64,000 nucleotides of DNA, taken from the NCBI GenBank assembly GCA_002311135.1, contig DBZK01000020.1, forward strand, positions 121,708 through 185,707. The letters run 5' to 3'. Both the position numbers and the translations under genes were made by a program. This stretch comes from Dehalococcoidia bacterium UBA1162 (GTDB lineage: Bacteria > Chloroflexota > Dehalococcoidia > GIF9 > UBA5629). Positions 1 through 64,000 of the stretch are shown here, one piece after another (positions within the stretch are counted from its first letter, which is position 1; each line of letters starts with the position of its first letter). The notes under the pieces are model-generated. The model was not told the origin of the DNA and made no database searches. It saw only the letters and a program-made list of their open reading frames with translations.

Positions 1-511
1 CGAGGGGGCTGTCCGCATCGTTTTTTTCATCGTTTATCTGGTTATTATCGGGCGGATGCGTGATATCCGAGAGATCTTCGCCTATCATGGAGCCGAGCAC
101 ATGTCTGTAAATGCCTACGAATCGGGCGTAACACTGGATGTCTACAACGTGCGTAATTATTCCAGGGCGCACACCCGATGCGGAACCAGCTTTCTGCTGG
201 TCGTGCTGGTCATCGCCGTCGTGGTCTTTGCCCTGCTGGGGCGTCCGCCGATATGGATAGGAATTTTATCGCGTATTATTTTGATCCCGGTTATCGCTGC
301 CGTCAGCTATGAATTTTTGAAATTTGAAGCAAAGTATAGCCATAACCTATTGGTCAGATGGCTTCTCATACCGGGCTTGTGGCTGCAGGCTCTGACTACG
401 CGTCAGCCCACTGACAGCCAGTTGGAGGTAGCCATTGCAGCCATGAAAAAGGCGCTTGAGACAGATGGGATATACCCCGACACCAATGGTTGCTACGCTG
501 CTACACCATAG
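1..511 (+). CDS. DUF1385 (YqhQ-like) family membrane protein, 5'-truncated by window edge
   Basis: Frame of ORF 56..511 is open back to nt 2. Contains the AYHGAEH motif and hydrophobic segments typical of DUF1385. Confidence 0.55.
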   Translation, partial: EGAVRIVFFIVYLVIIGRMRDIREIFAYHGAEHMSVNAYESGVTLDVYNVRNYSRAHTRCGTSFLLVVLVIAVVVFALLGRPPIWIGILSRIILIPVIAAVSYEFLKFEAKYSHNLLVRWLLIPGLWLQALTTRQPTDSQLEVAIAAMKKALETDGIYPDTNGCYAATP

Positions 512-530
512 TGGATTCGTATAGCCGTCC

Positions 531-559
531 TTGACAGCCTAAAATCAAGAATCTATTAT
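531..559 (+). promoter_or_regulatory. sigma70-like promoter (TTGACA-17-TATTAT) upstream of SDR gene
   Basis: TTGACA at 531-536, 17-nt spacer, TATTAT at 554-559. AGGAGG RBS precedes the ATG at 649. Confidence 0.5.
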
Positions 560-648
560 CAAGATTGGTCGGCAAACGGCGACGTTGATACTGCAAAGGC
601 AGTTAAGATATTTACTCGGTCAGTAGATTGTTCTAAGGAGGAAGGTCA

Positions 649-1401
649 ATGGAGATTTCGCTTAAAAACAAGGTGGCCATGATAACCGGCGCCAGCCGCG
701 GCATTGGCAGGGCCATAGCGATTGAAATGGCAAAATCGGGAGCCGATGTCGTGTTGGCCAGCCGCAAGATTGCCGACCTGGAGAAGGTAGCCAGGGAGAT
801 AAGGGCCCTTGGCGTTAAGGCAGTGCCAGTAGCTGCGCATATAGGGCGGCAGGAGGATATTACTGTGCTGGTCTCCAAAGCTGTAGAAGAGTTCGGCAGG
901 ATAGATATCCTGGTGAATAATGCGGCTACCAACCCGACAATGGACTCCGCTATCGATGTCTCGGAGCGGGCCTGGGATTCCACTATGAACCTCAATCTCA
1001 AAGGCCTGTTTTTCCTTAGCCAGGCCGTCGCCCGCGTCATGAAGGAGCATGGCGGAGGCGTAATTATCAACGTATCTTCCATAGCCGGGGTCACGCCTGA
1101 TATTTTACCGATTTACTCGGTCAGCAAGGCGGGCGTAAATATGGCTACCAAGGTCATGGCACAGCAATGGGCCTGTTATGGCATAAGGACTAATACCCTG
1201 TCACCCGGCCAGACTAAAACCCAGTTCAGCCAGGCCTTATGGGGCAACCCCGAAATCTATAAATACATCATGGCCAGAACCCCCTTAAAACGCATAGGCG
1301 AGCCCGAGGACATGGCCCGAGCGGCCGTGTTCCTAGCCTCCAACGAGGCGGGCTTTATCACAGGCCAAAACCTTATCGTCGACGGGGGCATGACTATCTA
1401 G
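649..1401 (+). CDS. short-chain dehydrogenase/reductase (FabG-like SDR)
   Basis: 250 aa. TGASRGIG Rossmann motif and NNAA motif. Classical SDR length and catalytic region. Confidence 0.85.
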   Translation: MEISLKNKVAMITGASRGIGRAIAIEMAKSGADVVLASRKIADLEKVAREIRALGVKAVPVAAHIGRQEDITVLVSKAVEEFGRIDILVNNAATNPTMDSAIDVSERAWDSTMNLNLKGLFFLSQAVARVMKEHGGGVIINVSSIAGVTPDILPIYSVSKAGVNMATKVMAQQWACYGIRTNTLSPGQTKTQFSQALWGNPEIYKYIMARTPLKRIGEPEDMARAAVFLASNEAGFITGQNLIVDGGMTI

Positions 1402-1480
1402 GGCGTATTTATTTCCGGATCGTCATTGAGGCGATACAACAGAAAAAATTCCGTATGGATTAAAAATTTAAGGAGTTATC

Positions 1481-2959
1481 ATGATTTCGTCAAGCCAGTA
1501 CAGAAAAAGACTTACTAAACTGCGGCGCAATATCTACAACGACGGCAAGCTCGTAGATAGGGATTTCAAGCGGCTCGAGGGGGCGGTAAATATCATTGCC
1601 AAGACCTATGATATGATTACCGATCCTGAATTTAAAGACTACCAGGATATACTTACCGCAACTTCCCATCTAACGGGGGAAAAGATCAGCCGCTTCACAC
1701 ATATCCATCGCAGCATCGCAGACTTGCTGGCCAAGCAGAAAATGACCAGGATCACGTCTCAGCAGGTCGGCGGCTGCATCGCCAGGTGCATGGGCATTGA
1801 CTCAACCAATGCTCTTTCGGTAGTAACTTACATGTGCGATCAGAAATATGGAACCGAGTACAATAAGCGCTTTGAAAAATGGCTCAAGGACTTCCAGATC
1901 AACGACCGCACGTCATGCTGTGCCCAGACCGATGTCAAAGGTAACCGGCCCTGGAGGCCTCACGAACAGAAAGATCCAGACCTTTACCTGAGGATCGTGG
2001 AGAGAAAGAGCGACGGAATCGTAGTGCGCGGCGCCAAGGTGCACAATTCCTTTGCCCCCGTAGTAGAGCAAATCAACGTAATCCCCACCAGGGCCCTGAC
2101 CAAGGAGGAGGGCGACTGGGCGGTGGCATTTACCATCCCGGCTGATGCTGAAGGAGTAAAACAGATTGTCAGCGCCGCTATGCCTGAATACCCCAAAGGA
2201 TTTAGCGGGCCTGGACCGTGGGGCGGCTCCGATTCCATGACCGTCTTCGACGATGTTTTCGTTCCCTGGGATAACGTGTTCCTTTGCGGTGAGACTGATA
2301 TGGGCGGCTACCTGGCCCTGATGTTTGCCCAATATCACCGCCATAGCTACACGGGCTGTAAGCCGGCTATGACCGACGTCCTGACAGGCGCGGCAGCCCT
2401 GATGGCCGAAGTAAACGGTATTGAAAAGGAGCACCACGTCCGTGAAAAGCTGGCCGAACTGATATGTACGTCAGAGCTTGTTTACGGCACCGGTATCGCC
2501 GCTGCTGTTAACGGCAGCAAATCACCTTCGGGCACCTTTGTTCCCGATACCATGTACTGCAACGTGAGCCGCAGGCATGCCGGCCTCAATATCTATCATG
2601 AATACGACATTGTGGCGGATATTGCAGGCGGTATGCCGGCCACCATGCCCCGCTCAGGAGATTGGGTGAACGAGGAAACCAAGCCCTTTATGGAAAAATA
2701 TATGGCCCGTAATCCGGATGTGGACGTTCAGGATGTGCTCAAGGCCTTCTCCTGGGTGCAGGGCCTTACCTGTTCCGAGTGGGCCGGCGTTATGCAATAC
2801 GCCGGCGTGCATGGCGGCGGTTCTCCCAGGATGGAACAGATCGCTATTATGGGCGCCTATAACCTGGAAAATACCAAGAATATCGCCAAGCGACTGGCCG
2901 GCATCAAGGTAAACAAACCCTATACCTTTGACCGGCTTGGCAATACTCCCAAACTCTAA
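1481..2959 (+). CDS. abfD: 4-hydroxybutyryl-CoA dehydratase/vinylacetyl-CoA isomerase-like (HpaB/AbfD family) Fe-S flavoenzyme
   Basis: 492 aa. QKDPDLYLRIVERKSDGIVVRGAKVH closely matches the AbfD signature. The GGCIARCMG and YHRHSYTGCK segments preserve the Cys/His [4Fe-4S] ligand pattern of AbfD. Confidence 0.65.
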   Translation: MISSSQYRKRLTKLRRNIYNDGKLVDRDFKRLEGAVNIIAKTYDMITDPEFKDYQDILTATSHLTGEKISRFTHIHRSIADLLAKQKMTRITSQQVGGCIARCMGIDSTNALSVVTYMCDQKYGTEYNKRFEKWLKDFQINDRTSCCAQTDVKGNRPWRPHEQKDPDLYLRIVERKSDGIVVRGAKVHNSFAPVVEQINVIPTRALTKEEGDWAVAFTIPADAEGVKQIVSAAMPEYPKGFSGPGPWGGSDSMTVFDDVFVPWDNVFLCGETDMGGYLALMFAQYHRHSYTGCKPAMTDVLTGAAALMAEVNGIEKEHHVREKLAELICTSELVYGTGIAAAVNGSKSPSGTFVPDTMYCNVSRRHAGLNIYHEYDIVADIAGGMPATMPRSGDWVNEETKPFMEKYMARNPDVDVQDVLKAFSWVQGLTCSEWAGVMQYAGVHGGGSPRMEQIAIMGAYNLENTKNIAKRLAGIKVNKPYTFDRLGNTPKL

Positions 2960-2973
2960 GCGCAACAACTATA

Positions 2974-3022
2974 AAAAAGGACTGGCTGCAGCTAATTCTT
3001 AACCTGCAGCCAGTCCTTTTTA
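2974..3022. terminator. rho-independent terminator (13-bp perfect stem, A-tract 5', T-tract 3')
   Basis: ggactggctgcag / ctgcagccagtcc inverted repeat at 2979-3016, flanked by aaaaaa and ttttt. Confidence 0.75.
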
Positions 3023-3079
3023 CATACATCGATTGAACGTTCGGCCAACCTTCCGCATATCTAACTAATCGCATATTTG

Positions 3080-3099
3080 TTGACGGCATGTGATATAAT
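3080..3099 (+). promoter_or_regulatory. putative promoter with extended -10 (TGaTATAAT) for substrate-binding-protein gene
   Basis: TGATATAAT at 3091-3099. The TTGACG upstream is only 8 nt away, so this is likely an extended -10 type promoter. Confidence 0.35.
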
Positions 3100-3125
3100 G
3101 GCTTCATTATATAGAGGAGGTGGCA

Positions 3126-4478
3126 ATGAAAACCAAGGGCACGATTCTTTCACTAACCATTATTTTCACACTCATAGCTGCAATGATCGTGAGCGGCTGT
3201 GCGCAGCCCTCGACAGGGAAAGCCCCAATAGTCATAGGCTATGTCGGCGACGTCGCGTCACCGGGCACCAAACCCTGCATGGATATTCAGCAGATGGCTG
3301 TTGAAGAGATCAATGCAGCGGGCGGTATCCTGGGCAGGCCCATCAAGTATGTAATCGAGGATGGCAAGGGCGAGACATCGCTATCAGTGGCAGCCGTACA
3401 AAGAATGGTCATGGGGGACAAGGCAACCTTCTACTTTGTAGAAGGCAGGACGGAGATTGCGCTGGCAACCAAGCAGAAATCAATCGAGCTTTATAAAGAT
3501 TTCCCGCACATTATGATTGCCAATGGCGCCAGCGGCGTGGAGGTCACCGCCTCAGTGATTCAGAACTACGACAACGAAAAGATGATCTTCCGTGATTTCA
3601 ATCCCGAACCCGGTCATTACGCCTGGGCAAACCTCATTTTCTCCTGGTCCCAAGCGGACGGTCCTAACACACCCAAGGGTATGGCCCCTAAAAAATGGGC
3701 CTTGCTCTATGAAAACCTGGACTGGACACTGCTTTTCCGCAATGGCTATCCAACTCTCAATCTTCCTACCTGGGATCAGATGGCCAAAGACAAGTATGGC
3801 ATCGATGTTGTATACAGCAAACCTTTCAGCGCCAGGGCGGGCATGTACCTGCCGATAATGGACCAGATCTCCAAGGCCGGCGCTGACATGATCTTCGTCG
3901 TTTCAAGCTGGTTTACAGATACGGAAGTAATTGCCAAACAGTGGGCCGACTCGCCGGCTAAAGATATTCAGTTATACTTGTATGGCGGCGTAAACCAGAC
4001 CCACGATTTCTGGCAGCTTACCGGCGGCAAAGCGCTCGGTGCGCTGACGGCATCTTACGAAACGCCGATCACCAACTATAACATGGCTGTCGTGACCAAA
4101 GCCAGGGCCAGGGGCATACCCTGCCAGATGCATGTGCTCTGTGCTTACGATGACATTTACCAGATCAAGGCGGCCATTGAGATGGCCGGGGGTACGGATG
4201 ATGTAGGCAAGCTGATTACCGCTCTGGAGACGGTCCAGGTCGATAATGGCACACTTGGTCCTACCAAGTACGAAATGACCAAGGTACCCGGCTTCTTCCA
4301 TTCCCGCGTATGCGCCGATCCCAATAATCCCACACAGATGTTACCAAACGGTATGGCGATCGGTTCAGCCCAGATCCAGGCTAACGGTGAATATGTACCT
4401 ATGTATCCCGGAAAATATGCTCAACTCGATAAATATCAGACCCCTGCACAGCTCAGGGCTGCTGCCGGTGCTAAATAG
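3126..4478 (+). CDS. ABC transporter substrate-binding lipoprotein, LivK/periplasmic-binding-protein type I family
   Basis: Signal peptide plus lipobox (IVSGC). ANF-receptor/Peripla_BP_6-like sequence. GGAGG RBS lies 6 nt upstream of the ATG at 3126. The tool's 3120 start is a GTG inside the RBS. Confidence 0.8.
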   Translation: MKTKGTILSLTIIFTLIAAMIVSGCAQPSTGKAPIVIGYVGDVASPGTKPCMDIQQMAVEEINAAGGILGRPIKYVIEDGKGETSLSVAAVQRMVMGDKATFYFVEGRTEIALATKQKSIELYKDFPHIMIANGASGVEVTASVIQNYDNEKMIFRDFNPEPGHYAWANLIFSWSQADGPNTPKGMAPKKWALLYENLDWTLLFRNGYPTLNLPTWDQMAKDKYGIDVVYSKPFSARAGMYLPIMDQISKAGADMIFVVSSWFTDTEVIAKQWADSPAKDIQLYLYGGVNQTHDFWQLTGGKALGALTASYETPITNYNMAVVTKARARGIPCQMHVLCAYDDIYQIKAAIEMAGGTDDVGKLITALETVQVDNGTLGPTKYEMTKVPGFFHSRVCADPNNPTQMLPNGMAIGSAQIQANGEYVPMYPGKYAQLDKYQTPAQLRAAAGAK

Positions 4479-4498
4479 TTTAGGAGGAGGTGATAATT

Positions 4499-5212
4499 TT
4501 GAGAAAGCTATATTTGCCGATCGCATTCATTCTAATCGCAGTCCTGTTCGCGTCCGCAGCTTGTGCCCCTTCCGAGCTAAAACCGGCAACGGTCACACTC
4601 AACTTGATCTCCAACGAGTGGCAGGGCGCAGAGACAGTTGTTGCCGATTCAATCTTCAGCATTGAAAATCCCAATAATGTCGCGGTCACGCTTGACCAGT
4701 TCAACTATACCATCAGCCTTAACGGCCAGGCGCTGACTCAGAGAACAGTAGGGCCTGAGATTGAAATACCTGCCAATACCGCCGTGCAATTAACCTATGC
4801 CAACGTGCTGCCCTTCAATGGGTTCGGCGGCGTGGCATTCGAGGGTTATTACATGGCCAAGAGCATGCCTTACGTGCCGGCCCTTATTGCGGGCTCCGCC
4901 CCGTGGAAACTGCTTGGTGGCAAGGAGCCAGGTCTGTGGACAGATCCCAACATACAAGTTCTTAACCTTATCAGGAGCGCTCCGACAGCGGATAACATAA
5001 CCAGCGGAGCTGTCGACAACAACACCGTTGCGGCAAAGTATTTGAAGATTATTGGATTGGTTAACGCCGTCCAGGGGCCTATGGATAAAGCCTGGGCTGC
5101 TTACCCCTCCGGACCCTGCAAATACGATGTCAGCGGAAAGGCCACCATATCCAATCCCAATTTCAGCAAATCTGTTGACACCACTTTCACCTTGAGCTTT
5201 ACCAAGCCTTAA
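4499..5212 (+). CDS. lipoprotein with LEA_2 / WHy (water-stress, NPN-motif) domain
   Basis: Signal peptide ending LFASAAC. IENPNNVAVTLDQFNYTISLNGQAL is the classical LEA14-like NPN motif. The TTG start at 4499 is 8 nt after GGAGGAGG. The alternative GTG at 4490 lies inside the RBS. Confidence 0.5.
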   Translation: MRKLYLPIAFILIAVLFASAACAPSELKPATVTLNLISNEWQGAETVVADSIFSIENPNNVAVTLDQFNYTISLNGQALTQRTVGPEIEIPANTAVQLTYANVLPFNGFGGVAFEGYYMAKSMPYVPALIAGSAPWKLLGGKEPGLWTDPNIQVLNLIRSAPTADNITSGAVDNNTVAAKYLKIIGLVNAVQGPMDKAWAAYPSGPCKYDVSGKATISNPNFSKSVDTTFTLSFTKP

Positions 5213-5231
5213 ACGGTAACCTGAACAATAA

Positions 5232-5264
5232 AAGAAGAGCCTTCCAAATGGAAGGCTCTTCTTT
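5232..5264. terminator. bidirectional rho-independent terminator between convergent genes
   Basis: gaagagccttcc-aaat-ggaaggctcttc 12-bp stem, A-rich 5' and ttta 3'. Confidence 0.7.
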
Positions 5265-5284
5265 ATGCCTGCTAAAGTTCGTAA

Positions 5285-6607
5285 TTATTTAAGGTATTTC
5301 TCGCGCACGTAATCGTTATCCTGGCCAATCTTACATTTGACCCACTTGACACGCGGCGGAGACTCAGACATCTTAATAAAATTGACGGGCATTTTAAATT
5401 TTCCCAGCATCTCGTCATCGAATTCCTGGAAGGATTGGCGCTTGGCCCAGTGAGGATTCTGCATGGTAGTCGCCGGCTTTTGCACTTTCATAATTATGGG
5501 AACGCCGCCGCCGCGCCATTTGGAGCGGGCGGATTTGATACTATATTCAAGCGCCATTTTGACCAGCTCATCAGAAGTGTATTTGATCGTTCGGTCTTCA
5601 ATGATCTTGTAAAATTGCTCTACCTGGTCGAGTATGTCAGGTATCCTGTCGAAGGTGAAACGGTAGTCATCTTCATGCTGCCACAGCTTTAACACCTTAA
5701 GCAACGCCCTGAAGTCATGGTCCCTGCCGGCCGCAATAGCCACAATGCCATCCTTGCTTTTCCAGAATCCATATGGATATATGGCAAAATCGTGTATGCC
5801 AATCCTGGGCCGTGCCTTATTCCAGGTGAACCCGATGGTGACGGGGTATCCCACCAGCGAAGCATAAGAATCAGCCGTGGCCACATCCACCATCTGACCC
5901 TCACCGGTAGCTTGAGAATAGTAACGCGCTACTGCACCTCCCAGGGCCGCCTCAATACCCGAAATATACCAGCTCAGCCATACCCCGGCCCTCAGCGGCC
6001 AGTTATACGGCTCCCCGGAACCAGGCATATCGCCTATATTGGCGCACACACCCGATATCGCCTGGGCGGTTATATCCGAATCGGGGACGTTGATAAACTC
6101 TTTGGCCTTTTCACCATATTGTCCGTAGGGGCTGATCGCTATATACACCAGGCCCGGATTGATCTCAGCCAACTGGCGATATCCAACTCCCCATGAGTCC
6201 ATAGTGCCGGGCGCATAGGTCTCAATAACTATCTGCGCCTTTGCAGCCAGGCTCTTTAAGTCCCGGCGCCCCTCCTCGGTCTTAAGGTCAAGGGTAAAAT
6301 AGCGCTTATTGCGAGCCTCCATGATAAAAGGGACCCCAACGCCGTTACGATTTACGCCGTAGGGAGTTATCTTGCGGGACGGGTCGCCTTCAGGAGGTTC
6401 TATCTTGATCACCTCGGCGCCGAATTCTGCAAATATGCTCGAGCATATATCACCGGACAAATTGGCATAACTTACGTCCAGCACCGTGACATCGTTGAGC
6501 ACTTCCGGCTTGCCTTCGGGGTTGATCATGCCACGGAGAAACTCTTCCCGTTCTTTACGGCTTCCGCCGTATCTAACCAGTATCTGCTCTTTCTCGATCT
6601 TGCTCAT
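5285..6607 (-). CDS. CoA-transferase family III (CaiB/BaiF) protein
   Basis: 440 aa. Has the family III hallmarks VLDVSYANLSGD...GAEVIKIEPPEGD...RNKRYFTLDLK...ETYAPG. Confidence 0.8.
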   Translation of the reverse strand: MSKIEKEQILVRYGGSRKEREEFLRGMINPEGKPEVLNDVTVLDVSYANLSGDICSSIFAEFGAEVIKIEPPEGDPSRKITPYGVNRNGVGVPFIMEARNKRYFTLDLKTEEGRRDLKSLAAKAQIVIETYAPGTMDSWGVGYRQLAEINPGLVYIAISPYGQYGEKAKEFINVPDSDITAQAISGVCANIGDMPGSGEPYNWPLRAGVWLSWYISGIEAALGGAVARYYSQATGEGQMVDVATADSYASLVGYPVTIGFTWNKARPRIGIHDFAIYPYGFWKSKDGIVAIAAGRDHDFRALLKVLKLWQHEDDYRFTFDRIPDILDQVEQFYKIIEDRTIKYTSDELVKMALEYSIKSARSKWRGGGVPIIMKVQKPATTMQNPHWAKRQSFQEFDDEMLGKFKMPVNFIKMSESPPRVKWVKCKIGQDNDYVREKYLK

Positions 6608-6610
6608 TTA

Positions 6611-7948
6611 TCAGCCCTTATAGTTGAACATGGCGTCCTGGGACAGGTCGTAATAAACGGGTGGTTTGATGCCGGGCCTATCGTCCCAGTAGCCTACTAT
6701 CCTTTCCTTTTCCAGCTGCTTGATCTCTTCCTCAGAATACCCGAGCAGTTGTTTGAGCACGTAGCGGTTGTGGTAGCCAAGTGGCCTGGACAGCCACTTA
6801 ATCCTTCCCGGCGTTTTGCTCAGCATGGCCGATGGCCCGGGTATCATAAGTTTGCCGTACATATCATCCTGAAACACGATTACGCTGCCCCGTTCCTGCC
6901 TCCACTGGTCGTAAGTAATCTCATAGTCATCCTCAACCAGGCCAATGGAAAAGCCATATTTTTTAGCTGAATTAACAAGGTTTTCGGCAGTGCTGGCTTT
7001 GACCCATGCTTCAGCCGCATCATGGAGCTCCTTGGCATTGTCGGCCTTCAACCGGTCAAATGAATCCCCATATTTGGTTATTAGTTCGGGCCTGCCCATC
7101 GCCTGGCAAATAGCCTTATACTGCTCGTCAGTCACGGCCGCAATGGCTACGAACTTGCCGTCGCTCGATTTGAAAATGCCCGAAGGGGCCATTGCCGGGT
7201 CTGTATTGCCCACTCGCCCCAAATCTTCGCCGGTTATGCTTTCATAGGTAAAGTTGGGCATGATTCGCATTAAGGCTTCAGCCTGAGCCAGATCTATATA
7301 CTGGCCTTTGCCCGTTTTCTTACGGTAATTGAGCGCCATTATGACGGCCAGCGCTCCGACGTTCCCTGGTAAAAAATCGCCCACATAGTCCGGCAACTTA
7401 TAGTATTTGTCCGTGTCAGGATATCCGGTGAGGCTGATAACGCCGCTGGCGGCCTGGGCCAGCAAGTCCCAGCCGGGGAAGAACCTCATCGGGCCGTATT
7501 GCCCGTATGTGGCACAACTGAGATAAATCAGGCCCGGATTAATTTTACCGAGCTGGCTGTATCCCACGCCCCAGGTCTCAGCGGTCCCTGCCGCAAAGTT
7601 TTCCACCACGACATCCGATTGCTCCACCATTTTATAGATTATTTCCCTGGCTTTAGGCAATTTCAGGTTAAGGGCGAAGAAATATTTCCCGTATTGCACG
7701 AAATGGAAACATACGCTGGAGTGTCTCCAGAAACTGCCCCAGTAGACGCCGAAACGCCACAGGTCCCCCACCCAGGGCAGTTCAAATTTTATTACCTCGG
7801 CACCGTACTGCCCCAGTATCTTGGCGGCGGTCGGCCCGTATATAACATGTGTAAAATCCAGTACCCTTAAACCCTTGAATACCTCGGGTTTCTCCTTGGT
7901 TTTCGAGGGGTCGAACAGCTTTTTTGTGTAATCGAAATAATCGTCCAT
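6611..7948 (-). CDS. CoA-transferase family III (CaiB/BaiF) protein, paralog
   Basis: 445 aa. VLDFTHVIYGP...GAEVIKFE...ENFAAG. Separated by 3 nt from the downstream paralog, suggesting a heteromeric pair. Confidence 0.8.
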   Translation of the reverse strand: MDDYFDYTKKLFDPSKTKEKPEVFKGLRVLDFTHVIYGPTAAKILGQYGAEVIKFELPWVGDLWRFGVYWGSFWRHSSVCFHFVQYGKYFFALNLKLPKAREIIYKMVEQSDVVVENFAAGTAETWGVGYSQLGKINPGLIYLSCATYGQYGPMRFFPGWDLLAQAASGVISLTGYPDTDKYYKLPDYVGDFLPGNVGALAVIMALNYRKKTGKGQYIDLAQAEALMRIMPNFTYESITGEDLGRVGNTDPAMAPSGIFKSSDGKFVAIAAVTDEQYKAICQAMGRPELITKYGDSFDRLKADNAKELHDAAEAWVKASTAENLVNSAKKYGFSIGLVEDDYEITYDQWRQERGSVIVFQDDMYGKLMIPGPSAMLSKTPGRIKWLSRPLGYHNRYVLKQLLGYSEEEIKQLEKERIVGYWDDRPGIKPPVYYDLSQDAMFNYKG

Positions 7949-7951
7949 TAT

Positions 7952-8656
7952 TTACATCCCGAGGTAAGCTTTCTTGACCACATCGCTGTCAAGCAATTTT
8001 TCGCTTACATCCGCATAGATGACCCGGCCATTCTCCATGATATAGCCCCGTCCGGCAATGGTCAGGGCCTGCCGGGCATTCTGTTCGGATAATATCAGTG
8101 TAATTTTCTCTTCTTTTAGTTTGGCCAGGGTGTCGTATACCAGCTCGAGTATTTTAGGCGCCAGCCCCAGCGAAGGCTCATCCACCATTAACATTTTGGG
8201 ATTGGACATCAGGCCGCGGGCGATCACCATCATCTGCTGTTCACCGCCGCTTAACGTGCCTGCCGACTGATTTTTTCGCTCTTTTAATATGGGGAACATA
8301 TTAAAAACCCTCTCCAGGGTTTTTTTCCGTATCGGCCAGGCGGTCCTGTTATAAGACCCGACCAGCAGGTTATCCATCACGCTCATGTAAGGGAAAATCC
8401 TGCGTGCCTCCGGCACCTCGGCAATCCCGCGTTTAATTATTTCATAGGGTTGCAACTTCTCTATACTCTCACCCTCGAATAATATCTTGCCTTTGGTGGG
8501 CTTTATCATCCCAAGAATAGTATTAATTAGCGTTGACTTGCCGGCGCCATTGGAGCCCAGCAGCGCAACCATTTCGCCTGTCTCCACTGTCATATTTACA
8601 CCGTGGAGGACCGGCGTTACACCGTAGGCCACATACAGGTCCTGCACTTCAAACAT
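7952..8656 (-). CDS. livF: branched-chain amino acid-type ABC transporter ATP-binding protein LivF
   Basis: Walker A GSNGAGKST, LSGGEQQM signature, 234 aa. Confidence 0.85.
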   Translation of the reverse strand: MFEVQDLYVAYGVTPVLHGVNMTVETGEMVALLGSNGAGKSTLINTILGMIKPTKGKILFEGESIEKLQPYEIIKRGIAEVPEARRIFPYMSVMDNLLVGSYNRTAWPIRKKTLERVFNMFPILKERKNQSAGTLSGGEQQMMVIARGLMSNPKMLMVDEPSLGLAPKILELVYDTLAKLKEEKITLILSEQNARQALTIAGRGYIMENGRVIYADVSEKLLDSDVVKKAYLGM

Positions 8657-9386
8657 GGCATGATCCCAGGTAGCACTCGATTACATAGGGGTCGTTGGCA
8701 ACATCCTGCGGCAACCCTTCACAGATTTTCTGCCCGTAATGCAGGACAACCACCCTCTGTGCCGCCTGCATCAGCGCTGCCATGACATGCTCGATCCAGA
8801 GTATGGTAACGCCGAATTCTTCCTTGGCCCTTTCAAGCAGCCTGACCGCTTTATAGGCCTCATCGGGATTTAAACCCGCCATAACCTCATCCACAAAGAT
8901 TAATTTAGGAGTGGTAGCCAGCGCCCGGGCCAGTTCCAGGCCGCGCAGCTCGTATAATGTAAGGTCTTTGCCCAGCACATTGCGTTTACTGAACAGCCCG
9001 CAGAACTCAAGGTAGTGGGTAGCCTCCGTTGCAGCGTCTTCAAGGCTCTGGTTGGCCCTGTCCTTTCCATATAAGGCGCTTACTACAACGCTCATTAAAG
9101 CTGTAAGCTCAGGGAAGGGCCTTGGTATTTGATATGTCCGGCTTATGCCCAGCTTACACCGCCTGTACGCAGGCATCCTGGTTATGTCATGTCCCATGAA
9201 CTGGATGTTGCCGCTATCTGCCAGATACTTTCCGGTGATCATATTCACCAGAGTTGTTTTACCTGCGCCGTTGGGGCCCATAAGTCCCAGCGTTTCGCCC
9301 TCGATAATTGAAAAGCTGACGTCGTTAATCGCCATCAGCCCCCCGAAATGCTTGGATACGCTATCTATTTTCAGTATCTCAGTCAC
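8649..9386 (-). CDS. livG: ABC transporter ATP-binding protein LivG
   Basis: Walker A GPNGAGKTT, 245 aa. 8-nt overlap with livF. Confidence 0.85.
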   Translation of the reverse strand: MTEILKIDSVSKHFGGLMAINDVSFSIIEGETLGLMGPNGAGKTTLVNMITGKYLADSGNIQFMGHDITRMPAYRRCKLGISRTYQIPRPFPELTALMSVVVSALYGKDRANQSLEDAATEATHYLEFCGLFSKRNVLGKDLTLYELRGLELARALATTPKLIFVDEVMAGLNPDEAYKAVRLLERAKEEFGVTILWIEHVMAALMQAAQRVVVLHYGQKICEGLPQDVANDPYVIECYLGSCHV

Positions 9387-9389
9387 AAC

Positions 9390-10427
9390 TTATCTCCTGA
9401 CATGCAGTGTCGGCAGGTATTCCCTGTAGCGGCGTTTTCTGTATAGGCCGAATAGGCCTTCGGGAAGTGTGAGCAGCAGGATGAGCAATATAATCGGGAA
9501 CACTACCTGTGAATACTCACCCAGCACGCTTGACAAAAAGAGCTCAAGGATCACTATAAAGTAACCGCCGATCACATTGCCGTATATCTGCACACGGCCG
9601 CCGATCATGCTCACCAGCAGGACCTTGACCATAAATGCCAGGGGCAGATAGGTAACGCCGGAGAAAGTGCCGTAATAATGAGCGTAAAACCAGCCTATCA
9701 CCGCTATCATCACCGCCGGGATGGTAAAGCTGATGATCTTAATCTTCTTTACGTTTACGCCCATGGCCTCCGCCACTTCTTCATCATCATTGATGGCGGC
9801 CATCGACGCGGCAAATTTGGAACGCATGATCTTATCCACGATAAACATATATAGCAGCATCATAAACAATGACATCAGACATATGAGGAACTGATTAACT
9901 GTAAAGTGGCCTACATTGACCATCTGCGCAATGCCGAACAGGCCGGTATCGCCTTTGAAGAGGTCCGTATAAATGAATGTAATCTCCAGGAAAACCAGCG
10001 GGAAAAGCAGTGTTAACAGCGTGTAATAAAGGCCGCCCGCAATGATGGAGAGCGGGCTCATTAATAGTCCGAAGATCAGGCCCGCCAGTATGGCCATTAG
10101 CAATGTTACAAATGGCGGCCAACCCAGGTTGATGCTGCAAAGGGCTGCTGTAAACCCGCCCACTCCAATATAAAACTGCGGGCCGAAATTCATTCGTCCG
10201 GTTCCGATAGTCATCCACCCCAGCGGTATGGCTATGGCGGCCAACAGGTTAGCGTCTATTACAGTGGGAAGCCATTGGGGGTATAAGAAATAAACCGCTA
10301 TCGGCACCAGTATCAGGATACCTACATAGATAAAAGGATTGCGCCAGTACCTGGGCTCGATATGCCATTCGTACTTTTGCGTACCAACCCTTAATACCAG
10401 TTTTTCCCGTTTTATTTCTAGTTCCAT
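9390..10427 (-). CDS. livM: ABC transporter permease LivM
   Basis: 345 aa, polytopic, LivM-like. Confidence 0.8.
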   Translation of the reverse strand: MELEIKREKLVLRVGTQKYEWHIEPRYWRNPFIYVGILILVPIAVYFLYPQWLPTVIDANLLAAIAIPLGWMTIGTGRMNFGPQFYIGVGGFTAALCSINLGWPPFVTLLMAILAGLIFGLLMSPLSIIAGGLYYTLLTLLFPLVFLEITFIYTDLFKGDTGLFGIAQMVNVGHFTVNQFLICLMSLFMMLLYMFIVDKIMRSKFAASMAAINDDEEVAEAMGVNVKKIKIISFTIPAVMIAVIGWFYAHYYGTFSGVTYLPLAFMVKVLLVSMIGGRVQIYGNVIGGYFIVILELFLSSVLGEYSQVVFPIILLILLLTLPEGLFGLYRKRRYREYLPTLHVRR

Positions 10428-10431
10428 CGGA

Positions 10432-11307
10432 TCACCACAAACTCTCGGTTTTGGCTATACCCTGTGGCCTGACAATTAGCATGATGATTACCACGATTAA
10501 AGCTGCCAGGTTCATCAGTCGGGGCTCGCCAAGGGGGAAGGATACGAAGGAATGTGCAAAGCCAATAATATAGCTGGCGATAATGGTGCCCCTGATATTG
10601 CCCAGGCCGCCCATAACCGATACCAGTATGGCGGTTGTCATGTAGCCCCATCCCATGTCCGGGTTGACTGCAAGCACGGGGGCAATCATCAGCATGGCAA
10701 TAATGACTGGAATAACCACTATTACCATGATAAACATATATAACTGTTCGACCTGGATTCCCATCATCTTGGCGGAATTAATATCATATGAAATAGCGCG
10801 TGCGGCCAGCCCGGTCTTGGTCTTAAGAAAAAAGAGCACGAACAAGGCAGTGACTACAATGCCGGTTATGGCAGCCAGGACCATCTGTATGGGAACAGTG
10901 GTGGAACCGACGTTTAGAGTGCCGTCTATGATCGTGGTAGGCAGGTTTACGGCGCTCTGTATGGGATACCACTTGTTGGCGGCCGCGTTGGCAATAATTG
11001 CCACCAGCAGTAGCCCGGTAATGATCTTCTCTTCTTGTTTTAAATATTTGGCTATAATGCCGTAATAAAGACCGATGGCTATAGCGGCCTGCAGCACCAC
11101 CATCAATAAAATGGACGGCCACAGCGGCAGGTTGAGCGTGTGGAAAAACATCCAGGTCAGGTAAATGGTGGCTACAAATATATAAGCATAGCCAAGATGG
11201 AAGATCCTCAGGACACCGCATATCAGGGAGAAACCCAGAGAAACCAACAGATAAAGAGAGCCGAGAAGAAAGGTGTAGATCAGCGTTATCTCAATTGTTT
11301 CGAACAC
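10432..11307 (-). CDS. livH: ABC transporter permease LivH
   Basis: 291 aa, polytopic, LivH-like. GTG start at 11307. Confidence 0.8.
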   Translation of the reverse strand: MFETIEITLIYTFLLGSLYLLVSLGFSLICGVLRIFHLGYAYIFVATIYLTWMFFHTLNLPLWPSILLMVVLQAAIAIGLYYGIIAKYLKQEEKIITGLLLVAIIANAAANKWYPIQSAVNLPTTIIDGTLNVGSTTVPIQMVLAAITGIVVTALFVLFFLKTKTGLAARAISYDINSAKMMGIQVEQLYMFIMVIVVIPVIIAMLMIAPVLAVNPDMGWGYMTTAILVSVMGGLGNIRGTIIASYIIGFAHSFVSFPLGEPRLMNLAALIVVIIMLIVRPQGIAKTESLW

Positions 11308-11362
11308 TTTCTTCTCTTTATTTGATTATTTCTTTATCTCCCCACTCACTCACCGAAGGGTG

Positions 11363-11391
11363 ATATTAACAGATATTTTGGGCACTGTCAA
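11363..11391 (-). promoter_or_regulatory. sigma70-like promoter for liv/CoA-transferase operon (TTGACA-17-TAATAT on minus strand)
   Basis: Reverse complement reads TTGACA gtgcccaaaatatctgt TAATAT, about 55 nt upstream of the livH start. Confidence 0.5.
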
Positions 11392-11424
11392 TGGATTTTA
11401 TGTAAATATCTACACGTGTGGTTA

Positions 11425-11444
11425 AATTTATTCGCGAATAAATT
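11425..11444. promoter_or_regulatory. 20-bp perfect palindrome AATTTATTCGCGAATAAATT (candidate operator) in AT-rich divergent intergenic region
   Basis: Exact dyad symmetry. Sits about 35 bp upstream of the -35 of the liv promoter. A second palindrome ACACGTGT lies at 11412-11419. Confidence 0.4.
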
Positions 11445-11585
11445 ATATATAGAAAGAACTCCTACATATTGTTTAAGTAATTAATCAATTATCGGTGGCA
11501 CGCCTCTGCAACTTAAATTGACAATTAAGCTGTCGACGCATTACCATCACTTACCGTAACTACATATAGCCATATCTTTAAGTAA

Positions 11586-12947
11586 ATGAACAAACCTCTT
11601 TTTGGAACGAGCGGTGTGCGGGGTGTAGTAAATCAGGACCTCACTCCCGAACTGTGTAAAAATGTAGCAAGGGCGCTGGGAACTGCGTTGCCGCAGGGGT
11701 CCGCAGTCTGCGTCGGTACCGACTCCCGGTTAAGCCGGGAGCTTATTAAAAACGCTGTGACTGAAGGGCTGACTGAGTGTGGTATAAATGTCGCCCATCT
11801 CGGTATAGTGCCGACCCCTGCCCTGGCACTGTTGACGCGTGAAATCGGCTTCGACGCCGGTGTTATGATCACCGCCTCACATAATCCGCCGGAGTTCAAC
11901 GGAATCAAGCTTTTCAACAACGATTCCATTGGCTACAGCCGAGTCCAGGAAGAGGCGCTTGAGAAAATATACTATGACGGCAACTTCAGGAAAGGCCAGA
12001 CCGGAGCAGTCGAGGCAGTCCCACGCATGAAGGACAAGTACTTCGAATACTTAAAGACACTTATACGCGGTTGGGATTTTAATTTAGCACTTAAATTAAT
12101 GATCGACCCCGGCAACGGGGCCGCCTCCGGCATCGCCAGCGAGATATTTGAGAAGCTCGGCTTCAAAATAATACCGGTCAATGACTTCCCCGATGGCCGT
12201 TTCCCCGGGCGGAGCGCGGAACCCAGGGAGGATACACTACAGGGCACAATTAAGTTCTTGCGTCAGAAAAACGCCGACCTGGCCATTTGCTTTGACGGTG
12301 ACGCAGACCGGGTGGTTTTTTGCGACCAACAGGGCTTTCTGGGGTTCAATGAAATGATAGCTTTTATTGCCCGTCATGCCATCCGTTCATCCGGGAAGAA
12401 GCTGGTAGCCACTACGGTGGAAACCGGCATATTGTTAGACCTTGCCGTGCAGGACCTGGGCGCCACAGTCATCAGGGGAAAGGTTGGCGATGTTTACGCC
12501 GCTCATCTTGCCAGAGATAATAATGCAGCGCTGGGGGTTGAATCCGTGGGAGTCTATATACTGCCCGAAGCGGGCTATTATCCAGAAAGCATCTTCGCGG
12601 CCATAATGCTCTTAAGCTCTATTAAAAACGTCTCCGAGATACGCCAGTTCTTCAAGACGCTACCCCCGTTGCATTACGACAAGGACAAAGTTGAATGTCC
12701 CAACGAGCTTAAAATTGCGACCATGGAAAGCATCAAAGGGCGGGCAGCAACTCTTCAAGCTGCCGGCATGAATGATCTCGACGGACTAAGGTTTGAGTTC
12801 GGCGACGCCTGGATGCTGATAAGGGCCAGCGGCACCGAGCCGGCCATCCGGGTTCTGGCAGAATCCAGGCAGGCAGCCCGGACACGTGAACTTATAACTA
12901 AGGGCGTTGCAAGCGTAAAAGAGGCCTTAAAAGAGGTGGGAAAATGA
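11586..12947 (+). CDS. phosphohexomutase (archaeal-type phosphoglucosamine mutase / phosphomannomutase)
   Basis: 453 aa. LFGTSGVRGV N-terminus, TASHNPPEFNGIK active-site serine loop, DGDADR Mg-binding motif. Confidence 0.8.
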   Translation: MNKPLFGTSGVRGVVNQDLTPELCKNVARALGTALPQGSAVCVGTDSRLSRELIKNAVTEGLTECGINVAHLGIVPTPALALLTREIGFDAGVMITASHNPPEFNGIKLFNNDSIGYSRVQEEALEKIYYDGNFRKGQTGAVEAVPRMKDKYFEYLKTLIRGWDFNLALKLMIDPGNGAASGIASEIFEKLGFKIIPVNDFPDGRFPGRSAEPREDTLQGTIKFLRQKNADLAICFDGDADRVVFCDQQGFLGFNEMIAFIARHAIRSSGKKLVATTVETGILLDLAVQDLGATVIRGKVGDVYAAHLARDNNAALGVESVGVYILPEAGYYPESIFAAIMLLSSIKNVSEIRQFFKTLPPLHYDKDKVECPNELKIATMESIKGRAATLQAAGMNDLDGLRFEFGDAWMLIRASGTEPAIRVLAESRQAARTRELITKGVASVKEALKEVGK

Positions 12948-14263
12948 AAGTTGTCTTCCTGTGCGGTGGAGTGGGCAAGAGGATGTTCCCCATAACTGAA
13001 GACAAGTTCCTGCTGGATTTTCTGGGCAGGACTTTGCTGGAGCACCAGGTATCGATGGCGCGTGATGCCGGCCTCAATGATTTTATCATCATTGGAAATC
13101 CGGGCAATATCGAGCAGATCAAACAGGTTGTATCAACGGTCAGCGGCCCCAGATTCGAATTTGCCCTGCAGGCCAAGCCGCTGGGGATAGCGGATGCCCT
13201 GAAATGTGCACAACCATTTCTCGACAGAGAAATCTTGATAGTTAATCCTAACGATGTCTTCCACGCCTCGGCTTACGGCGTTTTGCTCGACGCCTTTAAG
13301 AAAGGAAAGTCCTCGTCCTATATGCTGGGCTATGAAGTCAAGCAATACTTTCCGGGCGGATACCTGGCCGTCAACGGGCAAGGTGAGCTAACACGAATTG
13401 TCGAAAAACCCGAACCCGGCACCGAACCCTCCAACCTTGTGAACATCCTGCTTCACCTTCATACCGACACCGGCAAGCTGTTCGGATATGTAGCAAAGGT
13501 TAAGACTAAAAAGGACGATGTATACGAGTGCGCCATGGATGACATGGTAAAGGAGGGGCATAAGATCAGCGTCGTCCCTTATAATGGGTTCTGGGCCCCT
13601 ATCAAGTACCCCTGGCACATCTTCGATATAGTTAACGATTTCCTCAGTGCCGGTGAACGACAAATCGCTCCTTCCGCATCTATATCCGATCAAGCCGTCG
13701 TTGCCGGCAAGGTGATTATCGGTGAAAACGTGCGCATTTTAGAAAATGCCGTGGTGCGGGGGCCTGTCTATATCGGGCCGAATACAGTGATCGGCAACAA
13801 CGCACTGGTCCGGGATAATTCTCATATCGGGGCCGACTGTGTAATAGGTTTTTCTACTGAGATAAAAGGTTCCTACATCGGCGACGGTTGCTGGTTCCAT
13901 TCCAGCTATATCGGCGATTCGATTATCGGCAATAATTGTTCTTTCGGCGCAGGCAGCATAACGGCCAACTTCCGCTTTGATGAAAATGAAATATTGGTCC
14001 GGCGCCATGAAAAGCCGATAGGGACAGGAAGGGACCACTTCGGCGCCATCATCGGTGATAACTGCAAAACTGGTATCAACTCTGGGATACTGCCCGGCCG
14101 GCGCGTCGGCCCCAACTCGATAGTTGGGTCTCACGTATGCCTGAACACAGACCTCGAACCAAATACTATCGCCCTATATCAGCCGTCCATCAAATACATG
14201 AAGAACGATATTAAATTAAAAAATCTCGATAAACATGAGATACAGAAAAAACTCGGGAAATAA
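12944..14263 (+). CDS. sugar-1-phosphate nucleotidyltransferase with C-terminal left-handed beta-helix (GlmU-like / GDP-mannose pyrophosphorylase-like, archaeal-type)
   Basis: LCGGVGKRMFPIT pyrophosphorylase motif at the N-terminus. Hexapeptide repeats (IGDNCKTGINSGILPGRRVGPNSIVG) at the C-terminus. 4-nt overlap with the upstream mutase. Confidence 0.75.
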   Translation: MKVVFLCGGVGKRMFPITEDKFLLDFLGRTLLEHQVSMARDAGLNDFIIIGNPGNIEQIKQVVSTVSGPRFEFALQAKPLGIADALKCAQPFLDREILIVNPNDVFHASAYGVLLDAFKKGKSSSYMLGYEVKQYFPGGYLAVNGQGELTRIVEKPEPGTEPSNLVNILLHLHTDTGKLFGYVAKVKTKKDDVYECAMDDMVKEGHKISVVPYNGFWAPIKYPWHIFDIVNDFLSAGERQIAPSASISDQAVVAGKVIIGENVRILENAVVRGPVYIGPNTVIGNNALVRDNSHIGADCVIGFSTEIKGSYIGDGCWFHSSYIGDSIIGNNCSFGAGSITANFRFDENEILVRRHEKPIGTGRDHFGAIIGDNCKTGINSGILPGRRVGPNSIVGSHVCLNTDLEPNTIALYQPSIKYMKNDIKLKNLDKHEIQKKLGK

Positions 14264-14976
14264 TGCCTGACGTAAAGAGTATCAAGCTACCCAGACATGT
14301 TGCCATCATCATGGACGGTAACGGCCGCTGGGCTAAAAAACGTCATAAGCCACGCATATTCGGCCATGAGCAAGGGGCATTGCACGCCCGCGATTTCGTG
14401 GAATTTTTTTCCGGGTATGGCATCCCCTATTTAACGCTCTATGCGTTCTCGACGGAGAACTGGAACCGGCCCAAAGCCGAGGTTGACAGCATCATCAAAT
14501 TACTTTCAGAGCACCTGGATGAAGCCATTAAAATCGCCCATGCCAAAAACATCCGCATCAAACACCTTGGCAGGATGGACAGGCTTTCACCGGGCATCCA
14601 GAAAAAAGCAAGGCAGGCTATCAATCTGACCAAAGGCAATACAGGCCTGACGGTCAGCATCGCCTTCAATTACGGCGGCCGGAGCGAGATTGTTGATGCT
14701 GTTCAGAATATAATCCGCAGGAAGTTAGACGCCGATAAAATTGATGAGGCTCTATTTTCAAAATACCTTTATACAGCGGGTATGCCTGATCCCGATCTGT
14801 TCATCCGTACGGGAGATGAAATGCGCCTCAGCAATTTCCTGATCTGGCAGGCGGCTTATGCTGAGCTTTATTTTACTCCGGTTCTCTGGCCTGATTTTGG
14901 CAGGGAAGAATTGGAGAAGGCGCTTGTCGATTACAGCAGGCGGCATCGGAGATTTGGCGGTCTGCGCACCGTGTAG
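14263..14976 (+). CDS. uppS: isoprenyl transferase (undecaprenyl-diphosphate synthase)
   Basis: HVAIIMDGNGRWA, YLTLYAFSTENWNRP and RTGDEMRLSNFL are cis-prenyltransferase signatures. TAATG stop/start overlap with the upstream gene. Confidence 0.9.
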   Translation: MPDVKSIKLPRHVAIIMDGNGRWAKKRHKPRIFGHEQGALHARDFVEFFSGYGIPYLTLYAFSTENWNRPKAEVDSIIKLLSEHLDEAIKIAHAKNIRIKHLGRMDRLSPGIQKKARQAINLTKGNTGLTVSIAFNYGGRSEIVDAVQNIIRRKLDADKIDEALFSKYLYTAGMPDPDLFIRTGDEMRLSNFLIWQAAYAELYFTPVLWPDFGREELEKALVDYSRRHRRFGGLRTV

Positions 14977-14985
14977 TATTCCATC

Positions 14986-15010
14986 AAGGACTCCTGGGTG
15001 GATAGTCCTT
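14986..15010 (+). other. weak stem-loop (7-bp stem, 11-nt loop) between uppS and reductase gene
   Basis: aaggact...agtcctt. No T-tract follows, so it is not a convincing terminator. Confidence 0.2.
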
Positions 15011-15023
15011 CCTGAACTTAAAT

Positions 15024-16220
15024 ATGTATGATGTAATTATTGTTGGAGCGGGCATTGCGGGCAGCTATACCGCCGGCAAGCTGGCAGGGCAGGGGTTACG
15101 CGTCTGCGTACTTGAGAAGAACGCCCATGCCGGGCATAAGTCAAGCTGTACCGGTATCGTCAGCAGGGACTGCTTCGAACTGCTTCCTGTGGATACAAGA
15201 ATAGTTCAGTGGCAGGCTCGCTCTGCTAAGATATTCTCCCCCTCGGGTAAATATATCCGGGTTGAACGTGAAACGACCCAGGCTTATATACTCGACAGGC
15301 CAGCTTTGGATCTTAGTATAGCCAAACAGGCAGAGGCAAGCGGCGCCGAATTTCACTTTTCCACATATGTATCCGGCATCCACAAGGATGCAAAATCAGT
15401 CCGCGTGCAGGGGTCCGACAAGAACGGGCAAGTCAGCTTTGAATCCAAGGTGGTTGTCATTGCCAGCGGCTTTGGGACCTCGTTTACAAAGGCCCTGGGC
15501 CTCGGCCAGATAAACGAGTACGCCCAGGGTGCACAGGTTGAGGTCGTCAACAAGGACATTGAAGAAGTCGAAGTATATTCAGGGACAGATATCGCTCCGG
15601 GTTTCTTTGCCTGGCTGGTGCCTGCAGGCGCCGGGAGGGCCAAAGCCGGCCTGCTGTGCAGGAATAACCCCGGACCGTACATAAAAATCCTCCTTGAACA
15701 TCTTCAACAGCAGGGCAAAATAGAAGCTGTCAGGAGCAATATAAGCTACGGCGCCGTACCATTAAAGCCGCTGGCCAGGACTTATGCCGACCGCCTGATA
15801 GTCATTGGTGATGCCGCCGGACAGGTCAAGCCTACGACAGGGGGGGGGATCTATTTTGGGCTGCTGTGCGCCCGGATAGCTGTCGGAACTATATGCGACA
15901 CTATTAAAAATAATAATTTTTCGGCAAGGAACCTGTCAGTCTATCAAAAGAAGTGGCACGAGATGCTCAAGCGTGAGCTGGCTATCGATTACTGGGCGCA
16001 CAAATTTTACCGTAAACTCAGTGACCGGCAAATAGAACACATATTCGATATAATCGAACACCATAGTATCCACGAGTCCCTGCTGGCTTCGCCGGATATC
16101 ACCTTTGACTGGCACAGCAACGTTATTCTTGACGCCATTAAGCACCGCTCACTGGATAAGTCCCTGGGAAAGCTTAACCTCCGGTTAGCCAGCCACTCCA
16201 ACAATTCAAAGCGCAGGTAA
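15024..16220 (+). CDS. geranylgeranyl reductase family FAD-dependent oxidoreductase
   Basis: VIIVGAGIAGSYTA FAD fold. GGR-family length (398 aa) and conserved Cys-containing N-terminal region. Confidence 0.8.
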   Translation: MYDVIIVGAGIAGSYTAGKLAGQGLRVCVLEKNAHAGHKSSCTGIVSRDCFELLPVDTRIVQWQARSAKIFSPSGKYIRVERETTQAYILDRPALDLSIAKQAEASGAEFHFSTYVSGIHKDAKSVRVQGSDKNGQVSFESKVVVIASGFGTSFTKALGLGQINEYAQGAQVEVVNKDIEEVEVYSGTDIAPGFFAWLVPAGAGRAKAGLLCRNNPGPYIKILLEHLQQQGKIEAVRSNISYGAVPLKPLARTYADRLIVIGDAAGQVKPTTGGGIYFGLLCARIAVGTICDTIKNNNFSARNLSVYQKKWHEMLKRELAIDYWAHKFYRKLSDRQIEHIFDIIEHHSIHESLLASPDITFDWHSNVILDAIKHRSLDKSLGKLNLRLASHSNNSKRR

Positions 16221-16256
16221 ACAAAGGCCCACTATCATTCCGCATACTTAGCCCGT

Positions 16257-16285
16257 CTTGCACTTTCAATTAAGATATGATATTA
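16257..16285 (+). promoter_or_regulatory. sigma70-like promoter (TTGCAC-17-TATTAT) for nusA operon
   Basis: TTGCAC at 16257-16262, 17-nt spacer, TATTAT at 16280-16285. Confidence 0.5.
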
Positions 16286-16308
16286 TTTTACTGCATTCAA
16301 TACTCGTC

Positions 16309-16337
16309 CAAAAAGTGGGTCCTAGTACCCACTTTTT
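16309..16337 (+). terminator. intrinsic-terminator-like hairpin in nusA 5' leader (candidate NusA-dependent attenuator)
   Basis: aaaaagtgggt-cctagt-acccacttttt is an 11-bp perfect stem followed by T-run. It lies downstream of the promoter and 36 nt upstream of the nusA ATG. Confidence 0.45.
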
Positions 16338-16372
16338 TATTGAAAAAATGAATATGAGGGAAATTGGCTTAA

Positions 16373-17788
16373 ATGGCAAAGACTGAGTTTATGAATGCCC
16401 TCATGCAGCTTGCGGCGGAAAAGAACCTGCCCAAGGAAATAGTATTGACTGCGCTGGAATCAGCCTTGGTTTCAGCTTACAGGAAAGAGGCATACACTCA
16501 CGGAGAGGATATCGCCGTTAAGATTCACCCCATCACTGGCGAGGTCAAGCTCACGCTTAAGAAGGTTGTGGCCGAGACGCCGGAGGATGAATACCGCGAG
16601 GTTTCACTTAAAGAAGCCAAGAAAAAAGATAAAACACTCAAGGTTGGAGACACGGTAGTCGTCGATATACCGCCCCCTAATGCAGGACGCATACCCGCAC
16701 AGATTGCCAAACAGGTCATACTTCAGAAGCTTCACGATGCCGAGCGCGGTGCCATCTACGAGGAATTCGTAGGCAAAGAAGGTGAAATCATCACCGGAAC
16801 CGTCCAGCGCGTAACGCCCGAGCACGTCGTGGTGGACATAGGTAAGACCGAGGCCATCATACCGCAAAATGAGAAGGTGCCCACCGAGCGCTACCGGCAG
16901 GGACAGCGTTTAAAGCTTTATATAGTTGAAGTAGCCAGGACAACCAGGGGACCACAGGTCATCGCCTCGAGGGCGCATCGCAACCTTTTGCGGGATCTGC
17001 TTATACTGGAAATCCCGGAGATATCCAGCGGCACAGTAGAGATCAAGGCTGTAGCCAGGGAGGCCGGATATCGCAGCAAGGTGGCTGTGACCACCCGCCA
17101 AAGCAACATCGATCCGGTAGGCTGCTGCGTGGGACTGCGTGGCATCCGCATTCAGAATATAGTCAATGAGCTGAGCGGAGAGAAAATAGATGTAGTGCAG
17201 TGGTCCGACGATCCCAAAGTGTTTATAGCCAATGCCCTTAGCCCGGCACAGGTACTTGGCGTTTCTTTGAATGAAACTGAGACCACAGCGCTGGTCAAGG
17301 TTCCCGATAAGCATCTTTCACTAGCCATTGGAAAGGAAGGGCAAAACGTTAGGCTGGCAGCCAAGCTAACCGGCTGGCGCATTGATATCAAGAGCGCGTC
17401 AGAACTGGAAGCCGAAAAGGCCCTGCAAAAGCCGGAGCATGCGGAAGCCGAAGCCGCTGAAGAAGAGGAAATAGGAGCGGAAGTATCCACCGGAGAACCG
17501 GAAGAGGCCGAGTTGGAACCTGAAGTGGCGGAGGCTATACTGGCGGCTGCAACAACGGAAGAACAGGCACAGGGACAGGAAATCGAGATATTAATGCCGG
17601 TTGAAACGGGCCCTTCTCAGCCCTCCAAGATACGCTTCGCCGAGGAGATCATGGCAGGCCGTGAAGGCAAGGCCAAGAAGAAGGAGACCGTCAAGAAAGA
17701 GGCCGAGGGTAAAGACACGGGCGTTAAAGCTAAGAAGGCCAAGCATAAGAAGACCGTATATTATGAAGACGAAGACGCCGAAGGATGA
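16373..17788 (+). CDS. nusA: transcription termination/antitermination factor NusA
   Basis: N-terminal domain, S1 and KH domains. Long acidic then Lys-rich C-terminal tail. Confidence 0.95.
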   Translation: MAKTEFMNALMQLAAEKNLPKEIVLTALESALVSAYRKEAYTHGEDIAVKIHPITGEVKLTLKKVVAETPEDEYREVSLKEAKKKDKTLKVGDTVVVDIPPPNAGRIPAQIAKQVILQKLHDAERGAIYEEFVGKEGEIITGTVQRVTPEHVVVDIGKTEAIIPQNEKVPTERYRQGQRLKLYIVEVARTTRGPQVIASRAHRNLLRDLLILEIPEISSGTVEIKAVAREAGYRSKVAVTTRQSNIDPVGCCVGLRGIRIQNIVNELSGEKIDVVQWSDDPKVFIANALSPAQVLGVSLNETETTALVKVPDKHLSLAIGKEGQNVRLAAKLTGWRIDIKSASELEAEKALQKPEHAEAEAAEEEEIGAEVSTGEPEEAELEPEVAEAILAAATTEEQAQGQEIEILMPVETGPSQPSKIRFAEEIMAGREGKAKKKETVKKEAEGKDTGVKAKKAKHKKTVYYEDEDAEG

Positions 17789-18083
17789 TAACATTGGGCA
17801 GGCGACCCGGCCTAAACACATTCCTCAGCGCGCCTGCATAGCGTGCCGCCAGTCTCGCGGCAAAAGGGATTTGATCCGCCTCGTTTACTCCACCGATTTT
17901 GTGGAAATAGACCTCAAGGGCAAAAAGCCGGGCAGGGGCGTATATATTTGCTCCCGTAAGAAATGCTGGGAAGCTGCCCTGAAAGGCAACCGTATTGAAT
18001 ATGGACTACGAACTAAATTATCAGCAGAGAACCGGCACACGCTGCTTGAATACGGCGGAAGTTTACCGGAAAAGGAAGATTGA
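17763..18083 (+). CDS. ylxR: YlxR/RnpM (DUF448) RNA-binding protein
   Basis: ACIACRQSRGKRDLIRLV...GRGVYIC is the YlxR CxxC signature in the canonical nusA-ylxR-infB position. The ATG at 17763 overlaps the nusA 3' end by 26 nt. The tool ORF from 17601 is an out-of-frame read-through of the nusA tail. Confidence 0.65.
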   Translation: MKTKTPKDDNIGQATRPKHIPQRACIACRQSRGKRDLIRLVYSTDFVEIDLKGKKPGRGVYICSRKKCWEAALKGNRIEYGLRTKLSAENRHTLLEYGGSLPEKED

Positions 18084-18087
18084 TTAA

Positions 18088-19872
18088 ATGAAAAATAAGC
18101 AGGACCAGGCTGGAAGCCAGGGCGAGAATGCCAAGCAGGCCGCTCCGCAGCTAGGTCTTCCTCCCGTAATCACCGTCAAGCAGCTTGCCGACCAGGTGGG
18201 CGTCAGCGGAATTGAGATCATAAAGCAGCTAATGCGCAACGGTATCATGGCCAATATCAACCAGTCGCTCGACTATGAGACAGCCGCCAAACTGGTTGCC
18301 GATTTCGGTTTTTCAGCTAAGAGGCTGCATGCACCTGTACACGGGAAAACGAGTATTGCTGCCATGGGCGCTAAATTACGCTCGCGTCCGCCTGTCATTA
18401 CGATCATGGGACATGTCGACCATGGCAAAACCAGCTTGCTGGATGCCATCAGGCAGACCAACGTTGCGGGAGGCGAGGCCGGCGCTATAACCCAGCATAT
18501 AGGCGCCTACCAGATCGAGAAGAAGGGCCGCAAGATAACCTTCTTGGACACTCCCGGCCACGAAGCGTTTACCGCCATGAGGGCACGCGGCGCCAGGGCT
18601 ACTGATATAGCCGTCATGGTAGTAGCCGCCGATGATGGGGTCATGCCGCAGACGATTGAGGCCATCGACCACGCCCGCGCAGCCGGTGTAAGCATAGTTG
18701 TGGCACTAAATAAAATAGATAAACCTGAAGCAAATCCGGATAGGATCAAGCAACAGCTTGCCGATCTTGGCCTCGTAATCGAGGAATGGGGCGGCGATAT
18801 AATTTGCGTACCTGTTTCGGCCAAGAAGAAGCTGGGTATCGACGATCTACTGGAAAACCTCCTGTTGGTAGCAGATATGCTCGAGCTTAAAGCCGAGTGG
18901 GATTGCCCAGCGGAAGGGGTCGTAATTGAAGCCAAGCTCGACAAGAACCGCGGCCCGATAGCCACCGTACTGGTACAAAAGGGTGTATTGAAACCCGGCG
19001 ACAATATAGTTATCGGCACGGTAGCGGGAAAAATTAAGGCTATGTTCAACGATGCCGGTAAAAATATCCGCAAAGCCGAACCCGCCACCCCTGCCGAGAT
19101 ACTGGGTATGAACGCAGTGCCCGAGGCGGGCGAGACGTTCCAGGTAGTAGCAGGTGAAAAAGAAGCTAGAGTACTGGTTGAGAAAAATCGTGATTCGGGG
19201 GTCGGTACACCGTCTGCCAGGGGCATTAGCCTTACTGCCGTTGCAGCGCAGGCAAGCGCAGGCGAGATAAAAGACCTGAATATAATCCTTAAAACCGACG
19301 TGCACGGCAGCATCGAACCCATCAAAGATTCTTTAGAGAGGCTCAGCACTGACAAGACCAGGGTTAAAGTTATACATTTTGGCACCGGAAGCATTACGGA
19401 AAGCGACATTTTGCTGGCTATGGCGTCCAAAGCTGTTATAGTCGGATTTAACAGCAAGCCCGAGCCCGGCGCAAGCCGGTTGGCCGAACAGGAGAGCATC
19501 AGCATCCGCCAGTACAGCGTCATCTATAAGCTTATAGAAGACGTCGAGAAGGCGTTGAAAGGCCTTCTCGAACCTGAATTTGCCGATATCGTAGTGGGCC
19601 AGGCCGAGGTAAAAACAGTATTCGAGGCCGGCAAGAAAGGGCAGATAGCGGGCGCCCAGATAAAAGAAGGTAAAGCAACACGCGACTCGCAGGTAAGGGT
19701 CATACGTGGAGGCAAGGTCATTGCCGAATCACGTGTGGGCGGGCTGCGCCGTTTTAAGGATGATGTGAAAGAGGTAACAACAGGAATGGAGTGCGGCGTG
19801 AAGCTCGAAAGCTTTAACAGTTTCGAAACCGGCGATATACTGCAGTTTGTTCGCCGGGAACAAATAGACTGA
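18088..19872 (+). CDS. infB: translation initiation factor IF-2 (short form)
   Basis: [13 protein letters not shown]1 motif, [12 protein letters not shown]. 594 aa. Confidence 0.95.
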
Positions 19873-19932
19873 TCTTCCAGCCCCCTTTGCTTTCCCCGTA
19901 CCAGGGGATAAAATTTATTTTGGGAGAAAGCC

Positions 19933-20325
19933 ATGACGAGGCGTACAGAACGTCTAAATCATCTAATCCAGATAGAACTCAGTGACCTGCTGCGCAAGCA
20001 TGTTAATGACCCCCGCCTGAACAGGCTCATCAGCATAACGGAGGTATCGGTATCCAGGGACCTGAAAAACGCCAAGGTATCTATAAGCGCCCTGGGTGAT
20101 AACCTCGATCACAAGGAGATCATCAAAGGCTTTGTCTGCGCATCCGGCTTTTTGCGCAGGGAGCTGGCCCACCGCCTGAATATACGGGTTACCCCCGAAC
20201 TAACTTTCGAATTCGATGATTCTATCGAGCGCGGCGTTAAGCTCGTCAGCCTCATAGAGAACGTAGCTGCAGCCGAAAAAGTGGAAACGGCGAATGGACC
20301 TAAACGGAATACTAAACGTAAATAA
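19933..20325 (+). CDS. rbfA: ribosome-binding factor A
   Basis: 130 aa. RLNHLIQIELSDLL...ITEVSVSRDLKNAKV is typical of RbfA. Confidence 0.9.
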   Translation: MTRRTERLNHLIQIELSDLLRKHVNDPRLNRLISITEVSVSRDLKNAKVSISALGDNLDHKEIIKGFVCASGFLRRELAHRLNIRVTPELTFEFDDSIERGVKLVSLIENVAAAEKVETANGPKRNTKRK

Positions 20326-21187
20326 GCCGGGCGACTGCACTTCTTTCAGCATCGTAGCCAGGATCCGTCGTATGACCGGCGAAAAGCGCGTCGGCCACGC
20401 CGGCACCCTCGATCCCGCAGCTACCGGCGTGCTTCCCATCTGCCTGGGACAGGCCACCAGGATTACCGAATACCTGCATGCCTTCAGCAAAGAATATGTA
20501 GCTAACATCGAGTTTGGCGTAAGCACGGATACCTTCGACGGACAGGGCCGGGTGATGAGCTGCAAAGACGCGTCAGGTGTCACCCTTTCATCGCTGCAAC
20601 ACGAGCTTGAGGCCTTCGAAGGAATCATAGACCAGGTTCCCCCTGTATATAGCGCCATCAAAATAAATGGCAGGCAATCCTATTCTCTGGCCCGAGAGGG
20701 CATCAAGATATCTCTCCAGCCGCGACAGATCCGGATCGACCGGCTGGAGATGCTGGCATTCGAGCCTCCCTATTTGAAATTGCGTATCCTGTGTTCCAAG
20801 GGGACTTATATAAGATCTCTCGCCAATGATCTGGGCGAGAAGCTGGGATGCGGTGCGTATTTAAAAGAACTTGTGAGGACGGCTTACGGGCAATTCACGC
20901 TCGGTGACTCTCATTCACCGGAGGAAATTCAGTCGGCAGTGGAAAGCTGCAAGCTGGAGACCCTGCTTTATCCCGTGGATTACCCTCTTTTCGATTTGCC
21001 AAAGCTCGTGCTTGATGAAAAAATGGCCCGTGAAGTCCGGCAGGGCGCCGATATAGCGCCGGACTCAGCGGACCCGGCTAACGGCCCCCTCTGCCGCGCC
21101 TACGGCCCCGGCGGAACATTCATCGCTATCATGAAAGTCAGGCCGGAAACCGGCATGTGGCACCCCGAAAAGGTATTTGGGGGTTAA
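20294..21187 (+). CDS. truB: tRNA pseudouridine(55) synthase
   Basis: GILNVNKP...GHAGTLDPAATGVLPI catalytic Asp motif. 297 aa. Confidence 0.9.
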   Translation: MDLNGILNVNKPGDCTSFSIVARIRRMTGEKRVGHAGTLDPAATGVLPICLGQATRITEYLHAFSKEYVANIEFGVSTDTFDGQGRVMSCKDASGVTLSSLQHELEAFEGIIDQVPPVYSAIKINGRQSYSLAREGIKISLQPRQIRIDRLEMLAFEPPYLKLRILCSKGTYIRSLANDLGEKLGCGAYLKELVRTAYGQFTLGDSHSPEEIQSAVESCKLETLLYPVDYPLFDLPKLVLDEKMAREVRQGADIAPDSADPANGPLCRAYGPGGTFIAIMKVRPETGMWHPEKVFGG

Positions 21188-21213
21188 AATTGCCCCTAAT
21201 CCCTCAAAAAGGC

Positions 21214-21242
21214 TTGACATAGCTATGCGTATTAGCTATATT
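21214..21242 (+). promoter_or_regulatory. strong sigma70-like promoter TTGACA-17-TATATT
   Basis: TTGACA at 21214-21219, 17-nt spacer, TATATT at 21237-21242. It is followed by an AGGAGGT RBS and an ATG at 21281. Confidence 0.55.
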
Positions 21243-21280
21243 AGCCTTAAGAGCTATAAATTAGCTTCAGGAGGTGCCAG

Positions 21281-21424
21281 ATGACACAGGCCTACTGCTT
21301 TAAGGACAGAAAGAAGGTAGAGATCAAGAACCCGGTGAAGGTAACTCTGAAGAACGGCAGACCAGCGACCAAAGGGGTATGCCCCATTTGTGGAACTAAG
21401 GTATACAGGATAGGAAAGAGCTAA
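21281..21424 (+). CDS. 47-aa small zinc-ribbon-like protein (unannotated in ORF track)
   Basis: MTQAYCFKDRKKVEIKNPVKVTLKNGRPATKGVCPICGTKVYRIGKS. AGGAGGT lies 5 nt upstream and the gene has its own consensus promoter. The pattern is Cys-x2-Asp...Cys-x2-Cys. Confidence 0.6.
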   Translation: MTQAYCFKDRKKVEIKNPVKVTLKNGRPATKGVCPICGTKVYRIGKS

Positions 21425-21448
21425 CCAAGCCAGTTACAATCGACGTGC

Positions 21449-22129
21449 CTACAGCGACCGCCCGATCCTCTGCATCAATTTCAGGGGATTGAGTTCCAGT
21501 ACCTGTTTAAACTTGCGGTTGCTTATACCTGCCTGACGAAGGATATCCTTCGCCAGATGTTCGTTTAACAGATCATCTTCCTCATGAGCATCGGAATTCA
21601 AAAGCATTAAAGCCCCGGCTTCTCCTGCCACTTTGGCCACATGGGAATTAGTGATACAGTGGCCCCTCCTTGCAGTTATCTCTATAAAAACTTGATTCTT
21701 GGCCGCCAGCTTCGCAACCTGGGGCGTGATATGCCCCGGGTGTGCCAGGATATCGACATAGGGCGATTTTACCGCTGCCAAATTTGTCCCTTCCTCCACC
21801 GGTTCCACCGGTGATTCACCGTGTACCACAACTATCCATGCCCCGAGCTCCTTGGCTTCCCTGGCTGCTTCATTGATGGCCTTATACGGCAGGTGCGTCA
21901 ATTCCACGCCGGGCACAGCCAGTATATTCCAGTGAGATCTCGCCAGCTCACAATCACGGCTGACTTCCTGAATAACCCGTGCCAGTGAACCTAATGCCAG
22001 GTGATCCGTTATCGCAAGGACTTTATAACCATTAACTGCTGCGCGTCGGATCAACTCCATGGGGGATAATACACCGTCGCTATGGAAACTGTGAGAATGG
22101 AAGTCATAAAGCACGATATAAATTAGCAT
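21449..22129 (-). CDS. PHP-domain metal-dependent phosphoesterase (histidinol-phosphatase family)
   Basis: DFHSHSFHSDG N-terminal PHP motif plus downstream His/Asp clusters. 226 aa. Confidence 0.75.
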   Translation of the reverse strand: MLIYIVLYDFHSHSFHSDGVLSPMELIRRAAVNGYKVLAITDHLALGSLARVIQEVSRDCELARSHWNILAVPGVELTHLPYKAINEAAREAKELGAWIVVVHGESPVEPVEEGTNLAAVKSPYVDILAHPGHITPQVAKLAAKNQVFIEITARRGHCITNSHVAKVAGEAGALMLLNSDAHEEDDLLNEHLAKDILRQAGISNRKFKQVLELNPLKLMQRIGRSL

Positions 22130-22194
22130 AAAATTCTTGGATTATACAAGAACGGCATCATTATCTGTTATAATAGAGCGGATTTTAAACGCTC

Positions 22195-23181
22195 ATGTTT
22201 AAAAAAATACTCGTTCCGCTCGATGGTTCACGTGAGGCGGAGACCGTACTACCATATGTAAGGGATATTGCAATCCGTTTTGGCTCCGAGGTCGACATCC
22301 TTAGCGTAGGTCTGGGCAGCAAGCGCCGCAGGGTCAACCAGTTGCTGGATGACTACGTCCAACACACCGTGGAGCACTTCCAGAAACAAAATATCGTCTG
22401 CCAGGCAGTCCTCCTTTACAGTAGTCGAGAGGAAGAGCTGGCCGGATTCGCAGAGGTCAACGCTCAGGTGAACAACCTTAAGGCCAAGGGCAAGGTGGTT
22501 TATGGCGGGCCGGCCGACATGATACTGGATTATGAGCAGAAACATCGTGTAAACCTGGTTGTCATGGCGACTCACGGTCATGGCGGACTGCTTCGCTGGT
22601 GGCTTGGAAGTGTATTTGAAAAAGTCGTTTCCAATTCAATGTCGCCGGTGCTGGGAATACATGGAAGGCAGGCCAAGGAGCTCGACAAGGACAGGACGGT
22701 AACCTTTAAGCGCATACTGACACCGCTTGACGGGTCGGTTATCGGTGAAGCCGCCCTGCATGATGCTGAAGCTGTAGCACTCAAAACGGGCGCCTCAATT
22801 GTCCTGCTGCATGTCATCCCCGAGCCGCATGCCATCGAATCCCGCATCCTGGGGCCCGAATTCGTGGACTTCGTCAAAGCTATGCACGAAGCCGGCAACA
22901 AGTATCTCATCAAAGTCAGCGAAAGGCTATCCGAGAAAGGGATCAATGTTACAGCCAGAATCATTACAGGCGACCCTGCTGAAAGGATCGTTGATATAGC
23001 CAAACATGAAAAAGTGGACCTAATAGCCATGTCCACCCACGGAAGAAGCGGAATCGCCAGGTGGGTACTCGGAAGTGTTGCGGATAAAATCCTGCACGAG
23101 TCCAAGACCCCCATGTGGCTGGTCAGGCCGAAGAAGATCATCGACCGGATGCTCGATCACGAAGGCCACAAGGCGAGCTAA
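22195..23181 (+). CDS. tandem universal stress protein (two UspA domains)
   Basis: Two repeats of ILVPLDGS...ATHG(H/R)(G/S)G...GSV. 328 aa. Confidence 0.85.
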   Translation: MFKKILVPLDGSREAETVLPYVRDIAIRFGSEVDILSVGLGSKRRRVNQLLDDYVQHTVEHFQKQNIVCQAVLLYSSREEELAGFAEVNAQVNNLKAKGKVVYGGPADMILDYEQKHRVNLVVMATHGHGGLLRWWLGSVFEKVVSNSMSPVLGIHGRQAKELDKDRTVTFKRILTPLDGSVIGEAALHDAEAVALKTGASIVLLHVIPEPHAIESRILGPEFVDFVKAMHEAGNKYLIKVSERLSEKGINVTARIITGDPAERIVDIAKHEKVDLIAMSTHGRSGIARWVLGSVADKILHESKTPMWLVRPKKIIDRMLDHEGHKAS

Positions 23182-23215
23182 GCTTCAACATTTATCGTAA
23201 AGGAGTTGAACCAAA

Positions 23216-24322
23216 ATGGGAAAAATAAATGTAGCAATTATTGGCGTTGGGAACTGCGCATCCTCCCTCGTCCAGGGGGTGCACTATTACCGGAATGCCA
23301 AAGATGGTGAGTTCGTACCCGGTTTGATGCACGTCAACCTTGGCGGCTATCACATCAGCGATATCAATTTCGTGGCCGCCATCGACATCGACAAGAACAA
23401 GGTGGGCAAAGACCTGGCGGAGGCCATTTATACCCCGCCGAACAACACCTATAAGTTCTGCGATGTCCCTACCACGGGAGTAAAGGTGGTACGCGGCATG
23501 ACGCACGACGGCCTGGGCAAATACCTTAGCAAGATCATCGAGAAGGCTCCCGGACCCACAGCTAACATCATAGGCATACTTAAAGAGGTCAAGGCCGATG
23601 TGGCCATTAACTATCTGCCGGTGGGCAGCGAACACGCTACCAAGTGGTATATAGAGCAATTGCTCAGCGCCGGAGTAGGGCTCATCAATTGCATACCGGT
23701 TTTCATCGGCAGGGAACCTTACTGGCATACGCGCTTCCACGAGGCGGGGTTGCCTGTCCTGGGTGACGATATCAAGTCGCAGGTCGGCGCTACTATAGTC
23801 CACAGGGTGCTAACCCGGCTGTTCCGCGATCGCGGCGTAAAGCTGGAGCGCACGTACCAGCTTAACTTCGGCGGCAACACCGATTTCTACAATATGCTCG
23901 AACGCGACCGCCTGGAGTCTAAAAAAATATCCAAAACCAATGCGGTCACCTCGCAGCTCGACTATGAAATGAACCCAGACAATATACATGTTGGCCCCAG
24001 CGATTACGTCCCCTGGCTGCTCGACCGCAAGTTCTGCCATATCAGGATGGAAGGCCGGACCTTCGGCGACGTGCCTTTGAATCTAGAATGCAAGTTAGAA
24101 GTGTGGGACAGCCCCAACTCGGCCGGGGTGGTAATCGATGCCCTGCGCTGCTTCAAAATAGCCAAGGACCGCGGATTGTCCGGCTCTATCGTAGGCCCCA
24201 GCTCCTATTTCATGAAATCACCTCCCATCCAGTATTCGGATGATGAAGCGCGCAGACGGGTGGAGCAGTTTATAAGTGGACAGGACCAGCAACACCCCAT
24301 ATCCCTGCCCGATTCCGATTAA
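23216..24322 (+). CDS. ino1: myo-inositol-1-phosphate synthase (bacterial/mycobacterial Ino1 type)
   Basis: [48 protein letters not shown] and [16 protein letters not shown] are near-identical to characterised bacterial MIPS. 368 aa. Confidence 0.95.
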
Positions 24323-24377
24323 AAGACGCTGCGCCAGTGACCACAATTAAGCTAAAACGCTTCGACAGGGCAGGCCG

Positions 24378-25490
24378 ATGAAGATTGGGATGATCGCCCC
24401 TTACGATTATTCGCATCCCGGCGGTGTTATCAACCACGCTTCATACCTGGCCCACCATCTTCATCTGCTGGGACATGATGTTAAGATTATCGCCCCCATG
24501 CGCAAGAAAGGAACGCGCTACTTCGAAGAGGACGTTACTTCAGTTGGCAGGCCCTTGCCCATCCCTTACGGCGGCACCACGGCGCGCATCGCGCTTTCAC
24601 CCTGGCTGCCTTACCAGGTAAAAAGGGTTCTCGACAGGGAAAGCTTTGACATCATCCACCTGCACGAGCCGTTTATCCCTATGCTGTGCCTGAGCAGCCT
24701 GATAGAGTCTCATACTATCAATGTCGGTACATTCCATGCCTGTCATGACAGGTCTTTCGGCTACTGGGTGGGACAACCTATCATGCGCAGTCTGGGCAAG
24801 AAACTGCATGGCAAAATCGCCGTCTCCGAACCAGCGCTTAACTACATCCAGCACTATCTGCCGGCGGAGTATCGCATTATCCCCAACGGTGTGGATGCCC
24901 AGAACTACAAACCCGAGGGGCCTGTACGTAAAGAGTTTTGCGACGGCAAATTGAATATACTTTTCGTAGGCAGGCTGGAGGAACGCAAGGGCGTGGCCGA
25001 CCTGATACATGCCTGTTCGCTGGTTAAAGAGGATTTCCGGGACTTTCGCTTGATCATTGTAGGGCCAGGCCTCCAGCGGCGCTACCAGTATGAGCTGCTG
25101 GCTAAAAGGCTGCTGCCCGACCAGGTTGTATTTACCAGGTTTATTCCCGTCGACGAGCTGCCGCAATATTACAGGACTGCCGATATTTTCTGTGCACCTG
25201 CCAACGGAGGGGAAAGCTTCGGGATCGTGTTGCTGGAAGCTATGGCCAGCGGCAAACCGGTTGTTGCCACCAATATACCGGGGTATGCCAGCGTTATGAC
25301 CGACGGCCGTGAAGGGCTGCTGGCTACACCGAGAGACCGGCGTTCTATAGCCGACGCGCTTCTTACCCTGATACACGATAAGCCTAAACGGCAGAAAATG
25401 GCCGAGAACGGCCTGATAACGGCGGAAAAATACAGCTGGGTGAATGTCAGCCGGCAGGTCGAAGAATATTATAAGTCTCTAGTTAAATGA
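24378..25490 (+). CDS. pimA: GT4 glycosyltransferase, phosphatidylinositol alpha-mannosyltransferase (PimA)-like
   Basis: MKIGMIAPYDYSHPGGV, FDIIHLHEP and GGESFGIVLLEAMASGKPVV match PimA-type GT4 enzymes. Confidence 0.75.
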   Translation: MKIGMIAPYDYSHPGGVINHASYLAHHLHLLGHDVKIIAPMRKKGTRYFEEDVTSVGRPLPIPYGGTTARIALSPWLPYQVKRVLDRESFDIIHLHEPFIPMLCLSSLIESHTINVGTFHACHDRSFGYWVGQPIMRSLGKKLHGKIAVSEPALNYIQHYLPAEYRIIPNGVDAQNYKPEGPVRKEFCDGKLNILFVGRLEERKGVADLIHACSLVKEDFRDFRLIIVGPGLQRRYQYELLAKRLLPDQVVFTRFIPVDELPQYYRTADIFCAPANGGESFGIVLLEAMASGKPVVATNIPGYASVMTDGREGLLATPRDRRSIADALLTLIHDKPKRQKMAENGLITAEKYSWVNVSRQVEEYYKSLVK

Positions 25491-25508
25491 TATTTAAGGA
25501 ACTGTTTT

Positions 25509-26105
25509 ATGGCTAACTTCCAGGATGTACGCAGGCAGGCTGGACGCATGCTGACCAACCCCCTGGTACCTATTATCAGCAGGCTTAAACTCACGCCGGA
25601 CATGATGACCTTCACCGGTATAATACTGAATTTGGTTGCTGCCGTAGTCATCGGCTTCGGCTGTCTGCTGGCCGGAGGCATAATCTTCCTGCTGGCCGGG
25701 CTTTTCGACCTGCTGGACGGGGCGCTGGCCAGGTATATGGAGAAGACCACCCGGTTCGGGGCATTGCTGGATTCCACGGCCGACCGTATTACCGAGGGGG
25801 CTATTTTCCTGAGCCTGATCTTTGTGACGGGCGTATCCGTCTGGCCGTTCAATGTTACCTGGGAGCTGGTGCTGATATTCCTGGCCCTGATCGGGTCTTA
25901 TTTAACCAGCTATATAAGGGCCAGGGCCGAGGGATTGAACATCGACTGCACGGTGGGCTTGTTTACCCGTGTTGAGAGGGTTATAATATTAGCGCTCGGA
26001 CTGCTCCTGAGCCAGGTGTTCATAGCCCTGGCCATCGTAGTAGTCCTTTCTTTTGTGACCGTTGGACAGCGTTTAGTCCATGTCTGGCGGCAAGCGAGAA
26101 AATAA
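25509..26105 (+). CDS. pgsA1: CDP-alcohol phosphatidyltransferase, phosphatidylinositol-phosphate synthase (PgsA1)-like
   Basis: Exact D-x2-DG-x2-AR-x8-G-x3-D-x3-D motif (DLLDGALARYMEKTTRFGALLDSTADR). 198 aa, polytopic. Confidence 0.8.
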   Translation: MANFQDVRRQAGRMLTNPLVPIISRLKLTPDMMTFTGIILNLVAAVVIGFGCLLAGGIIFLLAGLFDLLDGALARYMEKTTRFGALLDSTADRITEGAIFLSLIFVTGVSVWPFNVTWELVLIFLALIGSYLTSYIRARAEGLNIDCTVGLFTRVERVIILALGLLLSQVFIALAIVVVLSFVTVGQRLVHVWRQARK

Positions 26106-26136
26106 AGGAGTTTTAATTACCGTCGCAGGCCTGGAA

Positions 26137-26358
26137 ATGAGTGACAAAACCTTCGAGTCGAGCCTGTCCTCCCTGGCTGTCCTGGTGGCAGTCTGGATCA
26201 TAGCAGGCATCACACTGGCCTTCACCGGCATCCGCCCAGCCAACATGGATGCCTCCCTCCTGATCTTCCTCAATATACTTACCGGCCTGATCGTGCTCAT
26301 CGTGGGCGGCGGCACACTTCTCTATTTCTGGGGCAAAGATTACATGTCCCGGGAATAA
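26137..26358 (+). CDS. small two-TM membrane protein (hypothetical); start uncertain (alternative ATG 26080 overlaps pgsA1-like gene)
   Basis: Two hydrophobic helices. There is no convincing RBS for either start. Confidence 0.3.
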   Translation: MSDKTFESSLSSLAVLVAVWIIAGITLAFTGIRPANMDASLLIFLNILTGLIVLIVGGGTLLYFWGKDYMSRE

Positions 26359-26362
26359 TTGG

Positions 26363-26392
26363 TTGATCTTCTTATAAACCCGAAAGTTTAAT
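26363..26392 (+). promoter_or_regulatory. putative promoter TTGATC-18-TTTAAT upstream of purA
   Basis: Hexamers at 26363-26368 and 26387-26392. GAGGAA RBS precedes the ATG at 26435. Confidence 0.35.
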
Positions 26393-26434
26393 GATTCGTT
26401 AATAATACAGGCACGTCCATTAGAGGAAAATAAA

Positions 26435-27718
26435 ATGTCAGTTGTAGCAGTAATCGGCGCCCAATGGGGCGATGAGGGCAAAGGAAAAATCGTAGACCTT
26501 CTGGCGGAGAAGGCCGACGCAGTAGTGCGTTTCTCCGGCGGCGATAACGCCGGCCATACAGTCATAAATCCCAAAGGGGAATTCAAGCTGCATATCGTCC
26601 CCTCGGGCATCTTTTATCCCCGCGCAGCCTGCATCATAGGCAACGGCGTGGTAATCAATCCCGGTGTGCTGCTGCAAGAGTTGGACGAACTTAAAGCCAG
26701 GGATGTTAATGTCGACAATCTCCATATTAGCGACCGGGCGCATCTTATCATGCCCTGGCACATCCTTCTAGATGGCCTGGAAGAGGAAAAGCGCGGCCAG
26801 GGAGCTATTGGAACGACCAAAAAAGGCATCGGCCCGGCTTTTGCAGACAAGACGGCCAGGCGAGGCATTCGCACCTGCGATATGCTGGACCCGGTTATTT
26901 TCAAAGCCAGACTGGCTATTATCCTGGCAGCCAAGAACGACATATTGACCAGGGTATATAATACGGCGCCTTTGGACCTGGAGGCGGTTTTTAATGAATA
27001 TTGGGGCTACGCCCAGCGTCTGGCGCGCTATATAGAGGACACCACGGCCCTGGTAAGCGACCTGCTGCGCAAAGGCAGCAACATCGTGCTGGAGGGAGCT
27101 CAGGGCTCCATGCTGGACCCCGATTTCGGCTCCTATCCTTTCGTTACGTCGTCCTCGCCGCTGGCGGCAGGGGCTTGCATAGGGTCAGGCATCAACCCGC
27201 GCATGATCGACCGCGTAGTGGGCATTTTTAAGGCTTACACTACCAGGGTCGGCGGCGGCCCCATGCCTACCGAGCTTAAAGACGATGTAGGCGAATATAT
27301 ACGGCAGCATGCCCACGAGTACGGCGCCACCACGGGCAGGGCGCGCCGCTGCGGCTGGTTCGACGCCGTGGTAGGCCGTTACACCACCGAGTTGAACGGT
27401 TTTACCAGCGGGATACTTACCCGCCTCGACGTTCTGGACGAGATGGAAAACGTCAAAATATGCGTGGCCTACAAGGTGGGCGATAAAACCGTAGAACACT
27501 TTCCGGCGGACGTGGAAGCCCTTGATCACTGCACTCCCATTTACGAGGAGCTGCCCGGCTGGAAAACCTCGACTACTGATATGCGTGAGGCTAGAAAGTT
27601 GCCCGCCAACGCCCGGAAATACGTCAAACGCCTGGAAGAACTAATCGGCTGCCCGTTCCACATAATCTCCATCGGCCCGCGCCGCGAGCAAAGCATCGTT
27701 ATTAAAAACGTTATTTAG
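26435..27718 (+). CDS. purA: adenylosuccinate synthetase
   Basis: QWGDEGKGKIVD P-loop, GGDNAGHTV. 427 aa. Confidence 0.95.
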   Translation: MSVVAVIGAQWGDEGKGKIVDLLAEKADAVVRFSGGDNAGHTVINPKGEFKLHIVPSGIFYPRAACIIGNGVVINPGVLLQELDELKARDVNVDNLHISDRAHLIMPWHILLDGLEEEKRGQGAIGTTKKGIGPAFADKTARRGIRTCDMLDPVIFKARLAIILAAKNDILTRVYNTAPLDLEAVFNEYWGYAQRLARYIEDTTALVSDLLRKGSNIVLEGAQGSMLDPDFGSYPFVTSSSPLAAGACIGSGINPRMIDRVVGIFKAYTTRVGGGPMPTELKDDVGEYIRQHAHEYGATTGRARRCGWFDAVVGRYTTELNGFTSGILTRLDVLDEMENVKICVAYKVGDKTVEHFPADVEALDHCTPIYEELPGWKTSTTDMREARKLPANARKYVKRLEELIGCPFHIISIGPRREQSIVIKNVI

Positions 27719-27793
27719 GTTTTCACAGCGAAAGCATCGATAATTGGGCCAGCAAACGCAAAGGCCATTACTACTGGCAGTAGCTATCTGCAG

Positions 27794-28687
27794 TTATTTT
27801 AGAGGCAGATCGATCTTATATTTCTTCAGCGTTTGCTCGATGACGGCCCTTGTCTTCTCGTCCGGCACGACCAGCGGGAGGCGCGGCTTGCCCACATTGA
27901 AACCCAGATAATTAAGTGCGTATTTTATGGGCATAGGGCTGCCAATCATAAACATAGTATTGACAAGCGGTATGAAGTGGCGGTGCATGGCCGCCGACTC
28001 TTCTATGCGTCCCGCAAAGAAATCATCCATCATCTTCTTATACTGCTTGCCTACCAAGTGCGTAATCACGCCAATCACGCCGTAGCCGCCCAGTCCAAGG
28101 ATGGGGAAGGTATCAGCATCGTTTCCGCTGTAAACCATGAAGCTTTTATCCACACCCTCTATGATGCGAGCTATCTGCGCCAGATCTGCACTGGCTTCCT
28201 TGACCCCGACAATATTATCGATCTTACTGAGCTTTATGGCCGTATCGGCCGAGAGGTTGGTTATGGTGCGCGAGGGCACGTTGTAAATTATGCAGGGCAG
28301 CTTCGTAGACCTGGCGATGGCCTTGAAGTGCTCGTAAAGTCCTTCCTGGTTGGGTTTATTATAGTAGGGGACGGTCAGCAGGCAGCCGTCCACACCTGTC
28401 TTCTCCGCTTCTTTTGTCAGCTCTATGCTCTCGCCGGTATTGTAATTGCCGGTGCCGGCGATGATTGTCGCCTTGCTGCTGACCGCGGATTTAATCTCGG
28501 CAAAAAGGCGCAACTTCTCGGCGGTGGTCAGTGTGGGGCTTTCGCCGGTTGTGCCCGATACCACCAGGCCATCGCTGCCCGAGGCTAACAGTGCTTTGGC
28601 CAGCCTCCTGGCCTGAGCATAATCGACCTTTCCCTTGGCATCGAAGGGAGTGACCATAGCTGTAAGTAAACGTCCGAATTTCTTCAT
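27794..28687 (-). CDS. dapA: 4-hydroxy-tetrahydrodipicolinate synthase
   Basis: AMVTPF...GLVVSGTTGESPTLT is typical of DapA. 297 aa. Confidence 0.9.
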   Translation of the reverse strand: MKKFGRLLTAMVTPFDAKGKVDYAQARRLAKALLASGSDGLVVSGTTGESPTLTTAEKLRLFAEIKSAVSSKATIIAGTGNYNTGESIELTKEAEKTGVDGCLLTVPYYNKPNQEGLYEHFKAIARSTKLPCIIYNVPSRTITNLSADTAIKLSKIDNIVGVKEASADLAQIARIIEGVDKSFMVYSGNDADTFPILGLGGYGVIGVITHLVGKQYKKMMDDFFAGRIEESAAMHRHFIPLVNTMFMIGSPMPIKYALNYLGFNVGKPRLPLVVPDEKTRAVIEQTLKKYKIDLPLK

Positions 28688-28702
28688 CTCGTCCTCCTCA
28701 AG

Positions 28703-29743
28703 CTATTTAACGGACTGCTTGACCCAGTCGCGCTTGACGGCTTCCTCGGCTATCTGAACTGCGTTCAGTGCAGCCCCTTTGCGGATATTGTCAGAGACCA
28801 CCCACATTACCAGGCCGTTCAAATAAGAAGCATCCGACCGTACTCTGCCCACATATACCTCATCGGTGCCGGCCGCCAGCCAGGGCTGTGGATACAGGCT
28901 GACGTTGGGATCATCCAGTACCTTAACGCCCGGCGCCTTGCTCAAAATACCGCGTGCCTCTTCCGGCGACATATATTCATTAAATTCGATCTGAACTGCC
29001 TCACTGTGGCTGATAAAAACGGGCACGCGCACGCAGGTGGCCGATATAGCCAGGTTCTCGGCGTGCATGATCTTGCGCGTCTCCTCAACCATCTTCCATT
29101 CTTCTTTTGTATATCCATTTTCCAGGAAGACGTCTATCTCGGGCAGCAGGTTGAAGGCTATCTGATGTGAATATACGTGCGGGACGACGTTGCCCCCATC
29201 CAGCACAACCTTGGACTGTTTGGTGAGCTCTTCCACCGCTGCTATACCAGTGCCAGATACAGACTGGTAGGTTGCTACAGTCACACGCTTGATTGGATTG
29301 ACCTTATGCAAGGGGTAAAGCGCCACCACCATCTGTATGGTGGAGCAGTTAGGATTGGCGATGATGCCTTTATGTTTCTTAATATCCTCCACATTGACCT
29401 CGGGCACAACCAGGGGTACCCGTGGGTCCATACGCCAGGCCGCGCTGTTATCTATGACCAGAGCGCCCGCCTTGGCTGCAACCGGGGCGAAATGCTTGCT
29501 TATCTCGGCGCCAGCCGAGAATAGGGCGATATCAACGTTATCAAATGAGTCGTTGGCAGTCTCTTTGACCACCTTCTCCTGGTGGCCCACGAATACCTTT
29601 CTTCCGGCCGACCTGTCGGAAGCAAATAACTGGATTGACGCCGTCGGGAAATTCCTCTGCAGGAGCACCTTGATAAACTCCTGGCCGACCATCCCGGTAG
29701 CGCCTACAATTGCCACGTGATAACCGTTATTGGCATTGTTCAT
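28703..29743 (-). CDS. asd: aspartate-semialdehyde dehydrogenase
   Basis: VAIVGATGMVGQ, NPNCSTIQ active-site Cys. 346 aa. Confidence 0.9.
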   Translation of the reverse strand: MNNANNGYHVAIVGATGMVGQEFIKVLLQRNFPTASIQLFASDRSAGRKVFVGHQEKVVKETANDSFDNVDIALFSAGAEISKHFAPVAAKAGALVIDNSAAWRMDPRVPLVVPEVNVEDIKKHKGIIANPNCSTIQMVVALYPLHKVNPIKRVTVATYQSVSGTGIAAVEELTKQSKVVLDGGNVVPHVYSHQIAFNLLPEIDVFLENGYTKEEWKMVEETRKIMHAENLAISATCVRVPVFISHSEAVQIEFNEYMSPEEARGILSKAPGVKVLDDPNVSLYPQPWLAAGTDEVYVGRVRSDASYLNGLVMWVVSDNIRKGAALNAVQIAEEAVKRDWVKQSVK

Positions 29744-29746
29744 GTA

Positions 29747-30559
29747 TCAGTCTCCCAAATTTAGAAGTGTGTCCAATCCAACAACCAGGCCGTGACGTTT
29801 GACGACCTCTTTTACAGCAAGAATCACGCCCGGCATAAAGCTTTCCCTGCTTACGGTATCGTGCCTGATGCTCAATGTCTGGCCCAGAGCGCCGAATATA
29901 ACTTCTTGGCTGGCCACCAAGCCGGGTAACCTTACGCTGTGGATGGCAATGCCCTCCACCTGTCCGCCGCGGGTACCCGTCAAAGTCTCCTTCTCCGTTG
30001 CCGGAAAGATAAAGGGTTTGCCTCGGGCCTCCAGCATTCCCCTGGCCGTCGCCAGGGCAGTGCCCGACGGGGCATCCATTTTTTTGTCATGATGCAACTC
30101 AATGATTTCCACATTATCAAGATATTTAGCGGCGATATTAGCCAGGTGCATTAAAATGACGGCACCGATGGCAAAATTGGCGGCTACGACTGCGCCTCTA
30201 TTGTATTTAAGGGCAACTTTATCGATCTCAGCCAGGTCTACATCGGTCAGGCCAGTGGTGCCGATAACCAGGTTGGCGCCGTTCTTCAGGGCCAGCATGG
30301 CCGAACTCATAGCCGCGCCGGGAACGGTAAAATCTACCACCACGTCCGGGTGGTACATCTCTATCAGGGTGGTGAGGCTGTTGTGCAGCGGGATTTTTTT
30401 TGCCTGCCCGGGCACCCGTATATAGTCGCCATCCGCCTTGATGTCGGAGGCGCCTACTAGCTGAAGGCCGGGGTCCGCTACTACGGCGCTTACCACCTGC
30501 TGACCCATCCTGCCTAAAGCTCCGTTGACTACGACCTTGATATGAGACATGTTTAACAA
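29747..30559 (-). CDS. dapB: 4-hydroxy-tetrahydrodipicolinate reductase
   Basis: IKVVVNGALGRMGQ N-terminus. 266-270 aa depending on start. Confidence 0.9.
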   Translation of the reverse strand: MLNMSHIKVVVNGALGRMGQQVVSAVVADPGLQLVGASDIKADGDYIRVPGQAKKIPLHNSLTTLIEMYHPDVVVDFTVPGAAMSSAMLALKNGANLVIGTTGLTDVDLAEIDKVALKYNRGAVVAANFAIGAVILMHLANIAAKYLDNVEIIELHHDKKMDAPSGTALATARGMLEARGKPFIFPATEKETLTGTRGGQVEGIAIHSVRLPGLVASQEVIFGALGQTLSIRHDTVSRESFMPGVILAVKEVVKRHGLVVGLDTLLNLGD

Positions 30560-30596
30560 CCTTGCCGGGTTATATCCGGACCGTCCACCGCTTCAA

Positions 30597-32810
30597 TTAA
30601 GGTTTGTCCGGGTGCCGCCTCGGTTCGTCCCTGTGTTCTCTGGAAGGCATACCGCCCCTTGAGGGTGGGTAGTGCCTGGGGGGCATGTGTGGCCTTTCTG
30701 CAGGCGTCGGCGCTTCGCCAGTGCCCTTCTGATCGTTGAAAACCGCTTTGCGCGACAGATTAATGCGCCCGAGACGGTCTATTTCCGTGACCTTGACCAT
30801 GATCTCGTCGCCTATTTTTACTACGTCTTCCACCTTGGCAACATGATGGTCCGCTAGCTCGCTGATATGAACCAGGCCCTCTTTACCAGGAAGCACTTCT
30901 ACGAATGCGCCGAAGTTCTGGATTCTGGTTACCTTGCCGGTGTAAATGGTGCCGACTTCGACATCCTGGGTAAGGCCTTCAACCCTACGGATGGCGGCCT
31001 GTGCGCCTTCCTCGCTTGGCGACCCGATGACCACTGTGCCGTCGTTCGAGACCTCGATGGTGGTCTTGGTCTCCTCAATAATGGCCTTGATATTCTTCCC
31101 GCCGGGCCCGATCAGGGCGCCGATCTTGGAAGGATCGATGGTTATCTTGTACATCCTTGGCGCATATTTGCTCAGGTTAGGCCGGACTTCCACTATGGCG
31201 CCCTTCAAAACATCCAGTATTGTCCAGTGAGCATCCCTGGCCTGCATGGTAGCTTTGGCCAATATCTCCTGGCTGACGCCCTTAAGTTTAATATCAAGTT
31301 GAATGGCGGTTATACCGTTGACCGTCCCCGCCACCTTGTAGTCCATATCGCCGTAGAAATCTTCCAGGCCTTCTATATCGGTCAATATTACATATTTGGA
31401 AGGGTCGTCCTTATCGGTTACCAGCCCCATGGCAATGCCGGCCACCGGGGCTTTGATAGGCACTCCGGCGTCCATCAACGCCAGCGTTGAAGCGCAGACG
31501 CTTCCCATGGATGTGCTGCCGTTGGAGCTTAGCACCTCGGATACCAACCGGATAGCGTAGGCAAAATCCTGTTCGCTGGGAATAACCGGCACCAGCGCTT
31601 TATGCGCCAGGGCGCCGTGTCCTATCTCTCTCCTGCCTGGGGAGCCCATCCTCTTGACCTCGCCGTTGGAGAAGGGCGGGAAGTTGTAATGGTGCATGAA
31701 GCGCTTGGTATTTTCCAGTCCCAGGTCATCCACGGTCTGGCCCTGTCCCAGTGAGCCCAGTGTGGCGATGGTGAGAACCTGCGTCTGGCCGCGGGAGAAA
31801 AGCCCCGAGCCGTGCGTGCGCGGCAGCAGGCCCACCTCGGCGCTTAAAGGCCGAATCTGGGTGAGCTCGCGGCTGTCGGCGTGCTTCTGCGTGCGCAGAA
31901 TCTTGCTGCGGCAGGTCTTCTTGGCAATCTCCTCAATGACATTGCCTATCTCAAATTCCGGATAAGTTTCCTTGTATTTTTCCTTGGCTGCGGCCTTCAC
32001 CTCGTCCATAATGGCCTGGCGCGCTGGCCGCCTGACCTGGTCCAGCGCTTCGGTTATCTTCTGGCCGAAGTCGGTGTTAATGGCGGCGAGCAGCTCGGCA
32101 TTTATCTCGAATCCCGGGATTTCCCTCTTGGGCTTGCCGATGGCACTCCTGAGATCGTCCTGGAGCTTGATGATCTTCTGGTTTTCCTCATGGGCCAGCT
32201 TGACCGCTTCGAGGTAAATTTCCGGCGCTATCTCTTTGCAGCCCGCTTCCACCATAACGATGTTATCGCGGCTGCTGGCCACCACCAGGTCAAGCAGGCT
32301 GTCGTTCATCTGCGGCAGCAGCGGGTTTAAGACCAGCTTGCCGTCGATGTAGCCCACGCGGGTGGCACCGATGGGGCCGAAGAACGGGATGGATGACGTG
32401 GTCAGGGCTGCCGAAGCGCCGATGACGCCCAGCACGTCCGGGTCGTTCTCCTGGTCGCTGGAAAGGACGGTGATGACCACCTGTATATCATTGGGCAAGC
32501 TCTTGAGAAAGAGCGGCCGTATGGAGCGGTCGCACAGGCGAGCGGCCAGGGTGGCCTGTTCGCCGGGGCGGCTCTCGCGCCGCATAAAGCTGCCGGGTAT
32601 TTTCCCGACGGCATAATGGCGCTCTTCGTAATCGACTGTGAGGCGGACGAAGTCGCTGTTTTCCCTAGCTTCGTCGCTGATGCATGCGGTGACAAGAACA
32701 ACCGTATCACCGTAACGTACTGTTACTGAACTGTCAGCCTGCTGGGCAAGCTTGCCGGTTGCGATGATAAGATCTCTGTCCCCAATATGACACTTAAATT
32801 CTTGGGGCAT
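30597..32810 (-). CDS. pnp: polyribonucleotide nucleotidyltransferase (PNPase)
   Basis: Two RNase PH domains, KH and S1. 737 aa with an Arg/Pro-rich C-terminal tail. Confidence 0.95.
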   Translation of the reverse strand: MPQEFKCHIGDRDLIIATGKLAQQADSSVTVRYGDTVVLVTACISDEARENSDFVRLTVDYEERHYAVGKIPGSFMRRESRPGEQATLAARLCDRSIRPLFLKSLPNDIQVVITVLSSDQENDPDVLGVIGASAALTTSSIPFFGPIGATRVGYIDGKLVLNPLLPQMNDSLLDLVVASSRDNIVMVEAGCKEIAPEIYLEAVKLAHEENQKIIKLQDDLRSAIGKPKREIPGFEINAELLAAINTDFGQKITEALDQVRRPARQAIMDEVKAAAKEKYKETYPEFEIGNVIEEIAKKTCRSKILRTQKHADSRELTQIRPLSAEVGLLPRTHGSGLFSRGQTQVLTIATLGSLGQGQTVDDLGLENTKRFMHHYNFPPFSNGEVKRMGSPGRREIGHGALAHKALVPVIPSEQDFAYAIRLVSEVLSSNGSTSMGSVCASTLALMDAGVPIKAPVAGIAMGLVTDKDDPSKYVILTDIEGLEDFYGDMDYKVAGTVNGITAIQLDIKLKGVSQEILAKATMQARDAHWTILDVLKGAIVEVRPNLSKYAPRMYKITIDPSKIGALIGPGGKNIKAIIEETKTTIEVSNDGTVVIGSPSEEGAQAAIRRVEGLTQDVEVGTIYTGKVTRIQNFGAFVEVLPGKEGLVHISELADHHVAKVEDVVKIGDEIMVKVTEIDRLGRINLSRKAVFNDQKGTGEAPTPAERPHMPPRHYPPSRGGMPSREHRDEPRRHPDKP

Positions 32811-32829
32811 TATTCAACCTTCTATTAAT

Positions 32830-33093
32830 TTATTTGCGTAGTCCAAGCTTGCCGATGAGGGTGCGGTAGCGGTTGATATCTTCTCTGCTCAAGTAAGCCA
32901 ACAGCCGCCTGCGCCTCCCGATAAGCTTGAGAAGAGACCGACGTGTATGCTGATCTTGGGCATGAGCCTTGAGATGAGTGGAAAGCTGGATTACCCTTTC
33001 GGTAAGCACGGCTATCTGAACATCGGCAGAGCCCGTATCTTTCTCATTGATAGCATAGGTTTTCATTATGGACTGCTTCTTTTCCTTATCCAA
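32830..33093 (-). CDS. rpsO: 30S ribosomal protein S15
   Basis: 87 aa. GSADVQIAVLTERV...LKAHAQDQHTRR. Confidence 0.95.
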   Translation of the reverse strand: MDKEKKQSIMKTYAINEKDTGSADVQIAVLTERVIQLSTHLKAHAQDQHTRRSLLKLIGRRRRLLAYLSREDINRYRTLIGKLGLRK

Positions 33094-33219
33094 TGCCTGA
33101 CTCCTGAATAAACTCTAACGCAAGATTATAGCATAGCGAGACAATCATTGCATGCTAATCCTGTACCCTGCCCGAATTCGGTTTTGCCGCCCGCGGGGTT
33201 GGGGTATAATTAGTGCACC

Positions 33220-34881
33220 ATGACCTCACAAGTCTTCTATCGTAAATGGCGTCCACAAACATTCAGCGAAGTAGCCGGCCAGGAACATGTAATACAGACC
33301 CTCCTCAATGCCATTAAAAGCGGCAGGATCGCGCATGCCTACCTGTTCTGCGGCCCGCGCGGTAGCGGCAAGACCAGCACAGCCCGTATCCTGGCCAAGG
33401 CGGTCAACTGCCAGAGCCCGGTCGGCGGCGAGCCCTGCAATAAATGCGACTCCTGCCTCTCTGTCAATAAGGGCAACGCCCTCGATATCATAGAGATCGA
33501 CGAGGCTAGCAACCGCGGCATCGACGATATGAACGACCTCAAGGAGCGGGTCAACTACTCCCCCAACATTTTGCGCTATAAGGTCTACATAATCGACGAG
33601 GTGCACATGATCACCAGGGAGGGCGCCAACGCCTTCCTGAAAACCCTCGAAGAGCCTCCCCCACATGTTATCTTCATCCTGGCTACCACCGACCCTCATA
33701 AGATCATTTCGACCATCACCTCACGCTGCCAGCGCTTCGATTTTCACCGCCTGTCCAGCAGTGCCGTCATCTCCCGCCTGACGCATATCTGCGGCAAGGA
33801 AGGCATCAGCCTCGACCCCGAGTCTTTCAAGCTGATCGCCAGGGCCACCACCGGCAGCCTGCGGGACGCTACCAACCTGCTGGAGCAGCTCATCACCCAG
33901 TACGGGACCAATATCGAGTTGGCCCAGGCACAGGCCATGCTGGGCATCAGCGGTGACTCGCGCATCGGTGAGCTGGCCAGATATATAATCGCCAAAGACG
34001 TGTCATCCGGACTCAAGGTCATCAACGCCGTTGCAGCGGATGGGCTGGACCTGAGGCAATTCAACCGCGAGCTGGTGGACTACCTGCGCCAGTTGCTGCT
34101 GGCCAAATCGGGCTCCGCCGAGATGATCGATGCTACCGTGGACGACCTTGCCGAGATACAAAAACTGGCTGGTAGTGCCAGCCTGGACTATTTATTGAAT
34201 ACCGTCAAACTGTTCAGCAGTATAGACCTGCGCCTTGACAGCTATTCTCCCCTGCCTTTAGAGCTAGCCCTGGTTGAGAGCGTGCTCTCGCAGCATAATA
34301 AGGAGAAAGCCGCCGAACCTCAGGGTAACAGGGAGTGGCAATACCAGCGGCCCACCCCTCCACCCTCCAAGACAGTCAAGCCCATCGAGCAGGCCCGGCC
34401 GTCCAGCCTGGTCAATAAGCCATCCAAAGTTGCCGAGTCCACGACGCCTGACTATGCATCCGACCCGGCCGAGCAGCCCGCGCTCTCGGAGCCGCTCAAG
34501 ATGGAAGATCCCAGCGACCTCGAATACCTGCGCACCCACTGGAAAGACTTCATCAACTCGATGCGGGGCGAAGGGTCGCAGGGCAATCTCGATGCTCGGC
34601 TACGCCATGCCTGCGAGCCGGTTGAGATCGACGGCCAGGTGCTCAAGCTGGGATTCTATCATGAGTTCCACAAAAACTATATAGATAACCGCAAATACCT
34701 CCATCTGATCGAAAAAAAGCTCAAGGAAGTATTCGGCCATACTTATACTATTGCGTGCACCATGATGCCCCAGGGCCAAAAGTCCGAACTTAAACCTGCC
34801 AGCAGCAACCACCTTGTGGAAGTCGCCTTGAGCATGGGCGCCAGGATCGTCGAAGAAAACGCCGAAACGGAGGAAAAATGA
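33220..34881 (+). CDS. dnaX: DNA polymerase III subunit gamma/tau
   Basis: YRKWRPQTFSEVAGQEH, GPRGSGKTS, Zn-module CxxC...C. 553 aa. Confidence 0.9.
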   Translation: MTSQVFYRKWRPQTFSEVAGQEHVIQTLLNAIKSGRIAHAYLFCGPRGSGKTSTARILAKAVNCQSPVGGEPCNKCDSCLSVNKGNALDIIEIDEASNRGIDDMNDLKERVNYSPNILRYKVYIIDEVHMITREGANAFLKTLEEPPPHVIFILATTDPHKIISTITSRCQRFDFHRLSSSAVISRLTHICGKEGISLDPESFKLIARATTGSLRDATNLLEQLITQYGTNIELAQAQAMLGISGDSRIGELARYIIAKDVSSGLKVINAVAADGLDLRQFNRELVDYLRQLLLAKSGSAEMIDATVDDLAEIQKLAGSASLDYLLNTVKLFSSIDLRLDSYSPLPLELALVESVLSQHNKEKAAEPQGNREWQYQRPTPPPSKTVKPIEQARPSSLVNKPSKVAESTTPDYASDPAEQPALSEPLKMEDPSDLEYLRTHWKDFINSMRGEGSQGNLDARLRHACEPVEIDGQVLKLGFYHEFHKNYIDNRKYLHLIEKKLKEVFGHTYTIACTMMPQGQKSELKPASSNHLVEVALSMGARIVEENAETEEK

Positions 34882-35183
34882 GCCAGTTTAATCTACGCCA
34901 GATCCAGGAGCTTCAAGCCAAGCTTGCCAAAGCCCAGGAAGAGCTGAACCAGACCAATATCGAGGTCACTGCGGGCGGGGGCGCCATCAAAATTGTCATC
35001 AATGGACATCAGCAGTTCCAGTCCATCACCATCTCACCCGAGGTCGTCAACCACGAGGAAGTGGATTTCCTGCAGGACCTCATCCTGGCGGCCTGCAACG
35101 AGGCCATCCTGAAATCACAGGAGATGGCGGCCCAGAGCATGAGCAAGCTAACGGGCGGACTTAAGATACCGGGACTATTTTAG
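34878..35183 (+). CDS. ybaB: nucleoid-associated protein YbaB/EbfC
   Basis: 101 aa in the canonical dnaX-ybaB-recR context. Confidence 0.9.
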   Translation: MSQFNLRQIQELQAKLAKAQEELNQTNIEVTAGGGAIKIVINGHQQFQSITISPEVVNHEEVDFLQDLILAACNEAILKSQEMAAQSMSKLTGGLKIPGLF

Positions 35184-35192
35184 GAGGCATTC

Positions 35193-35804
35193 TTGAACTC
35201 CTACTTCCTGCCTGCCGCCAAACCCATCTCAAGGCTCATCGAGGAGCTCCACAAACTGCCCGGCATCGGGCCCAAGACTGCCCAGCGCCTGGCCTATCAC
35301 CTTTTACAGGCGCCACCCGAGAAATCACGCGACCTGGCCGACGCCATACTGGGCATCAAGGAAAACCTCAGGCTGTGCTCAGTCTGCCTCAATATAACCG
35401 ACTCCGACCCCTGCGGCATCTGCTCGGATGAGACACGGGACGGTATGAAAATTTGCGTCGTGGAGGAACCGATCGATATCATGCCGCTGGAGCGCACACG
35501 TAAATTCCGCGGCCTCTACCACGTGCTGCACGGCGTAATATCACCCAGCGACGGCATTAAGCCGGAAGACCTGCGTATTAAAGAATTGCTGGACCGGTTG
35601 GGCAGCAACAGCGTGACTGAGGTCATACTGGCCACCAATCCCAACGTGGAAGGCGAGGCCACCTCCATGTACATCCAGCGCCTGATCACTCCACTCGGCA
35701 TTCGGGTCACACGTCTGGCGCGCGGCCTTCCTTTCGGCGGGGACCTGGAATACGCCGATGATGTAACGCTCAGCCGTGCCCTCGAGGGCCGGCAGGAGAT
35801 GTAG
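35193..35804 (+). CDS. recR: recombination protein RecR
   Basis: HhH motif (LPGIGPKTAQRLA), C4 zinc finger, Toprim. TTG start 5 nt after AGGAGG. Confidence 0.9.
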   Translation: MNSYFLPAAKPISRLIEELHKLPGIGPKTAQRLAYHLLQAPPEKSRDLADAILGIKENLRLCSVCLNITDSDPCGICSDETRDGMKICVVEEPIDIMPLERTRKFRGLYHVLHGVISPSDGIKPEDLRIKELLDRLGSNSVTEVILATNPNVEGEATSMYIQRLITPLGIRVTRLARGLPFGGDLEYADDVTLSRALEGRQEM

Positions 35805-35814
35805 CAATCCAAAG

Positions 35815-36585
35815 ATGACCTCACGGGTCTATCAGACTGAAGCCATCATCATCAAGAGGCATAAGTTTGGCGAGGCGGACCGCCTGATCACCCTTTTCAC
35901 CTCCGACTTCGGCAAAGTAAGGGCCATCGCCAAAGGGGCCATGCGGCCCAAAAGCAAGTTGGGCGGCAATGTCGAGCTTCTCAGTTACAGCCAGTTAATG
36001 CTGGCCCGCGGCCGCAACCTGGATATCATAACTCAAGCGCAGGCCATCGATAACTTCCTGCCCATCAGAGATAGCCTTGAGCTGATGTCAGCGGGCTTCT
36101 ACCTGACGGAACTGGTGGACGCCTTTACTGAGGAGAACGTCGAGGACCGTGAGCTGTTCAGCCTCTTCCTCAATACCCTGAAGGAGATGGCCGGGTCCAG
36201 CGACATGGAACGTGCTCTGCGCTACTTCGAGTTGCGCCTGCTAAGCCACATGGGTTACCGTCCGCAGCTTCAGAAGTGCGCCAACTGCAGCCGGCAGCTC
36301 GAGCCCGAAGCCAACTATTACAGCCCGCATCAGGGTGGTGCGCTGTGCCGTGAATGCGGCTACCCGGACATGAGCGCCAGGACCATCTCGGTAAACGCAC
36401 TCAAGGTACTGAGGCTCTGGCTCAAATGCGACTACGCCACCGCCTGCCGGGTGAAGCTTACCGCCGATCTGAGCCGTGAAATCAAGAACCTGATGCGTGA
36501 AAACATAAGGTATTTGCTGGAAAAACAACTTAAATCGATCGAGTGGATGGACCGGCTCAATTCCGAGCAGAAAAACCACGCGTAG
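35815..36585 (+). CDS. recO: DNA repair protein RecO
   Basis: EAIIIKRHKFGEADRLITLFT N-terminal OB fold. C-terminal CxxC...CxxC zinc motif. The ATG at 35815 is preferred over the longer ORF that overlaps recR. Confidence 0.75.
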   Translation: MTSRVYQTEAIIIKRHKFGEADRLITLFTSDFGKVRAIAKGAMRPKSKLGGNVELLSYSQLMLARGRNLDIITQAQAIDNFLPIRDSLELMSAGFYLTELVDAFTEENVEDRELFSLFLNTLKEMAGSSDMERALRYFELRLLSHMGYRPQLQKCANCSRQLEPEANYYSPHQGGALCRECGYPDMSARTISVNALKVLRLWLKCDYATACRVKLTADLSREIKNLMRENIRYLLEKQLKSIEWMDRLNSEQKNHA

Positions 36586-36592
36586 CAATTTT

Positions 36593-36621
36593 CTGACATA
36601 AGGTACTAAAACTGCTACAAT
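36593..36621 (+). promoter_or_regulatory. putative promoter cTGACA-17-TACAAT, 8 nt upstream of ATG (leaderless-like)
   Basis: -35 at 36593-36598, -10 at 36616-36621, ATG at 36630. No SD. Confidence 0.35.
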
Positions 36622-36629
36622 AACCCATC

Positions 36630-39436
<2,807 letters not shown>

Positions 39437-39453
39437 TTTAATAAGGAGCTTCG

Positions 39454-40665
39454 ATGAAAAATACCTTCATGAGTTTACCCAAATATTTCTTCACTTCCGA
39501 ATCGGTTACGGAAGGCCACCCCGATAAGCTGTGCGACCAGGTCGCCGACGGCATACTCGACGCCATGATCAAGGGCGACCCCAAGTCAAGGGTTGCCTGC
39601 GAGGTTGCGGTTACCATCGGGTTGGTGATCGTGTTGGGTGAAATTACCACCAAGACGTATGTAGAGATACCGGACGTGGTGCGCAATATAGTCAAGGAGA
39701 TCGGCTATACTAAGCCCGATTATCAGTTTGATTACCAGAGCCTGGCCTGCATAGTCTCCATCAAGAAACAGTCGCCCGATATCAACGCCGGCGTCAGCAA
39801 GGCGCTGGAAGTAAGGGCCAGGGGCAAGAAGGTGGACGAACTGGACCTGACGGGCGCCGGCGACCAGGGCATGATGTTCGGTTTCGCCTGTAATGAGACC
39901 GAGGAGCTGATGCCGTTGCCCATCGCGCTTGCGCACAAATTGACGCAGAAGCTGGCTGAGACCCGCAAGAAGAATGTGATACCCTGGCTCAGACCGGACG
40001 GTAAATCGCAGGTCACGGTGGAATACAGCTACGGTAAACCCAAGAGGATCGAGGCCATCGTTATCGGTGCCCATCATGACCCGGAGCCCGATAACGATAC
40101 CATACGGCATACTATAATTCAGAAGGTCATCAAACCGGTCATACCGGCTTCGCTGATGGATAAGAACACCAAAATATACGTCAACAGCGCTGGTCGCTTC
40201 GTAGTGGGCGGGCCGGTATCCGATACCGGGTTCACCGGCCGCAAGCTGCTGGTGGATACCTACGGCGGCTATGCCCGACACGGCGGCGGGGCATTCTCGG
40301 GCAAGGACCCGACCAAGGTCGACCGCTCGGCCACATACATGGCACGCTATATAGCTAAGAACTGCGTGGCGGCCGGGCTGGCCGAGAGGCTGGAGTTGCA
40401 GGTGGCCTATTCCATCGGTGTGGCGCACCCTCTCTCCGTTTCCATCGAAACTTTCGGCACGAGTAAAATCTCCGATGCCAATATACTTAAATTAATCCAC
40501 AAGCACTTCGATATGCGGCCCGAAGCCATCATCAGGTATTTCGACCTGCGAAGGCCGATCTACCGTGCCACCGCCTCATACGGCCATTTTGGCCGCACCG
40601 ACATCAAATTCCCGTGGGAGAAAACGGACAAAGCGAGGATCTTAAAGGCTGAAGCCGGGATATAG
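39454..40665 (+). CDS. metK: S-adenosylmethionine synthetase
   Basis: [32 protein letters not shown]. 403 aa. Confidence 0.95.
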
Positions 40666-40675
40666 GGGGTGATGT

Positions 40676-42103
40676 ATGTCCGCCGGTATTAAATTCGGCA
40701 CCGATGGCTGGCGCGCCGTTATTGCCGAGGATTTCACATTTGGTAACGTTCGCGCCTGCGCACAGGGGGTGGCCGATTTTCTGAAGACCGCCGGCACCGG
40801 CAGCAAGGGGCTGGTGATTGGATACGACACCCGTTTCGCTTCAGAGGATTTTGCAGCGGCCGCCGCCGAGGTCATCGCCGGCAACGGCATCAAGGTCATC
40901 CTGCTCTCCAAGGCAGCGCCCACGCCCGTAACAAGCTATACGCTGACCAACCTTAAGGCTGCCGGCGGCATCATGATAACCGCCAGCCATAACCCAGCCA
41001 GTTACAACGGGTTCAAGTATAAGGTTGAGACCGGCTCGAGCGCGCCCACCGAAGTAATATCTGTAATAGAGAAAGGCGCCAATGAAGCAGTAACCAGCGG
41101 CAAGATCAACCGGGTCGAGCTCAAAGACGCCATTAAGAAGAAGTCGGTCGCCTTTCATGATCCCTACCATGCCTACGCCAAACATCTGGGTAAGCTTATC
41201 GACCTGGAAGCCCTGCGGCAAAGGAAGCTGCAGATAGTGGCCGATTCCATGTTCGGCGCTGGCATCGGCTATTTTAAAAGCTTGCTGGAAGGCGGTCAGA
41301 TTGACATTCACGAGATTAACCGGGTCAGGAACCCGCTCTTCCCCGGCATCCAGCCCGAGCCCATCAGCAAGAACCTGGGCAAACTGGCCAGGCACGTCAT
41401 CAGGGATAATGCGGCCGTGGGATTAGCCACCGACGGGGACGCCGACCGCATCGGCATGGTTGATGAGAACGGCAGGTACCGCAACACACAAGAAGTGTTC
41501 GCCCTGCTCGCCATGTACTTCCTTGACGTGCGAAAGGAGCGCGGCGCCATCGTTAAAACCCTGACCTCGACAGATATGTTGTATAAGATCGGCGAACTCT
41601 ACAAGGTTCCCGTCTTCGAGACGCAGGTGGGGTTCAAATATGTGGCTCCCATAATGATAGCGGAGAACGCCCTGCTGGGCGGCGAGGAAAGCGGCGGCTA
41701 CGCTTTTCGTGGACATATCCCCGAACGCGACGGCATGCTGGCCGGCCTTTTCCTGCTCGACTATATCGCCCGCACCGGCAAGTCACCCTCCCAGCTCCTG
41801 GCTGACCTGTATAAAAAGGTTGGGCCGCATTATTATGACAGGGTGGACGTTCACCTCACAGAGGAATCCAGTCAGAAGGCCAGGGCGGCTATGGCATCCC
41901 TGGGCGAGATAGATAAAATAGGCCAGCAGAAAGTGGTCAACCTGAATAAAATAGACGGATTCCGCTACAAGCTGGAGGACGGCGCCTGGTTACTGATACG
42001 CTTCTCCGGTACGGAGCCACTCATCCGGATCTATGCAGAAAGCAGCAGCGCCGAAGAAGTGCAAAAGCTGATACAGGACGGACAAAAAATATTGGGGGTG
42101 TGA
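40676..42103 (+). CDS. phosphomannomutase/phosphoglucomutase (alpha-D-phosphohexomutase)
   Basis: KFGTDGWRAV, TASHNPASYNGFK, DGDADR. 475 aa. Confidence 0.85.
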   Translation: MSAGIKFGTDGWRAVIAEDFTFGNVRACAQGVADFLKTAGTGSKGLVIGYDTRFASEDFAAAAAEVIAGNGIKVILLSKAAPTPVTSYTLTNLKAAGGIMITASHNPASYNGFKYKVETGSSAPTEVISVIEKGANEAVTSGKINRVELKDAIKKKSVAFHDPYHAYAKHLGKLIDLEALRQRKLQIVADSMFGAGIGYFKSLLEGGQIDIHEINRVRNPLFPGIQPEPISKNLGKLARHVIRDNAAVGLATDGDADRIGMVDENGRYRNTQEVFALLAMYFLDVRKERGAIVKTLTSTDMLYKIGELYKVPVFETQVGFKYVAPIMIAENALLGGEESGGYAFRGHIPERDGMLAGLFLLDYIARTGKSPSQLLADLYKKVGPHYYDRVDVHLTEESSQKARAAMASLGEIDKIGQQKVVNLNKIDGFRYKLEDGAWLLIRFSGTEPLIRIYAESSSAEEVQKLIQDGQKILGV

Positions 42104-42106
42104 GCC

Positions 42107-43171
42107 GTGGTGAACTTGGACGATCAGGATTTATATACTTCCCTTGACAAGTCCTCGATGCGGCAGCAGATAGCCGGGCTGCCCGCACAATGCATGCAGG
42201 CCTGGAACAGCGCTGCCAATTTCAACCTGCCGCAGGATTACTCCGATATAGATAAAGTCGTCATACTGGGCATGGGCGGTTCCGCTATTGGGGGCGACCT
42301 GCTTAAGGCCCTTACAGCTTCTCTCAGCAGGCCAGCGGTATATGTTCACCGCGATTATGGACTGCCCGCTTTTGTCGACGAAAAGACGCTGGTTATAGCT
42401 TCGAGCTATTCGGGGAATACGGAAGAAACGCTCTCAGGCTTCACCGCAGCCCTGGGCACCAAATGTAAAAAGCTGGTTATTTCCACCGGGGGCCAGTTGA
42501 CCCTGCTGGCCCGCACCAAGGGCGTGCCGGTTTTCGTCATAGAGCACGTTTCTCCGCCCAGGGCGGCCCTTGGCTATAGTTTGCTACCCCTGATGGCAAT
42601 TATGCAGAACCTGGGCTTCACAGGCAGCAAATCGGAAGAAGTTAAAGGTATGGTCACTTCCCTGGCAGACCAGTGCCGTAATTGGCAGGAGGATTCTCCT
42701 CAGAAGAACAACGGGGCCAAGCAGCTTGCCGTCATCCTCGATGGTAAAGTTATAGTAGTTTACGGCGCCGGCATTCTTTCCGATGTGGCACGCCGTTGGA
42801 AGACACAGATCAATGAGAACGCAAAGGCCTGGGCCTTTTTCGAGGTCTTGCCCGAGCTAAATCACAACGCGGTCCTCGGATACCGCTATCCGGCCTGGGC
42901 CAGGGATAAAATGTACGTGATCTTCCTGCGCTGCCCTTTTATCAACATGCGAACACAATTGCGTTACAAATTTACCGGTGAGCTCCTATCGCAGAGTGAA
43001 ATAGCTTACCAGGTTTTGGATGGTGAAGGAGCTGGTGAGCTCGCTCAGATGATGAGCCTGGTGCTTCTGGGAGACTGGGTCAGCTACTATCTTGCTATAT
43101 TGAACAGCATCGACCCCAGCCCCGTACCTGAGATCGCTCTGCTGAAAAAGCGACTGGCCGAGTCCCAATAA
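42107..43171 (+). CDS. bifunctional phosphoglucose/phosphomannose isomerase (SIS-domain, archaeal-type PGI/PMI)
   Basis: 354 aa. ILGMGGSAIGGDLL and SSYSGNTEET SIS motifs. Similar architecture to crenarchaeal PGI/PMI. Confidence 0.65.
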   Translation: MVNLDDQDLYTSLDKSSMRQQIAGLPAQCMQAWNSAANFNLPQDYSDIDKVVILGMGGSAIGGDLLKALTASLSRPAVYVHRDYGLPAFVDEKTLVIASSYSGNTEETLSGFTAALGTKCKKLVISTGGQLTLLARTKGVPVFVIEHVSPPRAALGYSLLPLMAIMQNLGFTGSKSEEVKGMVTSLADQCRNWQEDSPQKNNGAKQLAVILDGKVIVVYGAGILSDVARRWKTQINENAKAWAFFEVLPELNHNAVLGYRYPAWARDKMYVIFLRCPFINMRTQLRYKFTGELLSQSEIAYQVLDGEGAGELAQMMSLVLLGDWVSYYLAILNSIDPSPVPEIALLKKRLAESQ

Positions 43172-43197
43172 AAATCCCCCTCTTGGAGGGGGATTTG
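43172..43197. terminator. bidirectional rho-independent terminator (11-bp stem aaatccccctc/gagggggattt)
   Basis: Perfect inverted repeat with a ttgg loop. The T-tract is on the minus strand (downstream of rpsI) and the A-tract on the plus strand. Confidence 0.7.
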
Positions 43198-43218
43198 AAC
43201 TCTCTTCGTGTACTTCCG

Positions 43219-43614
43219 TTAACGTTTTGTGTACTGAGGGGCTTTGCGTGCGCGTTTGAGGCCGTATTTCTTGCGTTCCTTGATCCTGGAGTCGCGCGTT
43301 AGAAGGCCATGCTGGCGCAAAGGCGCTTTGAAGCTTTCATTAGTATCCACCAGCGCACGGGCGATGCCGTGCTTGATGGCACCCGCCTGGCCGGTGATGC
43401 CGCCGCCGACAACCCTGACCTCGACGTTATATTTGCCGGAAGTATCCGTAACAATGAAGGCCTGCTCTATCATGCGCCTGTGGTCCACCAGTGGAAAGAC
43501 CTGCTGATACGGCTTCCCATTGATCATGATCTCACCCGATCCGGCTGATAGCTTCACCTGCGCGATGGCGCATTTCCTTCTGCCGGTGCCTCTATGATAA
43601 GTGGCTGCACTCAT
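43219..43614 (-). CDS. rpsI: 30S ribosomal protein S9
   Basis: 131 aa, ends ...[17 protein letters not shown]. Confidence 0.95.
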
Positions 43615-44060
43615 TTAACCACGCTCCCTTCGTCTGATACTTTTGCACCGGCAACCTGCGCCTTGTGCGGATGTTCGTCACCGGCATAGACCTTTAATTT
43701 CTTATACATGGCCCGCCCCAGCCTGCTATTGGGCAGCATGCCTTTCACAGCGTGCTCGACGGCGCGGGTCGGGTGTTTTTCCAGCATCTCTCCCAGGGTG
43801 ATGGACCTGATGCCCCCCGGGTACCCGGAGTACCTGTAGTAGGATTTCTCCCTCATCTTCTTACCTGTGACCCTTATCTTGGCTGCGTTGATAACGACCA
43901 CAAAATCGCCCGTATCGATGTTGTTGGCAAACATAGCCTTGTGCTTTCCCATGAGCAATTTGGCAATCTGTACCGACATCCTGCCCAGGATCTGGCCGTT
44001 GGCATCGATAACGTGCCATTTCCTCTCGATTTCCTTTAGTTTAGGTGCATAGGTTTTCAT
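43611..44060 (-). CDS. rplM: 50S ribosomal protein L13
   Basis: 149 aa, conserved L13 N-terminus. Confidence 0.95.
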
Positions 44061-44832
44061 ATTTAAACTCCGAACTATCTGCGTAAGTAACCTTTACCAG
44101 ACAAAGGCCGTGCGCCGGCGCCGTCGGCCCTGCCAGGCTCAATTTCTTCGATTCTAAAATCTCCTTAAAATCTTCGACTCCCAGTTTGGACATTCCCACC
44201 CTGACAAGGGTGCCAACCATGTTACGTACCTGATGCGTCAGGAATGCGTTCGCAATAACCTGGAAGGCTATGATATCGCCTTCCTTTTTTATCCCCGTCT
44301 TATAAATATGCCGTACGGTGCTTTCTTCCCTATCCCATGAAGTAACGAATGAAGCAAAATCATGTTCACCCTTCAGCACTTTACAGGCTTCCTTCATGAG
44401 GCCGATATCCAGATCAGCACCGACGTGAAAATAAAAATCGCTGAGAAGTGGTGACCGTGATCTCCGGTTCAATATCCGGTAGCGGTATTCCCGCCTCACG
44501 GCATCTTTCATAACATTAAACTTCTCGCTAACCATGCCGGCTTTTAATACTGCAATATCTTCAGGCAGATAAAAATTCAGGCCGTTGACAAATGTATGCG
44601 GCTTCAGCGCCGCGCCGGTCCTGAAACTGACTACCTGTCCCTCGGCATGGACTCCCGTGTCGGTCCTGCAGGCTGCTACAACCCGCCTGTTCTCCCCGGT
44701 AAGCTTGTGAATGGCCTTTTCCAGTTCATCCTGGATTGTAGGCTGTCCCTTTTGCCACTGGTAACCGCAGTAGCGCTTGCCGTTGTATTCGACTACGAGG
44801 GCTATTTTTCTTAAGTTATTAAAGAGCTCCAC
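44041..44832 (-). CDS. truA: tRNA pseudouridine(38-40) synthase
   Basis: [18 protein letters not shown]...RTDTGVHA catalytic Asp motif. 263 aa. Confidence 0.9.
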
Positions 44833-44847
44833 CTGCGCACAAGTTGT

Positions 44848-45201
44848 TTATTCCACCATTTCGATAAGTGCCATGGGCGCCTTATCACCTTCGCGCGGGC
44901 CCAGCTTCAATACCCTGGTATAGCCGCCCGGGCGCGATTTATATCTCGGTGCATAAACAGTAAAGACCTTATCCACGATTTTCTCGTCGAAGATAAAGGC
45001 GAGGGCCCTCCTGCGTGACGCCAAGCTCCCCTCTTTTCCCAGGGTAACCATCTTGTCCGCCAGGCTCCGTGCTTCCTTGGCTTTGGGCAGTGTGGTTGTG
45101 ATCTTCTCATGGTTGAGCAGATCGGTAACCAGATTACGGTATAAAGACCAGCGGTGCGCCGCAGGCCTTCCTAATTTTCTTCCGGAAAGCTTGTGTCTCA
45201 T
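44848..45201 (-). CDS. rplQ: 50S ribosomal protein L17
   Basis: 117 aa, [12 protein letters not shown]... Confidence 0.95.
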
Positions 45202-45204
45202 CAG

Positions 45205-46233
45205 TTATTCACCTTCAGAGCCTGTATCGTTTACACGCCCTTTCTTCTTTTTATCTTTTTCCATAGGGATACCGGTTAATTCAACTCCCAATTCCTTCAA
45301 AGCCACTTCCACTTCTTCCCTGGATTTTACGCCGAACCCACCCAGGGACATCAGGCCATCCAGACCCTTTTCCAGCAACTGCCCTGTCATGGTTATGCCC
45401 CCGCGGCGCAGGCTATTATAGGTGTGAGTGGAGAGATTGAGCTTCTCAAGAGGCATATTGTATACATCGGTCGGGATCGACTTCTGCCAGGCCTCGACCT
45501 CCTCTTTTTCAGCGATGGTCGTAGCCAGTCCGGTAAAGCAATTAAACTGCTCAACCAGTATCGAGGCGCTCTCGCCTATAGCTTCTATGGGATCGATAGT
45601 GCCGTCCGTCCAGATCTCCATAACCAGCCGTTCTTTTCCGGCGCCCTGGCCGGGACCGCTGCTCTCGACTAAGTAGTTGGCACGGGTGATCGGGGAGTAT
45701 ATAGCATCGACTGATATCTCCTTGCTAGTCCCGCCGCTGGTCACGATTATGCCCACATTATCGCCGGCGCTGGCTGTCTGGTAGCCTTTATCTACCTTAA
45801 TGTTGAACTCAACATTAAGCTTGGCTTCGCTCGAATCCAGAGTGGAGAGGTAAAGTTCCGGGTTGACTATCTCAAAATTGGGCGGGCCGACAATCGAGAT
45901 ATCGGATGCATGCACATCCATCTTGCCCTTTACATTGAGAACCATCTTGCCGGAGGTTGCCTCTTTGGATAAGATCTTAATCCTGATATCGCGCGCATTT
46001 AAGAGGAAATCGATCATATCCTCTTTCATATTGGAGATAGTGCTGAATTCCTGAGTTATGCCCTCGATCATGACGGAATTAACAGCCGCGCCCGTAAGCG
46101 AGCTGAGGAGCACACGCCGCAGACTGTTACCGAGAATTACACCAAAGCCTTTCTCTAAGGGTTCCGCGATGAATTTACCGTAGTTCTCCTTGTATAAGGT
46201 GCACTCAATTTTTGGCAAAACTATTTGAACCAA
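45205..46233 (-). CDS. rpoA: DNA-directed RNA polymerase subunit alpha
   Basis: 342 aa, NTD/CTD architecture, GNSLRRVLLSS. Confidence 0.95.
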   Translation of the reverse strand: MVQIVLPKIECTLYKENYGKFIAEPLEKGFGVILGNSLRRVLLSSLTGAAVNSVMIEGITQEFSTISNMKEDMIDFLLNARDIRIKILSKEATSGKMVLNVKGKMDVHASDISIVGPPNFEIVNPELYLSTLDSSEAKLNVEFNIKVDKGYQTASAGDNVGIIVTSGGTSKEISVDAIYSPITRANYLVESSGPGQGAGKERLVMEIWTDGTIDPIEAIGESASILVEQFNCFTGLATTIAEKEEVEAWQKSIPTDVYNMPLEKLNLSTHTYNSLRRGGITMTGQLLEKGLDGLMSLGGFGVKSREEVEVALKELGVELTGIPMEKDKKKKGRVNDTGSEGE

Positions 46234-46241
46234 AAATCCTC

Positions 46242-46880
46242 CTACCGTGAATAGAATTCCACGATTGCTTTCTCGTCAAAATTCGTCCTTATTTCCTGGG
46301 CAGCCGGCAGTACTAAAACTTTGCCGACCATGTTTTCTTTTTCAAGGGACAACCATGCAGGTATATCCTTATCCTCGATCTTCTCAACCAGGATTTTGTA
46401 ATATTCGTTTTTAGTACTTTCTTTGCGCCATTCTATGAGATCGTCCGCCTTAACCAAGCAGGAGGGCACGTTGGTTTTGCGCCCGTTCAACTTGATATGT
46501 CCATGCCTGACAATTTGCCTGGCCTGCGACCTTGAATCGGCGAAGCCCAACCGGAATACAACATTGTCCAGCCTTCGTTCCAGCAGGACCAGCAGGTTAG
46601 CGCCTTTAATGCCGGGCAACCTGGAGGCTTCCTCAAAAAAGCGCCTGAATTGCCTTTCATAGCTTCCGTAGGTGTATTTGGCCTTCTGCTTTTCCATTAA
46701 CTGGATGCCGTGATCGGATACCTTGGATCGCCTTCTTCCCTTGCTGGAAGCGTGCGGTCCCGGAGGTGTGTTGCGGCGCTCGATGGCGCATTTTTCGCCA
46801 AAGCACCTCTGGCCTTTGAGCATCAATTTAGTACCGGTACGGCGGCACAGCCGGCAGTAAGCTTCAGTATATCTAGCCAT
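46242..46880 (-). CDS. rpsD: 30S ribosomal protein S4 (Cys4 zinc-finger form)
   Basis: 212 aa. N-terminal CRLC...CFGEKC. Confidence 0.95.
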   Translation of the reverse strand: MARYTEAYCRLCRRTGTKLMLKGQRCFGEKCAIERRNTPPGPHASSKGRRRSKVSDHGIQLMEKQKAKYTYGSYERQFRRFFEEASRLPGIKGANLLVLLERRLDNVVFRLGFADSRSQARQIVRHGHIKLNGRKTNVPSCLVKADDLIEWRKESTKNEYYKILVEKIEDKDIPAWLSLEKENMVGKVLVLPAAQEIRTNFDEKAIVEFYSR

Positions 46881-46883
46881 ATT

Positions 46884-47276
46884 TTATACTCGCCTTCGTT
46901 TTCTCGGCCTGCACCCGTTATGAGGAACAGGTGTTACGTCCCGGATGCCGGTTACGGTAATGCCCGATGCCTGAATAGCCCTGATAGCCGCTTCACGTCC
47001 GCTGCCCGGACCCCTTACAAACACCTCCACTTGGCGTAAACCGTGTTCTTTGGCCTTAGCGGAAGCGCCCTGAGCGGCCATCTGCGCAGCATATGGTGTG
47101 CCCTTGCGGGAGCCTTTGAAGCCCGCAGTGCCCGAGCTGCCCCAGGAAATTACTCCGCCTTTGGGATCGGTTAAAGTGATGATAGTATTATTAAAAGATG
47201 ATGTAATGAAGGCCTTACCTTCATGGATCAGCTTTTTTTCACGCCTTTTGGTTCTTACTTTCTTTTTCTGCGGCAT
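46884..47276 (-). CDS. rpsK: 30S ribosomal protein S11
   Basis: 130 aa. Confidence 0.95.
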
Positions 47277-47293
47277 ATTACCTGGTTACTCCT

Positions 47294-47683
47294 TTATTTC
47301 TTAGTAGCTCCGCGTTTCTGACCGCGCCCGGCGACCGTCTTCTTGGCCCCACGCTTGGTACGCGCATTGGTGCGGGTCCTCTGCCCTCTCACCGGCAAAT
47401 TCCTCTTGTGCCTTATCCCGCGGCGGCTACCTATCTCGATCAGCCGCTTGATATTCATGGTGACTTCTTTGCGCAGTTCACCCTCTACACTGTATTCCTT
47501 GTCGATCTTTTCGCGTATATGGCTGACTTCTTCTTCCGTAAGGTCTTTAACCTTCTTGGTAGGATCGATTTTCAGATCCGTCAATATTTTCTTGCTTATG
47601 CTGGATCCGATCCCATGGATATACTGCAGGGAAAACAGCACCTGCTTTTCCCTCGGGATGTCTACGCCTGAAATACGAGCCAT
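47294..47683 (-). CDS. rpsM: 30S ribosomal protein S13
   Basis: 129 aa, [10 protein letters not shown]. Confidence 0.95.
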
Positions 47684-47703
47684 GTTTTAATCTACTCCTG
47701 TGC

Positions 47704-47817
47704 CTATCCCTGACGCTGCTTATGCTTGGGGTTAGTACAAATTACCCTTACAACGCCGCGGCGCCGGATTATTTTACACTTTTCACAACGTTTTTTTACC
47801 GAAGCTCTGACCTTCAT
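47704..47817 (-). CDS. rpmJ: 50S ribosomal protein L36 (zinc-ribbon form); not in ORF track
   Basis: Hand translation of the minus strand gives [37 protein letters not shown] (37 aa), the canonical L36 between infA and rpsM. Confidence 0.9.
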
Positions 47818-47901
47818 TTCCGATTATATCCTTGTTTCTTAAAAAAACCGCTTAATAATATATCTCTTTATTCACTTTATGTCAAAAGAAGCCGCTCGTC
47901 T

Positions 47902-48120
47902 TCACTTGAACCGGTAAGTTATCCTGCCCCGGGTCAGGTCATACGGTGAAAGCTCTACCAGAACCTTATCCGCCGGCAGTATCCTGATATAATGCCTGCG
48001 CATTTTGCCCGAGATATGGGCCAGTACCTTGTGACCATTGGCCAATTCCACTCGAAAATTAGCATTGGGCAACGATTCAATTACCGTTCCTTCGACCTCA
48101 ATGGCTTCTTTTTTATCCAT
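47902..48120 (-). CDS. infA: translation initiation factor IF-1
   Basis: 72 aa S1-like OB fold. Confidence 0.95.
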
Positions 48121-48129
48121 ATAATAAGT

Positions 48130-48879
48130 TTACAGCAAGGTAAGTATTTCAGCCTCATCTTTCCTGATGGCAATGGTATGCTCGAAGTGGGCCGATAGGC
48201 TACCGTCCGACGTGTGCACGGTCCAGCCGTTGCTGTTCAGCCTGGTCTTCCAGCCGCCGATATTGACCATCGGCTCCAGGGCGAGCGTCATGCCTTCACG
48301 CAGTTTTAGGCCTTCGCCCTTCCTGCCGAAGTTGGGCACCAGAGGGTCCTCGTGCATATCCTTACCGATGCCATGCCCCGAGTACTCCCTCACAACGCTG
48401 TAGCCTTTCGATTCAACGAAAGTCTGTACAGCCGCCCCGATATCGCTCAGGTTGCCGCCGTCGCGTGCAGCGCTGATACCTTCTGCCAGGGATGCTTTGG
48501 TGACTTCCATCAACTTAAGGGCCTCAGAGCTGACTTTGCCGACGCCTACTGTTATGGCAGCATCACCCTGGAACCCCCTGAAAAGCACACCGAAATCCAA
48601 TGAGACTATATCGCCTTCTGTTAAAACTCTATTACCTGGTATGCCATGTACTATTTCATCATTGACCGAGACGCAGACGTTGGCCGGAAAGCCATGGTAG
48701 CCCTTAAAAGAAGCGCGGGCGCCGTTCCACCTGCCGATTTCTTCCTCGGCAAGTTTATCGAGTTGCCTGGTTTTCATACCCGGTTTCACGGCCTCTTTCA
48801 TTTTCTGCAACACAGTAGCTACAATTCTTCCGGCCTCTCGCATGACAGCGATCTCTTCGGCCGATTTGATGATCGTCAT
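48130..48879 (-). CDS. map: type I methionine aminopeptidase
   Basis: 249 aa, metal ligands in the DFG/HGIG/E motifs. Confidence 0.95.
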   Translation of the reverse strand: MTIIKSAEEIAVMREAGRIVATVLQKMKEAVKPGMKTRQLDKLAEEEIGRWNGARASFKGYHGFPANVCVSVNDEIVHGIPGNRVLTEGDIVSLDFGVLFRGFQGDAAITVGVGKVSSEALKLMEVTKASLAEGISAARDGGNLSDIGAAVQTFVESKGYSVVREYSGHGIGKDMHEDPLVPNFGRKGEGLKLREGMTLALEPMVNIGGWKTRLNSNGWTVHTSDGSLSAHFEHTIAIRKDEAEILTLL

Positions 48880-49545
48880 TTATTTCTTCTGTTTCAGTCC
48901 TCTCAGGAATTTTACTATGTCTTTGCCGACCTGGTCGATATGCTGATTGCCGTTGACCCTGAAAAGCCTGCCCTTTTTATTATAGTAATCAAGCAACGGC
49001 ATGGTCTGGGCAAAATAGACCTTCAGCCTTTCCTTAATAGTCTCTTCCTTATCATCAGCCCTCTGGTAAAGTTCGCCGGAACATTTATCGCACACACCCT
49101 CCTTCTTAGGCGGAGAGTTCTTCTTGTGGTAAGGGGTCTGGCAGGTGCGGCAAACGAAACGGCCGGTCAGCCTGTCGAGCAGTGCGCTCTCCGGGACCTC
49201 TATATAGATGGCCTTCTCTATCGATTTGCCCTGCTTTTCAAGGGCGGCATCGAGTGCTTTGGCCTGGTCCAGTGTCCTGGGGAAGCCGTCGAAAACACAG
49301 CCGTCATTGCAGTCGGGCTGTGCAATGCGTTCAAGAATCATCTTGATAGTTATCCCATCGGGAACCAGGTTACCGGCTTTCATATAGGATTCGGCCTGCT
49401 TGCCCAGTTCCGTACCGTTTTTAAGGGCATGCCTGAACAGGTCCCCCGAAGCCACGTGAGGCAAGGACATCTCTTTTACTATAATATCTGCCTGAGTACC
49501 CTTCCCCGCCCCGGGCGCCCCAAGCAATATAAAGAACATTTTCAA
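48880..49545 (-). CDS. adk: adenylate kinase (Cys4 zinc-lid form)
   Basis: GAPGAGKGTQA P-loop. Lid CRTC...CDKC. Confidence 0.95.
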   Translation of the reverse strand: MKMFFILLGAPGAGKGTQADIIVKEMSLPHVASGDLFRHALKNGTELGKQAESYMKAGNLVPDGITIKMILERIAQPDCNDGCVFDGFPRTLDQAKALDAALEKQGKSIEKAIYIEVPESALLDRLTGRFVCRTCQTPYHKKNSPPKKEGVCDKCSGELYQRADDKEETIKERLKVYFAQTMPLLDYYNKKGRLFRVNGNQHIDQVGKDIVKFLRGLKQKK

Positions 49546-49552
49546 ATCCTCC

Positions 49553-50872
49553 TTATTTTAGGAAACCTTCATAGCGCCTCATGGTGAGCTGCGCTTCAAT
49601 TTGCTTCATCGTATCCAGTGCCACGCCGACCACGATGAGGATGCCGGTGCTCGAAAGAGTCATATTGGCCACATCGGTGAGCGACCTGGCAAAGAACGGC
49701 ATAATGGCCACGACTGCCAGGAAGATAGCGCCTCCCCAGGTCAACCGGTTAATAACTCCGTTTAAATAGTCCGTAGTGGGCTTTCCCGGCCTGACACCGG
49801 GTATGAACCCTCCCTGGCGCTGCAAGGTGTGGGCCAGGTCCATCTGCTCAAATATAACCATGGTATAGAAGAATGTGAAGGCCACCACAAGTACGAAATA
49901 GACAACCCAGTAAAATAGGCCTATGGGCAATGCCGTGGCGGGATTGAACCACAGCATGATAGTATTGGCAAAATTAGGCTCCTGACCGTTGGGAGCTGCA
50001 AAATAGCTGGCTACAGTGCCGGGGAAAATCAATAGGGACATGGCGAAGATCAGGGGTATCATGCCTGCCATATTCACCCTGAGAGGAACATAGGTGGAAC
50101 CGGCCTGGCGGTACATCTTGCCGCCCCTGAAGGCCGTCCTTGCATACTGTACCGGTATACGTCGGTGACCCTCAGTAAAAATAACGATCATTACTACCGT
50201 CACCAGGGCCAGCACAGCGAAGACCACTATACCGATCCAGTTGGTCGACGCCGAGACGAACCCGCCGCCGACCGCAGTGGGGAGCTGGGCGATAATGCCG
50301 CCGAAGATGATGATCGAAACACCGTTACCTATGCCCCTTTCCGTAATCAGCTCGCCGATCCAGACCAGGAACATAGTGCCGGCTGTCAACGTTATAATAA
50401 TGGCTATTGTTTCAAGGGGACCTGTTGGAAGCACACCGCCCTGGCTGCGGAGAAGTTGCAACTGGGCGAAGCCCTGAAGGGCGGCCAGGGGAATGGTAAG
50501 CCAGTGGGTTATCTTATTGATGCTGTCCCTGCCTGCTTCTCCTTCTTCCGAGAGCTTGCGCAGCGCCGGGATAACAGGCACCAGCAACTGCATAATAATC
50601 GATGAAGTAATATAGGGATACACACCCATGGCCGCAATGCTGAAATACCTCATAGCACCGCCGCTAAACAGGTCGAGCATGCCCAGCAACTGACTGCGCT
50701 GGAATATCTGCTGCAGCGCCGCTACGTCTACACCGGGAATAGGCACATGGGCAACAAACCTGAATATCACCAGCATGGCGAAGGTAAATAGCAATTTTTG
50801 CCTCAAATCAGGCAGTGAAAACGCATCGATCATCGCCTGGATCAGGCGGGGCCTGGATTGTGTCTGCGGCAT
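49553..50872 (-). CDS. secY: preprotein translocase subunit SecY
   Basis: 439 aa, 10 TM. Confidence 0.95.
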   Translation of the reverse strand: MPQTQSRPRLIQAMIDAFSLPDLRQKLLFTFAMLVIFRFVAHVPIPGVDVAALQQIFQRSQLLGMLDLFSGGAMRYFSIAAMGVYPYITSSIIMQLLVPVIPALRKLSEEGEAGRDSINKITHWLTIPLAALQGFAQLQLLRSQGGVLPTGPLETIAIIITLTAGTMFLVWIGELITERGIGNGVSIIIFGGIIAQLPTAVGGGFVSASTNWIGIVVFAVLALVTVVMIVIFTEGHRRIPVQYARTAFRGGKMYRQAGSTYVPLRVNMAGMIPLIFAMSLLIFPGTVASYFAAPNGQEPNFANTIMLWFNPATALPIGLFYWVVYFVLVVAFTFFYTMVIFEQMDLAHTLQRQGGFIPGVRPGKPTTDYLNGVINRLTWGGAIFLAVVAIMPFFARSLTDVANMTLSSTGILIVVGVALDTMKQIEAQLTMRRYEGFLK

Positions 50873-50873
50873 A

Positions 50874-51317
50874 TTAGATCTCCTCTACCTTGCCACCCGC
50901 TGCTTCAATTTTTGTCTTTGCAGTTGCAGAAAATTTGTTAGCTCTGACCGTTAAAGACCTTTCAAGCTCCCCGTTGCCGAGTATCTTAACCGGAAATTTG
51001 ATCGATTTAACCAGTCCTTTATCCTGCATGGATTCGGGGCTGACCGCCGAACCTGCATCAAACAGCTTTAAGTCGCCCACATTGACCACGCTGTACTGGA
51101 TTTTGGCGACATTGGTAAATCCCCTCAGCCACGGCAACCTTTTGATGATCGGAAGCTGCCCGCCTTCAAAGCCGGGGCGCAGATCACGCCCGGAGCGCGA
51201 TTTCTGCCCTTTGCATCCGCGCGTAGAGAATGTGCCGTGTCCGCTGCCGTCACCGCAGCCAACACGTTTTTTCTTGTGTTTGGCCCCTGCAGGGGGCTTC
51301 AAATTACTTTGATCCAT
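50874..51317 (-). CDS. rplO: 50S ribosomal protein L15
   Basis: 147 aa. Confidence 0.95.
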
Positions 51318-51498
51318 TATCGTTCTCTTCTACCAATAACATATGGTTAACTTTGGCAATCATACCCCGGATAACGGGAGTATCCTCTTTTTCGACCGTC
51401 TCATTCAGCCTGTGAAAGCCAAGCGCTTTAAGCGTGCGCTTCTGGTCGCCCGGGTATCCTATATCGCTTTTTATCCACTTGATGCGTATTTTAGCCAC
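51304..51498 (-). CDS. rpmD: 50S ribosomal protein L30
   Basis: 64 aa, [11 protein letters not shown]. Confidence 0.9.
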
Positions 51499-51502
51499 CT
51501 GC

Positions 51503-52033
51503 TTAACTCTCCTCGGTTCCAGACTGTCCCTTGCGTCTCCTGATGCTTTCCCCGGGATTCCTCAGGTTAGCCAAAGCAAGCATAGTTGCTTTAGTAACGT
51601 TAACCGGGTTGGAGCACCCTAGTGATTTGGTCAAAATATCTTTGATCCCGGCTGCCTCAACCACCGCGCGCACACCGCCGCCGGCAATAACCCCTGTGCC
51701 GGGGGAGGCGGGCTTTACCAGGACCCTTGCAGCGCCGAATTTGGAAAGGCTCTCATGCGGGATGGTGGTATTCAGGAATACCACGCCGATTACGTTCTTC
51801 TTGGCAGCCACACCGGCCTTGCGGATGGCTTCGGGAACTTCCCTGGCCTTCCCAAGGCCCACTCCGACATGGCCTTTGCCGTCACCGACCACCACCAAGG
51901 CGCGGAAATGCAGGTTTTTACCGCCTTTCACGACTTTGGTAACGCGGGTCAGCGAGACCAGCTTCTCGGTAAACTCCATTTCACTGGTATCGATCCTCGG
52001 CTTGGGTAAATGTATTCTTGTCGATGCTTTCAT
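51503..52033 (-). CDS. rpsE: 30S ribosomal protein S5
   Basis: 176 aa including a possible N-terminal extension. The internal Met (MEFTEK) is an alternative start. Confidence 0.9.
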
Positions 52034-52043
52034 ACTTAAATCC

Positions 52044-52409
52044 TCAGAATTTTAACCCGGCTTTGCGGGCCGCTTCGGCCAGGGCTTTTACCCTGCCTTG
52101 ATACTTATAGCCACCCCGGTCAAAAACAACCTGGCTTACCCCTTTCTCCTGGGCATTCTTTGCCAGTTCAGAGCCGACCAGTTCGGCCACCTGGGTTTTG
52201 TTTTTACCGCTGAGCTGTTCCTTAATTTTGGCATTAAGGCTGTCCGCCGAGGCCAGGGTTACCCCGCTGGCATCATCGATAATCTGCGCATGAATGTTAG
52301 CAAGGCTGCGGAACACACACAGCCTGGGTTTGGCCGCCGTACCGGAAACCGTGACCCTTATGCGGGCGTGGCGCCTCTTTCTTGCTATATTCGAACTAAC
52401 TTTAGCCAT
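52044..52409 (-). CDS. rplR: 50S ribosomal protein L18
   Basis: 121 aa. Confidence 0.95.
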
Positions 52410-52411
52410 TT

Positions 52412-52966
52412 TTATTTCCCTTTTGTAGCTGTCTTGCCTGCTTTACCCGGCTTCAGGCGCAGACGTTCGCCGGCGTATTTGACACCCTTACCCTTATATG
52501 CGTCGGGAATACGTATCCTTCTGATCTCAGCCGCCGTTTCGCCTACCAGCTCTTTATCAATACCGGAAATGCGTATCTTGGTTGTGCCGTCGATTGTAAT
52601 ATCGATGCCCTTGGGCGGATCGAATTCCACCGGGTGGCTGTATCCGATCTGCAATATCAGTTTATTGCCGGCCTTCTGGGCGCGGTAGCCGACACCGCTC
52701 AGCTCGAGGTTCTTTTCAAATCCCTTGGTTACGCCTTCAACCATATTGTTCAACAGCGACCTGCTCAATCCGTGCAATGAGCGCTGCAGCCTGTTATCGC
52801 TGGACCGCGTAACGACCAGTTTTCCATCTTCCTGAGCAACTTTAATGTCAGGATGAAATTCGCGGGTCAATTTACCCTTGCTTCCCTCAACAGTAATTTC
52901 CCTGCCTTGGATTTTAATCTTAACCCCGGCAGGGATGACTACGGGCATTTGTCCTATACGAGACAC
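52412..52966 (-). CDS. rplF: 50S ribosomal protein L6
   Basis: 184 aa. Confidence 0.95.
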
Positions 52967-52988
52967 AGATTCACCTCTCTGAGTTCAA

Positions 52989-53381
52989 TTACCATACATA
53001 ACATAATACTTCGCCGCCAAGGTTATTCTTCCAGGCTTCCTGGCCGGTCATAATCCCTTTGGACGTAGATAAAATAGAAATGCCCAGGCCGCCGAATACC
53101 CTCGGTATTTCTCCTTTGCCGCTGTAGACCCGGAGCCCGGGTTTACTCACGCGTTCCAATCCGATGAAAGCCGGCTGTTTATCAATATATTTGAGTGTGA
53201 TCTTAATAACGCGCTGAGTTTCGCCTTTAACGATGGAGTAATCGGCGATGAATCCCTCGTCCTTGAGGATTTTAGTCATCGCAATTTTCATCTTGGAAGC
53301 AGGAACCAGCACGCTATCGTGGCGCGCCATGGCGGCATTGCGAACCCTAGTCAATAAATCGGCTATCGGATCAGTAACCAT
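52989..53381 (-). CDS. rpsH: 30S ribosomal protein S8
   Basis: 130 aa. Confidence 0.95.
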
Positions 53382-53407
53382 TGATAAACAACTCCGTCTA
53401 CTTATTA

Positions 53408-53593
53408 TTACCAGCTGGATTTCTGTACCCCGGGCAATTCACCGTTCAAGGCCAGCGTGCGGAAGCATATGCGGCAGATGCCGAATTTCCTTATGTAGGC
53501 CCTTGGCCTTCCACACAGCTTGCAGCGGTTATGCTGTTGCACCCTGTATTTCGGGGGTCGGTTTGCTTTAACAATCTTACAAAGTTTTGACAT
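53408..53593 (-). CDS. rpsZ: 30S ribosomal protein S14 type Z (zinc-binding)
   Basis: 61 aa, CKLCGR...CRIC. Confidence 0.95.
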
Positions 53594-53605
53594 TACTTTA
53601 CCTTA

Positions 53606-54148
53606 CTAATTTTTCTTAAAAGGCATGCCGATTGCTTCGAGCAACCGTCTGCCGTCCTCATCTGTCTTAGCGCTTGTCACAATCGTAATTTCTATTCCCC
53701 TGGTCTTATCCACCTTATCATATTCGATCTCGGGGAAGACAACTTGCTCTTTCATACCCAGCGTATAATTGCCCTGTCCATCAAAGGCATCCCTGGGCAC
53801 GCCCTGAAAATCGCGTATCCTGGGCAGGACCACGCTTACCAGCTTGTCGAGGAATTCATACATCCTCTGATCGCGCAGGGTAACCATCATGCCTATGGGC
53901 ACGCCCGCCCTCAGCTTAAAGGCAGCTATGGATTTCTTGGCCTTGGTAACCACAGGATGCTGGCCGGCAATGGTGGTCAGGTCCTTCTCGGCCGCTTCCA
54001 TGGCTTTGGGATTGGACAGAGATTCGCCCATCCCAAGATTGAGGACGATCTTGTTGACCCTGGGAACTTCCATAATGTTCCTATAGCCGAACTTTTTAAT
54101 CAGCTGCGGCACGATCTCTTTTTTATATCTGTCTTTTAGCCTTACCAT
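53606..54148 (-). CDS. rplE: 50S ribosomal protein L5
   Basis: 180 aa. Confidence 0.95.
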
Positions 54149-54166
54149 CTATCGGGTTACCTCTAT

Positions 54167-54478
54167 TTAATCAATAATTTCAGAGCAATTGTGGCAGAAC
54201 CTGGCCTTTTTACCGTCGTCCAGTACCCTGGAGCCGATACGAGCTGGCTTATTGCATTTGTTGCAGATCACCATGACGTTGGAAACGTTGATGAGCCCTT
54301 CCAGCTCGATAATACCTGCCTGCCTTGTTTGGCCTTTGGTCTTGGAATGCCGCTTAATTAAATTCAGACTTTCCACGATCACGCTTTCCTTGGTCGGTAA
54401 AGCCTTGCGCACCTTGCCTTTTTTACCCTTATCCTTGCCTGCTATGATAAGGACATTATCATTCTTCTGTATCTTCAT
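54167..54478 (-). CDS. rplX: 50S ribosomal protein L24 (variant with C-terminal Cys-x2-Cys...Cys-x2-Cys)
   Basis: 103 aa. KOW motif IIAGKDKGKKGKV. C-terminal ICNKCNKP...FCHNCSE. Confidence 0.9.
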   Translation of the reverse strand: MKIQKNDNVLIIAGKDKGKKGKVRKALPTKESVIVESLNLIKRHSKTKGQTRQAGIIELEGLINVSNVMVICNKCNKPARIGSRVLDDGKKARFCHNCSEIID

Positions 54479-54480
54479 TT

Positions 54481-54849
54481 TTAGAGCACCTCTGGTGCCA
54501 GAGAAATTATTTTCATAAAATTCTTGTCTCTCAATTCTCTTGCGACAGGTCCGAATATGCGGGTTCCCTTGGGGTTGCCCTTATCATCCAGGATGACCGC
54601 AGCATTATCGTCAAAGCGCACGTAGGAACCGTCCGGCCTGTGATGATGGTTGGAAATCCTTACGACTACCGCTTTCACCACCTCGCCTTTCTTTACCACG
54701 CCGCCCGGTATCGCGCGTTTGACGCTGCAGGTGATCACATCACCCACGGTAGCATAGCGCCTGCGCGTACCTCCCGGCACACCTATGCACATTACCTGAC
54801 GCGCACCTGTGTTATCCGCTACCTTAAGTCTGGTTAAAGTCTGAATCAC
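54481..54849 (-). CDS. rplN: 50S ribosomal protein L14
   Basis: 122 aa, [16 protein letters not shown]. Confidence 0.95.
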
Positions 54850-54850
54850 T

Positions 54851-55150
54851 TCAGTTCTCCTGATTTCCCTGATCTACATCGTCTTTTAAGACGCCGACTA
54901 TGTCTGCTTTTTGAATTACTTCCACGATCCGCCATCTTTTGTCTTTGGACAACGGCCGGGTTTCAACGATCTTTACTACGTCGCCTACATTACATTCATT
55001 GTTCTCATCATGCGCCTTAAATCGGGCGGACTGCCTGATAACTTTGTGATACAGGGGATGCCTTCGCAGGCTCTCCGTCTGCACAACAACCGTCTTATTC
55101 ATCTTGTTGCTGGTAATCTTACCAATTCTGGTTTTACGGTTTTTTCCCAT
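54851..55150 (-). CDS. rpsQ: 30S ribosomal protein S17
   Basis: 99 aa. Confidence 0.95.
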
Positions 55151-55152
55151 CT

Positions 55153-55350
55153 TTATTTCTTGCCAAGCTCTCTCTCACGTATGATGGTGTTTATCCTGGC
55201 GATCCTTTTCCTTACAGCCGGTAACTGGCGATGGTTCACCAATTGCTTGGTTGCCAGCTTGAAGCGCAGGTTAAACAGCTCTTGATGAGCTTCCTCCAAT
55301 TTTTTATGCAATTCGGCATCGCCCAATGCCTTGATCTCAGTGAGTTTCAC
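55153..55350 (-). CDS. rpmC: 50S ribosomal protein L29
   Basis: 65 aa. Confidence 0.95.
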
Positions 55351-55778
55351 CCTTTTACCTCTTCTTTAATAGTCTCACGTGCTACAAATCTGGTCTTGAT
55401 TGGCAACTTATAGGCGGCCAATGTGAGTGCTTCCTTAGCCATATTCTCTTTAATGCCGCCGATCTCAAATAGCATCCGGCCAGGCTTCACCACAGCTACC
55501 CAATGGTCCACAGCGCCTTTGCCGCTGCCCATACGGGTTTCAGCCGGTTTCTTGGTAACTGACTTGTCCGGAAAGATGCGGATCCATACCTGTCCGCCAC
55601 GGCGGAGGTAACGCACTATAACACGGCGTGCCGCTTCGATCTGCCTGGAAGTAATCCAATGGGCCTCACTGGCCTGCATTCCGAAGTCGCCGAAGACAAT
55701 CGTATTACCCGATTGTGCTTTACCACGCAGGTGGCCGCGGTGGCACTTACGATACTTCACTCGTTTCGGTTGTAACAC
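55347..55778 (-). CDS. rplP: 50S ribosomal protein L16
   Basis: 143 aa, [11 protein letters not shown]. Confidence 0.95.
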
Positions 55779-56418
55779 TTTCTCTCCTTACTTCAGGTAT
55801 AATCCGTCCTTTATAAATCCATACTTTAACGCCGATATTGCCCATAGTGGTTGCGGCTTCAGCGAAACCATAGTCTATATCCGCACTCAAAGTATGCAGC
55901 GGCAACTGGCCTTCATGAATGGTTTCCCGTCTGGCGATTTCAGCGCCGCCCAGCCTGCCGGCACAGCTGATCTTAATGCCCTTTGCGCCGGCCTGCCTGG
56001 TTTTAAAGGCTGCCTGTTTCATGGCACGCCTGAAAGCAACACGCCTTTCCAGTGAATCAGCAATATTGCGCGCAACCAGCGCTGCCTCGATCTCAGGCTG
56101 CTCGACTTCCTTGATGGACAGTTTGACCTTCTTGCCGCAAGTCTTCTCCAGCTCCGATCTCAATTCTTCGGCCCGCTGGCCTCCCCTGCCTATCACGATG
56201 CCGGGACGGGCAGTAAATATAGTCACAATTATATCGTTCCCCTGACGGTCGAGCTCCACCCTGGCAACCGCGCCCTCGCGCAGTCTTTCCTTCACGGCCC
56301 TCCTCAACTTGAGGTCATCATGCAGCACTTCCATATAGTGCTTTTCATCGTACCATTTAGCCTTCCAGCCGCGTACGATGCCGATCCTAAAACCGTAGGG
56401 GTGTACTTTATGTCCCAA
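55747..56418 (-). CDS. rpsC: 30S ribosomal protein S3
   Basis: 223 aa, [13 protein letters not shown]. 32-nt overlap with rplP. Confidence 0.95.
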
Positions 56419-56757
56419 TTATTTTTCCTCCTCGGAAACTAAAACCTTGATATGCGTAGCCCGCTTCAAGATGGGGCTATAGCGGCCCCTGGATTGAGGC
56501 CTGTACCTTTTAAGCGTTCGGGCCTCATCGGCTGCAATATAAACCACTTTTAATTCGGCTGGGTCCATCTGAAAGTTATTTTCGGCATTGGCCGAAGCAG
56601 ACTTAATCAGCTTGGCGACGGCCTTGGCTGCGGGCGTGGGCGTAAATTTAAGAATATTGATGGCGTCTTCCACTTTTTTACCGCGCACCATATCCACCAC
56701 AAGCCTTACCTTGCGGGGCGGTATGCCTAAATCTTTAACTACTGCTCCTACTCTCAT
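56419..56757 (-). CDS. rplV: 50S ribosomal protein L22
   Basis: 112 aa. Confidence 0.95.
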   Translation of the reverse strand: MRVGAVVKDLGIPPRKVRLVVDMVRGKKVEDAINILKFTPTPAAKAVAKLIKSASANAENNFQMDPAELKVVYIAADEARTLKRYRPQSRGRYSPILKRATHIKVLVSEEEK

Positions 56758-56768
56758 TTTCTACCTGC

Positions 56769-57068
56769 TTACGTCAACGGCTTCTTGACTGGCGCTGGCG
56801 CTGCTGTTGCCTTGCCGACATGGCCTCGGAATGTACGGGTGATGGCAAATTCGCCCAGCTTATGGCCAACCATATTTTCAGTCACGAAAATAGGCACGTG
56901 GCGCCTTCCGTCATGCACACCTATTGTATGGCCGATCATTTCGGGCATAATGGTGGAAGAGCGAGCCCAGGTCTTAATGACCTGTTTTTCACCCTTCTTA
57001 TTAAGGGCTTCTATTTTTTTCAGCAGCTTGGGATGACAGTACGGGCCCTTTCTCGCTGAACGTGACAT
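56769..57068 (-). CDS. rpsS: 30S ribosomal protein S19
   Basis: 99 aa. Confidence 0.95.
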
Positions 57069-57083
57069 ACTTAATTTACCTCT

Positions 57084-57914
57084 TTATTTTTCGGCATACC
57101 TGCGCCTGACGATCAATTTATCGGACGGTTTGCCGCTGCGGGTCCTATGGCCCAACGCCGGCTTACCCTGAGGCGTTTTGGGGGCCATGCCGCGCGGCGC
57201 TCTGCCTTCACCGCCGCCATGCGGATGGTCACGCGGGCTCATAGCCGAGCCTCTGACCTTGGGCCGCCGTCCCAGCAGCCGTATTCGACCTGCTTTGCCT
57301 GATTTAACATTCTGGTGGTCCAGGTTTCCCACCTGGCCGATAGTAGCACGGCACTCGATCATAAACCGCCTGACCTCGCCGGAGGGTAAACGTACCGTTG
57401 CATATTTATCTTCGCGACCGAGCAACTGGGCGGACGTGCCAGCGCTCCTGACTATCTGCCCTCCCTTATTGGGTTCGAACTCCAAGTTATGTATCATGGT
57501 GCCTGAGGGGATATTTGCCAGCGGCAAATTGTTACCGGGCTTGATCTCGGCATCCACCCCCGTCATTACATTATCTCCGACACCCAATCCCAGTGGGCAC
57601 AATATGTAGCGCTTCTCGCCATCGGCGTAGAAAATCAGTGCTATACGGGCGGAGCGGCCGGGATCATACTCGATTGCAGCCACCTTACCGGGAATGCCGA
57701 GCTTATCGCGTTTAAAATCTATAATACGGGTCCTGCGTTTGGCGCCACCGCCTCTATGGCGTGTGGTAATAACGCCCCTGCTATTCCTTCCGGCTTTCTT
57801 CTTCTGAGGAACCAGCAGCGACTTTTCCGGCTCGGTCTTGGTAATATCATCAAAGGATATCTTTACCATTCCGCGACGGCCGGGAGATGTAGGGCGAAAT
57901 ATCTTTAAAGCCAA
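57084..57914 (-). CDS. rplB: 50S ribosomal protein L2
   Basis: 276 aa. TTG start preceded by AGGAG 8 nt upstream. Confidence 0.95.
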
Positions 57915-57934
57915 CTCTAACTACTCCTAGCTTT

Positions 57935-57997
57935 TTACGGATGACGTCTTTGCCATCGGTTCTTTCTCAAGAGCTTACGATGCTTATGCTTCGCCAT
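57935..57997 (-). CDS. 20-codon highly basic micro-ORF (MAKHKHRKLLRKNRWQRRHP) in the 133-nt rplW-rplB spacer; candidate mini ribosomal protein (bS22-like)
   Basis: Hand translation of the minus strand. 12 of 20 residues are K/R/H. The stop lies immediately before the rplB RBS. It fills an unusually long gap in an otherwise tightly packed operon. The SD (AAGAAG) is weak. Confidence 0.4.
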   Translation of the reverse strand: MAKHKHRKLLRKNRWQRRHP

Positions 57998-58047
57998 CTT
58001 CTTTTTGCGTTTCTTTATAACAGAACCCAATTTCTACTCCTGTTATC

Positions 58048-58332
58048 TTATACTCCCTCAAAGAGCTGTATTTTGTCGCCTTCTTTGAGTGTTACTATTG
58101 CTTTTTTCCAGCGCGGGCTGGTCACCTGTCGCTTGCCCATTTTCTTCGTTTCGCCAGGCACATATACGACATTGACGTTTACCACGCCCACTTTAAAAGC
58201 CTTCTCCACTGCCTTCTTTACCTCGTATTTGGTAGCCCTTTTATTTACTTCGAAGACATATTTGCCACCCTCGGAGAGGCGGGTGCTCTTTTCAGTTACG
58301 AGCGGCCTGCGAAGCACTTCATATATATCCAT
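58048..58332 (-). CDS. rplW: 50S ribosomal protein L23
   Basis: 94 aa. Confidence 0.95.
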   Translation of the reverse strand: MDIYEVLRRPLVTEKSTRLSEGGKYVFEVNKRATKYEVKKAVEKAFKVGVVNVNVVYVPGETKKMGKRQVTSPRWKKAIVTLKEGDKIQLFEGV

Positions 58333-58358
58333 AAACTTACATTAACCCTCTTAGAAAT

Positions 58359-59018
58359 CTATGCTGCCTTCTGTTCCTGTTTATCCGATTCCTTCTTATC
58401 CCAGATCTCCTCAATGCGCCTTATCGCATCGACATCCAGGATCAGAATCTTATAGGAAAGCAGGTCGGCAACGTTGAGCATTGAGACCATGGTGGTTTTT
58501 ACTCCCGGGATATTGGAGCTTGCCATAGTAATATAATCGTTGCCCAGCGCCACCCCTATAATGGCGGTGCTTTCAACGCCCAGGCGATCGAGTATCTCAT
58601 CGACCAGCTTGGTCTTTGGCTCACTGATCTCCAGCTTATCCAGAATCTTCAATTCGCCGTCGCGCACCTTGCCTGAAAGCACGCTTCTCAAAGCCAGCCT
58701 TCGCATCTTCTTAGGCATGGCCTGCCGATAGCTGCGCGGGTGCGGCCCGAAGACAACACCGCCTCCCTTCAAGAGGGGGGAGGTGGCACTGCCCCGCCTT
58801 GCTCTGCCGGTATGTTTCTGGGCGTACATTTTCTTGGTGCTTCTGCTCACGGAGGACCGGGTCTGAGAATCGGCAGTGCCCTGCCTGCGATTGGCAAGCT
58901 GCGCCAACAGCGCCTGGTGAACTACCGCTTCGTTCACTGTCTGGCCAAATACGTAATCACTTACGCTGATTTTGCCAGCCTTTTTACTTTTTAAGTTAAT
59001 TACCTCTAAATCCATCAC
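58359..59018 (-). CDS. rplD: 50S ribosomal protein L4
   Basis: 219 aa. Confidence 0.95.
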   Translation of the reverse strand: MMDLEVINLKSKKAGKISVSDYVFGQTVNEAVVHQALLAQLANRRQGTADSQTRSSVSRSTKKMYAQKHTGRARRGSATSPLLKGGGVVFGPHPRSYRQAMPKKMRRLALRSVLSGKVRDGELKILDKLEISEPKTKLVDEILDRLGVESTAIIGVALGNDYITMASSNIPGVKTTMVSMLNVADLLSYKILILDVDAIRRIEEIWDKKESDKQEQKAA

Positions 59019-59026
59019 AATAGCCC

Positions 59027-59635
59027 TTAAGAGGCGCTCTCTATTAACACTAATCCGTTTTTGCCGCCCGGTATTGCGCCTTTGAGTAAAACTATATTTT
59101 TAGCCTGGTCGACCTCAACCACTTCGAGATTGCGTACCGTCACTTTGCGGTCGCCCATATGTCCTGCCATTCGCAGGCCCTTGAATACACGGCCCGGTGT
59201 GGTTGTAGACCCGACTGAACCGGGAGCGCGGTGCCTGTCCGATTGACCGTGGGTCTTAGGCCCGCCCCGGAAATGATACCTTTTCACTCCGCCGGCGAAC
59301 CCTTTTCCCTTGGAGATTCCCTCAACCTGGACGATATCGCCAGGCTTAAATATGGTCACATCTATCTTTTGCCCGACCTGGTAATCCTTAACATCATCGG
59401 TTCGCAGCTCACGAAGATATCTATAAGCGCCGTTCTCTTTCAGGTGGCCTTTTTCAGCTTTGGTCAGTTTCTTGGACTCGCCAAAGCCAAGCTGCACCGC
59501 ATTATATTTGTCCTTTTCGACCGTTTTAACCTGCGTGACACAGCATGGCCCGGCCTCAATAGCCGTAACGGCTATCTCCAGGTTTTCCCTGTAAAGCTGC
59601 GTCATGCCAATTTTTTTACCAAGTAAGCCAGCCAT
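59027..59635 (-). CDS. rplC: 50S ribosomal protein L3
   Basis: 202 aa. Confidence 0.95.
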   Translation of the reverse strand: MAGLLGKKIGMTQLYRENLEIAVTAIEAGPCCVTQVKTVEKDKYNAVQLGFGESKKLTKAEKGHLKENGAYRYLRELRTDDVKDYQVGQKIDVTIFKPGDIVQVEGISKGKGFAGGVKRYHFRGGPKTHGQSDRHRAPGSVGSTTTPGRVFKGLRMAGHMGDRKVTVRNLEVVEVDQAKNIVLLKGAIPGGKNGLVLIESAS

Positions 59636-59646
59636 ATCTTCAATTC

Positions 59647-59955
59647 CTATAATCTGATATCGATTTCTACACCTGACGGCAACTGCAACTGCGTCAAGGC
59701 GTCAATAGTCTTGCTGGTCGGACCCACGATATCAATCAGCCTTTTATGAGTCCGTATTTCAAATTGCTCCCGTGAATCCTTGTCGATGTGAGGCGACCGT
59801 ATTACACAGAACTTCTCTATCCTGGTCGGAAGCGGCACCGGCCCAATAACCTCTGCGCCGGATTTGATGGCTGTTTCAATGATCTGACCGGCAGATTGGT
59901 CCACCAACCTATGATCATAACCCCTCAATTTAATTCTTATCTTCTGCTTGGTCAT
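59647..59955 (-). CDS. rpsJ: 30S ribosomal protein S10
   Basis: 102 aa. Confidence 0.95.
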
Positions 59956-62034
59956 TTACCTACCCTTTGATTTAGCTAACATTTCCTCAAGTATACTGGC
60001 CGGCACTTCGCTATAATGATCGAATTCCATCGAAGACGTGGCTCTGCCCTGAGTAAGCGACCTTAATGCTGTTGTATAACCGAATGATTCTGCCAGCGGC
60101 ACAAAGCAGTGGATAACACATGTTTCGCCGTGGGTCTCGATTCCTTCGATGTGGCCCCGCCTGGAATTGATATCGCCTATCACATCGCCCATAAAGGAGG
60201 CAGGTGTCACCGCTTCCAGCCGCATGATCGGCTCAAGCACTACCGGTTTGGCCTTGGCCACACCCGCTTTGAGGGCCATAGATCCGGCCATCTTAAAGGC
60301 CATTTCCGATGAGTCTACCTCGTGTTCACTACCATCGAAAACCGTTACCGTGACATCAACCAACGGGTATCCGCTTAGTCCACCGCTATCCAGCGCTTCA
60401 CGTACACCAGCTTCAATAGCAGGGATATACTGCCTGGATATATCTCCACCGCGAACCCCATTAACAAATTTAAATCCACTGTTCCGCTCGCCGGGCTCGA
60501 TTCTTAACCAGCAGTGGCCGTATTGTCCGTGGCCGCCGGTCTGCCGAATAAAGCGGCCTTCCGCTTCAACAGCTAGGGTGACAGTCTCTTTATAGGCAAC
60601 CTGGGGTTTGCCAACGCGCACCTGCACGCCGAATTCCCTCATCATACGGTCGATCAAGACCTCAAGATGCAGTTCGCCCATGCCGGATATAATGGTTTGT
60701 CCTGTTTCTTCGTTAGAACGTACTTTAAAGGTCGGGTCCTCTTCCGACAGCCTGCCAAGCGCATCGCCCAACTTATCCTGGTCAGCCTTGCTCTTGGGCT
60801 CAACCGCCATGGATATAACCGGCTCAGGGAACTTAATATCTTCCAGGAGTATGGATTGGCCCGCCTCGCAGAGGGTATCCCCTGTAAAGGTGTTCTTCAA
60901 ACCGAGTGTGGCCGCTATGCTACCGGTATCGACTTCATCGATTTCCTCACGCTTGTTAGCGTGCATCAGCAGCAGCCTGCCCAGTCGTTCTTTGGTATCC
61001 CTGCTGGCATTGTAAATCTGGGTGCCCACTTTCACACGGCCTGAATACACCCTGAAATAGACCAGCCTGCCTACGAAGGGATCTGATACAACTTTAAATG
61101 CCAGGGCACTGAACGGCGCGTCATCACTGGCCGGACGGGCAACTTCCTGTCCGCTAACGGTATCGATCGCCTTCAAAGGCGGTTTGTTTAAAGGGGACGG
61201 AAGATAATCGACAACGGCATCCAGCACTAATTGAATTCCTTTGTTTCTCAAGGCAGTGCCGCACACAATAGGAACTATCCTATTGGCAACTGTCAGCCGC
61301 CTGATGGCAGCTTTTATGTCCTCTATATCGATATCCTGGTTATCTACATATTTAAGCATAAGCTGGTCATCGTTTTCCGCCAGCTTCTCTATCATTTTGT
61401 GCCTTTCTTTGGCTGCTTCCTCTTTTAAATCGTCAGGAACCTGCATTTCCTGCGGTTCCTCGGTAACTTCATCGGGGAACGTCCAGGCTTTGTCGGCAAC
61501 CAGGTCCACCACCCCGATAAACGCACTCTCTCTCCCGATCGGAAGCTGTATGGAAACCGTTCTGGCCTTGAGCCTCTCCTCTATCATCTCGATAGTGCGC
61601 AGATAGTCGGCGCCCACCCTATCCATTTTATTAATGAAACATATACGCGGAACACCGTATTTGTCGGCCTGGCGCCATACAGTCTCGGACTGTGCTTCGA
61701 CACCCGCTACCGCATCCAGGACAACCACTCCACCATCGAGGACGCGCAGGCTGCGCTCAACTTCAGCCGTAAAATCAACGTGGCCCGGCGTATCAATAAT
61801 GTTTATGCGGTGCTCCCGCCAGTGGCATGTAGTTGCAGCGGAGGTTATGGTGATGCCTCGTTCCCTTTCCTGAACCATCCAGTCCATGACGGCCGTGCCA
61901 TCATGCACTTCACCGACTTTATAGGTCCTGCCGGTATAGAATAAAATACGTTCGGTTGTAGTGGTCTTGCCGGCATCGATATGTGCGATAATACCTATAT
62001 TCCGAACTTTATCAAGCGGAAATGATCTTGTCAT
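59956..62034 (-). CDS. fusA: elongation factor G
   Basis: [16 protein letters not shown]1 motif plus domains II-V. The start is placed at the Met of [15 protein letters not shown] (ATG 62034). The longer ORF to 62091 would overlap rpsG. Confidence 0.9.
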
Positions 62035-62084
62035 TGTTTTAGCACCCTGGCCGGATTTAGGCCGGGATTCCCTGATTCCTGAAG

Positions 62085-62555
62085 TTACCATCTGTAATGT
62101 GCGAACGCCTTGTTGGCCTCAGCCATCTTGTGCGTATCCTGCTTCTTTTTAATGGAGTTACCCTGACCCTGCGCAGCATCCATCAACTCTGCGGCCAGCT
62201 TCTCAGCCATCGACCTTCCGCTGCGATCCCGGGCAAAGGTTATAATCCACTTTGTAGCAAGGAATTCACCACGCTCCGGTGTAACCTCGATTGGGACCTG
62301 ATATGTGGCACCGCCAACGCGCCTCGATTTGACCTGAAGCATGGGCGCCGTATTTTTCATGGCCTGCTCAAACACGCCCAACGGGTCGCTCTTCATCTGC
62401 TTGTTGATCCGATCGAAAGCATCATAAACAATACCCTGGGCTGTGGCCTTTTTGCCCTTATACATTATTTTATTAATAAACCGCGCAACAACCGGGCTCC
62501 CATATTTGGGATCCGGGCTGACTATTTTGTTGACAAATTTGGCTCGCCTTGACAT
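62085..62555 (-). CDS. rpsG: 30S ribosomal protein S7
   Basis: 156 aa. Confidence 0.95.
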
Positions 62556-62573
62556 ATCATCTCCCCGTTATAA

Positions 62574-63008
62574 TTAGCTTGCGGCGACAGTAGCTGCCTT
62601 TGCACGTTTGGCGCCGTATTTACTGCGGCCCTGCCTGCGCTTATCTACTCCCGCAGCATCGAGTGTGCCCCTGATAATATGATAGCGGACACCGGGCAGG
62701 TCTTTAACCCTGCCTCCGCGGATAAGTACTACAGAGTGTTCCTGAAGGTTATGGCCTTCGCCCGGAATGTAGGCCGTGACCTCAATGTGATTGGTCAGCC
62801 TGACACGGGCGATCTTGCGCAGAGCCGAGTTAGGCTTTTTGGGGGTCATAGTTTTGACCTGCACACATACGCCGCGTTTCTGGGGTGAGCAGACGCCTTT
62901 CCTGCTGCGGTTTTTCAGCGAGTTATATATGACCTGCAGCGCAGGAGCTTTGGTCTTCCTGCCTATTCTGTGGCGTCCCTTTCTTACCAGTTGGTTTATC
63001 GTCGGCAT
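62574..63008 (-). CDS. rpsL: 30S ribosomal protein S12 (with ~14-aa N-terminal-region insertion)
   Basis: 144 aa. [11 protein letters not shown]...[10 protein letters not shown]. Confidence 0.95.
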
Positions 63009-63252
63009 ACTATTCTATTCCTTCAGTTTTACTCTCTATTTTTCGGCAAATTAAAAAGCCACCCAGTTGCTCCCGGACTTCTCCCCGATCTGGCCCACAT
63101 CCCGGGTCAACCAGCCGGCTTATTTAATATCCAGGTCCTGCAAACGAAGCGCTAAAACCAATAAATATTAGCGCAAGTTTGCAACAAATGAAAATGTTAT
63201 CATAGGGTTTAGATTCCTGTCAACAATGGACACAATGGGGCCAATACCCAAT

Positions 63253-63564
63253 TTACCTTACCGGCAACTCGATGGTCAAGGTCGCCCCCTGCCCCGGCAC
63301 ACTTTCTGCCAAGATCGTTCCCCCGTGTTCCATCACAATGCCATGGCATATGCTGAGGCCCAGCCCCGTCCCTTCTCCAACTTCTTTGGTAGTATAAAAC
63401 GGGTCGAAGATACGGCTTATGGCCTCGGGCGCTATGCCGGGTCCGTCATCTGCAATAACCACGATTACCTTCCCATCGACAAGTTTTGTATTTACAATGA
63501 GAGTTCCCCTCCTGTTGGTCCGGTACATAAAATACTCTGCGTTTAAAATAATATTCAGGAACAC
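63253..63564 (-). pseudogene. histidine-kinase remnant: HATPase_c domain only (N-box through G2 box), no HisKA/sensor upstream
   Basis: N box QQVFLNIILNA, G1 DDGPGI, G2 GTGLGLSI. An in-frame stop lies 11 codons upstream of the GTG start. No H-box ORF is present in any minus frame upstream. Confidence 0.5.
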
Positions 63565-63927
63565 TTGCTGAAGCTGAGAAATATGCCCAACAAATCAATC
63601 AGCCCGTTGGCTGACGGCAGTTGAGCGGATTTACTCCGGCCCTTTTCGTCCGTCGATGCTTTTGGCCTCTTGCTTTTGGGGGAGACCTGTGGGGGGCAGG
63701 AGCCTTTGATTTGGATTTCTTACTATCCTTCTTATTACTTTTCCGCACCATGTCCCTGTCCCCGCCAAAATTAAAAAATCGATCGGTTTTGGATACTACA
63801 TTATTTTATACTCTTTTAAGCGATCGTGTGTCAACGACTTCCGGCCAAAAAACGTGAGATTAATAGCCCAATTTTTTGAATGTTTTGTGCATGCCTGAAG
63901 CGACAGCTATAATTGAACCGGTCTATT

Positions 63928-64000
63928 ATGCCAACTAATACCCATGATGCATTCTTACGCAACGTCGTGAAACCGGCCAGGTACATAGGCGGTGAATGGA
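63928..64000 (+). CDS. radical-SAM family protein (TIGR03960-like), 3'-truncated by window edge
   Basis: MPTNTHDAFLRNVVKPARYIGGEW is the characteristic KPARYIGGE(W/L)N N-terminus. TATAAT at 63908-63913. No SD. Confidence 0.45.
   Translation, partial: MPTNTHDAFLRNVVKPARYIGGEW

Follow-up and report, generated by a model that had tools for sequence, protein, structure and literature searches.

HAAT-family (Liv-type) importers of organic acids can be encoded next to CoA ligases, and for those that take up aromatic and other organic acids the proximity to a CoA-activating enzyme follows a common logic, that of uptake followed by thioesterification. Five components are shared by these systems and the locus described here: two BPD_transp_2 permeases, LivG- and LivF-type ATPases, and a Peripla_BP_6 substrate-binding protein (SBP). 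Solved binding proteins of this kind include 4f8j and 4evs, the p-coumarate and 4-hydroxybenzoate binding proteins of Rhodopseudomonas palustris. Two-subunit CoA-transferases are represented by BbsEF, the succinyl-CoA:(R)-benzylsuccinate CoA-transferase (PDB 9fn0), encoded by two adjacent paralogous family-III genes that lie in an operon for beta-oxidation, downstream of a fumarate-adding glycyl-radical enzyme; its relative LssDE has also been described as a two-gene CoA-transferase (PMC12583861). A further described relative is AbfD/4HBD, the 4-hydroxybutyryl-CoA dehydratase/vinylacetyl-CoA isomerase (PDB 1u8v, 6vjr).

In the window, the 64,000-nucleotide stretch of Dehalococcoidia bacterium UBA1162 DNA that was analysed, all the genes listed by the earlier note between positions 649 and 11307 were found intact, although the first two stand in the opposite order to the one it gave, with the dehydrogenase first and the AbfD-like gene second. 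The plus strand encodes a classical short-chain dehydrogenase/reductase (SDR; 649..1401, 250 aa; adh_short_C2, 3e-65), an AbfD-like [4Fe-4S]/FAD enzyme (1481..2959, 492 aa; HpaB_N and HpaB_C domains), the lipoprotein SBP (3126..4478, 450 aa; Peripla_BP_6, Pfam 4e-23), and a LEA_2/WHy-domain lipoprotein (~4490..5212; PF03168, 4e-7). The SBP signal is of the lipoprotein type and ends in the lipobox VSGC; its likely start is ATG 3126, with GTG 3120 disfavoured. The LEA_2 gene start was put at ~4499 or 4514 by gene callers, and its signal peptide has the Cys after an ASAA stretch. Converging on these from the minus strand are genes for a LivH-type permease (10432..11307, 291 aa; BPD_transp_2, 1.8e-28), a LivM-type permease (9390..10427, 345 aa; BPD_transp_2, 1.5e-22), a LivG-type ATPase (8649..9386, 245 aa; ABC_tran and BCA_ABC_TP_C), a LivF-type ATPase (7952..8656, 234 aa; ABC_tran, 7e-34), and two family-III CoA-transferases, CoAT1 (6611..7948, 445 aa; CoA_transf_3, 9e-92) and CoAT2 (5285..6607, 440 aa; CoA_transf_3, 8e-81). 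From livH to CoAT2 the spacings are 4, 3, -8 (the LivG/LivF overlap), 3 and 3 nt.

The SDR and AbfD-like genes form a transcription unit separate from the SBP gene and from the liv-CoAT operon. A promoter-like site, TTGACA-17-TATTAT, lies 5' of the SDR gene (531..559, plus strand; 11/12 matches in a consensus scan), although it says little by itself because such sites are as frequent in the region as expected from shuffling. At its other end, this unit closes with an intrinsic terminator (2974..3021, plus strand), an inverted repeat with an 18-bp perfect stem (100% complementary), a 12-nt loop and flanking A- and T-runs, with a stability (-30.8 kcal/mol, z = -9.6) that was equalled by 0 of 200 shuffles. 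The SBP promoter follows (3080..3099, plus strand), composed of an extended -10 element, TGATATAAT (3091-3099), with TTGAC 8 nt upstream (3080-3084). The TGnTATAAT and TTGAC elements, the Shine-Dalgarno sequence AGGAGGTG and the ATG of the SBP gene are kept across four lineages in which the spacer has otherwise diverged, which bears out the suggestion that the SBP gene has its own promoter. Between the convergent units stands a bidirectional terminator (5231..5264; 15-bp stem, 4-nt loop; -25.6 kcal/mol, z = -7.0 on the plus strand and -27.9 kcal/mol, z = -6.6 on the minus strand). The promoter of livHMGF-CoAT1-CoAT2 (11363..11391, minus strand) reads TTGACA-17-TAATAT with a TG before the -10 (10/12 matches plus the TG in the consensus scan), and its TGTCAA and -10 block are kept in three lineages with an otherwise diverged spacer.

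Together with the SBP gene, livH-livM-livG-livF-CoAT1-CoAT2 is a seven-gene cassette, identical in order and strand, as far as the contigs extend, in 86 further loci, all from uncultured Syntrophales, Thermodesulfobacteriota and Dehalococcoidia. CoAT1 is present in the 86, LivF in 82, CoAT2 in 78 and the SBP in 55, with the complete LivH-to-SBP stretch in 35. The earlier note had described a Liv importer and two family-III CoA-transferases in one tight operon and had proposed looking for it in relatives; the operon stands, and its conservation reaches across phyla. In Syntrophales and Thermodesulfobacteriota, CoAT1 and CoAT2 are 58-64% identical to the window proteins, and the SBP, there encoded after CoAT2, is 47-55% identical to that of the window, which by sequence is the ortholog of the cassette SBP and lies on the strand opposite to the liv operon. 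The LEA_2 lipoprotein, on the other hand, is lineage-specific: apart from the window, it is confined to L005, L006, L043 and L172, all of them close Dehalococcoidia relatives (42-44% identity). The cassette flanks hold mostly housekeeping genes. As the matching locus was found on 0.7-1.0 Mb contigs from independent samples, and the liv-CoAT-CoAT-SBP order recurs in the 86 other loci, juxtaposition by chance is excluded.

CoAT1 and CoAT2 share 31% identity, and both comprise full-length family-III domains. The best solved relative of CoAT1 is BbsF (9fn0_B, 2.6e-46), a remote similarity (161 bits) that YfdE, SUGCT and a formyl-CoA transferase match about equally; the pair and BbsEF are therefore not orthologs, and the place of the pair inside an ABC-importer operon also differs from that of BbsEF. 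Asp191 of CoAT1, invariant in 72/72 orthologs, aligns with the conserved catalytic Asp of the (T/A)D motif in YfdE, SUGCT, 4ed9 and 10uh, and with D169 of Frc. In CoAT2 this column is occupied by Trp213 (invariant, 59/59 orthologs), and neither the position nor its surroundings offer an acidic residue; BbsE (9fn0_A), the second-ranked match for the CoAT2 core, has a Tyr in that column. By sequence alignment, CoAT1 resembles BbsF in keeping the catalytic Asp and CoAT2 resembles BbsE in the aromatic residue that replaces it. In addition, the two genes are translationally coupled by a 4-nt overlap of CoAT1 stop and CoAT2 start in 61/63 loci. This overlap and the Asp/Trp asymmetry support a BbsEF-like heteromer, as the earlier note had proposed, in which CoAT1 would be the catalytic and CoAT2 the non-catalytic subunit. 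Two independent homodimeric CoA-transferases, acting on different substrates or steps, would fit the low mutual identity and the full-length domains, and two consecutive steps would likewise account for the strict co-occurrence; set against an invariant Trp in the catalytic-Asp column, an asymmetry that matches BbsF/BbsE, and the overlapping genes, we regard this as improbable. Even less credence is due to the idea that an ordinary importer of branched-chain amino acids, urea or amides carries the CoA-transferases as unrelated passengers in its operon. It would agree with the best NCBIfam matches of LivF, LivG, LivH and LivM, which are Liv and Urt models, and with the best Foldseek match of the SBP (AF2 model, pLDDT 90.9), a Leu-bound protein. 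However, all four components score far below the curated cutoffs (242 bits against an equivalog cutoff of 441 for LivF), the SBP reaches 35 bits against the LivJ/K cutoff of 477 and shares no more than 13-20% identity with solved binding proteins, and a single fused order of importer and transferase genes across two phyla and 86 loci is not expected of unrelated genes. The SBP is equally distant (13-20%) from amino-acid-, urea- and aromatic-acid-binding proteins (14-18% for the aromatic-acid binders), so it is from the transferase only that we infer an acid substrate.

The closest solved relatives of the AbfD-like protein are AbfD (1u8v, 3e-98) and 4HBD (6vjr, 7e-90), which match it in length and fold. 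It retains the complete set of four [4Fe-4S] ligands of AbfD, along with Tyr296, Lys300, Arg90 and His458, and C99, C103, H286 (=H292), C293 (=C299) and Y290 (=Y296) are invariant in the 72 clade members compared, in agreement with the conservation of the cluster ligands claimed earlier. HpaB_N and HpaB_C domains are common to this protein and the HpaB 4-hydroxyphenylacetate 3-hydroxylases, a grouping without Fe-S ligands that the earlier note had named as the result that would speak against it; an HpaB identity was rejected (136 bits with HpaB models, whose cutoff is 480; 1e-32 for solved HpaB against 3e-98 for AbfD), and the Cys/His ligands make the database name 'aromatic ring hydroxylase' misleading. 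With respect to canonical AbfD the window protein carries Glu455 to Ala, Glu257 to Asp, Gln101 to Ala, Ala460 to Gly and Gln466 to Glu substitutions. It is not a canonical AbfD but a member of a sister clade of 4-hydroxybutyryl-CoA dehydratase ('Glu466 type') spanning at least 598 species; among the 72 members compared, position 455 is Ala or Gly and never Glu, position 460 is Gly and position 466 is an invariant Glu. We know of no assayed member of this clade. Canonical and Glu466 types are encoded side by side in L056, L081 and L047, which argues for different roles. Neighbouring genes in 80 species encode SDR (23), 3-hydroxyacyl-CoA dehydrogenase (18), thiolase (16) and acyl-CoA dehydrogenase (11), and enoyl-CoA hydratase, AMP-ligase, family-III CoA-transferase and Liv permease in 8 each; as for AbfD, these contexts are rich in enzymes leading from crotonyl-CoA to acetyl-CoA. 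Judged by them, this acyl-CoA enzyme acts in beta-oxidation or crotonyl-CoA-type pathways, and most likely it carries out an AbfD-type dehydration or double-bond isomerisation. The closest solved relative of the SDR is DHRS4.

The earlier note had suggested import of a carboxylic or hydroxy acid, its activation by CoA transfer and then dehydration/oxidation. Spelled out as one pathway for all genes between positions 649 and 11307, this would mean that the importer takes up a 4-hydroxy or 4-oxo acid, for example 4-hydroxybutyrate, that the paired CoA-transferases convert it to its CoA ester, that the AbfD-like enzyme removes water and that the SDR adds an oxidation or reduction. Several findings speak for a true connection of the modules. 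The AbfD-like gene and the cassette remain adjacent in L005, L006 and L043. SDR orthologs (66-87% identity) adjoin AbfD-like genes in L005-L010, and in L172 (78%) and L117 (67%) they accompany the cassette but no AbfD-like gene; L008-L010 lack the cassette, and the window, L005 and L006 combine all three. In L083 an AbfD-like-thiolase-HCDH array lies upstream of SBP-LivHMGF-CoAT1, and clade members sit in other operons combining a Liv-ABC importer with CoA activation (L018, L056, and L054, where SBP-LivHMGF-AMP-ligase-AbfD-like-CoAT3 form a single operon). The conserved Fe-S ligands and Tyr296 also suit such a pathway, as does the position of the island as the sole catabolic locus found within the 64-kb window, amid housekeeping genes. 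On the other side, the strong terminator and separate promoters divide the AbfD-like from the SBP gene, and the AbfD-like gene is absent from a sister lineage (L172, L173) whose synteny is otherwise identical and which keeps the SDR, SBP and LEA_2 genes and the cassette. Of the 86 further cassette loci, 84 have no AbfD-family gene within reach, the remaining two have one from other subfamilies, and no Glu466-type member was found near any of the 86; 496 kb of cassette flanks held three HpaB-family genes, none of this clade. Conversely, the cassette accompanies just 4 of 80 AbfD-like loci, three of them from one lineage. Moreover, the dehydratase activity of canonical AbfD depends in an important way on Glu455 (preprint 10.1101/2020.02.05.935528), the residue replaced by Ala in the window protein. 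The evidence gives no specific indication of 4-hydroxybutyrate or GABA. The single pathway is weakly supported and we consider it rather doubtful, and we favour, as the probable arrangement, two modules, an import-and-thioesterify cassette and an SDR-AbfD-like unit, that lie side by side chiefly in this lineage and whose coupling is optional.

In this two-module arrangement, the SBP would capture a carboxylic acid outside the cell and the LivHMGF-type importer would take it in at the expense of ATP. The BbsEF-like heteromer, with Asp191 of CoAT1 as the predicted catalytic residue and CoAT2, bearing Trp213 there, as its non-catalytic partner, would then move CoA from a central thioester, probably succinyl-CoA or acetyl-CoA, onto the acid, which would thereby be trapped and readied for a beta-oxidation-like breakdown. 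Whereas the HAAT examples rely on an AMP-forming ligase, activation here would be ATP-independent and carried out by a heteromeric CoA-transferase whose genes are fixed within the transporter operon. The SDR-AbfD-like module may process the CoA ester in this organism, as an option that is not built into the cassette. The widely conserved operon combines an ATP-driven importer with what is probably a two-subunit CoA-transferase, and the cassette probably serves to bring in an organic acid and retain it as its CoA thioester.

Every gene that the earlier note had named is present in the window, as judged from the ORF list and profile searches. The plus strand carries an SDR gene (649-1401), the gene of an AbfD-like protein with HpaB_N and HpaB_C domains (1481-2959), the gene of a Peripla_BP_6 binding protein (SBP, 3126-4478) whose signal peptide ends in a lipobox (...VSGC), and that of a LEA_2-domain lipoprotein (about 4490-5212). 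Convergent with these, the minus strand encodes LivH (10432-11307), LivM (9390-10427), LivG (8649-9386), LivF (7952-8656) and two family-III CoA-transferases, CoAT1 (6611-7948; PF02515, CoA_transf_3, 9e-92) and CoAT2 (5285-6607; same family, 8e-81), with spacings of 4, 3, -8, 3 and 3 nt from livH to CoAT2. The same locus recurs in independent samples, where its contigs are 0.7-1.0 Mb long, and the names given to near-identical proteins and loci place the source organism among uncultured Dehalococcoidia (Chloroflexota). The remainder of the 64 kb encodes housekeeping functions (NusA, IF-2, TruB, PurA, DapA/B, Asd, PNPase, DnaX, RecR/O, AhcY, MetK, PGM, PGI, ribosomal-protein operons and EF-G), and the locus is therefore an isolated catabolic island.

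The transcriptional organization of the island was predicted from its intergenic regions. Downstream of the AbfD-like gene, a terminator hairpin (2974-3021) with a perfect 18-bp stem flanked by A/T runs has a folding energy of -30.8 kcal/mol (z = -9.6), and no shuffled sequence was equally stable. The SBP gene had been described as lying behind its own promoter, and a predicted extended -10 element (TGnTATAAT, 3091-3099, plus strand) agrees with that description: together with a strong Shine-Dalgarno sequence (AGGAGGTG) and the ATG at 3126, it is kept in four lineages, the spacers elsewhere having diverged. Fold prediction placed a bidirectional terminator (5231-5264) between the convergent units, and livH is preceded by a putative promoter (TTGACA-17-TAATAT with a TG extension, 11391-11363, minus strand) conserved in three lineages. 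These terminators and promoters divide the island into three units, namely SDR-AbfD-like, SBP-LEA_2 and livHMGF-CoAT1-CoAT2. Within 3070-3099, the same four-lineage comparison showed a conserved TTGAC block only 8 nt before the SBP extended -10 element and a conserved GCAT further upstream; as its spacing is wrong for a -35 element, the block may be an operator, and no regulator gene lies within the island. A search of the whole window against Rfam gave no match at or above a family's gathering score, so that no riboswitch or RNA leader is available to reveal a ligand, and no tRNAs were found.

To place the cassette among its relatives, 1402 CoAT1 homologs were collected at E <= 1e-30. They include a tight ortholog group with 58-62% identity from Syntrophales, Smithellaceae, Desulfobacteraceae and other Thermodesulfobacteriota, and proteins with 71-85% identity from further Dehalococcoidia; all named members of the cluster come from MAGs, none from a cultured host. 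The gene contexts of these relatives read LivH-LivM-LivG-LivF-CoAT1-CoAT2-SBP on a single strand. Across 86 cassette loci, obtained from a metagenome scan with the CoAT1 alignment plus six gene-context loci, this order was identical in all 86 as far as each contig extends, supporting the livHMGF-CoAT-CoAT operon proposed from the window sequence. CoAT1 was present in 86 loci, LivF in 82, CoAT2 in 78 and the SBP in 55, and 35 loci held the complete LivH-to-SBP cassette. The window SBP shares 47-55% identity with the cassette SBPs of other loci, which identifies it as the one that belongs to the cassette, its gene having moved to the other strand; the same orientation occurs in another relative's locus, L171.

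The number of SBP genes per cassette ranges from one to four, in tandem. Two to four tandem paralogs were seen in the relatives' loci L094, L099, L101, L102, L104, L112, L120, L130, L137 and L153, with all four of L102 located upstream of livH, and this amplification suggests a range of related ligands. The genes flanking the cassettes are mostly unrelated housekeeping genes, and the cassette is thus a self-contained unit. Small subsets of flanks carry an AMP-ligase, ECH, SDR or NMO-type flavoprotein, and another small subset an Amino_oxidase-type flavoprotein with an FMN reductase. The latter belongs to a three-gene set located 3' of the SBP gene on the same strand in L108, L109, L111, L112, L117, L130 and L137, all of one deltaproteobacterial sub-lineage; the set encodes a 514-aa flavoprotein of Amino_oxidase/CrtI-like type, a 284-aa FMN_red protein and a protein of 118 aa. 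In L117, an SDR gene whose product is 67% identical to the window SDR precedes this set.

Both transferases have the CoA_transf_3 fold by profile search and share 31% identity with each other. Their genes are separated by 3 nt in the window, and in 61 of 63 orthologous loci the end of CoAT1 and the beginning of CoAT2 share 4 nt. D191 of CoAT1 aligns with the conserved (T/A)D aspartate of YfdE, SUGCT, 4ed9 and formyl-CoA transferase, corresponding by offset in this alignment to Frc D169, and is invariant among 72 distinct orthologs (72/72). In the same column, all 59 CoAT2 orthologs carry a tryptophan (Trp213), with no conserved acidic residue aligned nearby. The subunits BbsE and BbsF of PDB 9fn0 align in a parallel way, BbsE having a Tyr in the catalytic-Asp column and BbsF keeping the TD motif. 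The aspartate of the GWD motif (D161) was also considered as the catalytic residue; this choice would make BbsF Asp-less, and the alignment with YfdE, SUGCT, 4ed9 and Frc points to D191. Two independent enzymes encoded side by side would be the alternative arrangement, and both the Asp/Trp asymmetry and the 4-nt gene overlap oppose it. Because of this asymmetry, the overlap and the parallels with BbsEF, we favour an obligate heteromer in which CoAT1 would be the catalytic and CoAT2 the non-catalytic subunit. The BbsEF-like pairing suggested earlier thereby gains support from a predicted catalytic Asp in one subunit only and from adjacent, probably co-translated genes.

Orthology to BbsEF was rejected for want of a clear margin. 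BbsF (9fn0_B) is the best solved relative of CoAT1, at 161 bits, followed by YfdE (159), SUGCT (159) and formyl-CoA transferase (157), so that all lie within 157-161 bits; BbsE (9fn0_A) ranks second for the CoAT2 core and sixth for full-length CoAT2. Among the NCBIfam equivalogs, no CoA-transferase, SBP or AbfD model was matched at its cutoff. The pair would therefore work like BbsEF without being Bbs orthologs, as far as sequence comparison tells. CoAT1 has a C-terminal extension (residues about 395-445; window 6611-6766) that runs past the Pfam domain and the end of BbsF and is strongly conserved among orthologs, the residues G, D, G, PP, Y and D being invariant in this order, and CoAT2 has an N-terminal extension of ~36 residues (1-36; window 6500-6607).

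The importer has the HAAT (LivHMGF/LivJK-type) architecture, with two BPD_transp_2 permeases, two ATPases, one of them with a BCA_ABC_TP_C tail, and the Peripla_BP_6 SBP. The window SBP was assigned neither to the branched-chain amino-acid type LivJ/K (NF011933, 35 bits vs a cutoff of 477) nor to UrtA (34 bits vs 493). Its family is small and specific: of the candidates scored, 432 proteins reached E <= 1e-10. A sequence search of solved structures gave weak matches only, and a Foldseek search with its confident AF2 model (pLDDT 90.9) returned Leu-, GABA-, urea-, pyroglutamate-, 4-hydroxybenzoate- and p-coumarate-binding proteins with TM 0.58-0.69 and 13-20% identity, about equal across ligand classes, so that neither search singled out one class. 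A carboxylic acid that enters a beta-oxidation-like degradation is suggested by the CoA-transferase, by the occasional cassette neighbours (ECH, SDR, DUF35-thiolase or AMP-ligase in the relatives' loci L171, L130, L136 and L137) and by how the host lineages live, for which hydroxy or oxo acids and aryl-alkanoic acids are reasonable guesses.

The AbfD-like protein matches AbfD (1u8v, 3e-98) and the archaeal 4HBD (6vjr, 7e-90) far better than the HpaB hydroxylases (1e-32), and its structure was modelled with a pLDDT of 82. For residue comparison, 1u8v and 6vjr were aligned with all 81 HpaB-family proteins from the fetched loci, 72 of which share at least 47% identity with the window protein and were taken as its clade. 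The [4Fe-4S] ligands Cys99, Cys103, His292 and Cys299 (C99, C103, H286 and C293 in the window protein) are invariant in the 72 members, and Arg90 (71/72), Tyr296, Lys300 and His458 are also conserved. This bears out the earlier note's statement on the Fe-S ligands: the protein does not group with ligand-less HpaB proteins, and assignment as an HpaB aromatic hydroxylase fails both on score (TIGR02309, 136 bits vs a cutoff of 480) and on the presence of the Cys/His ligands. Position 455 is Ala, Gly, Ser or Asp in the 72 sequences, never Glu, and all of them have Gly for Ala460 and Glu for Gln466.

According to a preprint on N. maritimus 4HBD (10.1101/2020.02.05.935528), which cites Zhang et al. 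2015, Thr190, Glu257, Tyr296 and Glu455 are important for dehydratase activity. Only Tyr296 of these four is kept in the window protein, which has Thr190 replaced by Ser, Glu257 by Asp and Glu455 by Ala, as well as Gln101 by Ala, and a full AbfD/4HBD residue set was accordingly rejected. Canonical-type paralogs from the fetched loci (L166, L056, L081 and L047) keep all four residues along with Ala460 and Gln466; in L056, L081 and L047 the Glu466-type and the Glu455-type genes lie <10 kb apart. Clade-specific motifs gave at least 599 matching stretches and at least 598 confirmed relatives in a one-genome-per-species collection, and the best 80 loci come from Chloroflexota, Actinomycetota, Bacillota, Thermodesulfobacteriota, Bathyarchaeia, Archaeoglobi and Asgard archaea. 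Neighbours of the AbfD-like gene in these 80 species encode SDR (23 loci), 3-hydroxyacyl-CoA dehydrogenase (18), thiolase (16), ABC ATPase (12), acyl-CoA dehydrogenase (11), TetR (9), and enoyl-CoA hydratase, AMP-ligase, family-III CoA-transferase and Liv permease (8 each). The residue pattern and these acyl-CoA neighbours thus make the protein an Fe-S/FAD acyl-CoA enzyme; that it is AbfD in the strict sense is not established by its sequence. A catalytic glutamate may have moved to the position of the invariant Glu466. Two further HpaB-family variants lie either side of the cassette in the relative's locus L089: the first (3005-4465) keeps the four cluster ligands and has Tyr296 replaced by Lys and His458 by Ser, and the second (16018-17544) lacks Cys99 and Cys299.

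The earlier note had joined import, CoA transfer and AbfD-type dehydration into a single pathway. That the SDR-AbfD-like unit is coupled to the cassette in the window organism is plausible, and we hold it only tentatively. The SDR is a possible bridge, since its orthologs (66-87%) accompany AbfD-like genes without the cassette in L008-L010, the cassette without an AbfD-like gene in L172 (and, at 67%, in the deltaproteobacterial L117), and both together in L005 and L006. In L083 an AbfD-like-thiolase-HCDH row is followed by SBP-LivHMGF-CoAT1, and clade members occur in other Liv-ABC and CoA-activation operons in L054, L018 and L056. The deltaproteobacterial L054 (39-8709, one strand), which reads SBP-LivH-LivM-LivG-LivF-AMP-ligase-AbfD-like-family-III CoA-transferase (CoAT3), is an independent case of Liv-type import and CoA activation combined with a clade member.

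Against such coupling stand the strong terminator that separates the SDR-AbfD-like unit from the SBP unit and the loci L172 and L173, which come from a sister lineage (CoAT1 81%), lie on independent contigs and share the window's synteny (L21-L27-L31-DUF1385-Usp-SDR(78%)-SBP-LEA_2 / CoAT2-CoAT1-LivFGMH / PGM) and have no AbfD-like gene between SDR and SBP. An HpaB-family gene is missing from 84 of the 86 other cassette loci, and the 496 kb of cassette flanks contain three, all of other subfamilies and none of the window's clade, too few for an enrichment to be called. Conversely, only 4 of the best 80 AbfD-like loci have the cassette, 3 of them from the window's own lineage. The SDR and ECH genes adjacent to the L171 cassette add no further link, as they share only 38-49% identity with the AbfD-flanking ones and were rejected as orthologs. 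The single pathway is thus weakly supported, and coupling to the AbfD-like unit is not inherent to the cassette.

Several observations concern genes around these units. The LEA_2/WHy-domain lipoprotein evolves much faster than its neighbours (42-44% vs 75-85% identity in the same relatives) and is absent from cassettes outside the window's Dehalococcoidia lineage. A pathway to an inositol lipid or inositol solute may be encoded at 23216-26105, where the gene of a myo-inositol-1-phosphate synthase is in a row with those of a GT4 glycosyltransferase and a CDP-alcohol phosphatidyltransferase; a tandem-Usp protein gene (22195-23181) is immediately upstream. At 14263-16220, a geranylgeranyl-reductase-like FAD protein (398 aa) is encoded immediately 3' of undecaprenyl-diphosphate synthase, with a GlmU-like gene and nusA either side, and a 518-aa protein (36630-38186), whose sole Pfam match is a C-terminal AAA_33 kinase-like domain, is flanked by recO and the AdoHcy hydrolase/MetK pair. 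The part of this genome that precedes the window (L001, 1-4162) encodes, a few kb ahead of the ribosomal L21-L27-L31 genes, a tubulin homolog containing CetZ_C and a class V FBP aldolase/phosphatase of archaeal type (FBPase_3).

'Uptake plus thioesterification' loci are known in which Liv-type importers are paired with acyl-CoA ligases that act on aromatic acids. The cassette would work on the same principle and, unlike those loci, has an ATP-independent, probably heteromeric family-III transferase. The genes of this transferase keep their place within the importer operon in different phyla, and every component belongs to a deep, uncharacterised subfamily. Full-text searches of the literature library found no account of paired family-III CoA-transferases fused to a Liv-type importer and none of an AbfD clade without Glu455; a description elsewhere may exist. 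The components themselves are familiar, and it is conservation and the Asp/Trp asymmetry that make the cassette a well-defined target. A broader reading, to which we give little credence, would make the cassette a so far unrecognised type of uptake system, with import obligatorily and perhaps physically coupled to a heteromeric CoA-transferase with one active site. Vectorial thioesterification would then proceed without ATP-dependent activation, and the cassette would serve some class of organic acids in energy-limited anaerobes such as Syntrophales and Dehalococcoidia; the conserved, family-specific extensions of CoAT1 and CoAT2 could act in docking. Equally unlikely, and independent of the cassette, the Glu466 clade could carry out a radical reaction other than 4-hydroxybutyryl-CoA dehydration.

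An 'AbfD/4HBD' match should not be taken to mark a 4-hydroxybutyrate pathway or a 4HB carbon-fixation cycle, since a sister clade without Glu455 is spread over at least 598 species and is labelled in databases as 'aromatic ring hydroxylase' or 4HBD. A clean prediction follows from the Asp/Trp asymmetry, namely that a BbsEF-like enzyme has a single active site and is not part of hydrocarbon degradation. Metagenomes from digesters, sediment, peat and groundwater frequently contain the cassette, and its host lineages matter to the anaerobic turnover of carbon and include few that are cultured; CoA transfer would spare these hosts the ATP cost of acid activation, and the substrate, once identified, would name a carbon source that they scavenge with high affinity.

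Follow-up and report, generated by a model that had tools for sequence, protein, structure and literature searches.

bS22 is the bacterial counterpart of mitochondrial mS38. It is a very basic protein of 30-33 aa that inserts into a pocket of 16S rRNA helices h2, h27, h44 and h45 close to the decoding centre; it contacts 23S rRNA as well (PMC10618245; PMC7797042). Work on Borrelia, where the gene starts at GUG, adds H68 to this h2/h27/h44/h45 pocket (PMC10618245). In Mycobacterium smegmatis, the binding site has been described as h27/h44/h45, and the protein is non-essential, its deletion leading to higher aminoglycoside sensitivity (PMC10081302). Lys16 of the M. smegmatis protein contacts the kanamycin pocket of h44 (PMC10081302). 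The protein is more familiar from Actinobacteria, Bacteroidetes and Borrelia, and our literature search found no paper linking it to Chloroflexota, BS22 being a strain name in both of the two matches. Here we describe a locus in a 64,000-nt stretch of Dehalococcoidia DNA (hereafter the window) in which a gene of this family lies inside the S10 operon.

Results

A 31-codon gene fills the spacer between rplW and rplB

On its minus strand the window carries the gene order fusA-rpsJ-rplC-rplD-rplW-spacer-rplB-rpsS-rplV-rpsC-rplP-rpmC-rpsQ. Both neighbors of the spacer are in the open reading frame (ORF) list: rplW (58048..58332, minus strand) encodes a uL23 of 94 aa, with Pfam Ribosomal_L23 found on the identical public gene call, and rplB (57084..57914, minus strand) encodes a uL2 of 276 aa from a TTG start, with Ribosomal_L2_N/C found on the public call. 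The rplW stop ends at 58048 and the rplB TTG start lies at 57914, leaving a spacer of 133 nt (57915-58047). An earlier note on this DNA had singled out this spacer as anomalous, and it does stand out, as the remaining intergenic gaps in the cluster range from -32 to 26 nt. Elsewhere in the cluster, rpsC and rplP overlap by 32 nt (55747-55778, minus strand) with rplP starting at GTG, and the identical overlap is present in the public calls for an identical contig.

The anomaly vanishes because a TTG-initiated gene of 31 codons fills the spacer. This gene (57935..58030, minus strand; product MGSVIKKRKKKMAKHKHRKLLRKNRWQRRHP) runs from a TTG at 58030-58028 to a TAA at 57937-57935, and its delineation draws on the ORF list together with the family profiles NF047430 and PF08213, PDB chains, conservation and a public gene call, all described below. 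By direct reading of the sequence, a Shine-Dalgarno (SD) AGGAG (58037..58041, minus strand) precedes the TTG by 6 nt. Once the gene is included, 17 nt separate it from rplW, measured from the rplW TAA at 58050-58048, and 20 nt from rplB, both spacings being normal for the operon. The rplB gene has its own AGGAG at 57928-57924, and its TTG start is shared by the window and all 23 close relatives. The same 8-mer of SD context, AGGAGTAG, precedes rplB (57912-57928, minus strand) and the 31-codon gene (58028-58041, minus strand); it may have been left by a duplication of the rplB start region that accompanied insertion of the smaller gene, or may simply be the SD that this clade prefers.

Family profiles and ribosome structures identify the product as bS22

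The 31-aa product matches the NCBIfam equivalog NF047430 (30S ribosomal protein bS22) at 67.1 bits against a cutoff of 34 (E 1e-18), with residues 1-30 falling on profile positions 1-30 of 31. It also passes the cutoff of Pfam COX24_C (PF08213), with 39.6 bits where 23 are needed, over profile positions 1-29 of 33. A phmmer search of all PDB chains returned 8crx_X (E 1.9e-7), 9e16_x (3.3e-7), 32nj_x/5o5j (3.4e-7) and 6dzi_j (2.1e-6), the top bS22 chains aligning colinearly from residue 1 or 2 up to 29 or 30; chains of mitochondrial mS38 gave weaker matches (E 0.2-4). The window protein retains the overall basic pattern and Lys16, which is invariant in our family alignment (A2). The product is 58% K/R/H, and only 2 of the 49,611 stop-free 31-aa windows taken from all six frames of the whole window are equally rich in these residues; given this rarity and the NCBIfam E value, the ORF is beyond chance. 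A second copy of bS22 was not found within the window.

We conclude with high confidence that the spacer holds the gene for the small-subunit ribosomal protein bS22 (COX24_C / DUF1713 domain), and the product is unremarkable as a member of a known, curated family of ribosomal proteins. The earlier note's proposal of a bS22-like ribosomal protein gene within the S10 operon is thus upheld by the NF047430, COX24_C and PDB matches, as well as by the substitution pattern reported below (pN/pS 0.058). The core motif that it had cited, KKHRKLLRRTRVQRR, proved to be that of the mycobacterial protein in the PDB chain alignment. Thx and bL36, which it had named as comparable mini-proteins, were rejected as identities: NCBIfam and Pfam searches at E <=10 return only ribo_bS22 and COX24_C, with neither a Thx nor an L36 model among the matches.

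Where the earlier note went astray was the start codon. It described a 20-aa ORF, MAKHKHRKLLRKNRWQRRHP, from an ATG at 57997 (57935..57997, minus strand). That ORF exists, 12 of its 20 residues are K, R or H and it stops 6 nt ahead of the rplB AGGAG, all as claimed, but it is truncated, comprising the C-terminal two thirds of a gene whose 31 aa begin at the TTG at 58030. One might still argue that the functional product is the 20-aa peptide, a novel mini-protein shorter than full-length bS22, given that TTG is a weaker start codon than ATG and that the fragment alone passes the NCBIfam cutoff (39.8 vs 34 bits). The fragment nonetheless falls under the Pfam cutoff (18 vs 23 bits). The 11 codons upstream of the ATG encode MGSVIKKRKKK, matching the family N-terminus MGSVIKKR, and are kept together with the TTG in all 30 orthologs. 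The TTG is preceded by AGGAG, the ATG by only AAGAAG. The ATG itself encodes Met12, which is internal and invariant in alignment A2, also in the bS22 proteins that ribosome structures show in full. Finally, a collection of 15 billion proteins contains the 31-aa sequence and lacks the 20-aa one. We therefore consider a 20-aa product very unlikely and treat the gene as full-length bS22.

The gene is conserved at its position and evolves as coding sequence

Close relatives of the window come from uncultured Dehalococcoidia (Chloroflexota) metagenome-assembled genomes (MAGs), whose uL23 proteins are 88-91% identical to that of the window. The 31-codon ORF directly follows rplW in 22 of 47 genome loci anchored on uL23; one further genome locus (L009) ends before the position of the ORF. 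At every ORF-bearing locus the rplW-rplB spacer measures 129-134 nt, whereas it measures 3-88 nt in other phyla. Together with the window, these 22 loci make up a close set of 23 in which 19 distinct DNA sequences encode just eight peptides, most of the differences falling on the final residue. All 23 have the TTG start and the AGGAG without exception.

Substitutions within the close set follow the codon pattern, with 5, 4 and 20 variable columns at the first, second and third positions, respectively. By the Nei-Gojobori method, pN/pS is 0.058 for bS22 and 0.030 for its codons 8-30, compared with 0.20 for uL23 and 0.17 for uL2 in the same genomes. The other two forward frames are closed in 23 and 20 of the 23 sequences.

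We also scanned metagenomes with the family alignment, which yielded 34 confirmed loci. The order L23-bS22-L2 recurs in seven of them (L050, L051, L052, L068, L069, L074 and L083), with uL23 proteins 52-74% identical to that of the window. All seven of these deeper loci begin with TTG and encode the subtype KMAKHKHRKL[LI].K.RWQR[RK]HP. Looked up by exact sequence, three of the deeper variants led to Chloroflexota/Dehalococcoidia labels and a fourth was absent from the collection. Frame conservation in the spacers of relatives, which the earlier note had named as a check, is thus found at 22 genome and seven metagenome loci with mostly synonymous change; neither a lack of it nor a lack of family similarity, either of which the note would have taken as refutation, is observed. 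As judged from these substitution patterns, bS22 is shown to be under strong purifying selection at its exact S10 position in one uncultured Dehalococcoidia clade.

The earlier note had offered as a fallback that the spacer is an L2/L23-responsive leader. On that account the spacer would be a non-coding RNA that senses uL2 or uL23, and the ORF would be incidental; a stable hairpin over the start region, conserved within a narrow clade, and the frozen synonymous sites of codons 2-7 in that clade (both discussed in the next section) speak in its favor. Yet the spacer has no Rfam match at E values up to 10, and no Rfam family reaches its gathering score anywhere in the window, which carries no rRNA gene; at E <=10 over 57000-60500, there were only two matches, both at chance level and both outside the spacer. 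The codon-patterned substitutions and low pN/pS, and a peptide with an E value of 1e-18 against a curated family of ribosomal proteins, are those of a coding gene, and the deeper relatives lose the hairpin while keeping the peptide. The leader-RNA reading is effectively refuted by this coding signature, and we assign it next to no probability.

A hairpin over the start region marks the window's narrow clade

The bS22 gene does carry a predicted structure. A 9-bp hairpin (58017..58046, minus strand) pairs AUAACAGGA (58046-58038) with UUCUGUUAU (58025-58017), so that its stem takes in part of the SD and codons 2-5 and the UUG start sits in a 12-nt loop. It begins 4 nt past the rplW stop codon and has a predicted dG of -8.9 kcal/mol (z -4.2), matched by 0 of 200 shuffles. 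All nine pairs are kept in 20 distinct sequences; eight of them are invariant and one varies only from AU to GU, and no covariation of the pairs was seen in this set.

Codons 1-7 are nearly invariant across the 23 close sequences, third positions included, and synonymous divergence (pS) is 0.02 in codons 2-7 vs 0.51 in codons 8-30. Codons 2-7 of rplB likewise have a lowered pS, of 0.16, and the frozen sites could instead stem from other demands on the region where a gene initiates at TTG. The deeper S10-embedded loci do carry synonymous changes in codons 2-7 of bS22. The hairpin is absent from four of the seven deeper loci (L052, L068, L069 and L083, with z at or above 0); because the arrangement is the same in these four, it does not require the hairpin. 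Two others have different, register-shifted pairings of the SD region with the first bS22 codons (L050:127-215 and L074:960-1050). In the former (z -2.3) the pairing includes the UUG start itself, and the latter falls short of significance (z -0.8); a degree of start-region occlusion may recur without sequence conservation. The hairpin can at most be a feature peculiar to the narrow clade, laid on top of a coding gene, and is no alternative to the gene.

Other sampled bS22 genes are not flanked by L23 and L2

The remaining 27 of the 34 metagenome loci have no L23/L2 flanks, and most start with ATG. To characterize their surroundings, Pfam was run on ten flanking ORFs from seven of these standalone loci, and it returned unrelated functions at all seven: thiolase and aldehyde dehydrogenase (L079), MgsA and an HU/IHF-type protein (L057), DNA polymerase III delta' (L055), peptidase C26 and PAC2 (L064), GHMP kinase (L077), class-V aminotransferase (L059) and an APH-type kinase (L072). 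Exact-sequence look-ups labeled the standalone variants as other Chloroflexota/Dehalococcoidia, Acidimicrobiia/Actinomycetota and Thermodesulfobacteriota. The S10-operon position is unusual among the sampled loci.

The rplW-rplB gap is 11 nt in another Dehalococcoidia locus (L023). Two other Chloroflexota loci have long spacers, of 152 nt (L024) and 169 nt (L026), and six-frame translation of these found no bS22-like ORF. The L024 spacer (L024:2812-2915; Chloroflexi MAG JACQUA010000367.1), from a more distant member of the phylum, contains a 26-nt inverted repeat, GTCATTGCGAGCGAAGCGAAGCAATC / GATTGCCGCGCTTCGCTCGCAATGAC, with arms 92% complementary and 52 nt apart, and looks like an inserted palindromic repeat element. 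That of L026 (L026:2326-2494; Chloroflexota MAG SCTZ01000032.1) is GC-rich.

bS22 is widespread in Chloroflexota. The simplest reading would be that it is ancestral or widespread in the phylum and that one clade moved the gene into the S10 operon.

The gene is already called in the public record under another name

The earlier note took the gene to be unannotated, and this did not hold. Over 8,096 nt the window is identical, with 0 mismatches, to a public contig of 716 kb (locus L048; GCA_050011675.1, contig JBEKIP010000001.1), on which exactly the 31-aa CDS is called between Ribosomal_L23 and Ribosomal_L2. There it is named "AURKAIP1/COX24 domain-containing protein", a name owed to the domain of mS38/Cox24. 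The exact 31-aa sequence also appears in NCBI as MGA2367049.1 and MGD0354247.1, and bS22 is annotated in dozens of related MAGs, some newer records for related proteins bearing the name "30S ribosomal protein bS22". The gene is, then, already known, called in the public record under a domain-derived name and not as "bS22".

Naming and boundaries vary across the family. A search of protein representatives with the 31-aa query gave 44 matches at E <=1e-3, the family collapsing at 50% clustering. Other names on bacterial MAG members include 'aurora kinase A-interacting protein', 'Mitochondrial mRNA-processing protein C-terminal' and 'hypothetical protein'. In many metagenome gene calls (P0020-P0062) bS22 has been made too long, at 40-119 aa, and the domain occupies one end. 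The presence of a 496-aa protein from Rhizobium and of a 276-aa protein inside 90% clusters of 31-aa bS22 sequences is probably a clustering artefact. Tiny ribosomal protein genes with non-ATG starts are easily mis-bounded, as the truncation by the earlier note and the over-extension by public calls attest, and easily misnamed; the matter is mostly one of housekeeping.

Discussion

Probable role and expression of bS22 in the S10 operon

By analogy with the solved ribosomes of Mycobacterium, Cutibacterium, Flavobacterium and Borrelia, the basic peptide would form a bent helix in the 16S rRNA pocket of h2/h27/h44/h45, beside the decoding centre, and would also touch 23S rRNA as an inter-subunit contact. 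We infer this placement in the 30S pocket of the present lineage from likeness to those homologs. Family membership is no proof of an important role, as bS22 is dispensable in M. smegmatis, and that dispensability is also compatible with a different idea, in which a true bS22 homolog has taken on a non-ribosomal task in this lineage, perhaps as a free peptide with an RNA-binding or regulatory function. Our PDB sequence search gave no Chloroflexota ribosome structure, which leaves room for such a task. What makes it highly improbable in our view is that the gene lies between two core ribosomal protein genes with gaps of 17 and 20 nt, that purifying selection on it is tighter than on uL23 and uL2, that the rRNA-contacting Lys16 and the overall basic pattern are kept, and that all structurally studied homologs occupy the same 30S pocket. 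We favor a ribosomal role for bS22 here, and the S10-operon placement argues for a constitutive, stoichiometric component of the ribosome in this clade. The mycobacterial protein shapes the aminoglycoside pocket of h44, so the presence of bS22 may be relevant to predictions of how susceptible these uncultured organisms are to antibiotics.

The short gaps on either side of the gene, and a scan of 57700-58400 that found no promoter- or terminator-like site, suggest that bS22 is co-transcribed with the S10 operon and would be made together with the core ribosomal proteins. In the narrow clade, the hairpin would mask part of the SD until melted by a ribosome that terminates on rplW; initiation at the weak TTG of bS22 could thereby be coupled to translation of uL23. 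Such coupling is plausible in this clade because the hairpin begins so close behind the rplW stop that the terminating ribosome would open it. Tentatively, and with somewhat less than even confidence, we propose that the clade recruited bS22 between rplW and rplB with a weak TTG start, and that in the window's sub-clade the SD-masking hairpin makes bS22 synthesis dependent on uL23 translation. If true, it would mean that an 'optional' ribosomal protein specific to a lineage has been wired into the stoichiometric program of the core ribosomal proteins, a case not described before.

Comparison with known bS22 and mS38 proteins

The actinobacterial bS22 proteins (M. smegmatis MSMEG_0945, M. tuberculosis Rv0550B and that of Cutibacterium acnes; PDB 5o5j, 6dzi, 8crx) belong to the same family, NF047430, and are 73-76% identical to the window protein over aligned residues. 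They share with it the N-terminus MGSVIKKR, Met12, Lys16 and a KHRKLL core, and differ in having 33 rather than 31 aa, an ATG rather than a TTG start, and 'RVQRR/RIQRR' in place of the 'RWQRR' (Trp26) that marks the window's subtype. Whereas the window gene lies inside the S10 operon, the sampled loci of Actinomycetota/Acidimicrobiia type have non-ribosomal neighbors. The standalone bS22 proteins of other Chloroflexota/Dehalococcoidia (for example, L053, L055, L079-L082; MCX5995295.1, MCH6555571.1), at 31 aa and with a 'TRWQRRH' C-terminus, are about 80% identical to the window protein. Their genes start with ATG and have no L23/L2 flanks, in contrast to the TTG start and S10-operon position of the window's clade.

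The bS22 of Borrelia burgdorferi (bb0822) offers a parallel, as it too is a tiny, very basic 30S protein with a non-canonical start, in its case GUG (PMC10618245). It was missed by automated annotation because of that start (PMC10618245). Its authors place it closer to the Flavobacterium type, and it was truly unannotated, having been found through cryo-EM density (PMC10618245), unlike the window's bS22, which the public record had already called. With mitochondrial mS38 / Cox24 / AURKAIP1 (PF08213), finally, the window protein has in common a basic C-terminal domain of about 30 residues. The mitochondrial proteins, which are only weak matches, have this domain behind long N-terminal extensions (111-200 aa), whereas the window protein is the bare domain.
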